DNA from: an uncultured Chloroflexia bacterium
Lineage (GTDB): Bacteria; Chloroflexota; Anaerolineae; CG2-30-64-16
Reading direction: 5' to 3'
DNA: 32,000 nt
Assembly: GCA_963774265.1 (NCBI GenBank)
Contig: CAVZDU010000002.1
Coordinates: forward strand, 753,340 to 785,339
Positions within the stretch are counted from its first letter, which is position 1. Each line of letters starts with the position of its first letter. This document shows, piece after piece, positions 1 through 32,000 of this stretch. Both the position numbers and the translations under genes were made by a program. The notes beneath the pieces are model-generated. The model ran no database searches and had not been told where the DNA came from. It saw nothing but the letters and a program-made list of their open reading frames with translations.

Positions 1-271
1 GATAGGCGAACCCTCCCTCGTCGCAGTAGTAAATCCCATCGCCGATCCGGACCTTGAACCGGCCCTTCAGCACGTGGATGGTTTCCTCTTGCCCGTGATG
101 AACGTGCAGCGGAGGGCCGCCTTTCGGCGCGACCTGGACGATGAAGTAGTCGAACTGCCCGCCCGTATCATCGCCGGTGACCTTAAAGATCAGGTCTCTG
201 CCCGGCCCTGAGTGCAAGATCAGACCCTCACCCGCGGCCAGGACCTTGTCTTGTCTGAGTGCGACTGCCAT
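1..271 (-). CDS. Cupin-domain protein, partial (runs off the left edge of the window)
   Basis: Absent from the ORF track because it is truncated. Reverse complement of 271..1 reads MAVALRQDKVLAAGEGLILHSGPGRDLIFKVTGDDTGGQFDYFIVQVAPKGGPPLHVHHGQEETIHVLKGRFKVRIGDGIYYCDEGGFAY. It has a cupin-like PLHVHHxxEE..H....G metal-site motif. A GGGAGG Shine-Dalgarno lies 7 nt upstream of the ATG (271..269). Confidence 0.65.
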   Translation of the reverse strand, partial: MAVALRQDKVLAAGEGLILHSGPGRDLIFKVTGDDTGGQFDYFIVQVAPKGGPPLHVHHGQEETIHVLKGRFKVRIGDGIYYCDEGGFAY

Positions 272-369
272 GACTGTGCCTCCCTTTCAAACACTGATCA
301 ATTCATACTGATGATTTGAGTATAGGACGGGGGGGTCAAAGGAACGTCAACGGTGGCGTCAAGGCTGCG

Positions 370-3300
370 TCAAGCATTCAGGCGTGTGAGAGCGACAGTT
401 CCAGGTGGTCGATTTCCTCGAGCAGGCGCCCATAGCTGCCCTGCTCGGCTGCCCGGCGGGCTTCCTGCAGGCGGCGGCGCCCTTCGTCCGGCGGCAGTAG
501 GGGGACAAGCCAGATGCGGATCCGTACGCCCAGATGCGAGGCGCCAATGCTGTCCGCGGCTGCGAGCCGCGTCGCGAAATCGCTGCCCGGCCAGCTCGTC
601 CTGGCCGCGGCGTTTGGCCACGAGGCCCAGGTTGGCCGTCAAGCCCGCGATCCGCTCGGGGACCGGCACCTGGCGGGCTAGATCGAGCCCCTGGATGAAG
701 TAGTCGTCGGCAGCGTCTACATCGCCGCCGGCCAGCGCGATCTCGCCGGCGGTCGAGTACAGGTAGGCGAGATGCGACAACGAGCCCCGCTCCCGCGCCA
801 GGCGAATGCCGGCCTGGATCTGCTCGCTGGCCTCGGGGTCACCGACCAGATGCAGGTAGTAGGCCAGATTGTTGTGCAGCAGGATCCGGCGCAAAAGATC
901 CAGTTGGCGTTCATCGCTGCGCGCCAGGTCGAAAGCCGAGCGGTAGAGGGCTATCGCCTCGGCAAAACGACCCTGCTGGCCCAGGGCGCCCGCCAACGCG
1001 TATTTGACCTGCGGCCGGGTGATTGCGCTGGCAAACGCCGAAGGCCCATCGAGCAGCTTCTCGGCCTCACGCAGGTGGTATTCGGCCTCAACGGGATGGG
1101 CGCTGTCCAGCACCAGGCTGCTGCCCCAGATGAATTCCGCGCAGGCCGCAAGCTCGGGCGGGCCTGCAGCGCGCAGCTGACGGCCCAGGGCGATTGAATC
1201 GGCATAGCGGGTCTGCGGAAAAAGCGACATGCTCAGCGCAAGATAGGCGGCCTCCTCAACGGAAAGCGAGCCAATCGCGCCGGCCAGGCGTACGGCGGTT
1301 TGGAAGTCCGCTGTCGCCGAAGCAAAGTCGCCCTTATGAAAGCGGGCAAAGCCCAGGTCAAGGTAGATCAAGGCCTGCTGCGACGGGCTGGGAGCGGCCG
1401 CAAGCGCGCTTTCGTAGTGGGCCATGGCTTCTACCCATGCTGCTAGGCTGGCAGCGTACTGTCCGGCCCGATAAGCGTGAGGCGCGGCACGTTCCGGTGC
1501 ATGACCGTCCAGGAAGTGCCGTGCGATCAACCCCGCCGCATCAGGCCGGTCGCGATGGGTCCGTTCCAGCACCTCCGCCACCCGGCGGTGTAGGTGCCGT
1601 AGGCGCATCTCCCCCATGTCCTGGACCACGACCTGCAAGGTCAGGTTGTGGTCGAACGTGAGGACCTCGGGAGCATACGGTCGGAGCAGCCCGACGCCCT
1701 GCAACTGCTCGAGCGCCTCGAGAGCCTCGTCCTCGGACGCGAACGCTACCTGCCGTACCAGCTCGAAATCGAAATGCTGGCCCACCGCCGCCGCACTGCG
1801 CAGCAGATGGCGCGCGTTCTCCGGCAGCCGGAGCAGACGTGACTGGATCAGGCTTTGGATTGTGGGTGGCAGCACGAGTTGGGCGGCCAAGACCGCGGGG
1901 TCGATCTTGCCATCGCTGCTCAAGGAACCGTTCTGGCGCGCAAGGCGGACGAGTTCGGTCAGGAAATAGGGATTGCCTTCCGCATGCAGGTTCAGCCACT
2001 CCGCAAGCGCTTTGCTCTGCGTGGGGCTCAGATGCTCTGCTACCCGGTGCACTTCGGACGGCGGCAAGGCCTCCAGCGATAACTGCGCCAGCAGGTCATG
2101 GCGCAGGAGGTCACGGACCAGGGTCGCCAGACGCGACCTATCGTCGACCGGCCGGGTCGTGGCCAGCAAGATGGGCCCGGCCGCCGCGGCTTGTTGGCTG
2201 CGCGCTGCGTACCCCAGCCAGCCAATTGTCGCCTCGTCTGCCCAGTGAAGATCGTCGAGAAAGAGGCAAACCATACAGCGCCGGCCAAGAGCTTGCAGGA
2301 AGCGCAGGAGACTTGCCCAGACGCGTGTCTCATCGGCGGGCTGGGCCTGTGGCGGTACTGCAGGGAAACTGGTCTGCAGCTCGGGCACCAGGCGGATCAC
2401 ATCGGCGAGCCACAGCGGAGCGAGGTCGAGTTCGCGGCGCCAGGCCGGCCACTCGGGAAGCGCCAACAGGGTGCGCAGGGCGTCCATGATAGGGTGGTAG
2501 GGGAGACCTTGCTCCAGCTCGTGACCTATGCCGCGCAGCACTGCTACCGGAGGCGCGTCCTGCACCGATCTGCCGATGAATTCCTCGGCCAGGCGCGTCT
2601 TGCCGATGCCGGGTTCGCCCGCGATGAGAATCAGCTTGCCGCTGCCGGCGAGACCCCTCAAAGTGCTCAGCTCGGCGCTGCGGCCGACGAACGGCAGGGC
2701 GTCGGGAGTTGCGGCAGCACGGCGCCCTGTGGGAGCGCGGAGGCGTTCCGCAGCTCGTGCCGCAGGCGCTGCCTGCGGCACGGCGGGCGAGGCTGCCAGG
2801 GTATCCGTGATGATGGCGTCGTAGAGCGCCCGGGTCTCCGGCATGGGCGGTACACCCAGCTCGTCGCCCAGCACCTTGCACAGCGCTTCGAAGCGGCGGA
2901 CCGCGCCCGCTCGATCGCCGTTCAGGTAATGCAGGCGCATGGCGTCCCGCTGGAGGTCCTCTTGCATCGGATCGAAGGCGAGCCCACGTTCAAGGGCCTG
3001 CAGCGAGGCGCCGTAATCGCGTAGACCTTCATGAATATGCGCGGCGCGCACGAAGCCGCGGATGGCCATGATCCGGTAGCGATCCCGTTCCGACGCCGTC
3101 CAATCGTCGAACTCAGGCGAATCGGCCAGTGTGAAGCCTTCCAGGAAGGGGCCACGATAGAGGTCGAGGGCTGCCAGCAATGCCGGCGCATCGGCTTCTC
3201 CCAGGGCGCGGCCGTGCGGCGACTCCAGTGCTGCGGCAAAGGTTCGGGCGTCGACAAAGGTGTCGCTCGCCAGCCGCAACGTCTCGTCTTCCACATAAAG

Positions 3301-3555
3301 ACGCTCGCCGGTCGCCTTGCGCAGATCGCTGAGCATGGTCCGCAGAATGTGCTGCGCCGCGGCCCGATCGTGGTCGGGCCAGAAGAGGGCCAGCAGGTGA
3401 TCACGGGTCAGCGGACGGTCATGCGCGGCAAGATAGAAGACGAGCGCCCGGTTCTTGCGGCGCACTTTCGCCAGCGGTTGGCCGGCCATGCATAATTGCG
3501 GCGCGCCGAAGAGTGTAATGGAAAATAGCTGCGATTCCTGTGTCACCCTTTTCAC
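370..3555 (-). CDS. SARP/AfsR-type transcriptional regulator (winged-helix + BTAD + P-loop ATPase + TPR-like repeats); C-terminus apparently frame-shifted
   Basis: 1061-aa ORF. The N-terminus carries SARP/BTAD motifs (LFGAPQL..RKNRALVFYLA..LLALFWPD; DLYRGPFLEGF..DDW; LHYLNGDRAGAVRRFE..LGVPP). These are followed by Walker A GEPGIGKTRLAEEF, Walker B-like CLFLDDLHWAD and long TPR-like helical repeats. The last ~65 codons of the called frame are R/P/G-rich nonsense. The neighbouring frame reads a plausible helical tail ending at 378. Confidence 0.8.
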   Translation of the reverse strand: MKRVTQESQLFSITLFGAPQLCMAGQPLAKVRRKNRALVFYLAAHDRPLTRDHLLALFWPDHDRAAAQHILRTMLSDLRKATGERLYVEDETLRLASDTFVDARTFAAALESPHGRALGEADAPALLAALDLYRGPFLEGFTLADSPEFDDWTASERDRYRIMAIRGFVRAAHIHEGLRDYGASLQALERGLAFDPMQEDLQRDAMRLHYLNGDRAGAVRRFEALCKVLGDELGVPPMPETRALYDAIITDTLAASPAVPQAAPAARAAERLRAPTGRRAAATPDALPFVGRSAELSTLRGLAGSGKLILIAGEPGIGKTRLAEEFIGRSVQDAPPVAVLRGIGHELEQGLPYHPIMDALRTLLALPEWPAWRRELDLAPLWLADVIRLVPELQTSFPAVPPQAQPADETRVWASLLRFLQALGRRCMVCLFLDDLHWADEATIGWLGYAARSQQAAAAGPILLATTRPVDDRSRLATLVRDLLRHDLLAQLSLEALPPSEVHRVAEHLSPTQSKALAEWLNLHAEGNPYFLTELVRLARQNGSLSSDGKIDPAVLAAQLVLPPTIQSLIQSRLLRLPENARHLLRSAAAVGQHFDFELVRQVAFASEDEALEALEQLQGVGLLRPYAPEVLTFDHNLTLQVVVQDMGEMRLRHLHRRVAEVLERTHRDRPDAAGLIARHFLDGHAPERAAPHAYRAGQYAASLAAWVEAMAHYESALAAAPSPSQQALIYLDLGFARFHKGDFASATADFQTAVRLAGAIGSLSVEEAAYLALSMSLFPQTRYADSIALGRQLRAAGPPELAACAEFIWGSSLVLDSAHPVEAEYHLREAEKLLDGPSAFASAITRPQVKYALAGALGQQGRFAEAIALYRSAFDLARSDERQLDLLRRILLHNNLAYYLHLVGDPEASEQIQAGIRLARERGSLSHLAYLYSTAGEIALAGGDVDAADDYFIQGLDLARQVPVPERIAGLTANLGLVAKRRGQDELAGQRFRDAARSRGQHWRLASGRTDPHLACPPTAAGRRAPPPAGSPPGSRAGQLWAPARGNRPPGTVALTRLNA

Positions 3556-3692
3556 CCGGTCAAGCAGTCACGCTGGCTCGATTGTCCACCTACCGGGCGC
3601 TGGAGGCTGTGGCTGGGCATACCGTCCGCCGTATCAGACTCGAAGCAATGCGCTGGTACGAGCATTCTTGAGGAAACGCCCCACAAGCTCGC

Positions 3693-3782
3693 GTCCGCTC
3701 CTGCGCGCAGCGCTTAGTTCAAGTCCAGCTTAGGGAAAGCTGTACAGCGGCGGCGCGTTTCTTGTCCTCCAAGGGTGCGCCG
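3693..3782 (+). repeat. Dispersed intergenic repeat, copy A (GCGC-NNN-GCGC hairpin + TTAGTTCA core)
   Basis: gtccgctcctgcgcgcagcgcttagttcaag...cagcggcggcgcgtttcttgtcc aligns without gaps, roughly three-quarters identical by eye, with copy B at 6803..6892. The core also occurs at 10037..10064 and 7106..7117. Confidence 0.6.
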
Positions 3783-3936
3783 CGCGATACTTAGCGGAAG
3801 CTGCCCCCGGCTCCTGTTGATGGTATGATGTCTTAATTATTACGCGGCGGCAGATCTACGGACATAGGACTGTCTCAAGCCCTTCTCTTTTTCGGTCGTC
3901 CCGGCAAGCACCGTGGTCACCATAGGAGGTTTTACC

Positions 3937-4587
3937 ATGAGAGGTCAAATCCTGAGACTGCTCCCCGTCGCGACTATGTGCCTCTTGATCGTTGCCGGCT
4001 GTGCGACATCCCCGCAGCTAGCTCCATCCGCTCCGACCTTGTTGTCACCTTCACCGACGCCGACACCCACCCTCGACCCGCGCATGAAACTCGCCCAGGC
4101 GTTCCAAGACGGGTTGAACCGAGGCGACGGTGCAGCGGTCGCCTCGCTCTTTGTGGATGAGGGGATGGGCTACATGGATTCCGGCTACCTGATCAAGGAC
4201 AGGGCCGGAGTGGCCGACTATGTCGACGAAGGCGCCCCTCGGCATTGGAGCCTGCAGCTCAGCGAGTGCGCAGCGCAAGGCGCCCTGTGGCATTGCAGGG
4301 CGGTGGAGCGCGAGGATTGTATGAAGGCCGCAACGGGCAAGGAAGAATTGCGGACCGACATGACGCTCATACCGAAGGATGGCCAAATTCAGTACATCGA
4401 GTTCAAGCCCTCGGCGGAGGACAGCGAGGCGACCGGGAAGGCAAGCGAGAAGTTCTGGACCTGGGTCCAGGCCGAGCGGGCCGCTGAGTGGCCAAAGATC
4501 GCCACGCCCGAGACCGCGCTGAAGGGGCGCGAGCGCGGCGAGCTGCTCTCAACGCTCTGCAAGGAGTACATGGAGACCCACAAGTAG
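3937..4587 (+). CDS. Putative lipoprotein (signal peptide + lipobox), function unknown
   Basis: ATG at 3937 sits 7 nt after AGGAGG (3924..3929). The N-terminus MRGQILRLLPVATMCLLIVAGC has a hydrophobic core plus a V-A-G-C lipobox, followed by a P/S/T-rich linker. The ORF-track start at 3913 is upstream of the RBS. Confidence 0.7.
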   Translation: MRGQILRLLPVATMCLLIVAGCATSPQLAPSAPTLLSPSPTPTPTLDPRMKLAQAFQDGLNRGDGAAVASLFVDEGMGYMDSGYLIKDRAGVADYVDEGAPRHWSLQLSECAAQGALWHCRAVEREDCMKAATGKEELRTDMTLIPKDGQIQYIEFKPSAEDSEATGKASEKFWTWVQAERAAEWPKIATPETALKGRERGELLSTLCKEYMETHK

Positions 4588-4657
4588 CGTTTGAGGCAGG
4601 GGGAGGCCGGCGCCGCGCACGACCAAGCCGTATGATCGCACCAGCGACGCCATCAGG

Positions 4658-4676
4658 GCTGAGGCTAGGCCTCAGC
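4658..4676 (+). terminator. Candidate stem-loop terminator after the lipoprotein gene (weak)
   Basis: Near-perfect palindrome gctgaggc-ta-gcctcagc lies 70 nt after the stop at 4587 and is followed only by ttgg, with no real U-tract. Confidence 0.25.
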
Positions 4677-4718
4677 TTGGCGGAATGGATTCCGCATAAT
4701 AACGAGATGTCTTAGCAA

Positions 4719-5498
4719 ATGGAGGATGACATCATTACCAGGCGAGGTTCTCTAAAGGAATCAAGTTCGGCTAAGCCCCGCACCTTCATCCTGGTGCATG
4801 GTGCGTGGCACGGGGGCTGGTGCTGGCGCCGTGTAACCGATATTCTCACGACTCGCGGGCACAGGGTATTCGCGCCCAGCCTCACCGGATTGGGGGATCG
4901 TGCGCATCTCTTCTCCAAGGACATATCTCTGCAGACTCATGTGGAAGACATCCTTTCCGTGATTGAAACTGAGGAGTTGAGCGACTTCGTTCTCGTTGGA
5001 CATAGCTATGGAGGCTTTGTGATCTCCGGCGTCGCAGACACACTCCGGAAGCGCGTTTCTCGCTATGTTTACTTGGATGGTAGTGTTCCACCCGATATGT
5101 CGCCAGGCGCATCCTTCAGTTGGGCTGGCTTTAATCCCCCCGACGCATGTGAAGCACGATTGAAGTCGGTACGAGAAGAGGGTAAAGGTGTGGCGCTCCC
5201 GGCACCTCCGCCCAGTGCCTTCGCTGTGACCAAGCCCTCGGACGCCGCTTGGCTGCAGCGGCGCTTGCGGCCTATGCCAGTCGGCACCTATATCGGAACC
5301 TTTACGTTCAAGAACTCTGGGAGCAATGGATTGAAGCGCACTTACATTGCTTCGATCAAACCGCTTTATGCTTTGCTCGTCCCTACCCATAACCGGATAA
5401 GGGCGGACAATACCTGGTCGTTCACGACCATAGAGGCAGGTCACGACTCAATGGTGACAGCCCCCGACGAGCTGGCTTCCCTGTTAATGGTGGTCTGA
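4719..5498 (+). CDS. Alpha/beta-fold hydrolase (esterase-like)
   Basis: 259 aa. It has FILVHGAWHGGWCW (oxyanion region), a nucleophile elbow GHSYGG and a C-terminal EAGHDSM histidine motif. Confidence 0.8.
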   Translation: MEDDIITRRGSLKESSSAKPRTFILVHGAWHGGWCWRRVTDILTTRGHRVFAPSLTGLGDRAHLFSKDISLQTHVEDILSVIETEELSDFVLVGHSYGGFVISGVADTLRKRVSRYVYLDGSVPPDMSPGASFSWAGFNPPDACEARLKSVREEGKGVALPAPPPSAFAVTKPSDAAWLQRRLRPMPVGTYIGTFTFKNSGSNGLKRTYIASIKPLYALLVPTHNRIRADNTWSFTTIEAGHDSMVTAPDELASLLMVV

Positions 5499-5535
5499 AA
5501 CGCATGCGGTTAAGTCCGCCATGGGCCGGCATCTA

Positions 5536-6655
5536 AGTAGGTAACAGAAAATTCGGGGCACTTCTTCGTTGCCTGATATACTGGGGTTACGGAGGGTGCC
5601 ATGATCTATGTACGAACACCAACGGATGCTGAACTGCAAGAGCTCAAGCGAATGACCCGCCATGAGATCGGGCGGGTTAGCCAACGAGCGCAGATGGTTC
5701 TGCTCTCAGCGCAGCAGCGCACGGTGCCTGAGATCGCCGTCATCTTTGGCGTCAAGTACAAGACCGTGCGCAAATGGCTCCGCCGCTTCAATGCGGCCGG
5801 GCCGGCCGGACTGTATGATGAGCCGCGCAGTGGGCGGCCGCGGACGCTGACCGACCGTGTCCGTGACACTTTGGTCGACATGAGCGAGCAGGATCCCGAG
5901 CAGTCGGACTATCCCGCGACCTTGTGGACGGTTGCGATGCTGGCCTTAGCCTTGGCCGAGAAGATCGGCGTGTATCTGAGCCATAGCACCCTGCGTCAGA
6001 CGCTGCATGCGGCCGGCCTGGCCTGGAGCCGCCCACGACTCGCCATGCCCCGCAAGACTGATCCGCAGAAGGCGGCCAAGCAGTGGGCAATAGTGCAGGC
6101 CGTGATTGGGGCTGGCCCAGCTGCAGTCGTGCTGTACGCCGACGAATCGCGCATCCAGATGCTACCGTTGATTCGAGCAATGTGGCATCGGCTGGGCCAG
6201 CAGATCCGTGTCCCGACGCCCGGCAGCAATCAGACGCGCAGCCTATTTGGAGCGCTCAACATTCGCACGGGCCAGTGGACGTGGTTGATCCGCGAGCATA
6301 TGCACAAAGAAGACTTCATCACTTTCCTGGAACACCTGTTGACGGTGTATGCCAGCGGTCCGATCATTCTGATCGTCGATAACTACTCCAGCCATACGGC
6401 TAAGGCCATCGATGCCTGGCTGACTGAGCACCCGCGACTCCAGTTGCACTACCTGCCGAAGTACTGCTCGCATCTGAATCCGGTTGAGAACATCTGGCTG
6501 CGTCTCAAAGGCCAGACCGCCGCTGACCGCTTGTACGGTTCGCTGCATGGTCTGCTGGACGCCGTCACACGCTTCTTCGACCATATGACGCCAGCGATGG
6601 CGTTGACCTGGGCCAGTCTCGACTGAAAAGTGACCCGTACTTTTTGTGACATACT
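5536..6655 (+). mobile_element. IS630-family insertion sequence, copy 1 (1120 bp)
   Basis: Boundaries come from comparison with copy 2: identity spans 5532..6658 versus 23423..24549. The ~23-25-bp terminal inverted repeats are imperfect (AGTAGGTAACAGAAAATTCGGGG versus the reverse complement of the right end, AGTATGTCACAAAAAGTACGGGT). Flanks are C-TA on the left (5533..5535) and TA-G on the right (6656..6658), matching the classical IS630 CTAG target with TA duplication. Confidence 0.9.
5601..6626 (+). CDS. IS630-family DDE transposase
   Basis: 341 aa. N-terminal HTH (RAQMVLLSAQQRTVPEIAVIFGVKYKTVRKWLRRF, SGRPR). DDE triad context YADESRI / IVDNYSSH / LNPVENIW. Confidence 0.92.
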   Translation: MIYVRTPTDAELQELKRMTRHEIGRVSQRAQMVLLSAQQRTVPEIAVIFGVKYKTVRKWLRRFNAAGPAGLYDEPRSGRPRTLTDRVRDTLVDMSEQDPEQSDYPATLWTVAMLALALAEKIGVYLSHSTLRQTLHAAGLAWSRPRLAMPRKTDPQKAAKQWAIVQAVIGAGPAAVVLYADESRIQMLPLIRAMWHRLGQQIRVPTPGSNQTRSLFGALNIRTGQWTWLIREHMHKEDFITFLEHLLTVYASGPIILIVDNYSSHTAKAIDAWLTEHPRLQLHYLPKYCSHLNPVENIWLRLKGQTAADRLYGSLHGLLDAVTRFFDHMTPAMALTWASLD

Positions 6656-6802
6656 TAGCCACCGCATGGAGCCGACGCAACCGCTTTGCGGCAAGCGTCG
6701 ACTCTGAAGCCAGTCATGCGGTTGCGCGGCTCATGCGGCACGTTGGGTAATCAAGTGACTCGCACCTGCGCCCTCACAGAAGTGTTGCGGAGGCTACCGG
6801 CA

Positions 6803-6892
6803 GTCCGCTCTGCGCTTTGCGCTTAGTTCAATACCTGGTTGGGAGAAGCCGAACGACGGCGGCGCGTTGCCTGTCCGCTAAGGGCCAGTTGC
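6803..6892 (+). repeat. Dispersed intergenic repeat, copy B
   Basis: gtccgctctgcgctttgcgcttagttcaat...gacggcggcgcgttgcctgtcc. Its upstream ~60 nt also resemble the sequence upstream of copy C. It abuts the truncated integrase fragment. Confidence 0.6.
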
Positions 6893-6893
6893 C

Positions 6894-7000
6894 TTGATCG
6901 GGGTGATGGTCTACTCATTCGCGCGGGTGGGAGCGGTGGTCGGCATGAGTGTGGAGGACTACTTTCAGGAAGGCAAGCGGCATCAATTTTCACTTGACGT
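6894..7000 (+). pseudogene. Tyrosine recombinase/integrase fragment (internal ~35 codons only)
   Basis: LIGVMVYSFARVGAVVGMSVEDYFQEGKRH matches, from memory, the conserved core of a phage-integrase-family subgroup (..YSFARVSAV.GM.VEDY...GKRWW.RLHEKGGK). A stop lies immediately upstream, and the sequence downstream of about 7000 is not protein-like. Confidence 0.55.
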
Positions 7001-7344
7001 ACCTGTCATGCGGCGCGACAATGATTCTGCTACGTCCATTGTGGCAGGCGGTCGGCACGGCAGCGACTGTTTGAATCGCCATATAGATGACACTCTCTTC
7101 TTCCCGGCTTAGTTCAACTTGAGATCATGTAGCGGCTTCCGCCTCGACCGACCAGTTCTCGTCAATACCCGTGCGTCGGCTGGGCAGCGTGTCGCGTTAA
7201 CTACGGCGCGCCACATGAATCCTTAATCCGTTAATCCGTTAGGCCGCACGCGTTTTCTGAATCTTTGGCTGAGCAAATCGTCTTGTCGTGCAGCTCACGT
7301 GGCGGCCATCGCGCTCCATTTCCTTGCAAGAAAGGAGAATTGAA

Positions 7345-8190
7345 ATGAACATCTCGTCTTTCATCAAACGTCACCCGGTCTTGACCTACTTCGCCCTCAC
7401 GTTCGCTCTCTCGTGGGGCAGCTGGCTCCTGCTCACCGGCGGCGCTCCGATGCGGTCCGATCCGCGGTTCATGTTCATAGTCCTGGCGGCGCCCGTCGCC
7501 CCCGCTATCGCCGGCCTCCTGATGACCGGTCTCACAGCTGGAAGGGCCGGCTATCGCGAGTTGCTCGCCCGGCTGTTCCGGTGGCGCGTACAAGCGCGCT
7601 GGTACGGAGTGGCACTCTTGCCGGCTCCGCTCGTGGCGATAATGACAGGCGTACTCCTTTCACTGTCGCTGCGTTCCCCTGAGTTCCTCCCTGTCATCTT
7701 CACAACGGCCGACCCAGTTGGACTGCTTCTGCCCGGTGTTATCGGGGGACTCCTGGTCGGTTTGTGCGAGGAACTAGGGTGGACAGGGTTCGCCATCCCC
7801 CGCCTGCGACTGCGGTACAGCGTCCTGGCCACCGGGCTGCTCGTGGGCGTTGTGTGGGGCGCGTGGCACGCCCCGTTGTTCGCGAGAAGCGACAGCTTCG
7901 CAGGAGCGCTTCCTCTGGCCCTCTTGCTCCTTCAGCTCTTCTCCTGGTTGCCGGCCTACCGGGTGCTGATGGTGTGGGCGTACGACCGCACGGGGAGCCT
8001 GCTCGTCGCGATGCTCATGCACGTCAGTCTAGCGGCCACCTCGATCATCCTTCCCCCGCCGGAGATGTCCGATATGCAGTCTTTGACCAGCATTCTCGTG
8101 TCGGCGGCCACCTGGTGGCTCCTCGTTGCAGCGGTCGCCGTGGCCAACCGGCGGCAGACTAAAGGGGTTGCAGTGGGTCAAACTCGCTAG
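7345..8190 (+). CDS. CPBP-family (CAAX/Abi-type) intramembrane glutamic endopeptidase
   Basis: ATG 7345 sits 7 nt after AAGGAG (7332..7337). Multi-pass hydrophobic protein with the motifs CEELGWTGF, VWGAWHAP and AMLMHVSLAAT (EExxxR/FxxxH/HxxxN-type). Confidence 0.8.
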   Translation: MNISSFIKRHPVLTYFALTFALSWGSWLLLTGGAPMRSDPRFMFIVLAAPVAPAIAGLLMTGLTAGRAGYRELLARLFRWRVQARWYGVALLPAPLVAIMTGVLLSLSLRSPEFLPVIFTTADPVGLLLPGVIGGLLVGLCEELGWTGFAIPRLRLRYSVLATGLLVGVVWGAWHAPLFARSDSFAGALPLALLLLQLFSWLPAYRVLMVWAYDRTGSLLVAMLMHVSLAATSIILPPPEMSDMQSLTSILVSAATWWLLVAAVAVANRRQTKGVAVGQTR

Positions 8191-8354
8191 AATTGCGGCC
8201 TAACATGGCGTGCAGTTGATCTGCTGATTTTTCCTCGGCCCGAAATTGGGTCACACTTCCTTCTGTCGGTATCTCATTCCCTTCACGACAAGCTCGAGGC
8301 CGTTGGGCGGCCCCTGACACGATCTCCCAGTGAGCATTCTGGAAAGGACGATAA

Positions 8355-9365
8355 ATGACGATTCGCCCACCCACACTCGATCCCATAGCAAGGCTTTACA
8401 ATATCTCGCTTTCTCAATTGCAGCCGGTGGCGGGAGGTCATTTTACACATGTCTACGAGTATACTGATAACAATCGGGCTTGCATCTTAAGAATCACGCC
8501 ACCTAACACGCATGTCGATCTACTTTCTATGCGAGCCACGTTAGAGTGGCTGGCTTTTTTGTCAGCTCATGCGGGGCCCGTTCCTCGCCCGATACATTCT
8601 CGGAATGGCAACTTGATCGAGGTGGTGAAGTTTGAAGATCAAGCCTACATCGCCGGCGCCTTTGAAAAAGCGCCTGGGGTATTGGCGGAAGGCATGTCGC
8701 CTGCCGATTGGCACGATGAACTCTTTCAAGCGTTGGGACGCACGGTGGGTCATTGTCATCGAGTGGCCCAACTCTATGTTCCGGCACATGCGGACTTCAG
8801 ACGCCCGGAATGGGATTGCACCGACAGCCTCTTCAATCCCGAAGAAGAGCTGCTGAGGGCTGATGGCCTCCTTTTGGAGAGACGCGCCCAAGTGTTATCA
8901 GTCATCCAATCGCTGCCGAAAAATCGCGACAGTTACGGGTTAGCGCACCTGGACTTGCACTTTGGGAACTTTTTTGTTGATATGGCCCAGCAACGGATCC
9001 TGCTTTTTGACTTTGATAATTGTGCATATGGCTGGTATATCATGGACCTCGCCATGCTGTTGTTTGATGTGCTGGTAGTCTACGCCGGTTTAGATCGGTT
9101 GCAGTTTGGCGAGCGATTCTTGGAGAATGTGCTACGTGGTTATCACACACAGGTGCCGCTTAGCCGATTTTGGGTCAGCCAGTTGCCGCACTTTCTGAAG
9201 CTGCTGGAAATCGGTGTATACCTGACGCTATATCAGACTTATGATCCGGTAACGGCAGACGAGTGGGTGAGTAAGTTCATGCCGGAGCGGCGTTATCGGA
9301 TTGAGCATAAGATACCGTATGTGGATTTGGACTTTGAAGCCCTGTATAGCAGGGCCACGTCATAA
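8355..9365 (+). CDS. Aminoglycoside/choline-kinase-type phosphotransferase (APH family)
   Basis: 336 aa. Catalytic loop LAHLDLHFGNFFVD (HxDxxxxN) and LLFDFDNCAYGW (DFD). GC is noticeably lower than in the neighbours (about 50% on sampled lines). Confidence 0.8.
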   Translation: MTIRPPTLDPIARLYNISLSQLQPVAGGHFTHVYEYTDNNRACILRITPPNTHVDLLSMRATLEWLAFLSAHAGPVPRPIHSRNGNLIEVVKFEDQAYIAGAFEKAPGVLAEGMSPADWHDELFQALGRTVGHCHRVAQLYVPAHADFRRPEWDCTDSLFNPEEELLRADGLLLERRAQVLSVIQSLPKNRDSYGLAHLDLHFGNFFVDMAQQRILLFDFDNCAYGWYIMDLAMLLFDVLVVYAGLDRLQFGERFLENVLRGYHTQVPLSRFWVSQLPHFLKLLEIGVYLTLYQTYDPVTADEWVSKFMPERRYRIEHKIPYVDLDFEALYSRATS

Positions 9366-9481
9366 ATTAAGGCCGCCCAGAGTAGAATTGGGCTAAGAAT
9401 GGAACCGACTCTGCCGCCTTCAGAAGATTATGAGCATGGCTGCTTCTCAAGCGCTGCGACAGGCGACCAGGATACGACTTG

Positions 9482-9943
9482 ATGGCCTCTGAAGATATCT
9501 ACAACTACATCAAGGTCAGTGACGAGATCGTTACCGCTGGACAACCAACTGCGGAGCAACTCAAATCGTTGGCGGCGGAAGGCTTTTCGGCAGTCGTCAA
9601 CCTTGCCACCGTCGATCCTGCTCGCTCGCCGGCGAATGAAGCCGATCTGATACGCTCGCTGGGTATAACCTACTACCATATCCCCGTGGATTGGGAAAAC
9701 CCGAAAGACACGGACTTTGCGACATTTGAGCAAACCATGTTGCAAATTCCGGGGGGCAGAACTCTGATACATTGCACCGCCAACTTCCGGGCGACTGCCT
9801 TTTACTCGCTGTACGCCCAGAAGCATCTCGGATGGTCGGCATCCCAAGCCGACGAGTTTCGCGCGGCCATCTGGAAAGGCAGTGATTACCCTATTTGGCG
9901 TGAGTTTATCGCTCGCATGCAGGCTCGGATTGTGACCCGGTAA
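9482..9943 (+). CDS. PTP/DSP-superfamily (DUF442-like) putative phosphatase
   Basis: VTAGQPTAEQLKSLAAEGFSAVVNL...GITYYHIPV...LIHCTANFRAT resembles the DUF442/beta-lactamase-hydrolase-like phosphatase fold with a Cys-Arg loop. ATG at 9482 (the track starts at TTG 9479). Confidence 0.5.
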   Translation: MASEDIYNYIKVSDEIVTAGQPTAEQLKSLAAEGFSAVVNLATVDPARSPANEADLIRSLGITYYHIPVDWENPKDTDFATFEQTMLQIPGGRTLIHCTANFRATAFYSLYAQKHLGWSASQADEFRAAIWKGSDYPIWREFIARMQARIVTR

Positions 9944-10036
9944 CTTGGATGCGCCACGCAATTGGTTGGGGCCGTCCAACCCGCGGTTGCAGGCGACTCA
10001 CACCAGCGCTCTTGCAGCACCGTTATTCAAGCTTCT

Positions 10037-10064
10037 GGCAGCCCTGCGCTTTGCGCTTAGTTCA
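10037..10064 (+). repeat. Dispersed intergenic repeat, copy C (core only)
   Basis: ggcagccctgcgctttgcgcttagttca is almost identical to the copy B core and lies between two convergent genes. Confidence 0.55.
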
Positions 10065-10089
10065 GCTCGTGAAGGAGTAGCTTACCTTA

Positions 10090-10707
10090 TCAGTTCGTCT
10101 TCTGCACCGCGGGCGGCAGCCACGGCTTCTCCGCATCGAACAACGCGTCCCCAGGCCAGTACATCCTCAGATCCACCATGAAGTTGTCCTCCGGCGCCGG
10201 GAGCCAGTTGCACTCCGTCTCGTCTGTTGGACGCTCGACTTGGAGGTACAACGTCAGCGAACCATCCGGGTTGAGGCATGGGATGCGGCCCTGGCTTCCC
10301 GGCAGACCCAGGGCATACCGGTTGCTCGAGTTGTCCACGAGCCCGTAGCCGGGTATCTGGTACATGGTCACCGACCAGAAGCCGTTGATGTTCACAGGCG
10401 GCAACTGGCCCGTGGGGAATGTGATCTGGTAGCGGTTGTTGTTGGCGCCGGTCAAGGGCTGGCCCGTCGCATCCTCGCTAGCCGTCGCATACACGGCGTC
10501 CTTGTAATAGTTTGCACCTAGCCCGAGGTAGCGGTCGCGTAGAGCGTATCGACGTTGGGCTGCACCACATACTTGAAGCTGGCGTCCGGCAGTTTCGTCG
10601 CCATTGCGAACCGGTTGATTGGAGCGCGGAGAGCCACGCTTATGGCGTCTGAGACGTTGGTAGCCGCTCGCAATGACGCTCATCATATGTTGGGTAGCAG
10701 AATTCAT
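10090..10707 (-). pseudogene. DUF1254/DUF1214-family gene remnant (internal deletion plus frame change)
   Basis: The C-terminal ~135 aa form a good DUF1214-like sequence (GANYYKDAVYA...FWSVTMY...NRYALG...LTLYLQ...NWLPAP...RMYWP). The first ~65 codons of the called frame are nonsense. The adjacent frame reads APINRFAMATKLPDASFKYVVQPNVDTLYATATSG*, which is the N-terminal DUF1254 signature. About 250 aa expected between the two parts are missing. Confidence 0.65.
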
Positions 10708-10914
10708 CGCAAGCGGGACACGGCATGATGCCCCGCGATCCGGTGCGGGTTGATGGGCTGGTCAACGCCGGCAGAAAAGTGGGAGAGGATATTGGGTTGA
10801 TCTACAATAATTCGTTAGCCCGCCTCGCGCTCCGACCACGCATCTACCGACTTGCTCGTCCGCATCACTCACCCTATACTGGGGTCAATCGCTGGCTTAC
10901 GTCAAGGAGGAACC

Positions 10915-11745
10915 ATGCCGCTGACGGATCAGATCATCCTCATTACCGGCGGTGGCCGCGGGCTCGGGCACGCCTTTGCGGACGCACTTGCGGCTGCAGG
11001 TGCCCATGTCGTCGTGACGGCCCGATCCGTTCCTGAACTCCAGCGCACGGTGGATGCTATCACGCAGCGTGGTGGACGGGCCACGGCCATGCCCGCCGAC
11101 GTCACCGATCCGGCGGCGATCCAGCGGGTGGTCATGACCATTGAAGCCCATGTCGGGCCGATTGATCTGCTGATCAACAGTGCCGGGACCTTTCGCGCCT
11201 TTGGAGCGATAGCGACCGTTGACCCCGACGACTGGTGGCGTGAGGTCGAGATCAATGTGCGCGGCCCCTTCTTGTGTACGCATGCCGTCCTGCCGGCCAT
11301 GATCCAACGCGGCCGTGGGCGCATTATCAACCTCGCGAGCGGGGCGGGACTCCAACCGTTTGAAACCATCTCAGCCTACAGTCTGAGCAAGACAGCGGTG
11401 ATTCGCCTCACGGAGAGCACCGCCCTCGAAACCCAGCCCTATGGCATTGCTGTGTTTGCGATCGATCCGGGGACGGTGCGGACCCCGATGACCGCCCATG
11501 TCGTCGAGTCGCCCGCGGTGGCGCAGCAGGCACCGCTCGTCCGCCAGTGGTTTGATCAGTTGTATGCGACCAATGGGGATACGCCGATCACCCAGGCGGT
11601 GGAGCTGGTGCTGGCGTTAGCCACCGGACAGGCCGATGCGTTGACAGGCTGTTATCTCAGCGTTGAGGACAATCTGGCAGCATTGATCCAGCAGGCTGGT
11701 CAGATTCAGCAGACGAGCCGGCGGAAACTGCGGGTCACCCTCTGA
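10915..11745 (+). CDS. SDR-family oxidoreductase
   Basis: ATG 10915 sits 4 nt after AAGGAGG (10904..10910). ITGGGRGLGHAF (TGxxxGxG), NSAG, YSLSKTAV (YxxxK). Confidence 0.85.
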   Translation: MPLTDQIILITGGGRGLGHAFADALAAAGAHVVVTARSVPELQRTVDAITQRGGRATAMPADVTDPAAIQRVVMTIEAHVGPIDLLINSAGTFRAFGAIATVDPDDWWREVEINVRGPFLCTHAVLPAMIQRGRGRIINLASGAGLQPFETISAYSLSKTAVIRLTESTALETQPYGIAVFAIDPGTVRTPMTAHVVESPAVAQQAPLVRQWFDQLYATNGDTPITQAVELVLALATGQADALTGCYLSVEDNLAALIQQAGQIQQTSRRKLRVTL

Positions 11746-11929
11746 ACCCAGCCGGGGCGCGGTGGGTCAAGCGGGGGCGAGCCGGCGTCTTTGGTCGCAG
11801 GAAACGGCTTTGCGGTCATAGTGGCTTGTGGTAACATTTATCCCAGCCAGCCTAAAGCCCCAGCTATCTGACCACCACCGAGGTCTGATCAGATCGCGGT
11901 TTCTCTCGACTTTCCGCCAGGATCGGGTC

Positions 11930-12661
11930 ATGAGTGCCGAAAACACCCAGTTCGACATCTTCCTCTCCCACAACGGTGCGGACAAGCCCGCCGTTGAGGC
12001 GCTCGCGCAACGACTGCTGGCGGCCGGGTTCAAGCCCTGGCTGGACTCCTGGAACCTGATCCCCGGCGACCCCTGGCAGGAAGGACTTGAGGAGGCGCTG
12101 GACACCTGCGGCACTTGCGCCGTGTTCCTGGGCCCCTCCGGCGTCGGCCCCTGGCACAACGAGGAAATGCGCGTCGCGCTGGACCGCCGCGCCCACGACC
12201 CCACCCGCAGCTTCCGGGTGATCCCCGTCCTGCTCCCGGGCGCCAACCCTGCTGACTCGGCTACACTCCCGCGTTTCCTGAGCCGAATGACCTGGGTGGA
12301 TTTCCGCGGCGGGCTGGATGATGCCGAAGCGTTTCGCCGCCTGGTGGCAGGCATACGCGGCGTCGCACCCGGCCCCGGCGCATCCACCGGCGCCAGGGCA
12401 ACGCCGCCAGCATCAGCCAGCGCGCCCACCTCGCAAGCCCTGACCTCCACCCCGCGCTGGCTGCTGGAAGCAGAGCTGACCCGTCTTCGGGCCCAATACG
12501 ACACCTGGAGCCGGCGCATTGCGGCCCTCGACGCCGACATCGGCCGGGCGTTGGGCAACCTGGAGAAGCAAGTGTTGGAAGAACGCCGGGCCGAAGTGGC
12601 TGCCGAGCGCCAGAAGGTCGCCGACCAGATGCAGGAGATCGAGGCTAAACTGAACACCTGA
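11930..12661 (+). CDS. TIR-domain protein with a C-terminal coiled coil (satellite 1 of the TIR-STAND locus)
   Basis: 243 aa from ATG 11930. TIR_2-like FDIFLSHNGADK..GFKPWLDSWNLIPGDPW..AVFLGPSGVGPWHNEEMRVAL..RVIPVLLPG..WVDFRGG (11951..12358). A P/A/S/T linker follows, then the coil LLEAELTRLRAQYDTWSRRIAALDADIGRALGNLEKQVLEERRAEVAAERQKVADQMQEIEAKL (12452..12658). The longer track ORF from GTG 11828 adds a non-protein-like leader. Confidence 0.85.
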   Translation: MSAENTQFDIFLSHNGADKPAVEALAQRLLAAGFKPWLDSWNLIPGDPWQEGLEEALDTCGTCAVFLGPSGVGPWHNEEMRVALDRRAHDPTRSFRVIPVLLPGANPADSATLPRFLSRMTWVDFRGGLDDAEAFRRLVAGIRGVAPGPGASTGARATPPASASAPTSQALTSTPRWLLEAELTRLRAQYDTWSRRIAALDADIGRALGNLEKQVLEERRAEVAAERQKVADQMQEIEAKLNT

Positions 12662-12676
12662 TAGTGACGAGCTGCC

Positions 12677-13519
12677 ATGCCGGACCAAGCGCCACGCTAC
12701 GAAGTCTTCCTGTCGCACAACAGCGCCGATAAAGCGGCCGTTGAGGACATCGCGCGCCGGCTGATCGCGGCTGGCCTCCAGCCTTTTCTGGACCAGTGGC
12801 ACCTGATCCCTGGCCAGCCGTGGATGGAAAGTGTAGAGAACGCACTGGCGGATAGCGCGAGCGTAGCCATCTTCGTTGGACCGTCGGGGATCAGCCCGTG
12901 GCACAACGAGGAGATGCGCGCGGCGCTCGATGAAGCGGTCCGCACGCGCGACGACTATCGGGTGATTCCTGTGCTCCTGCCCGGCGCTGACGAGACTGCG
13001 GTGGCACGTTTCCTGGCGCGACGGACATGGGTGGATTTCCGCGCCGGGCTCGACGACACCGAAGCCTTTCAACGCCTGGTCGCGGGCATCCAGGGCCAGG
13101 CTATTGACATCGGCCAATACCGGCTGCCCGATGAGCCGGCACCCTACCGCGGCCTGCTCCCCTTTGAGGCAGAGCACGCCCGCTTCTTCTTCGGCCGCGA
13201 CGCTGATATTGCGAGACTGATAGAGAAGCTAGGGCGGCAGTCCTTCGTTGCTGTCGTAGGTGCGTCGGGCAGCGGCAAATCCTCCCTGGTCAAAGCTGGT
13301 CTGTTGCCCAGACTGAAAGCCAACGCCTTGACCGACAGTGGACGCTGGCATGTATTGACGATGACTCCAGGCAGCCAGCCGCTCCCGCGCGTTGGCCGGT
13401 CAGCTTGCCACCTTCGTGCCCCCGCTCGACCGGCCGGACGCGGCCGACAAACTGGCCAGCCGCCTGGCCGAGCGGACAGACGGCTTGCGCACAACCCTGA
13501 CCGCCTTGCTGGCCGATAA
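12677..13519 (+). CDS. ORF piece 1 of the TIR-STAND-WD40 gene (TIR + Walker A); real coding ends near 13388
   Basis: Track ORF of 280 aa. Sequence after ...TMTPGSQPLP turns into R/A/G/P-rich nonsense, while frame 0 continues the protein. Confidence 0.75.
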   Translation: MPDQAPRYEVFLSHNSADKAAVEDIARRLIAAGLQPFLDQWHLIPGQPWMESVENALADSASVAIFVGPSGISPWHNEEMRAALDEAVRTRDDYRVIPVLLPGADETAVARFLARRTWVDFRAGLDDTEAFQRLVAGIQGQAIDIGQYRLPDEPAPYRGLLPFEAEHARFFFGRDADIARLIEKLGRQSFVAVVGASGSGKSSLVKAGLLPRLKANALTDSGRWHVLTMTPGSQPLPRVGRSACHLRAPARPAGRGRQTGQPPGRADRRLAHNPDRLAGR

Positions 13520-16500
13520 GCCGCGCCCTGCCCTGCTCTTCGTGGACCAGTTCGAGGAGCTTTTCACCCTCTGCCGCGGACGGGCCGGAGCACTGCCGAA
13601 TGGCGGCCGAGCAGTTCATCGCCAACCTGGCCGATGCCGCGGAGCGGGGCGACGGCCAGATTCGAGTCGTCCTCACCCTCCGCGCCGATTTCCTCGACCG
13701 CTGCCTGGCCTACCCTGACCTGCGTAAGTTGTTGGAAGATCGCCAACTGCTGCTGGGTCCCCTGGCCCAAGCCGATCTGCGCGACGCCATCGTGCGTCCC
13801 GCCCAACAGGTCGGCGCGTTCCTGGAAAAGGGCCTGGTCAATGCCATCCTGGCTGACGTCGGCGACGAGCCGGGCAACCTGCCACTGGTGCAGCACGCCC
13901 TCCACGAGCTGTGGCTGGCCCGCCGCGGCCCGTGGCTGACCCTGGACGCCTACGAGGCCAGCGGCGGCGTGGCGGGGGCGCTCGGTCGCCGCGCTCAGGC
14001 CACCTACGATGCCCTGCCACCAGAACAGCAGATCATCGCGCGCAACATCCTCCTGCGCCTTGCCACGCTAGGCGAAGGAGTCAGCGACACCCGGCGGCGG
14101 GCCGAGCGCGCGGAACTCTACCCGGTTGGCGTCGATCCGGCGCAGGTCAATGCCGTCATCCAAGCACTCTCGGGGCCGGACGCGCGCCTGCTTGTGACCG
14201 ATGAAGACACCGTTGACATGGCCCACGAGGCGCTGATCCAGGGGTGGAGCGCCTTACGCGGCTGGCTCGAGGCGAGTCGTGAAGCGTTGCGCACGCAGCA
14301 CCGGCTGACGGAGGCGGCCAACGAGTGGGGACGCGATCGAGACGAAAGCTACCTCTACCGTGGCGTACGGTTGGCAGAGATTGAGGAATGGGCCGCAGTG
14401 CACGGCCGCGGGATGAACGCGCTGGAAGCGGAATTTGTCCGGATAAGCGTTGCGATGCGTGATCGCGAAGCCCTGCGTGAAGATGAACGTCGGCGACGCG
14501 AATTGGAGCAGGCGCAAGCCCTGGCCCGTGAGCAACAGCAACGGGCAGAGGCCCAGAAAGCTTCAGCGATACGCCTGCGCCAGCGCGCCTTGCTGGCGGG
14601 CATGATCGGCTTAGTCGCATTGGTCTTTGCGTTCTTTGCGATCAGATTTGGTCTGCAGGCGCAGGCCAATGCCAACCGAGCGCGCACGCTTGAGCAATAT
14701 GCAAATGAAAAAGCGGATGACTTGCAAGTCGCCCTCGTCGGAGAGCGGGAAGCTCTCATTCGAGAGCAGGATGCTCTCTCCCAGACAGTGAAGACTCTGG
14801 ACCTCCTCAGCACTCGTGAAGTTGAGGCGCGCGCGGCGCAAGCGACTGCTGAATTCGCGAGAGTTGAGGAGGCTGAGGCCCGTGAGATGGCGGTAGACGA
14901 GCGCAACCGCGCCGAAGAACAGGTGCGCGTGGCCCGCAGCCGCCAGTTCGCCACCTATGCTGAAGCGGCATGGCCGGCTCTGCCCCAGCGCAGCCTGCTG
15001 CTCGGGGTCGAGGCGCTCCGCCAGACGCTGGATGCGGGGGAGCCGTCCGTCCCCGCGGCCGAAGACGTGGTGCGCCAGGCGCTGGTTAGCTTTAGCGGCC
15101 AGACCCTGGGCGGCCACCAGGGCGGCGTTACCGTCGCGGCCATTAGCCCTGACGGCCGCTGGTTGGCGTCCGGCGGCGGCAGCTTGTTCAGTCAAAAGGG
15201 TGATACTAACCTTCACTGGTGGGACCTTGAGGCCCCCGATCCGGCAGTCAGCCACCAGGTGATCCCTTTGGGCGACGGTTTCCTGTATCATGCTCGCTTC
15301 AGCCCGGACGCGCATTGGCTGGTGGGCAGCACGTTGGAACGGCAGGAGAATGAGCTGCGTGTGGCATCGCATCTATGGAAAGTCAGCGCCGCCGGCCTGC
15401 GGTCCACGTCGTGGCTCTCGTCGACCCTACCGATCGCCTTTAGCGCCGACGGCCGATGGTTGGTCAGCAGCCAGGGCGGGCTGCTGGGCGGAGAATCCTC
15501 TGGCCTGCTCCTGTGGGACATGATGGCGGTACCCCCCACCTCCAACACGTTGATGTCAGCTCCCCTGACGGTCTTGTCCGGGTTTGAGACAGACCAGCGT
15601 TGGCTTGTGGCCAGCGGCGCGGACGGCCGGCTCTACCTGTGGGACCTCCTCGCGCTGAGCCCCACGGCTGCTCCGGTCTCGCTGCCGGCTATGGGGGAAG
15701 TGAAGCAGGTTGCGGCCAGCCGCGATGGCCGGTGGCTGGCCGCGAGCCGTGCGGCTGGTCCGGTACACGTCTGGAATCTGGCCCGGCCGGATGCTCCCCC
15801 GACTGCCCTGGATGCCGGCATAGAAGTGGATAAGCTCGCGTTCAGCCCGAACGGCCGTTGGCTGCTCGTCCAGCCGCAGGAAGGCAGCATCTCGCTGTGG
15901 CGCCTGGAAGATCCTGGCCCCGTCTCGCCATCGCTGCTGCTATCCGGCCGGTTCTATGGCAGCCTCCAGATTGCCTTCAGCCCTGATAGCCGCTGGCTGG
16001 CGGTAGCCGTCATGGGGGTCGCGCCTCGCGTCTTGGATATGAGAGCCCCGGACCCGCCTGCCAGCGAGCTCGTGCTGACCGGCCAGTCGTGCGGGGGGCT
16101 GCTCGTCATCAGCGCGGACAGCCGTTGGTTGGTGGCTGTCGACGGCGCCCAAACCTGCATCTGGGACCTTGCCGCGAACCTCTCCGGCCAGGACCCGGTC
16201 GTCCTGCGCGGCCGGGAATCCAGCAACATGTCGCCATCGATCAGCCAGGCTGGTCGATGGCTGGCGGTCGGCGGCAGTGGGATGGTGCAACTGCACGATC
16301 TCACGCAGCCTTTGCCTGTGCCGCCGGGCACACTGCGCAGCACCCACCGCTCGGATATCGAATGGTTCGGCGTCACCCAGGACGGCCACTGGCTGGTCAC
16401 GGCCGACGACTATGACACGCGGCTTTGGGATTTGACCGGCCCGGCCATCTCGCGCGTCATCACCACCACCACCGGCTACGGCAATAAGTCCCCCACCCTC

Positions 16501-17550
16501 AGCCCGGATCGCCGCTGGCTGATCTTCGAGGGGGCCGACGGCGCCATCTATCGCACGGACATGCAGGCAGCCGATCCGGTTGCCGGCATAGGTAAGCTCT
16601 CCGGCCCCGTCAGCAACGTCCAGCGCATCCACGTCGACCGTGATAGCCGGGAGATCGTGGCTCTGGCGGCCGACGCGAAGCTCTATCGCTGGCGGCTCGC
16701 CGAGCCCGACCGTCAGCCCGAGGTCCAGGCCCTGCCCGGCGGTGACAGCAGCATCGGTGACTCGCGGATAAGCCCCGACAACCGCTGGGTCGTCATGGGA
16801 TTCCGCGTGCCCGTGCTCTTCGTCGGCGTCGCCAATCAGACGCTGCTGTGGGATACGGACGCCGCGGCGGGCGCTGGCCCCTACAATGTCAAGGCGGAGC
16901 AATCGGCCACCAGCGCCGTGGCCTTCAGCGCCGACAGCCGCACCCTGTTCACCGCCAGCACCGACGGCGCCGTGCGTGCCTGGGACTTGGCTGCGCCTGA
17001 TCCAACGGTCGATCCGCGGCTGCTCCGGGGCAATCCCTACCTGGTGACCGCCCTGGCCGCCAGTCCCGACGGGCGCTGGCTGGTAGCCGGCACGGGCTGC
17101 CCGCTCATCATCGGGGAGTGCGATCACTCGGTTCGCCTCTGGGACCTGGCACTGGCTGATCCAGGCGCGCCGCCGCTGATCCTGCGGGGGCACGCGGCCG
17201 ATATCCGGGGTCTGGCGTTCAGCAGCGACGGTCGCTGGCTGGTCACGGGAGATAGTAGCAGTGTTCTGCGCTTGTGGGACCTGGCCGCTGCGCAGCCCAG
17301 CGCCACCGTGCGCCAACTGCCGGGTGACGCGGGCGACGTGTCCTATTTTGCCTTCAGCGCGGACGATCTGACACTGATCAGCGCGAGCCAGGATGGCATC
17401 ATCCGTTTTGCGCCCCTGCGCGCCGAATCTCTCCTCGCCGCGGCCTGCCGCGCTGTGGGCCGCAACCTGTCGGTCGAGGAGTGGCAGCGCTATTTCCCTA
17501 GCGAGGACTATCGTCCCACCTGCAGCCAATGGCCTGACGCGTTGTGGTGA
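12677..17550 (+). CDS. TIR - STAND P-loop NTPase (nSTAND/NACHT-like) - TM helix - WD40-repeat protein; single gene interrupted by two 1-nt frame breaks (~1623 aa if bridged)
   Basis: Three consecutive frames carry a colinear protein. Segment 12677..~13388: TIR, PYRGLLPFEAEHARFFFGRD, Walker A GASGSGKSS at 13259..13285. Segment ~13392..~13578: LAGQLATFVPP...RPALLFVDQFEELFTLC, the Walker B. Segment ~13579..17550: DGPEHCRMAAEQFIANL...RVVLTLRADFLDRC...HEALIQGWSALRGWLE, a hydrophobic helix, at least 15 blades of [FI]S[PA]DGRWL type, and the conserved tail RNLSVEEWQRYFP..Y.PTC. Confidence 0.85.
13600..17550 (+). CDS. ORF piece 3 of the TIR-STAND-WD40 gene (NTPase C-terminal half, TM helix, WD40 array)
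   Basis: Track ORF of 1316 aa. This frame is already open and protein-like from ~13579 (DGPEHCR before the listed Met). Confidence 0.85.
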   Translation: MAAEQFIANLADAAERGDGQIRVVLTLRADFLDRCLAYPDLRKLLEDRQLLLGPLAQADLRDAIVRPAQQVGAFLEKGLVNAILADVGDEPGNLPLVQHALHELWLARRGPWLTLDAYEASGGVAGALGRRAQATYDALPPEQQIIARNILLRLATLGEGVSDTRRRAERAELYPVGVDPAQVNAVIQALSGPDARLLVTDEDTVDMAHEALIQGWSALRGWLEASREALRTQHRLTEAANEWGRDRDESYLYRGVRLAEIEEWAAVHGRGMNALEAEFVRISVAMRDREALREDERRRRELEQAQALAREQQQRAEAQKASAIRLRQRALLAGMIGLVALVFAFFAIRFGLQAQANANRARTLEQYANEKADDLQVALVGEREALIREQDALSQTVKTLDLLSTREVEARAAQATAEFARVEEAEAREMAVDERNRAEEQVRVARSRQFATYAEAAWPALPQRSLLLGVEALRQTLDAGEPSVPAAEDVVRQALVSFSGQTLGGHQGGVTVAAISPDGRWLASGGGSLFSQKGDTNLHWWDLEAPDPAVSHQVIPLGDGFLYHARFSPDAHWLVGSTLERQENELRVASHLWKVSAAGLRSTSWLSSTLPIAFSADGRWLVSSQGGLLGGESSGLLLWDMMAVPPTSNTLMSAPLTVLSGFETDQRWLVASGADGRLYLWDLLALSPTAAPVSLPAMGEVKQVAASRDGRWLAASRAAGPVHVWNLARPDAPPTALDAGIEVDKLAFSPNGRWLLVQPQEGSISLWRLEDPGPVSPSLLLSGRFYGSLQIAFSPDSRWLAVAVMGVAPRVLDMRAPDPPASELVLTGQSCGGLLVISADSRWLVAVDGAQTCIWDLAANLSGQDPVVLRGRESSNMSPSISQAGRWLAVGGSGMVQLHDLTQPLPVPPGTLRSTHRSDIEWFGVTQDGHWLVTADDYDTRLWDLTGPAISRVITTTTGYGNKSPTLSPDRRWLIFEGADGAIYRTDMQAADPVAGIGKLSGPVSNVQRIHVDRDSREIVALAADAKLYRWRLAEPDRQPEVQALPGGDSSIGDSRISPDNRWVVMGFRVPVLFVGVANQTLLWDTDAAAGAGPYNVKAEQSATSAVAFSADSRTLFTASTDGAVRAWDLAAPDPTVDPRLLRGNPYLVTALAASPDGRWLVAGTGCPLIIGECDHSVRLWDLALADPGAPPLILRGHAADIRGLAFSSDGRWLVTGDSSSVLRLWDLAAAQPSATVRQLPGDAGDVSYFAFSADDLTLISASQDGIIRFAPLRAESLLAAACRAVGRNLSVEEWQRYFPSEDYRPTCSQWPDALW

Positions 17551-17613
17551 TCTACCGCGGTGACGGTGGCGGAGAGGATCAGGCTACGAACCATCAACTG
17601 AGAGGGTCCGAAT

Positions 17614-18184
17614 ATGCCTATCGACCAGGGGTCAGCCGAGGATATGCACCTGAGGACGCAACTGGACGAGCTGCAGCGGCGCTATGATGTCCTGACAAGA
17701 CGCATCGCGGCTCTTGACATCGACATAGGTCGCGAATTGGACTCCGAGCGCAAGCTTATCCTTCAAGAGCGTCGAGCGGATCTGGAGGCTGAACGGGATC
17801 AAATCCTAAACGACCTGGTAGAATTGGATTCCGCCGTCCGCGATTCGCGACGGAGTGACACGGTCGCGCCGCCGCGTCCTCACCCAACCTCTGCGCCAAC
17901 AACTCGTGGACGCGGTTCTGCGGATTCCGGCATCCGATTCCTTTGAGGGAAGAACAGCGTTCGTGCTGGGCCTACCTGCATCACTGAGTCGCAGTCCCAC
18001 CAACGCACGCGCGGACCTCGATGCGATCTTCGGGCAACTCGATGGACTGGGCCGGTTGGATTCGGGTCAGTGGCCGCTGCTTGTGGTGATCGACAACATT
18101 CTGACCTATGCCCGTGGTTTCGAAGTTCACGGGATCATCAGCCAGGTCAGGCAGGGCCTGGAAGACGCCTACCGCGGCCATTGA
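17614..18184 (+). CDS. Coiled-coil + unassigned helical-domain protein (satellite 2); two overlapping ORFs that look like one gene with a 1-nt frame break (~189 aa if bridged)
   Basis: ATG 17614 sits 8 nt after GAGGG. ORF 17614..17946 gives the coil LRTQLDELQRRYDVLTRRIAALDIDIGRELDSERKLILQERRADLEAERDQILNDLVELDS and then P/R/T-rich nonsense. The frame open from 17822 (track ORF 17855..18184) reads ...RRVLTQPLRQQLVDAVLRIPASDSFEGRTAFVLGLPASLSRSPTNARADLDAIFGQLDGLGRLDSGQWPLLVVIDNILTYARGFEVHGIISQVRQGLEDAYRGH. GTG 17855 has no convincing RBS. Confidence 0.7.
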
Positions 18185-18220
18185 TGTACGGTCAGCGGCG
18201 CGTACGCCTCCCGCCCGCGG

Positions 18221-18250
18221 TTGTATCGCACGATACGACTTCACGGTCAT
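18221..18250 (+). repeat. 30-bp direct repeat R1 with a palindromic core
   Basis: ttgtatcgcacgatacgacttcacggtcat is 27/30 identical to R2. Confidence 0.8.
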
Positions 18251-18424
18251 CCCACCTGGGCTATCATGGCGACACTAATGTCGCCGCAGTCGGACGCCAT
18301 CACACCCTGCACCTAACGTTGAGCCCAGGGCCACGTCCGCAAGGGCGGCGCCGCAGGCTCCCTGCGCATCGCCTGCCCAGATGCCTTTGTCAGCACCGCG
18401 ACCCGCCCCCTGTGTATTCCCGTC

Positions 18425-18628
18425 TTAGTCGATGCCGTATCGGCGCAGGGTGCGGCGGACGGTGTTCGTGTGGACGCGTTCGGAGAGCGCGATTTGGCTG
18501 AGGGTGCGGCCGGCGGCGAAGGCGGCGAGGATCTGGCTCGGCTGCAGGAGGCCGGCGCGGGTGGCGAATGAGGGGGTGAGGGTGTAGGTGAACGAGAATT
18601 GTATCGTACGATACGCCTTTACGGTCAT
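18425..18628 (-). CDS. Small helix-turn-helix protein, possibly a recombinase/transposase C-terminal remnant
   Basis: 67 aa. PSQILAAFAAGRTLSQIALSERVHTNTVRRTLRRYGID looks like an HTH_7/resolvase-type helix-turn-helix. The first 20 residues are not convincing. Its ATG lies inside repeat R2. Confidence 0.35.
   Translation of the reverse strand: MTVKAYRTIQFSFTYTLTPSFATRAGLLQPSQILAAFAAGRTLSQIALSERVHTNTVRRTLRRYGID
18599..18628 (+). repeat. 30-bp direct repeat R2 with a perfect 14-bp palindrome GTATCGTACGATAC
   Basis: ttgtatcgtacgatacgcctttacggtcat; the palindrome is at 18601..18614. Confidence 0.8.
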
Positions 18629-18641
18629 AACGAGCTGTGAT

Positions 18642-20090
18642 GTAACTGTTCAGCGTTGGGGTAAGGGAGTTTAGATGGGTGCGGGTGCGCAGGCGGTCTG
18701 GGGTAGTTGGAGGGCGCGCAGACACTCGGTCAGCGGATTCAGGCGGCGGGCCTGCCAGGTACCGAACACACTGGCCAAGGTGAAGCGGGTATCGGTGCCG
18801 GCGGCGGAGCGCGAGCCGCCGCTGATTTTGCGCAGCACGACCAAGGGCCGAATGCTGCGCTCAGCCAGATTATTATCGGCTGGCACCTCCGGCAGGAGTA
18901 CAAACTGAAATAACTCGTCTTGGTGGCGCAGCAGGCGTTTCGCCAGGACCGCACAGGGCTGGGCGGGCTCCAGCGCATACTGCTGACCCAGGACACAGGC
19001 GCGGGTGTGCAGGCGCAGATACTGCTGGGTCCGGGCCGCGGCGCTGGGCGTCGGGTGCTCGTGGAGCCAGGTCTGGGCGTCCTCGTAGAGTTGGCGGACG
19101 GCCGCGGCCCACGCCAGCACCTCCGCCGTCGCCCCGTGGGCCTCTTTGAGGGCATGCAGGTCGCGCAACAGATGCACCCAGCAGCGCTGATGGTGGCCGG
19201 GGATCGGGTTGTAGGCCGCATAGAAATCCGTGACCAGACAACCCCGCCAGTCGGGACCCAAGACCCGCTGCGGCACGAAGTGGCTGCGGCCGGGATCGTA
19301 CGCGTAGTAGCGCACGGCCGCCGGACCTGCGGTCACAAAAGCCCAGGCCCAACCGTTCTGACCGCACTCGCGCCAGCTCGTTTCGTCGCCATGCACTACC
19401 GGGCTGGCCTGTACGGCCCGTTTGAGTTGCTCCGCGAGCGGCTGCAAGTGCTGCTGGACATCGTGCGCCAATTCGGCGATCTCCCCAATGCTGAGGTGCA
19501 GGCCATGCAGCGTCTGCAAGTAACTCTGCACCAGCCGCACCGGCAGTCGCAACGTCGTGCGCAAGTACGCCACCACGCTGGCGATGCGCACCCCAATCCG
19601 CCCCTGCCCAAATACCTGACCGCTCAGATCCAGTTGGGGGCTGCGCCAGCGCACACAGTGCGGACACCAGCGCTTCACCACCTGATGCTCGATCACTTCC
19701 ACCGGCTGCGGCGGCGGCAACTCCACCACTTCACGGCTATAGTCGAGGCTCTCGCCGTGCAAAGGATACTGGCAGTCCGGACAGCGCGCCAACGCATGCC
19801 GCTCGACACGCGTCGCAACCATCCGCTTGCGCGACGTGTTGTGCTCGGCCGCGCGCTTCTTACGCGGCGCGGGCGGGGTCTGAGCCTTCTGGCGATTCGG
19901 CTTTACGAACGCCGGCGGATCACCCCGCTGCTGCAGCTGCGCTTCCAGCTCATTGATCCGCGCTAGGGCGAGCGCTAACTGCTCCCGCAACTCGGCATTC
20001 GCCGCTCTCAGGCGCTCGAATGCCTGCTCTTCATCAAGGGTCATGCCCTAATCATGCCATAGCCTGTCAAGGGTAACGCTGAACAGTTAC
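18642..20090 (-). mobile_element. IS66-family insertion sequence (single-ORF type, 1449 bp)
   Basis: A perfect 16-bp terminal inverted repeat GTAACTGTTCAGCGTT lies at 18642..18657, with its complement at 20075..20090. It is flanked by the direct 8-bp duplication GCTGTGAT (18634..18641 and 20091..20098). An 8-bp TSD is typical of IS66. Confidence 0.9.
18671..20044 (-). CDS. IS66-family transposase
   Basis: 457 aa. N-terminal leucine-zipper-like coil; zinc-finger-like CPDCQYPL...CPHCVRW; then HGDETSW, VTDFYAAY, QRCWVHLLRD and the hallmark DNNLAERSIRPLVVLRKISGGSRS. Confidence 0.92.
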   Translation of the reverse strand: MTLDEEQAFERLRAANAELREQLALALARINELEAQLQQRGDPPAFVKPNRQKAQTPPAPRKKRAAEHNTSRKRMVATRVERHALARCPDCQYPLHGESLDYSREVVELPPPQPVEVIEHQVVKRWCPHCVRWRSPQLDLSGQVFGQGRIGVRIASVVAYLRTTLRLPVRLVQSYLQTLHGLHLSIGEIAELAHDVQQHLQPLAEQLKRAVQASPVVHGDETSWRECGQNGWAWAFVTAGPAAVRYYAYDPGRSHFVPQRVLGPDWRGCLVTDFYAAYNPIPGHHQRCWVHLLRDLHALKEAHGATAEVLAWAAAVRQLYEDAQTWLHEHPTPSAAARTQQYLRLHTRACVLGQQYALEPAQPCAVLAKRLLRHQDELFQFVLLPEVPADNNLAERSIRPLVVLRKISGGSRSAAGTDTRFTLASVFGTWQARRLNPLTECLRALQLPQTACAPAPI

Positions 20091-20789
20091 GCTGTGATAG
20101 CATGCCTAAGGTCGGACGATGTCATGTCTTGCACACAACCTCGATGCCCGGGGCAAGATCCTTGCGTGTGTGCCGCGCAACGTGCAGATTGAGGTTGACG
20201 AGCAGCTCATCACGGCCGTCAATTTCGTGATCGAAGCGAGAGAGTGGACACCGGCCGAGGATGGAGGGCGAGCCGGCGCCGGACACAGCGAGACTGGGGA
20301 CTAGTCAGGGAAACACCCTGCAAAATCCTGCGCTATGGTGGAGCGGAGAATCGCTCGCACGCAGATCGCTATGCCATAGCTCCTGCAAAAAGCGCCGGCC
20401 GACCTACGCGCCCGGCTGGAAGCCGTCACTACCAAGATGCCGCCAGACAGGACCGTAGTCAAGGGGATCCATGATGGCTACGACTTGATGCTGAATTGTT
20501 GCGGCAGGGCTGCACGCTTTCCACGACCGAACGCATCACATATCCGGGAACGGTATTCATGCCGAGGATTGATTGCTAAATCCGCGCTGGGTTTGTATCG
20601 GGAATCCAGCACTTCCCGGCCTGCATCAGGGGTGAGCGCGGACCACAGATTACCCCTGAGGACGCGGTTGTCGCGGTGCAGAAAGCAGAAGCGGTTTCCG
20701 AATCGGCGCGAACGTGTCAGCCCATTGAACTCGGCAGGGCTTGACCCGCTGCTGGGGGCTGCTTCCATCAGCCCCCAGCAGCTAAACAC

Positions 20790-21333
20790 GTGATCATTGA
20801 CATAGACACAGTATTTGGCTTCTGGCCATCTCGGAACGTAGATATATCCCTGGTTCGTTTGATCCAGGTGATGGAACAGCATGCCATCGGCTCTGCCTGC
20901 ACTTGCTCAGCGCGTGGCGTGTGCTACCTCTACCTGGCTGGCAATGAAGAGACCATCGCCCAAACCCATGATAGGCCAGGACTGCTTCCAGTCCTGACTG
21001 TCGACCCTCGGCGTTACCTGGGCGTCCGTGATGAGATCCGGCGTCGCAAAGCAGAGGGTTACCGGCTTTTTCGGCTCTTTCCGCAGTATCGCGGAGCACA
21101 TTTATATCTCGACGCGTTTTATGATCGGCCCGGGATCGTTGGAGATCGCGGCTTCCGCACTCGGCTGGGAGCGACTGGTTTTTGGGTCGCATGCACCACT
21201 CGAGTATGTCGGTGCGGCATTGGACCTTGTCACCCATTCCGATCTGCCGGACATGCAAAAGCGAGCGATCTTGGGCGACAATGTGGCCAGGCTCCTGAAT
21301 TCGGAAGGAGGAACCGCCAGTGAAGATCATTGA
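20790..21333 (+). pseudogene. Amidohydrolase (Amidohydro_2-type) remnant with an internal deletion and frame change
   Basis: The N-part VIIDIDTVFGFWPS...LLPVLTVDPRRY..EIRRRKAEGYRLFRLFP joins, in another frame, the C-part NIYISTRF..GWERLVFGSHAPLEY...QKRAILGDNVARLL. The total is ~181 codons against 244-249 aa for the intact paralogues at 27641 and 28392, so the central metal-binding part is missing. Confidence 0.65.
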
Positions 21334-21915
21334 TACTCACGGGCACCTTGGCCTGTGGCCATTTCCTCAGGTCGATGTCTCGCCCGAACAAATGGTAGCA
21401 GGTCTAAAGAGGTCGGAAATCGCTCAGATCATTATCTCCTCCGGCTTGGCTATCGTCTATGATTTTCGCGAAGGGAACCGTCGCTTAGCCGATGAAATAG
21501 AGCCACATCCTGAGCTCTTTGGGTACGTCACGCTCAATATGAACTACCCGAAGGAGGGTGAAGGTGAGCTAGACTTGTACCTTGAGCGATCCAAGTTCGT
21601 GGGGGCCGAGATCCATCCTATGTGCGCGCAATGGCGCACATGGGCGGAGATGTCTGGGCCGAGGGGATAGCAGTAGCGAGCGAAGCGCCCAACATCTATC
21701 TGGATCCTTGCGCGTCCTGGGCCGATGCCGACAAGATCAGTTTGGCTGTCAAATCGCTTGGCGCTGACCGCATGCTCTTCGGGTCGGATTATACCCTTTT
21801 CGATCCTAACCAAACCCTTGGTATGCTGCGAGATGCTGATCTGACACCACAGCAGCGAGATGCGATTGCGCATGGTAATGCCGAGCGTCTTTTCACGCTG
21901 CCTGATGTAGGTTGA
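21320..21915 (+). pseudogene. Second amidohydrolase (Amidohydro_2-type) remnant with an internal deletion and frame change
   Basis: VKIIDTHGHLGLWPF...LFGYVTLN...FVGAEIHP is followed, in another frame, by YVRAMAHMGGDVW...APNIYLDPC...GADRMLFGSDYTLF...AIAHGNAERLF. The total is ~198 codons, with roughly 55 aa missing between the IHP and HMGG regions. Confidence 0.65.
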
Positions 21916-21934
21916 GGGAGAGTCCTGAGAATCC

Positions 21935-23219
21935 ATGACAAGCATCGATCTGCCGTATACCCCTGATCGTCACATCAACTTCACTCTGCCAAGCGGAATT
22001 CATGCCACAATCTGCGCACCCCATGTGCCATCGGTGCCTACAAATCCGAGGGCGCTTGTGGAACACGCGCTGGATAACCCGCTGCAAAGCAGTCGACTTG
22101 AGGCGCTGGTTTCGGCGCATGACCGGGTGCTGATTATCTGCGATGACAACACACGTCCCCTGCCAGCGCGTCTTGTACTGCTTCCCGTGTTGGCTCGCCT
22201 GAATAAGGCGGGGGTGCCTGATCGGCAGATAGAAGTTCTTTTTGCAGCCGGAACCCACCGGCCAATGTCGCCTCTTGAGATGCAGGACAAAGTGGGTGCC
22301 GAGGTCTTCGGGCGGACAGCGTGTCACAACCATGACGCGTTTGACCGTTCGCAGTTGCGACACTACGGCAGATTCTCTGGAAGGAGTGGATGTTTGGCTC
22401 AACAGCCGTGTGAGTGAGGCGTCGTTTGTGATGGCTGTTGGCAACATTGCCCCCCATGCGATTGTCGGTTATGGGGGTGGAGCAAAAATCCTCTACCCGG
22501 GCGTGGCTGGCAGTGATACGATTGCAGGGTTCCACGTTACCTTCAGCCTAGATCCAATCAACTATTATGGTTTTTTCCCGACACCGGCCCGAACCAGTAT
22601 CCGTCATCTAGCCGACGTGGCTGGGCTTGAGTTTACTGTCAATACAGTGTTGACGGATAACCGCGAGGTCGTAGATGTCTTTGCGGGCCAACATGAAGCT
22701 GTGCTCACGGCAGGTGTGGGGGTTGCGCGACATATCTACGGCATTCCTTCTTCCCGCCTGCATGATGTGGTCGTAGTCAGCTCCTATCCCGGCTGGATCG
22801 ATTTCTGGCAAGGCTGCCGCGGTGCCTTTGCCGGCGCCACCCTGGCGAAACCCGGGGGAGACATTATAGTCGTCACAGCATGTCCTGAGGGTTCCTCCCA
22901 TACTTATCCCAATCATCCAGACTATGTCGGAATGCCCACAGCCTTACTTGCAGACCATCTCCGATCTGGCGACTTGCCAGATCCAGTCTGCGCAGCTGGA
23001 GCGATCAAGGTTGGATACCTCCGCGAGCAGTACCGGGTATCGATTGTATCTGAGGGCTTGAAATCGGATGAGGTACGGCGCATGGGCTTTGATCGGTACC
23101 CCACCGTTGAAGCGGCGCTAGAGGTCGTTCTCTCCCGCCGAACCGACTTGAAGGAGATTGGAGTGATGCCTTATGGCGGCGCGTTCTGCTATCGCAATGC
23201 CTCGAACCCAAATCAGTAA
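21935..23219 (+). CDS. LarA-like nickel-pincer-dependent racemase/epimerase (DUF2088), one frame break near 22365..22372 (~427 aa if bridged)
   Basis: ICDDNTRPLP, FAAGTHRPMS and NHDAFD..QLRHYG occur in frame A (ORF 21935..22417). They continue as DSLEGVDVWLNSRV..ASFVMAVGNIAPHAIVGYGGGAKILYPGVAG... in frame B (ORF 22242..23219). The bridged length matches LarA-type proteins. Confidence 0.75.
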
Positions 23220-23229
23220 AAGAGGAGTG

Positions 23230-23426
23230 TGTGATGGCAGCTGTCACGGCTTTGCTCCCTCTGAATGCATGGAAGATTGACCGCTCCAAGCCAGGCAGCG
23301 CCAGGACGCGAAGGTCGAGCTCTTGTGTGGTGAGATACTTGCACATCGCTGGCCCATGATGCGCCGGACCGTTGTTCCAGGACAGAGCGCCGTTTCAGCG
23401 CTTCAAAGTTCCGAAACAACCGTCTA
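23230..23426 (-). pseudogene. Degenerate IS630/Tc1-like transposase C-terminal remnant, cut by IS630 copy 2
   Basis: The minus strand reads ..LFRNFEALKRRSV and, in shifted frames, WNNGPAHHGPAMCKYLTTQELDLRVLALPG. This resembles the (L)DNGPxH...YL...I.L..LP block of IS630-type DDE transposases. It has no start and multiple frame changes. Confidence 0.35.
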
Positions 23427-24546
23427 AGTAGGTAACAGAAAATTCGGGGCACTTCTTCGTTGCCTGATATACTGGGGTTACGGAGGGTGCCATGATCTAT
23501 GTACGAACACCAACGGATGCTGAACTGCAAGAGCTCAAGCGAATGACCCGCCATGAGATCGGGCGGGTTAGCCAACGAGCGCAGATGGTTCTGCTCTCAG
23601 CGCAGCAGCGCACGGTGCCTGAGATCGCCGTCATCTTTGGCGTCAAGTACAAGACCGTGCGCAAATGGCTCCGCCGCTTCAATGCGGCCGGGCCGGCCGG
23701 ACTGTATGATGAGCCGCGCAGTGGGCGGCCGCGGACGCTGACCGACCGTGTCCGTGACACTTTGGTCGACATGAGCGAGCAGGATCCCGAGCAGTCGGAC
23801 TATCCCGCGACCTTGTGGACGGTTGCGATGCTGGCCTTAGCCTTGGCCGAGAAGATCGGCGTGTATCTGAGCCATAGCACCCTGCGTCAGACGCTGCATG
23901 CGGCCGGCCTGGCCTGGAGCCGCCCACGACTCGCCATGCCCCGCAAGACTGATCCGCAGAAGGCGGCCAAGCAGTGGGCAATAGTGCAGGCCGTGATTGG
24001 GGCTGGCCCAGCTGCAGTCGTGCTGTACGCCGACGAATCGCGCATCCAGATGCTACCGTTGATTCGAGCAATGTGGCATCGGCTGGGCCAGCAGATCCGT
24101 GTCCCGACGCCCGGCAGCAATCAGACGCGCAGCCTATTTGGAGCGCTCAACATTCGCACGGGCCAGTGGACGTGGTTGATCCGCGAGCATATGCACAAAG
24201 AAGACTTCATCACTTTCCTGGAACACCTGTTGACGGTGTATGCCAGCGGTCCGATCATTCTGATCGTCGATAACTACTCCAGCCATACGGCTAAGGCCAT
24301 CGATGCCTGGCTGACTGAGCACCCGCGACTCCAGTTGCACTACCTGCCGAAGTACTGCTCGCATCTGAATCCGGTTGAGAACATCTGGCTGCGTCTCAAA
24401 GGCCAGACCGCCGCTGACCGCTTGTACGGTTCGCTGCATGGTCTGCTGGACGCCGTCACACGCTTCTTCGACCATATGACGCCAGCGATGGCGTTGACCT
24501 GGGCCAGTCTCGACTGAAAAGTGACCCGTACTTTTTGTGACATACT
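23427..24546 (+). mobile_element. IS630-family insertion sequence, copy 2 (identical to copy 1 as far as I can compare)
   Basis: The offset is exactly 17891 nt from copy 1, and every six-frame ORF translation inside the element is identical in the two copies. Flanks are C-TA (23424..23426) and TA-G (24547..24549). Confidence 0.9.
23492..24517 (+). CDS. IS630-family DDE transposase (copy 2)
   Basis: The 341-aa translation is identical to that of 5601..6626. Confidence 0.92.
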   Translation: MIYVRTPTDAELQELKRMTRHEIGRVSQRAQMVLLSAQQRTVPEIAVIFGVKYKTVRKWLRRFNAAGPAGLYDEPRSGRPRTLTDRVRDTLVDMSEQDPEQSDYPATLWTVAMLALALAEKIGVYLSHSTLRQTLHAAGLAWSRPRLAMPRKTDPQKAAKQWAIVQAVIGAGPAAVVLYADESRIQMLPLIRAMWHRLGQQIRVPTPGSNQTRSLFGALNIRTGQWTWLIREHMHKEDFITFLEHLLTVYASGPIILIVDNYSSHTAKAIDAWLTEHPRLQLHYLPKYCSHLNPVENIWLRLKGQTAADRLYGSLHGLLDAVTRFFDHMTPAMALTWASLD

Positions 24547-24626
24547 TAGAGCCGACTGAAGGCAGATTACCACCTGTCCAGTCAGCCATCCAACGCTCTC
24601 AACTTGCGGTATCGGACCGCTTTCAA

Positions 24627-25782
24627 CTAGTCCAGCCCTATTCCACGATTGTTTCGGTAGTGCCGGCGAGCGAGCGCAGCCTGGTAGGCGGCGTCGAGTC
24701 GCTCGGGCGACACGTCGGCTTGGATATTGTGCGATGGGGCAAACACGAACCCGCCGCCAGGCGCAAGGATATCGATCGCTTGGCGCACTTGGTCCCCGAT
24801 CTCGGCTGGGGTAGAGAACGGCAAGGTTTTCTGTACATCGATGCCGCCGCCCCAGAACGTGAGATCTTTGCCGAACTCCCGCTTGAGCCGTGCGAGGTCC
24901 ATCTTGGCCGCGGTTGCTTGCACCGGGTTCAAGATTTCGACTCCGGTTTCGATCAGATCGGGGAGCAAGTCATACACAGATCCGCACGAGTGCAGGAATA
25001 AGTGGGCATTTGTATGCGCGTGGATGAAGCCGAACAAGCGCCGGTGACACGGCTTGATAAAGCGCCGGTACATGCGCGGCGAGATAAACGGCCCAGTCTG
25101 CATTCCCAGATCGTCTCCGTGCGCAACCACCTGTACATAGCTGCCCACAGCGGTTAGGAACGCGTCCCAGAAGCCAATCAAGTTATCGGTGATCAACTCG
25201 AGAAGAGTGCTGGCAAATGGCGGGTCAGAGGCTAGGTCGATACAGAACTGATCGTAGCCACGCATAATGCACGCCTGCTCAAAGGGTCCGCCAAGAACGC
25301 CGGCCACCAGGGCATAATCCGTGGTATCGTGCAGATGCTGTGCGGCCTCAGCCAGACCGACCACCCGACCAGGATCGTTGGGATCGGGCCATTTGTATTT
25401 TGCCAGATCAGCCAACGTAGCATGACTTAGTGGACGTTCCACCACATCATAGTAGTAGGCTGCATGCCGCCAGCGTACGTCGTATTCGTCATAGTAGCTG
25501 TCGCCGTCTGCAGGGCGAAGCGCGATGCGCTCCGTCGACCCCAGGCGCAGCGACCGACAGTCGATTTTATAGTACTTAAGCAGATACCTCTGGAAGCCCA
25601 ACGGTCCCCATTGCCCGGTTGGAGATAACGGGATCCGGGTCCGGGGGCATCCGCAGATAAGCGCGCAGGTTGACGTAAGCTACCTGCGTCACGGACGTGA
25701 CTGTGGTGCCGCCCATGTCGAGCGGTACCTGGTCGGGCTCATTATGACTCAGGGCTACCTGCACGCGTTCGCGCGAGTTCAT
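24627..25782 (-). CDS. Uroporphyrinogen-decarboxylase (URO-D/MtaA-like) family protein, one frame break near 25600..25610 (~384 aa if bridged)
   Basis: The N-part MNSRERVQVALSHNEPDQVPLDMGG...PVISNRAMG (ORF 25576..25782) continues in the next frame as PLGFQRYLLKYYKIDCRSLRLG...LHSCGSVYDLLPDLIETGVEILNPVQ...PSHNIQADV (ORF 24627..25601). Removing one G from the GGGG run (plus-strand CCCC at 25606..25609) restores one ORF. Confidence 0.75.
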
Positions 25783-25797
25783 CCTATCCTGATCCTC

Positions 25798-26526
25798 CTA
25801 TAATGGGCGGTAGTCATGAGGAGCTGTGGACCCGCGCAGCGCGGCTACAAAGCGGCTGGCGATGTGGCCCGGATTTGTGATGGCGGTGCCAACGACGACC
25901 GCATGCGCGCCAGCGTCGAGCGCGGCGCGAGCGAGCTCGGGCGTACCAAAGCGCCCCTCAGCAATCACCGGAGTGTGCACTGCCCGCGACAGGGCCCGTA
26001 CCAGGCTCAGATCGGGTAGGTCGTCGGGCGATACCGGCAGTTCAGCGGTGTAACCGGCCAACGTTGTGGCCACGATATCGGCACCGACGCGCTCTGCTGA
26101 CAGAGCTTCGTCCAGCGTCGCAATGTCGGCCATGACTGGCAAGCCTAGCTCATCGTGGATTCGCGAAATCAACCGATCCACAGTGTCGTCCGGCGGCCTC
26201 GACCGGTCGGTCGCGTCAATGGCGATAATGTCCGCACCGGCCTCGGCTAGCTCGCGGCAGGCTCTGAAGGTAGGGGTGATGTAGACGGCATAGCCGGGGA
26301 TATGGATCTTATGGATGCCCAAGATCACCAAGGCGCTGACGCGCCGCACGGCACGAACGTGCTCGGGGCTGTTGATACGCAGCCCTGCACATCCGGGTAC
26401 GTTTACGGCCTGCGCGAGAGCTGCAATGATTTCGGGCCGATTCAGCGGGCTTTCGGGTGTTGCCTGGCAGGAGACGATCAAGCTCCCTGCCAGGGCCTCT
26501 ATCTGCTGCGAGGCGAATGGTGGCAT
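25798..26526 (-). CDS. nanE: N-acetylmannosamine-6-phosphate 2-epimerase
   Basis: 242 aa, colinear with my memory of E. coli NanE: LIVSCQA.PESPL..PEI.AA.A, AGADIIAIDATDR.RP, GTTLAGYT, VIAEGR..TPE.A..A...GA.AVVVGTAIT. Confidence 0.75.
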   Translation of the reverse strand: MPPFASQQIEALAGSLIVSCQATPESPLNRPEIIAALAQAVNVPGCAGLRINSPEHVRAVRRVSALVILGIHKIHIPGYAVYITPTFRACRELAEAGADIIAIDATDRSRPPDDTVDRLISRIHDELGLPVMADIATLDEALSAERVGADIVATTLAGYTAELPVSPDDLPDLSLVRALSRAVHTPVIAEGRFGTPELARAALDAGAHAVVVGTAITNPGHIASRFVAALRGSTAPHDYRPL

Positions 26527-26554
26527 AGTACCCCCTGGGCTAGCACATAATCCA

Positions 26555-27601
26555 TCAAGCCACCCATGCCTCCGTGGGCAAGTACGGGTAGCGGCAGGGC
26601 AGGCCGTCGGCGATCAACAATTGGAACTGTGCGGGAACCATGATGTGCGAGTGCGACGTGTACATGCCAGCCTGGCCCGGGCCACTATGCTGGCATAGAC
26701 CCCCGGGTTGGGCATGGTCGCGCAGCGCCATTTGGAGCCCGTCCATATCCCAAGGCCAGGCGGAGTCTGCAACAATCGTCTCCAGTCGCTCCCAGCGGTC
26801 ATGACTGTCACGCAGAAGCTCCGCTGGCGCGGCCATGACCTCCCGCATCTCAGGCAGACAGAAATGATTGGTGGACCACAACGCGCGGCCCTCGAGATAG
26901 CGAACACCGCATCGCGTTGGCGAGCGCTCTACCACCGCGGCCTTGCTACTGGCGTCGGTCAACAAGAAGTTGTACCCAAAGTTGATAGGCGCGATCTCGT
27001 TAAGGAGCTCCACCGCCTCATCTACCGTTGCGCAGCGGCGAGTGGGAAGCGTCGTGAGTGTGTTGATTGGGATACCATGATCCCAGTTCGTGTCAGTGAC
27101 CCAAACATCGGCTACCGAACTTGTCAAGCCCTGGGCATTGACCGCGGCGGCAGTCCAGACGGTCCCTGTCCATACAACGCGCTTTACTGGCTCACCACAG
27201 TCAGGCCTCGCGTGTTCGGCTACGACGAATGGAACTGCCAAAGAGGGGGCGACGTCGTGGTTATGTCCGTGCAGGACGCCATGAGGGGTGCCAGCGAATG
27301 CAACGTTTGTGCAGTGTGCATGATCATCGATGGCGCCGAATTCGACCGAACCATTTAGCAGAAGTACATCCTGGTAGGCCATCCCCGCGCCATCCGCGAT
27401 GCCCCGCAGTTCCTCCAAGATATCGGGGCAAACCGCGGCCATGTTGTCCTCCATGCGCTGCAGGCCCTCTCTGAGACGCTCCTGCGGGATCTTCAGTGCG
27501 CCGCAGTAGCACCGAAACAAGTCGTGCGCACCTCGCGCGAAAGCCCGGCCATGACTACGACCTAGTTCAACCGGATCGCCTTCAACACGGATTACTCGCA
27601 T
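26555..27601 (-). CDS. Peptidase C45-family protein (acyl-CoA:6-APA acyltransferase-like Ntn hydrolase)
   Basis: 348 aa. N-terminus VEGDPVELGRSHGRAF. A putative autoprocessing/nucleophile Cys sits in the context DDHAHCTNVAFAG. The length fits the family. Confidence 0.6.
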   Translation of the reverse strand: MRVIRVEGDPVELGRSHGRAFARGAHDLFRCYCGALKIPQERLREGLQRMEDNMAAVCPDILEELRGIADGAGMAYQDVLLLNGSVEFGAIDDHAHCTNVAFAGTPHGVLHGHNHDVAPSLAVPFVVAEHARPDCGEPVKRVVWTGTVWTAAAVNAQGLTSSVADVWVTDTNWDHGIPINTLTTLPTRRCATVDEAVELLNEIAPINFGYNFLLTDASSKAAVVERSPTRCGVRYLEGRALWSTNHFCLPEMREVMAAPAELLRDSHDRWERLETIVADSAWPWDMDGLQMALRDHAQPGGLCQHSGPGQAGMYTSHSHIMVPAQFQLLIADGLPCRYPYLPTEAWVA

Positions 27602-27640
27602 GCTGTCCTCCCTGCACGAATCAAGCTAGACGGCAACGCC

Positions 27641-28375
27641 CTAGCGCTCGCCAATGAGACGCAACAGATTATTGCCGAATACTGCTGCGGCGGCCTCGCC
27701 TTCTAGACCTAGCAACCTAACCTTGGCCAACTCCACATCCATCATGGAGATGGGCGTGCCGGAGCCGAACAGCACGTGATCGGCACCCAACTCATCAACT
27801 GCCTGGCGCAGGGTACGGATGCCCGAGCGGAATGACGTCTCGACGTAGATATTCCGATGCATTCTGGCAGCCGGGACGGCGTCGATCCAGAAGTCAGCAG
27901 CGGCAACGTGTCCCATGATGAACGCCACCTCGGGGAAGCGGTCGGCGAGCTCAGCCAGTTGTAGTGGCAAGGCGTAGATTGGAGTCGCTGTATGGAAGTA
28001 GACCGGCAGCCCGACTTCTTGCGCGACTGCGATTACTGGATCGACCAGATCGTCGTGGATGAAGTAGCCCTGAATGCTCGAGTTGAGGTAGAGCCCGCGC
28101 AACCCAGTCGCCACCGCCCGGCGCAACTCCGCGACTGCGGCCGCGCCGTACCAGGGATTGACCGTGGCGAAGCCAAACAGCCGGCCAGGAAAGGCGCGCA
28201 TGGCAGCCACCAGGTAGTCGTTGCCTTCACGGTTGTAGACGGTTACGCAGTCTTCCACAGGGCAAACCACAGCCTGGTCCACGCCAGCGGCGTCCATCAT
28301 AGCGATGAGATCCTCAGGCAGTAGCTTAGTGTAGTGACCCTCTCCCAAAAAGCAATTGGCATCGACAATCGGCAT
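27641..28375 (-). CDS. Amidohydrolase-2 family protein (TIM-barrel metal hydrolase)
   Basis: 244 aa. MPIVDANCFLG..., ...VYFHTA..., IMGHVAA, NIYVETS, HVLFGSGTP. Confidence 0.7.
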   Translation of the reverse strand: MPIVDANCFLGEGHYTKLLPEDLIAMMDAAGVDQAVVCPVEDCVTVYNREGNDYLVAAMRAFPGRLFGFATVNPWYGAAAVAELRRAVATGLRGLYLNSSIQGYFIHDDLVDPVIAVAQEVGLPVYFHTATPIYALPLQLAELADRFPEVAFIMGHVAAADFWIDAVPAARMHRNIYVETSFRSGIRTLRQAVDELGADHVLFGSGTPISMMDVELAKVRLLGLEGEAAAAVFGNNLLRLIGER

Positions 28376-28391
28376 GCGCTTGTACTCCTAC

Positions 28392-29141
28392 TCAATCGGC
28401 CAACGCCGGTATGATGCGCAGCACGCTCCCACTGAAAATGAGCTTGCGTTCGTCTTCACTCACTGGCAGGCGGTCGATCTTTAGCTTGTAGTACTCCAGG
28501 CTCTCAGGACCACCCCATGGAAAATCCGATCCGAATATGACCCGTTCCGCTCCGATGGCCTCTACGTACCTGGTGATAGCGGACATGGGTGCGCCACAGG
28601 GGCACGCAACCAGATTTGGGCAACGCTTGAGCGCTGCCAGCGCCTCGCGCGGGAAGTCAGACAACCCGCTGTGCCCGAGCACGATGGTCGCTTCGGGATA
28701 CTGCTGGGCCAAGTGAGCGATTTGAAGCGGGGTACAATAGGGCGGCGTACCGTCGTGAAAGATGACCGGAATGTGCAGGTCGATCGCCGTCTCGATGATT
28801 GGGTAGAGCAGAGGATCGAGCACAGAAAACGCCTGCAGCCACGGGTGAAGCTTGAGTCCCACCATGCCCAGCTGAGTCACGCACCGCCGCAGTTCGTCGA
28901 TTGCTAGCTTTCCCGCACGAGGATCTACTGTGGCACAAGAGTAGAGTATCCTAGGATAGGGCCTAGTCAGCTCGGCCAGCGCGTCGTTCCACTGCTTCTG
29001 GTTGCCGAAAAAGCCCTCAGTGGTAAAGGCGAGAGCCTTGCTGATGCCATGCGCCTGCAACGAATCTACGAACTCGCCGACGGGCACCCCGCGCTGGGTC
29101 ACATAGGCTTCGAAGAGATGTGTGTGCGCGTCTATGATCAC
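28392..29141 (-). CDS. Amidohydrolase-2 family protein
   Basis: 249 aa. MIIDAHTHLF (HxH), GLKLHP, PVIFHDG, VLGHSG, VIFGSDFPW. Confidence 0.8.
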   Translation of the reverse strand: MIIDAHTHLFEAYVTQRGVPVGEFVDSLQAHGISKALAFTTEGFFGNQKQWNDALAELTRPYPRILYSCATVDPRAGKLAIDELRRCVTQLGMVGLKLHPWLQAFSVLDPLLYPIIETAIDLHIPVIFHDGTPPYCTPLQIAHLAQQYPEATIVLGHSGLSDFPREALAALKRCPNLVACPCGAPMSAITRYVEAIGAERVIFGSDFPWGGPESLEYYKLKIDRLPVSEDERKLIFSGSVLRIIPALAD

Positions 29142-29163
29142 CGATCATGTCTCCTCTCTGCGG

Positions 29164-29901
29164 CTAAAGGCTGCGTAGACGCCGCCGATAAGATGCCAGC
29201 ACCTCATTGTTGAGCTCATCGCCGCCATCCACGTTAGCGCTTCTCAGGACCGGTGGCCGTCTGCCGCGCTCTAGCAGCCGGGTTATGATCTCGCCGGCAA
29301 GCGCTTGCAGTATAGCCGCGCCAGCGATCGTAGAGGTGGCCCCTACCCGGCCTGGCATGCCCTGGATTTCGATGGCTGCGTCACCCTCGATGCCGCAGTT
29401 ATCGATCACGATGTCCGCCACCTCAAAAAGGCGCAAACCACTATCATGCCGTGAGGTAACTGCCTGCGAGTGTTGGAGCGAGGTGAGAGCGACCACGGTT
29501 AGCCCGCGTTGACGCGCCGCCAGCGCTGCTTCGACTGGGGCTACGTTGCGGCCAGAATTGGAGGCGATTATCAGCACCTCGCCTGCCCGCAGGTCATATT
29601 GCTCGAGCACAAGGGTAGCATAGCCTGGCGTCCTCTCGAGCAAAGTGCTGGCCTGCGCGCTGTCGTGGAGCATGAGGCCTGGCGCAAGGATCGCGTTAAC
29701 GGGCGCCAACCCACCTGCCCGGTAGAAGAGTTCCTCGGCCAGTAGATGGCCGTGGCCAGTGCCGAATATGTGCAAGACACCTCCAGCCGCCAGCGAATCC
29801 GCGATCACGTCGGCAGTCCGACCGATCACGCCAGCTTGTGACATCTCAATCTGGTCAAGCAGAATCCGGAGTGTCTCAAAATAGGCAAAAGTCATATTCA
29901 T
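29164..29901 (-). CDS. SIS (sugar isomerase) domain protein
   Basis: VLHIFGTGHGHLLAEELFYRAGGLAPVN..., IIASNSGRN, VVALTS. The start is probably ATG 29901 or 29895, just after the stop of the upstream gene (29906). The track start at 29970 would overlap that gene by 65 nt. Confidence 0.75.
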   Translation of the reverse strand: MNMTFAYFETLRILLDQIEMSQAGVIGRTADVIADSLAAGGVLHIFGTGHGHLLAEELFYRAGGLAPVNAILAPGLMLHDSAQASTLLERTPGYATLVLEQYDLRAGEVLIIASNSGRNVAPVEAALAARQRGLTVVALTSLQHSQAVTSRHDSGLRLFEVADIVIDNCGIEGDAAIEIQGMPGRVGATSTIAGAAILQALAGEIITRLLERGRRPPVLRSANVDGGDELNNEVLASYRRRLRSL

Positions 29902-29905
29902 CCCC

Positions 29906-30934
29906 CTACGAATCCTTGAGCTGGGCGGCGACGTGTTCTGTGGCCCGCATGCGCTCCATGACTTGCGCACCAGTTGTGATGCCGGCGTTTTGCAGTGCCA
30001 GCAGCAAGGCGCCCATTACCTGATCGAACAACGGCTGTGCGACCCTGGCCGTCGGGTCGCGGGCCCGGATCATCGCGGTGAACGGCCCACGCAACGGTGG
30101 CCCCGCCCCGAACACACCGCCAGCCGTATAGACGGTTGCGCCCGTACCGGTCATGTCAAGCCGGGCCAAAACCGTCAGTGCGGCGAGCGCCAACTCCTCC
30201 CCCGCCTCCCGCAGAATGTTAAGCGCCACGACATCGCCCCGGGTGGCAGCCTCGCTGACGAGTTGGGCTACATCCGCGAGATCCGCCCGAGAGTGGGTCC
30301 CGGAGTAAAATGCCCCGCGTAGCGCCCATAGATCTGAAGCCGCAAAACGCAAAAGCAGTAGCTGTCCCAGGACTGTGGGAGGGCCACGGCCGTCGTCGGC
30401 GCGACATGCCGCTCTCAGGGCGCGCACCCCGATATCGTATCCGCTGCCCTCGTCACCCGCTAGATACCCCCAACCCGAAGAGCGTGCCGTTCGCCCGGCA
30501 ACGTTGCGGCCATAGGCGATGGCACCACCGCCGGCAATAACCACCACGCCCGGCCCACCGCCCCCTGCGCCAGCAAGTGCAGTGGCCGCGTCATGATCCA
30601 CCAGCAGCCGCTGGCAAGGCAGGATGCTAGCCGCCACCGCGGGCACCGCCTCCATGCCACCGGTCATGCCAAAGCAGGCACTCACTACAGGGCCGACCGG
30701 TAGGCCACAGCTGGCGAAAGCCGCGGTGATCGCCTGTCGCAGCGATCGCTCCATCCTTGCGAGTCCGCCCGCCTCGTGAATATGATTGGCAGGACCACCC
30801 CGGCCAGCGCCGACCACAGTGCCGTCAAGAAGCGCAAGCGCCGCAACCGTGCTCGTCTGCCCGCCGTCCACAGCAAGAATTAAGGGCGTCATCGTTACGC
30901 TGATCTTCCAGCCCTCCACAATCCAACGGAGCAA
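29906..30934 (-). CDS. BadF/BadG/BcrA/BcrD-type ATPase (N-acetylglucosamine-kinase-like)
   Basis: LILAVDGGQTSTVAAL (phosphate-1 motif), GPANH, IAGGGAIAYG, GWGYLAGDEGSG. The true start may be ATG 30892 (MTPLILAVDGG) rather than TTG 30934. Confidence 0.75.
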   Translation of the reverse strand: MLRWIVEGWKISVTMTPLILAVDGGQTSTVAALALLDGTVVGAGRGGPANHIHEAGGLARMERSLRQAITAAFASCGLPVGPVVSACFGMTGGMEAVPAVAASILPCQRLLVDHDAATALAGAGGGGPGVVVIAGGGAIAYGRNVAGRTARSSGWGYLAGDEGSGYDIGVRALRAACRADDGRGPPTVLGQLLLLRFAASDLWALRGAFYSGTHSRADLADVAQLVSEAATRGDVVALNILREAGEELALAALTVLARLDMTGTGATVYTAGGVFGAGPPLRGPFTAMIRARDPTARVAQPLFDQVMGALLLALQNAGITTGAQVMERMRATEHVAAQLKDS

Positions 30935-31005
30935 CGCTGGCCGGACTCAAGGGCTTGCCGACCAGCAAGCTCCAATGTGTACAGATCTGCGTCACGCGAT
31001 GGGGA

Positions 31006-32000
31006 CTAGCTCAGGACCACAGGCTGGTGCGTCCGCGCCGACTCCATCACCGCTTCAGCGATCTCCATAGCCAGGATCGCATCGGCCGCATTGGTGAGTG
31101 GCTCCCGTCCGGTGAGAATGCAATTCGCGAAGTGCTCGATCTCGTACACGAACGACGAGCGCAGTTCGCCGTAGGCCCGCGGCATGAAGGTGGTGTCCGG
31201 GAATACAGTGCCTGCATCGGTGCTCAGTTTGATTCCCTGGTCGTTGAGCTGCATGTCAAGGCGACCCGTAGTGCCTTGGACAGCCACGCCCCCGTCAAAA
31301 CCGCTCGGGTGACCACCGGGTAGGATCCAGCCGGTCTCGCAGACCGCCAACACGCCATTCTCGAAGTTGATCATGGCCCAGTTGGTATCTTCTACGTTAT
31401 AGCCCAGGCCTTTGAGGACAGTCCACTGTGACTCAGCATATACCCGGGTCGGTTTGCTATTCGCAAACCAATGTGCCACGTCATAGTCGTGTACGCCGAG
31501 GAACACCGGCAGTGGTGAGCGGCCGTGCAACCGGTTCTGTGCCCCCCTGCCATTGAGGCGACGGGTGTAAACACACTGCACCTGGCCGATACTGCCTGAG
31601 TCGACGGCCTGCTTCATGAGGCAGTAATGAGTCGCGTACCTTAGCACATGCCCAACCATCAGAGTAGCCTTGCCCCCAGCATTGGCTGCAGCGATCTTGC
31701 GGCCATTAGCAACTGTGTCGGCAATCGGCTTCTCCACCATCACCGACTTGCCGTGCTCCAGCGCACAGACGCTCGGGTCCACATGCGCGTCTTCTGAGGT
31801 AGCGACAATGATCGCCTGCAGCTCGGGACGGGCGATCAGATCGGCGAAGTTGTTGTAGAACGGTACGGAGAACTGATTGGCGGCGGCTTCGCCCGTCTGC
31901 TCGTCGATGTCGGATACGCCAACCAGTTGCGTGCCCGGAAGTTGGGTGCAGATCTGGGCGAACGCCCGTCCCATGAACCCCATGCCAACTACACCGATAC
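31006..32000 (-). CDS. Gfo/Idh/MocA-family oxidoreductase, 5' end outside the window
   Basis: The frame stays open to the window edge (..IGVVGMGFMGRAFAQ is the Rossmann GxGxxG). The EKP motif VMVEKPIA is present, with a C-terminal alpha/beta dimerisation-type domain. Confidence 0.8.
   Translation of the reverse strand, partial: IGVVGMGFMGRAFAQICTQLPGTQLVGVSDIDEQTGEAAANQFSVPFYNNFADLIARPELQAIIVATSEDAHVDPSVCALEHGKSVMVEKPIADTVANGRKIAAANAGGKATLMVGHVLRYATHYCLMKQAVDSGSIGQVQCVYTRRLNGRGAQNRLHGRSPLPVFLGVHDYDVAHWFANSKPTRVYAESQWTVLKGLGYNVEDTNWAMINFENGVLAVCETGWILPGGHPSGFDGGVAVQGTTGRLDMQLNDQGIKLSTDAGTVFPDTTFMPRAYGELRSSFVYEIEHFANCILTGREPLTNAADAILAMEIAEAVMESARTHQPVVLS

Follow-up and report, generated by a model that had tools for sequence, protein, structure and literature searches.

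The locus described here follows a known design, of which it is a lineage-specific variant, and is not a new system; the present copy of it is broken by frameshifts. We consider it probable that the variant, whose lineage is probably Chloroflexota, belongs to the conflict systems predicted by Kaur, Burroughs, Iyer and Aravind, in which STAND NTPases are coupled through effector-associated domains (EADs). Within the 32,000-nucleotide stretch of DNA analyzed (the window), three genes lie on the same strand, with spacers of 15 nt between genes 1 and 2 and 63 nt between genes 2 and 3; these positions and distances agreed with those in an earlier note on this DNA (Table 1). That note had read the genes as an NLR-like conflict locus composed of TIR, STAND and repeat domains, which held; it had also regarded the arrangement of the two small satellite genes as unrecognized, which did not. 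The source data of Kaur et al. (eLife 2020, 2021) list the architectures TIR+nSTAND1+TM+BetaPropeller, EAD8+nSTAND1+FGS and TIR+EAD9, and their "EAD principle" holds that effectors are coupled by homotypic pairing between small domains without enzyme activity, copies of which are present in neighboring genes (PMC7159879; PMC8195603). Because both the architectures and this pairing have been published, the logic of the satellites is already known, as a computational prediction only.

Table 1. Positions in the window of the three genes, their domains, the frame breaks and the neighboring insertion sequences
Feature	Position	Strand	Details
Gene 1	11930..12661	+	ATG 11930, stop 12661; 243 aa, intact ORF
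Gene 1 TIR domain	11957..12346	+	Pfam; WHNEEM with putative catalytic Glu
Gene 1 C-terminal coil, EAD9-like	12455..12655	+	Single long helix; AlphaFold2, coil homology
Gene 2	12677..17550	+	ATG 12677, stop 17550; 1623 aa when repaired; three frames here
Gene 2 TIR domain	12704..13081	+	Pfam; E79 nearly invariant in alignment A1
nSTAND1 NTPase module	13142..14340	+	Pfam PF20703 over three frames; Walker A, Walker B, HEALIQGW
Frame break 1, gene 2	13384..13386	+	One extra C (CC to CCC); DNA alignment A2
Frame break 2, gene 2	13574..13575	+	One extra C (C to CC); DNA alignment A2
Predicted single transmembrane helix	14581..14661	+	aa 635-661 of the repaired protein; Kyte-Doolittle; charged coiled-coil flanks
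About 16 WD40-like blades	15076..17547	+	Two propellers, presumed sensor; Pfam, blade count
Gene 3	17614..18184	+	ATG 17614, stop 18184; about 190 aa when repaired; two frames here
Gene 3 N-terminal coil, EAD9-like	17644..17844	+	Pfam EAD9 below cut-off
Gene 3 C-terminal domain X	17870..18181	+	Five-helix, divergent EAD8-like; AlphaFold2, profile relatives
Frame break 3, gene 3	17875..17877	+	One base missing, Arg codon within GCGCCGCCGCGTCC
IS630-like copy 1, left bracket	5532..6658	+	DDE_3 transposase; 1127 bp
IS630-like copy 2, right bracket	23423..24549	+	100% identical to copy 1
IS66-family element	18642..20090	-	DDE_Tnp_IS66; downstream context, outside the system

Domain composition of the three genes

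Gene 2 codes for a TIR_2 domain, an nSTAND1 NTPase, a conserved transmembrane helix and approximately 16 WD40 blades, in that order. Pfam assigned TIR_2 (E = 1.6e-27), WD40 (E = 5.9e-42) and additional beta-propeller families, and the nSTAND1 profile was covered at positions 1-88, 95-133 and 137-375 in three frames (best E = 1.3e-78), with scores of 109.2, 25.3 and 265.7 bits for a cut-off of 27.1 bits. The motifs GASGSGKSS, LLFVDQFEE and HEALIQGWSALRGWLE, quoted previously, were all found in this gene, and Walker A K201, as well as D290, Q291 and E293, was invariant in an alignment of 27 sequences (A1). Once repaired, the protein aligned without gaps with the homolog P0035 (85% identity) and likewise with others. 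In the TIR domain, E79 aligned with the Glu of the W-x3-E-L motif in two solved TIR structures, PdTIR (3H16, WPQKEL) and 7UXR (WTEYEL), and this Glu is the putative catalytic residue, as in TIR NADases. The TIR domains of gene 1 and gene 2 are putative NADases or producers of a nucleotide signal.

The one hydrophobic helix reported earlier for this protein was recovered with a mean Kyte-Doolittle value of 2.69, and an equivalent segment was present in 70 of the 86 homologs of sufficient length. This helix suggests that the WD40 sensor is extracytoplasmic, a point absent from the earlier note. As for the sensor itself, 13 strict D-x-x-W-L motifs (42-53 aa apart) plus a degenerate stretch of 187 aa correspond to approximately 16 blades, in line with the minimum of 15 that had been claimed. 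Relatives of gene 2 were numerous (at least 3956 at E ≤ 1e-30), with WD40, FGE-sulfatase, BNR or histidine-kinase domains at their C-termini, and the best-named of them were from Anaerolineae/Chloroflexota.

Gene 1 reads as a free paralog of the gene 2 TIR domain to which a long EAD9-like helix has been joined. Its TIR_2 domain (PF13676, aa 10-139, E = 1.7e-27) scored 96.7 bits, compared with 96.8 bits for that of gene 2 (cut-off 28 bits), and the two domains were 59% identical and shared the WHNEEM motif without a change. In the AlphaFold2 model, a disordered linker (residues 152-171) was followed by one long helix (residues 176-242, pLDDT approximately 90). This coil, a single helix of 67 residues, is C-terminal in gene 1 and N-terminal in gene 3, and its homology in the two proteins, proposed earlier, was borne out by BLASTP (E = 5e-17, 41% identity over 74 aa). 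Both copies remained below the 25-bit cut-off of Pfam EAD9 (PF19962), with 18.2 bits for gene 3 and 13.8 bits for gene 1. Across 26 coil proteins, EAD9 was still the family matched most often (13 proteins, best E = 1.9e-4), with none at the cut-off.

The C-terminal helical domain of gene 3 (domain X) had been described as unassignable, and its own sequence indeed matched no Pfam family even at E ≤ 10 and no NCBIfam family. AlphaFold2 predicted a five-helix bundle of 104 aa (pLDDT 82.6), and a profile search collected 218 cluster representatives, mostly missed by Pfam. Of 76 longer relatives, 19 were assigned to EAD8 (PF19961) by Pfam over the homologous part of the sequence, including three proteins above the 27-bit cut-off at matching coordinates (P0185, 32.3 bits; P0172, 30.0 bits; P0164, 33.9 bits). 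Some relatives scored higher as EAD5 or EAD2, both of which are linked to EAD8 in the HHpred table of Kaur et al. In its relatives, X occupies one end of the protein and is joined to EAD1, Trypsin_2, TIR_2, iSTAND, SIR2_2, PNP_UDP_1, LRR-Roc-COR or caspase domains. Judged by these profile relatives, X is a divergent EAD8-type effector-associated domain, and the coil is best described as EAD9-like, below the Pfam threshold.

Several features by which EADs have been recognized (Kaur et al. 2020) could be compared with these modules. Coil and X are both small, non-enzymatic, terminal and alpha-helical. The coil occurs in two adjacent genes with variable partners, as expected of a domain with at least two neighboring copies, whereas for X such copies were seen at the level of the family only and not within the window, and a second EAD8-like domain was found neither in the window nor in any of the 170 loci fetched. 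A copy fused to the core NTPase was absent, in that neither coil nor X matched gene 2 or any orthologous STAND protein. The gene 3 coil was 60-75% identical to coils of other organisms versus 41% to that of gene 1, so the adjacent copies are not the closest to each other. Finally, gene 3 was the only protein found to combine coil and X, which makes the exact three-gene set a singleton.

Frame breaks and insertion sequences

The earlier note had spoken of bridged and repaired proteins, and the frame breaks implied by this wording are present in the sequence and could be placed against three homologous loci; breaks 1 and 2 were called relative to these loci in a DNA alignment (A2). The nSTAND1 module could not be read as one continuous open reading frame, owing to two 1-nt insertions, and a boundary motif conserved in homologs, PPRVLTQP, was split between frame 1 ("APPR") and frame 2 ("RVLTQP"). 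With their reading frames broken, genes 2 and 3 as sequenced cannot yield full-length proteins. The region is accessory and bracketed by insertion sequences, as had been stated, with identical IS630-like copies on both sides, and the clustering of at least six frame breaks in the bracketed segment implies that the locus may be dead or mis-assembled.

That the locus is a recently dead remnant, with real mutations in a decaying segment and nothing functional at present, has in our estimate slightly better than an even chance. The breaks within positions 6659-23422 affect gene 2 (two), gene 3 (one), LarA (one) and tandem amidohydrolases (at least two), and no break was seen in approximately 13.7 kb of coding sequence outside the segment (calculated chance approximately 0.013 at a uniform rate). 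Damage in the same segment extends beyond single nucleotides to an internally deleted amidohydrolase and a truncated DUF1214 remnant. An IS66-family element with 16-nt perfect inverted repeats was cleanly inserted 457 nt past gene 3, with an 8-bp target duplication (GCTGTGAT), and an orthologous STAND gene in another locus (L082) is itself interrupted by an IS66 element. However, each of the three breaks in genes 2 and 3 alters the length of a C or CG run by one base, as is typical of consensus errors; the 3.9 kb that follow break 2 read through without a stop and are colinear with homologs, and two independent +1 events 190 nt apart in an otherwise undamaged gene would be odd for neutral decay. 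The assembly contigs (0.9-1.5 Mb) are compatible with long-read data, and an accessory segment carried by some strains only could have lower coverage and hence more indel errors.

One further element of the earlier description was not recovered. The weak sigma70-like promoter proposed upstream of gene 1 has a TTGCGG box that matches TTGACA at three of six positions, and it was missed by a promoter scan of the whole 7.2 kb, which called one site, at another place, against 0.7 expected by chance.

Related loci and the proposed mechanism

A survey of homologs showed that the linkage of the TIR-coil gene to the STAND gene, suggested earlier, is syntenic in a close clade. In 5 of the 7 independent loci, at 64-85% identity, the STAND gene was immediately preceded by a TIR-coil gene of the same orientation, and the gap between the two genes was 13-29 nt in four intact orthologous loci (L083, L084-86, L168/169), compared with 15 nt in the window. 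In L001, the same upstream gene was present with half of its coil deleted. The linkage is narrow: the gene was found in none of approximately 34 remaining TIR-nSTAND1 loci, including that of a close relative (L167, 66% identity), and in none of the 160 more distant nSTAND1 loci fetched. Coil genes were located downstream in all four loci with downstream sequence at hand. Their C-terminal parts vary, being absent or composed of a transmembrane segment and an unknown domain in L001, L084 and L168 (each with 2-3 coil genes) and EAD8-like in the window. A second coil pair was detected in an unrelated helicase/FGE locus (L170), where a 123-aa protein accompanies a coil-Big_5-CHAT protease; such a pair is the behavior expected of an EAD. 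Values of dN/dS were 0.13-0.28, with 0.17-0.26 for gene 1 against its orthologs in L083, L084 and L168, indicating purifying selection.

These observations are consistent with the following model. Gene 2 would be a single-pass membrane NLR-like receptor in which a cue is bound by the C-terminal WD40 propellers, for which an extracytoplasmic position is predicted. On binding, the nSTAND1 NTPase on the cytoplasmic side would oligomerize and cluster the N-terminal TIR domains, which may hydrolyze NAD+ or make a nucleotide signal. As the STAND protein carries neither an EAD nor the coil, which is the single unusual feature of the locus, any link to gene 1 must run through TIR-TIR contact, and gene 1 would most likely join the clustered receptor TIRs in this way. 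Gene 3, which lacks an enzyme domain, may pair through its EAD9-like helix with the helix of gene 1, and its EAD8-like domain may bind NTPases or effectors with an EAD8 (trypsin, TIR, SIR2, PNPase and others) whose genes lie elsewhere in the genome. Taken to its full length, this would be a three-tier TIR relay resembling that of TLR and MyD88, from membrane STAND receptor to gene 1 by TIR-TIR contact and from there over the gene 3 bridge to EAD8 effectors with genes elsewhere. We offer this extended form tentatively and regard it as rather unlikely. If true, the EAD network would be entered via a TIR domain and not via the NTPase, and the relay would be the first case of heterotypic TIR-TIR recruitment, not nucleotide signaling, linking a bacterial TIR sensor to downstream proteins.

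An anti-phage role of the locus is putative. PADLOC-DB v2 gave no system-specific match; generic TIR-containing models alone were hit (25-37 bits), and the NTPase-WD40 part, the coil and the X domain had no match in it. The propellers might instead read an external or envelope cue in a surface-sensing pathway for cell death or kin recognition in a filamentous multicellular bacterium. The conserved transmembrane helix between NTPase and sensor would suit such a pathway, as would the contents of orthologous operons (two lipoprotein-like/secreted proteins, one with an HExxH motif, and a coil-TM protein), the Anaerolineae/Chloroflexota affiliation of the best-named relatives and the enrichment of such systems in multicellular prokaryotes reported by Kaur et al. 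We nevertheless think it unlikely as a replacement for defense, given that the characterized bacterial STANDs, Avs and bNACHT, are anti-phage (PMC13581612); surface sensing and phage defense can also coexist.

A different role for the small proteins would be that of brakes: like a guard or an antitoxin, the TIR-coil protein, bound to gene 3 in a coiled-coil complex, would cover the receptor TIRs and keep the receptor from activating itself. The tight, co-transcription-like spacing, the conserved synteny and the TIR paralogy fit such brakes as well as they fit recruitment. In addition, the approximately 34 loci without a satellite indicate that in most of the family a TIR-STAND protein suffices on its own, and an extra partner could therefore be regulatory. 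Against this, gene 1 retains WHNEEM and the putative catalytic Glu, needless for a pure inhibitor, and the fusion of adaptor-domain relatives to proteases, TIR, SIR2 and PNPase is better explained by effector recruitment; we thus hold brakes to be improbable. Least likely of all is a coincidental adjacency, in which genes 1 and 3 came from other systems to lie beside the STAND gene in a defense island: the singleton architecture of gene 3, the coil proteins in unrelated loci and their absence from distant nSTAND1 loci would agree with it, but the five independent loci with a same-strand upstream TIR-coil gene and the downstream coil genes in all four loci with downstream sequence speak against it.

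Relation to known systems

The closest catalogued architecture is TIR+nSTAND1+TM+BetaPropeller (Kaur et al. 2021, eLife 10:e70394, Figure 2 source data), whose domain order, including the transmembrane segment, is that of gene 2. Its catalogued examples, such as HAA13664.1, have no TIR+EAD9 or EAD9+EAD8 neighbors, and the present copy differs in being frameshifted. "TIR+EAD9" and "EAD9+EAD" were both absent from the Kaur 2021 source-data file with the nSTAND1 neighborhood table. Also related are the EAD8+nSTAND1+FGS proteins with an EAD8+trypsin neighbor (Kaur 2021; given as EAD8-nSTAND1-FGE in Dore et al. PNAS 2024, PMC10907252), which use the same NTPase family and the same coupling of effector to sensor by a duplicated helical domain. 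In those systems the EAD is on the NTPase itself, whereas here a TIR domain is on the NTPase and the EAD-like pair joins the two satellites; the EAD8-like domain of gene 3, unlike theirs, lacks a partner within the window. The Kaur 2021 source data also contain a case from Nostoc minutum NIES-26, where a TIR+EAD9 gene adjoins an LRR+AP-GTPase+COR+TIR gene, a logic like that of genes 1 and 2. However, the core there is a Roc-COR GTPase and not nSTAND1, its TIR+EAD9 neighbor is encoded on the other strand, an adaptor with two EADs is absent from the listing, and the coil in the window is EAD9-like below threshold.

With Avs1-5, bNACHT, Thoeris ThsB and AbTir/PdTIR, the locus shares the plan of a STAND module, a repeat sensor and an N-terminal effector, as well as the aligned TIR Glu. 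The Avs, bNACHT and TIR defense systems are cytosolic single proteins that sense phage proteins, whereas the present receptor is predicted to span the membrane and to act with adaptors. By analogy only, the animal TLR-MyD88-IRAK relay also has an external repeat sensor, one transmembrane helix and a cytoplasmic TIR domain, and gene 1 may be likened to MyD88, an adaptor composed of a TIR domain and a homotypic module through which a further protein is recruited. The present locus differs in its opposite orientation (N-terminus inside), in the inserted STAND NTPase and in having a coiled coil in place of the Death domain; homology is claimed for the TIR domain alone, and we infer the interactions of the present locus throughout.

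The EAD-coupled conflict systems all rest on comparative genomics, and no experimental test of EAD pairing was found in the literature searched. A compact operon in which TIR-coil and coil-partner proteins flank a TIR-STAND receptor would provide a small, tractable test case, and would also probe heterotypic TIR recruitment in bacteria and nSTAND1 sensing outside the cytoplasm. For annotation, two unnamed modules are assigned here, to an EAD9-like coil family and a divergent EAD8-like family. The intact orthologous loci L084-86 and L168/169 are better starting material than the frameshifted copy.

Gene layout and domain content

We found three genes on one strand at 11930–18184, separated by spacers of 15 nt and 63 nt (ORF analysis), as the earlier note had described. 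Gene 1 was unbroken, and genes 2 and 3 were divided among several reading frames (Table). The three frames of gene 2 jointly covered positions 1–88, 95–133 and 137–375 of the Pfam nSTAND1 profile, and DNA alignment with three homologous loci traced each of its two breaks to one surplus C (CC to CCC at 13384–13386, and C to CC at 13574–13575). Programmed frameshifting was rejected because these three loci read through both sites unbroken. For comparisons, gene 2 was reconstructed as a 1623-aa protein, which aligned without gaps to its best relatives (85% identity to one homologous protein, P0035, and 64–70% to the others). In gene 3, an Arg codon at 17875–17877 was short by one base. Its two frames are not unrelated fragments: a boundary motif that is kept in homologs, PPRVLTQP, bridges the break with half in each frame, and gene 3 was therefore originally a single ORF. 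The promoter suggested in the earlier note proved no better than chance in a promoter scan, no convincing intergenic terminator was present among the three genes, and neither tRNA genes nor Rfam families were found in the window. Antisense ORFs were treated as high-GC shadow frames.

Table. Features of the window and, in the last three rows, of homologous loci (coordinates prefixed with the locus name)
Feature	Coordinates	Strand or orientation	Description
BTAD + AAA_16 + TPR protein	370–3555	minus	Intact, 1061 aa; outside the IS-bracketed segment
IS630-like pair	5532–6658 and 23423–24549	direct orientation	1127 bp, 100% identical; DDE_3 transposase, 341 aa
APH-family kinase	8355–9365		
DUF1214 ORF	10090–10707	minus	205 aa, only ~70 residues upstream of the domain; abuts the SDR gene
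SDR gene	10852–11745		
Antisense ORFs (examples)	11767–12678 and 15940–17529		
Gene 1			243 aa, unbroken; Pfam TIR_2, E=1.7e-27
Gene 2	12677–13519, 13392–13718 and 13600–17550		Three frames; TIR_2, nSTAND1, then WD40 repeats (Pfam)
Gene 3	17614–17946 and 17855–18184		Two frames (ORF analysis)
HTH-like ORF	18425–18628	minus	67 aa; between gene 3 and the IS66-family element
IS66-family element	18642–20090		Single ORF, compact; perfect 16-nt inverted repeats (GTAACTGTTCAGCGTT), 8-bp target duplication (GCTGTGAT)
Amidohydro_2 tandem pair	20790–23219 (region)		Both split across frames; internal deletion in one
LarA-like gene	near 22365–22380 (frameshift)		Lar_N positions 4–140 and 135–196 in separate frames
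Lipoprotein-like/secreted gene pair after STAND gene	L001 9679–12259		
Lipoprotein-like/secreted gene pair after STAND gene	L084 5740–8368		
Lipoprotein-like/secreted gene pair after STAND gene	L168 6042–8767		

The TIR domains of genes 1 and 2 are paralogous (59% identity), and the TIR Glu aligned with that of solved bacterial TIRs. In the AlphaFold2 model of gene 1, the TIR fold is followed by a disordered linker (residues 152–171) and an unbroken helix (176–242, pLDDT ~90). This C-terminal coil is homologous to the N-terminal coil of gene 3, as the earlier note had stated (41% identity, E=5e-17). Gene 2 has intact Walker A and Walker B motifs, approximately 16 WD40-like blades and a conserved transmembrane (TM) helix, i.e., a hydrophobic segment (aa 635–661 of the repaired protein, mean Kyte-Doolittle 2.69) with an equivalent at the matching position in 70 of 86 homologs. 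Genes 1 and 2 are both under purifying selection (dN/dS 0.13–0.28).

The coil and the C-terminal domain of gene 3

Homologs of the coil were short proteins in which the coil is terminal and lies beside varied partners (EAD7, Big_5, a TM segment, or nothing). The Pfam family EAD9, one of the effector-associated domains (EADs), matched 13 of 26 coil proteins, the most of any family (best E=1.9e-4). Since all of these scores were under the 25-bit cut-off (0/26 above it), the coil is called EAD9-like here rather than EAD9 proper. When the coil profile was used in a third search of proteins, it gave just 13 short coil proteins and no coil joined to a core NTPase.

The C-terminal domain of gene 3 (~105 aa, designated X) had no matches in Pfam, NCBIfam or PADLOC. 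It was modeled by AlphaFold2 as a five-helix bundle (pLDDT 82.6), for which Foldseek returned nothing below E=0.7 in PDB and BFVD (TM≤0.45), with Pyrin/AIM2 matches within noise only, so that a Death-like fold is no more than a possibility. A search of 1.84 billion cluster representatives with the X profile identified 218 proteins. The nearest relatives of X were EAD1+X proteins of ~206 aa (63–80% identity). Pfam EAD8 was found on 19/76 of the longer proteins; in those checked individually the call coincided with the X-homologous stretch, and it was above the cut-off in P0185, P0172 and P0164. Fusion partners in the X family (EAD1, Trypsin_2, TIR_2, EAD5/2/7, iSTAND, SIR2_2, PNP_UDP_1, LRR-Roc-COR and caspase) are those expected for an effector-associated domain. 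These relatives and partners identify X as a divergent EAD8-like adaptor domain. Gene 3 is an adaptor that combines two interaction modules and contains no enzyme. The coil was absent from the other members among ~160 X-family proteins, so the coil+X fusion is a singleton, and it probably arose by recent replacement of EAD1 by the coil.

One X-family protein, P0172, unites SIR2, TCAD9 ("ternary complex associated domain 9") and EAD8. A weak TCAD9 match was also seen in the APH-family kinase of the window (E=3e-4, 20.5 bits versus a 40-bit cut-off), which is probably mere generic kinase similarity.

Conservation of the arrangement and published systems

At least 3956 TIR-nSTAND1 proteins were detected at E≤1e-30. 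Their C-termini contained WD40, FGE-sulfatase, BNR/Sortilin or histidine-kinase domains, and those with organism names were mostly from Chloroflexota/Anaerolineae and Myxococcota. Linkage of a TIR-coil gene to the STAND gene was seen in close relatives only. Seven independent loci of the close clade (64–85% identity) could be judged, and a TIR-coil gene was immediately upstream in five: the window, L083, L084–86, L168/169 and L001, the last with half of the coil deleted. The other two were L082, in which an IS66 element splits the STAND gene, and L167, which has an FGE sensor. Scans of genome and metagenome collections yielded STAND loci at ≤60% identity only and no extra close contexts; neither coil nor X was present within 10 kb of the STAND relatives in these 160 loci. 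For the 40 fused TIR-nSTAND1 ORFs in all the loci of one scan, a TIR gene standing apart on the same strand, at most 1.5 kb away, was found in the close clade, and the sole other case (L032) was an extra TIR ORF downstream, overlapping the STAND ORF.

Downstream coil genes were present in all four loci with downstream sequence and differed in their C-terminal parts, which are EAD8-like in the window, a short tail in L001 and ill-defined in L084; L168 encodes two such proteins, one of 84 aa that consists of the coil only and one of 290 aa in which the coil is joined to a TM segment. In the relatives, STAND and coil genes are kept apart by two genes for lipoprotein-like or secreted proteins of ~610 aa (HExxH motif, metalloprotease-like) and ~260 aa. 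This pair is absent from the window, and in the orthologous operons it fits an extracytoplasmic sensing module.

Past the downstream coil ORF of L084, another frame (8369–8937) contained a stretch (..VPERRLAIYMDGASVH..) that resembles a DUF559/Vsr-like endonuclease; it may be a frameshift-disrupted coil-nuclease fusion, or a separate gene, at the contig end. An unrelated locus, L170 (10001–14892), encoded two coil proteins, one of 123 aa and the other a coil-Big_5-CHAT protease, as well as a helicase (DEAD/Helicase_C-MZB) and an FGE-sulfatase protein; here the same coil module is paired in another kind of conflict setting.

EADs, defined by Kaur, Burroughs, Iyer and Aravind, are small, non-enzymatic domains, with one copy on the core component of an NTPase system and others on effectors next door or elsewhere, and were proposed to link components via homotypic contact, like Death-fold domains; EAD9 was grouped with recruiters of signaling components and EAD8 with recruiters of effectors (PMC7159879). 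The 2021 paper by Kaur et al. introduced the name nSTAND1 and described STAND-sensor proteins with either TIR or an EAD, EAD8 included, at the N-terminus (PMC8195603). Its source data contain 16 cases of "TIR+nSTAND1+TM+...", among them TIR+nSTAND1+TM+BetaPropeller, 14 of EAD8+nSTAND1, the architecture "EAD8+nSTAND1+FGS", and a "TIR+EAD9" gene adjoining an LRR+AP-GTPase+COR+TIR sensor; an "EAD9+EAD..." adaptor is not in these data, and TIR+EAD9 is not in the file containing the nSTAND1 neighborhood table (PMC8195603). Dore et al. described EAD8-nSTAND1-FGE with an EAD8-trypsin neighbor (PMC10907252), and a 2026 survey included defense-associated STANDs with WD40 and FGE sensors (PMC13581612). 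Because these studies list them, all components and the coupling idea are already in print, and only the exact triad is unpublished. The earlier reading of an NLR-like TIR-STAND gene with two satellites was right in kind, but its suggestion of a novel arrangement is not supported. The locus departs from the published EAD pattern in two ways: its core component lacks an EAD, and its adjacent coils are not mutually closest relatives. It is a lineage-specific variant of a class known computationally, in a possibly dead copy; intact orthologs exist and would be suitable for testing EAD coupling by experiment for the first time.

In the mechanism we consider most likely, the gene 2 propellers would lie outside the cytoplasm, because the NTPase must be cytoplasmic and, of the two flanks of the TM helix, the N-terminal one is more basic. 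Ligand binding would induce nSTAND1 oligomerization and, in turn, TIR clustering. Gene 1 would enter via TIR-TIR contact, as the receptor has no coil, and its coil may pair with that of gene 3, whose EAD8-like domain could dock onto EAD8-bearing proteins encoded elsewhere.

State of this copy and the IS-bracketed segment

The two IS630-like copies bracket ~16.8 kb in a composite-transposon-like layout, and five contigs of the source assembly carry the same transposase. This segment holds the locus and every broken gene; the DUF1214 ORF looks like a truncated remnant. No frame breaks were found in ~13.7 kb of coding sequence outside the segment, a split with a probability of ~0.013 if a uniform rate is assumed, which favors genuine decay of the accessory segment. 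A plausible rival is that low coverage of the accessory region led to consensus errors. It is favored by the breaks in the locus, all three of which change the length of a run by a single base, and by the very long contigs that make up the assembly. On balance, we lean slightly towards real inactivation of the locus.

Near the start of the window, the BTAD-containing protein is a SARP/AfsR-like STAND-type regulator with no kinship to nSTAND1. The IS66-family element begins 457 nt past gene 3, and its perfect inverted repeats and target duplication point to a clean, probably recent insertion. In L082 (2115–7817), an IS66-family transposase lies between an orthologous TIR-nSTAND1 (67% identity) and the WD40 part that belongs to it; the L082 and window elements had no nucleotide match (BLASTN, E≤1e-20), and the L082 transposase, of 457 aa, is equal in length to that of the window.

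What the first reader, a model, noticed from the sequence alone, without database searches (positions are those of the whole stretch)
17644..17832. Homologous coiled-coil module at the C-terminus of gene 1 and the N-terminus of gene 3, absent from the STAND protein
An ungapped by-eye alignment compares gene 1 (12452..12658), EAELTRLRAQYDTWSRRIAALDADIGRALGNLEKQVLEERRAEVAAERQKVADQMQEIEAKL, with gene 3 (17644..17832), RTQLDELQRRYDVLTRRIAALDIDIGRELDSERKLILQERRADLEAERDQILNDLVELDSAV. About 26 of 62 positions are identical. These include the 12-residue core RRIAALDxDIGR (12512..12547 and 17698..17733) and ERRAxxxAER. The module sits at opposite termini of two otherwise unrelated small proteins that flank the sensor. 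This is the pattern expected of a homotypic adaptor, analogous in logic to Death/CARD/EAD-type effector-associated domains, that tethers a TIR effector to another domain. The coiled-coil stretch of the STAND protein (around 14440..14560) does not carry this motif.
Basis: partly seen in the sequence, partly recalled or inferred. Interest (0 to 1): 0.7.

Follow-up and report, generated by a model that had tools for sequence, protein, structure and literature searches.

The report
EAD9-like helical-hairpin adaptor, two copies
Two small proteins flanking a bacterial TIR-STAND immune sensor share a real 65-residue helical-hairpin module from a conserved family related to the described adaptor domain EAD9, which probably links effector proteins into one complex, so it is a good example of a known idea, not a new one.

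Summary
The C-terminus of gene 1 (12464..12652) and the N-terminus of gene 3 (17647..17832) share 27/61 identical residues (BLASTP E=1e-15). The alignment score lies 17-20 SD above shuffles, including heptad-preserving ones. The STAND protein has no copy.

It is not generic coiled coil. A 5-sequence profile found 256 clusters among 1.84 billion proteins, with the module almost always at an N- or C-terminus. Its fusion partners are TIR, CHAT, caspase, FGE-sulfatase, STAND NTPases and EAD1/5/7/8. AlphaFold2 predicts a two-helix antiparallel hairpin (pLDDT 96.6).

The only specific Pfam relative is EAD9 (PF19962): 37/90 modules match at E<=0.01 and 3/89 reach about the threshold. Both window copies fall below it. 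In 7 of 8 related loci with enough DNA, two to five copies lie within a few kb, which is the described EAD coupling pattern.

- **Differences from the canonical pattern:** no copy sits on the core NTPase, and the window pair is no closer than the family median (44%). Gene 1's orthologue locus has only one copy.
- **Other links in the locus:** gene 1's TIR is 59% identical to the sensor's TIR. Gene 3 is probably a frameshifted module plus a possibly EAD5-like domain.

No physical interaction was tested.

The parts
12464..12652 (+). Module copy 1: EAD9-like helical hairpin at the extreme C-terminus of gene 1 (aa 213-275 of 277)
   Evidence: The family HMM matches at E=1.6e-26 over profile positions 2-64. 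BLASTP against copy 2 gives E=1e-15. Pfam EAD9 gives only 13 bits and aligns out of register.
17647..17832 (+). Module copy 2: EAD9-like helical hairpin at the N-terminus of gene 3 (aa 12-73)
   Evidence: The family HMM matches at E=1.6e-30. Pfam EAD9 gives 17-19 bits, E=0.001-0.005, colinear over profile positions 5-62 of 62 but below the gathering score of 25. The AF2 model has pLDDT 96.6, with helices 2-30 and 34-64.
11828..12661 (+). Gene 1: TIR domain (about 11957..12346) + linker + module. The catalytic-type Glu lies in PWHNEEM, starting at 12149. The true start codon may be the ATG at 11930.
   Evidence: Pfam TIR_2 matches at E=2.4e-27 over aa 44-173. PDB sequence hits are the bacterial TIR NADases PdTIR and AbTIR, and the W..E motif aligns. 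The orthologue P0026 is 74% identical.
12677..17550 (+). Gene 2: TIR-nSTAND1-(coiled/TM segment 14587..14655)-WD40 sensor. It is one gene with two frame breaks, at about 13385 and about 13574, and it carries no module copy.
   Evidence: Pfam finds TIR_2 and nSTAND1 profile positions 1-88 in the first ORF, and nSTAND1 positions 137-375 plus WD40 in the last ORF. tblastn with an intact homologue runs colinearly through frames +2, +3 and +1. There is no module hit.
17614..18184 (+). Gene 3, reconstructed: module ORF 17614..17946 plus C-terminal-domain ORF 17855..18184 in another frame. The probable cause is a 2-nt deletion near 17877. The C-terminal domain of about 100 aa is possibly EAD5-like.
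   Evidence: The three-frame translation and the comparison with L005 show CGCGTGTCC in L005 against CGCGTCC in the window. Only two homologues of the C-terminal domain were found. There is no Pfam or NCBIfam hit. Similarity to EAD5 of P0073/L010 is weak: BLASTP E=0.01, hhalign E=0.0033 with probability 9.6%.
18642..20090 (-). IS66-family insertion sequence that bounds the locus on the right. It is not part of the system but may have cut it off from further partners.
   Evidence: Pfam DDE_Tnp_IS66 matches at E=1e-47 together with zf-IS66. Perfect 16-nt inverted repeats lie at 18642-18657 and 20075-20090.

Best explanation
The shared stretch is a small, autonomous, non-enzymatic domain: a two-helix antiparallel hairpin of about 65 residues. 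Its signature is HLxxQLxELQxRYDTLTKRIAALDTDIGRELDSERKLVLxERRxxLxxERDxV..IExQL. It belongs to a conserved family that is a divergent, mostly unannotated branch of Effector-associated domain 9 (EAD9, Pfam PF19962). The related loci whose source organism is named come from Anaerolineae. Like other EADs, it most likely acts as a protein-protein coupling handle: hairpins on different proteins associate, probably as helical bundles, and bring the attached domains into one complex.

In this locus it would join the TIR protein (gene 1, a NADase-type TIR with the catalytic-type Glu retained) to gene 3. Gene 3 seems to be an adaptor-adaptor protein, made of the module plus a second small domain that may be EAD5-like. 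The sensor, a TIR-nSTAND1-WD40 NTPase, has no hairpin. Its likely link to the pair is gene 1's TIR, a close paralogue (59% identity) of the sensor's own N-terminal TIR, which could co-assemble with the TIR cluster formed when the STAND oligomerises.

Shown: the homology, the specificity of the family, terminal placement, fusion partners, multi-copy loci, the predicted fold and the TIR paralogy. Inferred: the hairpin-hairpin contact, the TIR-TIR recruitment and the order of events.
For: - **Real homology:** BLASTP E=1e-15; z=17-20 against shuffles.
- **A specific family:** 256 clusters at E<=1e-3 and 129 at E<=1e-10 among 1.84e9 proteins, with strongly conserved polar positions such as D27, R51 and E62.
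- **Terminal placement:** 68 C-terminal, 56 N-terminal, 18 stand-alone and 15 internal.
- **Fusion partners among 120 members:** CHAT 9, TIR_2 9, AAA_16/22/35 6-7 each, EAD1 6, EAD7 5, FGE-sulfatase 4, nSTAND1 3, Peptidase_C25 3, EAD8 2, caspase 2, kinase 2. EAD5 is fused in P0073.
- **Kinship to EAD9:** 37/90 isolated modules hit EAD9 at E<=0.01 against at most 5/90 for any other family. At E<=2e-5 EAD9 is the only family hit, by 3/89. The gene 3 alignment is colinear over EAD9 positions 5-62 of 62.
- **Fold:** AF2 gives pLDDT 96.6 and pTM 0.81, with helix 2-30, a turn and helix 34-64. The closest PDB shapes are dimerising hairpins such as the ING4 dimerisation domain (TM 0.92), though without significant E-values.
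- **Multi-copy loci:** L001 has 2, L002 2, L003 2, L004 3, L010 at least 3, L011 5 and L012 2. Typical pairs are EAD7+module, EAD8+module or EAD5+module alongside TIR+module or CHAT+module.
- **A matching arrangement elsewhere:** L011, like the window, has nSTAND1 and nSTAND1-WD40 genes without the module, surrounded by module-bearing effectors.
- **Conserved TIR link:** the gene 1 and gene 2 TIRs are 59% identical. The same holds in the gene 1 orthologue locus L006, at 58%, where TIR+module again lies directly upstream of a TIR-STAND gene.
- **Published principle:** Kaur et al. 2020 define the EAD coupling principle (PMC7159879).
Against: - No interaction was measured or modelled. A natural tandem-module model had pTM 0.41 and showed two long helices rather than hairpins.
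- Both window copies are below Pfam's EAD9 threshold.
- The window pair is only 44% identical, equal to the family median of 45%. Each copy ranks 95th and 139th of 167 for the other. Pairs in L001, L003 and L004 are 64-72% identical.
- The canonical EAD rule that one copy sits on the core NTPase is not met here.
- The gene 1 orthologue locus (L006-L009) has a single copy within +-10 kb.
- Gene 3 is frameshifted, next to an IS66 element, and its C-terminal domain has only two detectable homologues.
Confidence: 0.6

Rival explanations
1. The hairpin is a self-association element. Each protein that carries it forms its own homodimer or oligomer, for example to pre-cluster TIR domains, which need oligomerisation to be active. 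Gene 1 and gene 3 do not bind each other, and their proximity reflects clustering in a defence island.
For: The gene 1 orthologue locus has only one copy within +-10 kb. The window pair is no closer than random family pairs. The closest structural shapes are homodimerising hairpins. Eighteen stand-alone module proteins exist.
Against: Seven of eight evaluable loci carry 2-5 copies on different proteins within a few kb. The partners form recurrent pairs of adaptor+module with effector+module. Within-locus pairs in L001, L003 and L004 fall in the top ~3% of family identities, which fits co-evolving partners.
Confidence: 0.2
2. The hairpin is a docking element for a shared partner that lacks the module, for example the activated nSTAND1 NTPase oligomer or its WD40 or coiled region. 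On this reading, all module-bearing effectors are recruited heterotypically to the sensor rather than to each other.
For: nSTAND1 genes without the module are neighbours in the window and in L011. nSTAND1 is also present in L006 and L010. The most conserved residues are polar and lie at the hairpin tip (DxDIGRxLD), which is unusual for a simple bundle interface.
Against: No STAND domain was seen among the genes scanned in L001-L004. Three family members have the module fused directly to nSTAND1, which fits homotypic logic better. There is no direct evidence for such a contact.
Confidence: 0.1
3. The locus is decaying. Gene 3 is a remnant, frameshifted and beside an IS66 element, and the sensor is a pseudogene with two frame breaks. 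The shared module would then be a relic with no current function here.
For: Frame breaks lie at about 13385, about 13574 and about 17877. An IS66 element lies at 18642..20090.
Against: Unrelated metabolic genes in the same window, LarA and an amidohydrolase, are also split by frame breaks. This points to assembly indels rather than locus-specific decay. All three breaks are clean single switches with conserved protein sequence on both sides.
Confidence: 0.08
4. The similarity is chance, or generic coiled-coil (heptad) composition.
For: Isolated modules give scattered weak hits to unrelated coiled-coil families.
Against: E=1e-15. z=17 even against heptad-preserving shuffles. There is a sharply bounded family with invariant polar residues. 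The fold is predicted with high confidence.
Confidence: 0.01

Closest known systems
Effector-associated domain 9 (EAD9, Pfam PF19962; Kaur, Burroughs, Iyer & Aravind, eLife 2020, PMC7159879)
   Same: It is small (62 against 65 positions), all-alpha and non-enzymatic, and it sits at N- or C-termini. Copies occur on several proteins of one locus and are fused to effector or signalling domains and to NTPases. EAD9 is the only specific Pfam relative, and the alignment is colinear.
   Different: Both window copies, and most family members, score below Pfam's gathering threshold. No copy sits on the core NTPase here. EAD9 was described mainly on VMAP components of vWA-MoxR ternary systems, where it recruits signalling components. 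Here the module sits beside a TIR-nSTAND1-WD40 sensor and carries a TIR.
Other EADs (EAD1, EAD5, EAD7, EAD8) and the EAD-coupling principle
   Same: The logic is the same, and these domains are directly fused to the module in adaptor-adaptor proteins: P0009 with EAD1, P0010 and L003 with EAD7, L004, P0060 and P0051 with EAD8, and P0073/L010 with EAD5. Gene 3 appears to have this architecture.
   Different: The sequence families and folds differ. Gene 3's second domain is not detectably any of them in Pfam, and its similarity to EAD5 is only weak.
MyD88-type adaptors and Death-fold (DD/CARD/PYD) homotypic signalling in animal innate immunity
   Same: One protein combines a TIR domain with a separate homotypic interaction handle. 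In principle this could bridge a TIR-bearing receptor to downstream components. This is an analogy from established knowledge.
   Different: The handle is a two-helix hairpin, not a six-helix Death fold, and there is no homology. Gene 1's TIR keeps the NADase-type glutamate, so it may be an enzyme rather than a scaffold.
Dimerising helical hairpins (e.g. ING4 N-terminal dimerisation domain, PDB 4afl)
   Same: The predicted shape is nearly the same (TM 0.92, rmsd 0.9 A over 63 columns). Such hairpins pair into four-helix bundles.
   Different: There is no significant sequence or Foldseek E-value (0.14). The match reflects generic geometry and is not evidence of relatedness.

Membership tests
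EAD9 (Pfam PF19962) | Sequence match at or above Pfam's gathering score (25 bits) | tested here: not met
   The gene 3 copy scores 16.9-18.9 bits (E=0.001-0.005). The gene 1 copy scores 13.1 bits and aligns out of register. At family level, 37/90 modules hit at E<=0.01 and 3/89 at about threshold level, with a best E of 1.3e-7.
EAD9 (Pfam PF19962) | EAD9 is the best and only specific profile relative, aligned colinearly over the full length | tested here: met
   EAD9 positions 5-62 of 62 align to gene 3 residues 14-71. The next Pfam family is hit by at most 5/90 modules. No other family is hit at E<=2e-5.
Effector-associated domains (Kaur et al. 2020 criteria) | Small domain with no enzymatic features; all-alpha for EAD9 | tested here: met
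   The module has 65 residues. AF2 predicts a helix-turn-helix hairpin with pLDDT 96.6. There is no catalytic-family hit.
Effector-associated domains (Kaur et al. 2020 criteria) | Located at the N- or C-terminus and fused to effector or signalling domains | tested here: met
   There are 68 C-terminal, 56 N-terminal and 15 internal occurrences. Fusion partners include TIR, CHAT, caspase, FGE-sulfatase and kinase.
Effector-associated domains (Kaur et al. 2020 criteria) | A second copy encoded by an adjacent or nearby gene of the same locus | tested here: met
   The window has 2 copies 5 kb apart. Seven of 8 evaluable related loci have 2-5 copies. The exception is L006-L009.
Effector-associated domains (Kaur et al. 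2020 criteria) | One copy fused to a core component (VMAP, iSTAND, GAP1, STAND NTPase) | tested here: not met
   The TIR-nSTAND1-WD40 protein has no copy. The same holds for the nSTAND1 genes of L011. Elsewhere, 3 of 120 family members carry nSTAND1 and others carry AAA_16/22/35.
Effector-associated domains (Kaur et al. 2020 criteria) | Copies in adjacent genes are closer to each other than to other family members | tested here: not met
   The window pair is 44% identical, against a family median of 45%, with partner ranks 95 and 139 of 167. The criterion is met in L001 (72%), L003 (64%) and L004 (67%).
Effector-associated domains (Kaur et al. 2020 criteria) | Homotypic physical interaction between copies | not testable with these tools
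   No multimer prediction is available. The tandem-module model was inconclusive, with pTM 0.41.
Death-like superfamily (DD/CARD/DED/PYD, bDLD) | Six-helix bundle fold | tested here: not met
   The predicted fold is a two-helix hairpin. The resemblance is in logic only.
EAD5 (Pfam PF19957), for the C-terminal domain of gene 3 | Profile match to EAD5 | tested here: inconclusive
   There is no Pfam hit even at E<=10. Similarity to the genuine EAD5 domains of P0073/L010 is weak but in register: BLASTP E=0.01, phmmer 9e-4 on 3 sequences, hhalign E=0.0033 with probability 9.6%.
TIR NADase (TIR_2, PF13676), for gene 1 | TIR fold match and the conserved catalytic-position Glu after the W of the WxxxE motif | tested here: met
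   TIR_2 matches at E=2.4e-27. The alignment to AbTIR and PdTIR places PWHNEEM opposite DWTNYEL. That this Glu is catalytic in AbTIR and SARM1 comes from my own knowledge. Enzymatic activity was not tested.
nSTAND1 NTPase (PF20703), for gene 2 | Full-length profile match including the Walker A and B regions | tested here: met
   Profile positions 1-88 and 137-375 lie in two ORFs. The middle part, with LLFVDQFEELF, lies in a third frame and is colinear with an intact homologue. The gene carries two frame breaks.

The most novel reading that the evidence does not exclude
The locus may encode a bacterial relay of homotypic handles with MyD88-like logic. The activated TIR-nSTAND1-WD40 sensor would cluster its TIRs. 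These would recruit the paralogous TIR of gene 1. Gene 1's C-terminal hairpin would then recruit gene 3 by hairpin-hairpin pairing. Gene 3's second, possibly EAD5-like, domain would pass the signal to further effectors that carry that domain elsewhere in the genome. In this wiring the EAD9-like hairpin never touches the sensor and acts as a second-tier connector, which is not part of the published EAD scheme.
Probability: 0.2. Interest if true: 0.65.

Novelty: new member of a known kind. Interest (0 to 1): 0.4.

Why it matters
EADs were proposed from sequence analysis alone as the bacterial counterparts of Death/CARD-type adaptors. I found no experimental test in the papers I searched. This family offers a compact candidate for such a test. 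It is 65 residues long, its fold is predicted with confidence, and it comes with natural partner pairs such as TIR+module with EAD+module, CHAT+module and FGE-sulfatase+module.

The result also shows that Pfam's EAD9 model misses most of a branch of the family: about 96% of the modules tested fall below its threshold. Many TIR, CHAT and STAND accessory proteins therefore currently look as if they have only an anonymous coiled coil. For genome annotation, the practical gain is a better profile and the recognition of adaptor-adaptor proteins. For mechanism, the open question is how effectors connect to a STAND sensor that itself lacks the handle.

Tried and rejected
- **Word-indexed homologue searches** with the gene 3 module, and with a 90-sequence module alignment, gave only 3 and 10 short hits. 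The exhaustive profile search was needed.
- **The search for related loci** with the 90-sequence alignment failed because no stretch was conserved enough. With the 5-sequence alignment it gave only 3 genome loci.
- **Other libraries:** NCBIfam has no model for the module; the weak hits to slr1601 and sll0565 are probably generic. PADLOC gives nothing for gene 3 or for the STAND body.
- **Heterodimer proxy:** The natural tandem-module stretch of P0006/P0004 gave pTM 0.41 and two continuous helices, which neither supports nor refutes pairing.
- **Foldseek against PDB** gave only generic hairpin matches with E>0.1.
- **Source contig:** exact look-ups of P0157 and of gene 1 from the ATG at 11930 found no record, and cluster look-up gave no names.
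- **Published EAD9 sequences:** the supplement of Kaur et al. that is held as text does not mention EAD9 or EAD5, so no direct profile-profile test against the authors' alignment was possible.
- **N-terminal versus C-terminal pairing rule:** I considered whether N- and C-terminal copies form complementary subtypes. I rejected this because locus pairs are N+N (L001), C+C (L002, L004) or mixed (L011, window).
Full report

Yes. Gene 1 (11828..12661, 277 aa) and gene 3 (17614..17946, 110 aa) align without gaps over 61 residues, with 27 identities and 43 positives, at BLASTP E=1e-15. The RRIAALDxDIGR core is at the stated coordinates.

The local alignment score is 139. Composition-preserving shuffles give 29+-5.5 (z=20, maximum 54 in 5000). 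Shuffles that permute residues only within the same heptad register give 31.8+-6.3 (z=17). Heptad composition therefore does not explain the match.

A six-frame search of the window with the family profile finds exactly these two copies, at E=1.6e-30 and 1.6e-26; the next hit has E>5. tblastn agrees. Against the STAND protein the modules score 43 and 41, at the null level of 37.7+-4.9. The claim that the module is absent from the STAND protein therefore also holds.

**2. The genes around it**

- **Gene 1** is a TIR_2 domain (aa 44-173, E=2.4e-27) followed by a linker and the module at the very C-terminus. Its TIR matches solved bacterial TIR NADases (PdTIR, AbTIR), and its PWHNEEM motif aligns with AbTIR's DWTNYEL. 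From my own knowledge, that Glu is the catalytic one.
- **Gene 2** is one gene, TIR-nSTAND1-(coiled/TM-like segment 14587..14655)-WD40, spanning 12677..17550. It is split by two clean frame switches at about 13385 and about 13574. An intact 758-aa homologue aligns colinearly through frames +2, +3 and +1.
- **Gene 3** has the module at residues 12-73. A second ORF in another frame (17855..18184) encodes a domain of about 100 aa. Comparison with the only other locus that carries this domain (L005) suggests that the window lacks 2 nt (CGCGTGTCC against CGCGTCC) near 17877. Gene 3 is therefore probably module + linker + second domain.
- **Assembly quality.** LarA and an amidohydrolase elsewhere in the window are also split by frame breaks. 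The breaks thus look like assembly indels rather than decay of this locus.
- **Right-hand boundary.** An IS66-family element (18642..20090) with perfect 16-nt inverted repeats bounds the locus on the right.
- **TIR paralogy.** The TIRs of gene 1 and gene 2 are 59% identical over 148 residues, at E=1e-53.

**3. What the module is**

A profile of the two window copies plus three close homologues (A1) was searched with HMMER against 1.84 billion representative proteins. It found 256 proteins at E<=1e-3 and 129 at E<=1e-10. The signature is sharp: HLxxQLxELQxRYDTLTKRIAALDTDIGRELDSERKLVLxERRxxLxxERDxV..IExQL, with near-invariant polar residues.

Among the best 151 proteins, the module is C-terminal 68 times, N-terminal 56 times, stand-alone 18 times and internal 15 times. 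A few proteins carry two or three tandem copies.

Pfam scans of 120 full-length members give these counts:

| Pfam family | Members |
|---|---|
| CHAT | 9 |
| TIR_2 | 9 |
| AAA_16 / AAA_22 / AAA_35 | 7 / 7 / 6 |
| EAD1 | 6 |
| EAD7 | 5 |
| FGE-sulfatase | 4 |
| nSTAND1 | 3 |
| Peptidase_C25 | 3 |
| EAD8 | 2 |
| caspase | 2 |
| kinase | 2 |
| nSTAND2 | 2 |

AlphaFold2 with an 89-sequence alignment predicts helix 2-30, a three-residue turn and helix 34-64 (pLDDT 96.6, pTM 0.81). This is an antiparallel helical hairpin rather than one long coiled coil. The conserved DxDIGRxLD sits at the end of helix 1 and the turn. The nearest PDB shapes are dimerising hairpins, such as the ING4 dimerisation domain (TM 0.92) and designed hairpin homo-oligomers, but their E-values are not significant.

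**4. Relation to known families**

The gene 3 copy gives a sub-threshold but full-length, colinear hit to Pfam EAD9 (PF19962): 17-19 bits against a gathering score of 25, over profile positions 5-62 of 62. The gene 1 copy does not give a useful hit (13 bits, out of register).

At family level the link is clear. Of 90 isolated modules, 37 hit EAD9 at E<=0.01, whereas no other Pfam family is hit by more than 5. At E<=2e-5, which is about the gathering score, EAD9 is the only family hit, by 3 of 89. NCBIfam and PADLOC have no model for the module.

EAD9 is one of the effector-associated domains defined by Kaur et al. 2020. These are small non-enzymatic domains at protein termini. One copy lies on a core component and further copies on effector or signalling proteins encoded nearby, and the domains are proposed to couple components by homotypic interaction in the manner of Death-fold domains (PMC7159879). 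The module is thus best described as a divergent branch of EAD9 that the Pfam model largely misses. The genome loci that could be named are Anaerolineae MAGs.

**5. Does it behave like an EAD in genomes?**

I fetched loci through single module-bearing proteins or single pattern matches and then searched them in six frames.

| Locus | Module-bearing genes and context |
|---|---|
| L001 | A small module protein next to an FGE-sulfatase gene; module+Big_5+CHAT |
| L002 | Two adjacent C-terminal copies |
| L003 | EAD7+module; a small module protein near a caspase gene |
| L004 | EAD8+module; TIR+module; a partial third copy |
| L010 | Module+EAD5 next to further EAD5 proteins, trypsin and EAD5+nSTAND1; two more module fragments |
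| L011 | Five module-bearing genes within 15 kb (CHAT, FGE-sulfatase, a GAF-like protein and two others), around two nSTAND1 genes, one of them nSTAND1-WD40, that lack the module |
| L012 | Two adjacent copies on a 1.7-kb contig |
| L006-L009 | Locus of the gene 1 orthologue P0026 (74% identity); only one copy within +-10 kb |

The exception, L006-L009, is informative. TIR+module again lies directly upstream of a TIR-STAND gene (TIR-NB-ARC, followed by TIR-caspase and TIR-nSTAND1). Its TIR is again about 58% identical to the neighbouring STAND's TIR. The association of TIR+module with a TIR-STAND is therefore conserved, whereas the pairing with a gene 3-like partner is not.

Within-locus module identities are 72% (L001), 64% (L003), 67% (L004), 52% (L002) and 44% (window). 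The family-wide median is 45%, and only about 3% of pairs reach 64%. In the window, each copy ranks 95th and 139th of 167 as a relative of the other. The closest relatives of gene 1's copy are other TIR-linked copies, and those of gene 3's copy are N-terminal copies such as P0001 and P0007. The window pair thus consists of two different sub-lineages.

**6. Gene 3's second domain**

This domain has no Pfam or NCBIfam hit and only two detectable homologues. One family member with the same layout, P0073, carries a genuine EAD5 after the module (E=1e-21). Gene 3's domain aligns weakly but in register to that EAD5 and to the two other EAD5 copies of L010: BLASTP E=0.01, phmmer 9e-4 on three sequences, and hhalign E=0.0033 with probability 9.6%. 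I treat the EAD5-like assignment as a lead and not a result. No second copy of this domain exists in the window.

**7. Most likely mechanism**

The hairpin is a coupling handle. Hairpins on different proteins associate and assemble their cargo domains. In this locus that would tie a NADase-type TIR protein to an adaptor-adaptor protein.

Because the sensor has no hairpin, the most economical link to the sensor is the TIR-TIR paralogy, which is conserved in two loci with different STAND bodies. This gives a chain of sensor TIR, gene 1 TIR, gene 1 hairpin, gene 3 hairpin and gene 3 second domain. Every contact in this chain is inferred.

The main rival is that the hairpin only self-associates on each protein. 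Further rivals are that it docks on the nSTAND1 oligomer, or that the locus is decaying. The chance or composition explanation is excluded.

**8. Novelty and verdict**

However, the concept and the nearest family are already described, so I class this as a new member of a known kind, not a new kind.

It differs from the published scheme in four ways. The copies score below the Pfam threshold. No copy sits on the core NTPase, and the same holds in L011. The two copies are no closer than the family median. A paralogous TIR is the probable link to the sensor.

Interest is moderate, at 0.4. The module would be a good and compact experimental test case for the still-untested EAD hypothesis, and an improved profile would annotate many anonymous "coiled coils" on TIR, CHAT and FGE-sulfatase proteins.

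Noticed in passing
window 12677..17550 (breaks near 13385 and 13574): The TIR-nSTAND1-WD40 gene is split into three reading frames by two clean frame switches. An intact homologue (L006 15858..18134) aligns colinearly across them.
   Followed up: yes
window 21320..21915 and 21935..23219: An amidohydrolase gene (Amidohydro_2 profile 56-126, then 176-288) and a LarA-like gene (Lar_N profile 4-140, then 135-196) are each split between overlapping ORFs in different frames. The assembly therefore seems prone to indels throughout, not only in the defence locus.
   Followed up: partly
window 18642..20090: An IS66-family insertion sequence: a transposase at 18671..20044 on the minus strand, flanked by perfect 16-nt inverted repeats (GTAACTGTTCAGCGTT / AACGCTGAACAGTTAC). 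It lies directly to the right of the defence locus.
   Followed up: partly
window 18220..18252 and 18598..18630: Two stretches of 33 nt share 27 identical positions (TTGTATCG.ACGATACG.C.T.ACGGTCAT). Each contains the reverse-complement start of a small minus-strand ORF (MTVKSYRAIQ... and MTVKAYRTIQ...). The second ORF (18425..18628) looks like a small helix-turn-helix protein. This may be a duplicated end of a mobile element.
   Followed up: no
window 12000..20000: G+C is 0.655-0.678 across the defence locus and the IS, against 0.54-0.61 in the flanks at 8-12 kb and 20-30 kb. This fits a horizontally acquired island.
   Followed up: no
window 11957..12346 and 12704..13081: The TIR of gene 1 and the N-terminal TIR of the sensor are close paralogues (59% identity, E=1e-53). 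Both keep the PWHNEEM motif. The same relation (57-61%) holds in the orthologous locus L006, between TIR+module and the neighbouring TIR-NB-ARC.
   Followed up: yes
window 14587..14655: A hydrophobic, transmembrane-like segment (ALLAGMIGLVALVFAFFAIRFGL) lies inside the charged helical region between the nSTAND1 NTPase and the WD40 repeats of the sensor.
   Followed up: no
window 370..3555 (minus strand): A large SARP-type regulator (Trans_reg_C/BTAD + AAA_16 + TPR, 1061 aa) lies about 8 kb upstream of the defence locus.
   Followed up: no
L011 1..15151: Five module-bearing genes lie within 15 kb: a 798-aa GAF-like protein, a 452-aa protein, CHAT, a 338-aa protein and FGE-sulfatase. They surround two nSTAND1 genes that lack the module. 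This is the richest example of the family found here.
   Followed up: partly
P0004 (620 aa), P0005 (228 aa), P0006 (210 aa): These are natural tandem arrays of the module. P0004 is a ParA/MinD-like KGGVGR ATPase + two modules + TIR. In P0004 and P0006 the two tandem copies are of two distinct subtypes, in the same order.
   Followed up: partly
L010 6434..10878: This is a textbook EAD5 locus: module+EAD5, an EAD5 small protein, Trypsin_2 fragments and EAD5+nSTAND1. The gene calls are fragmented, which suggests frameshifts in that contig too.
   Followed up: partly
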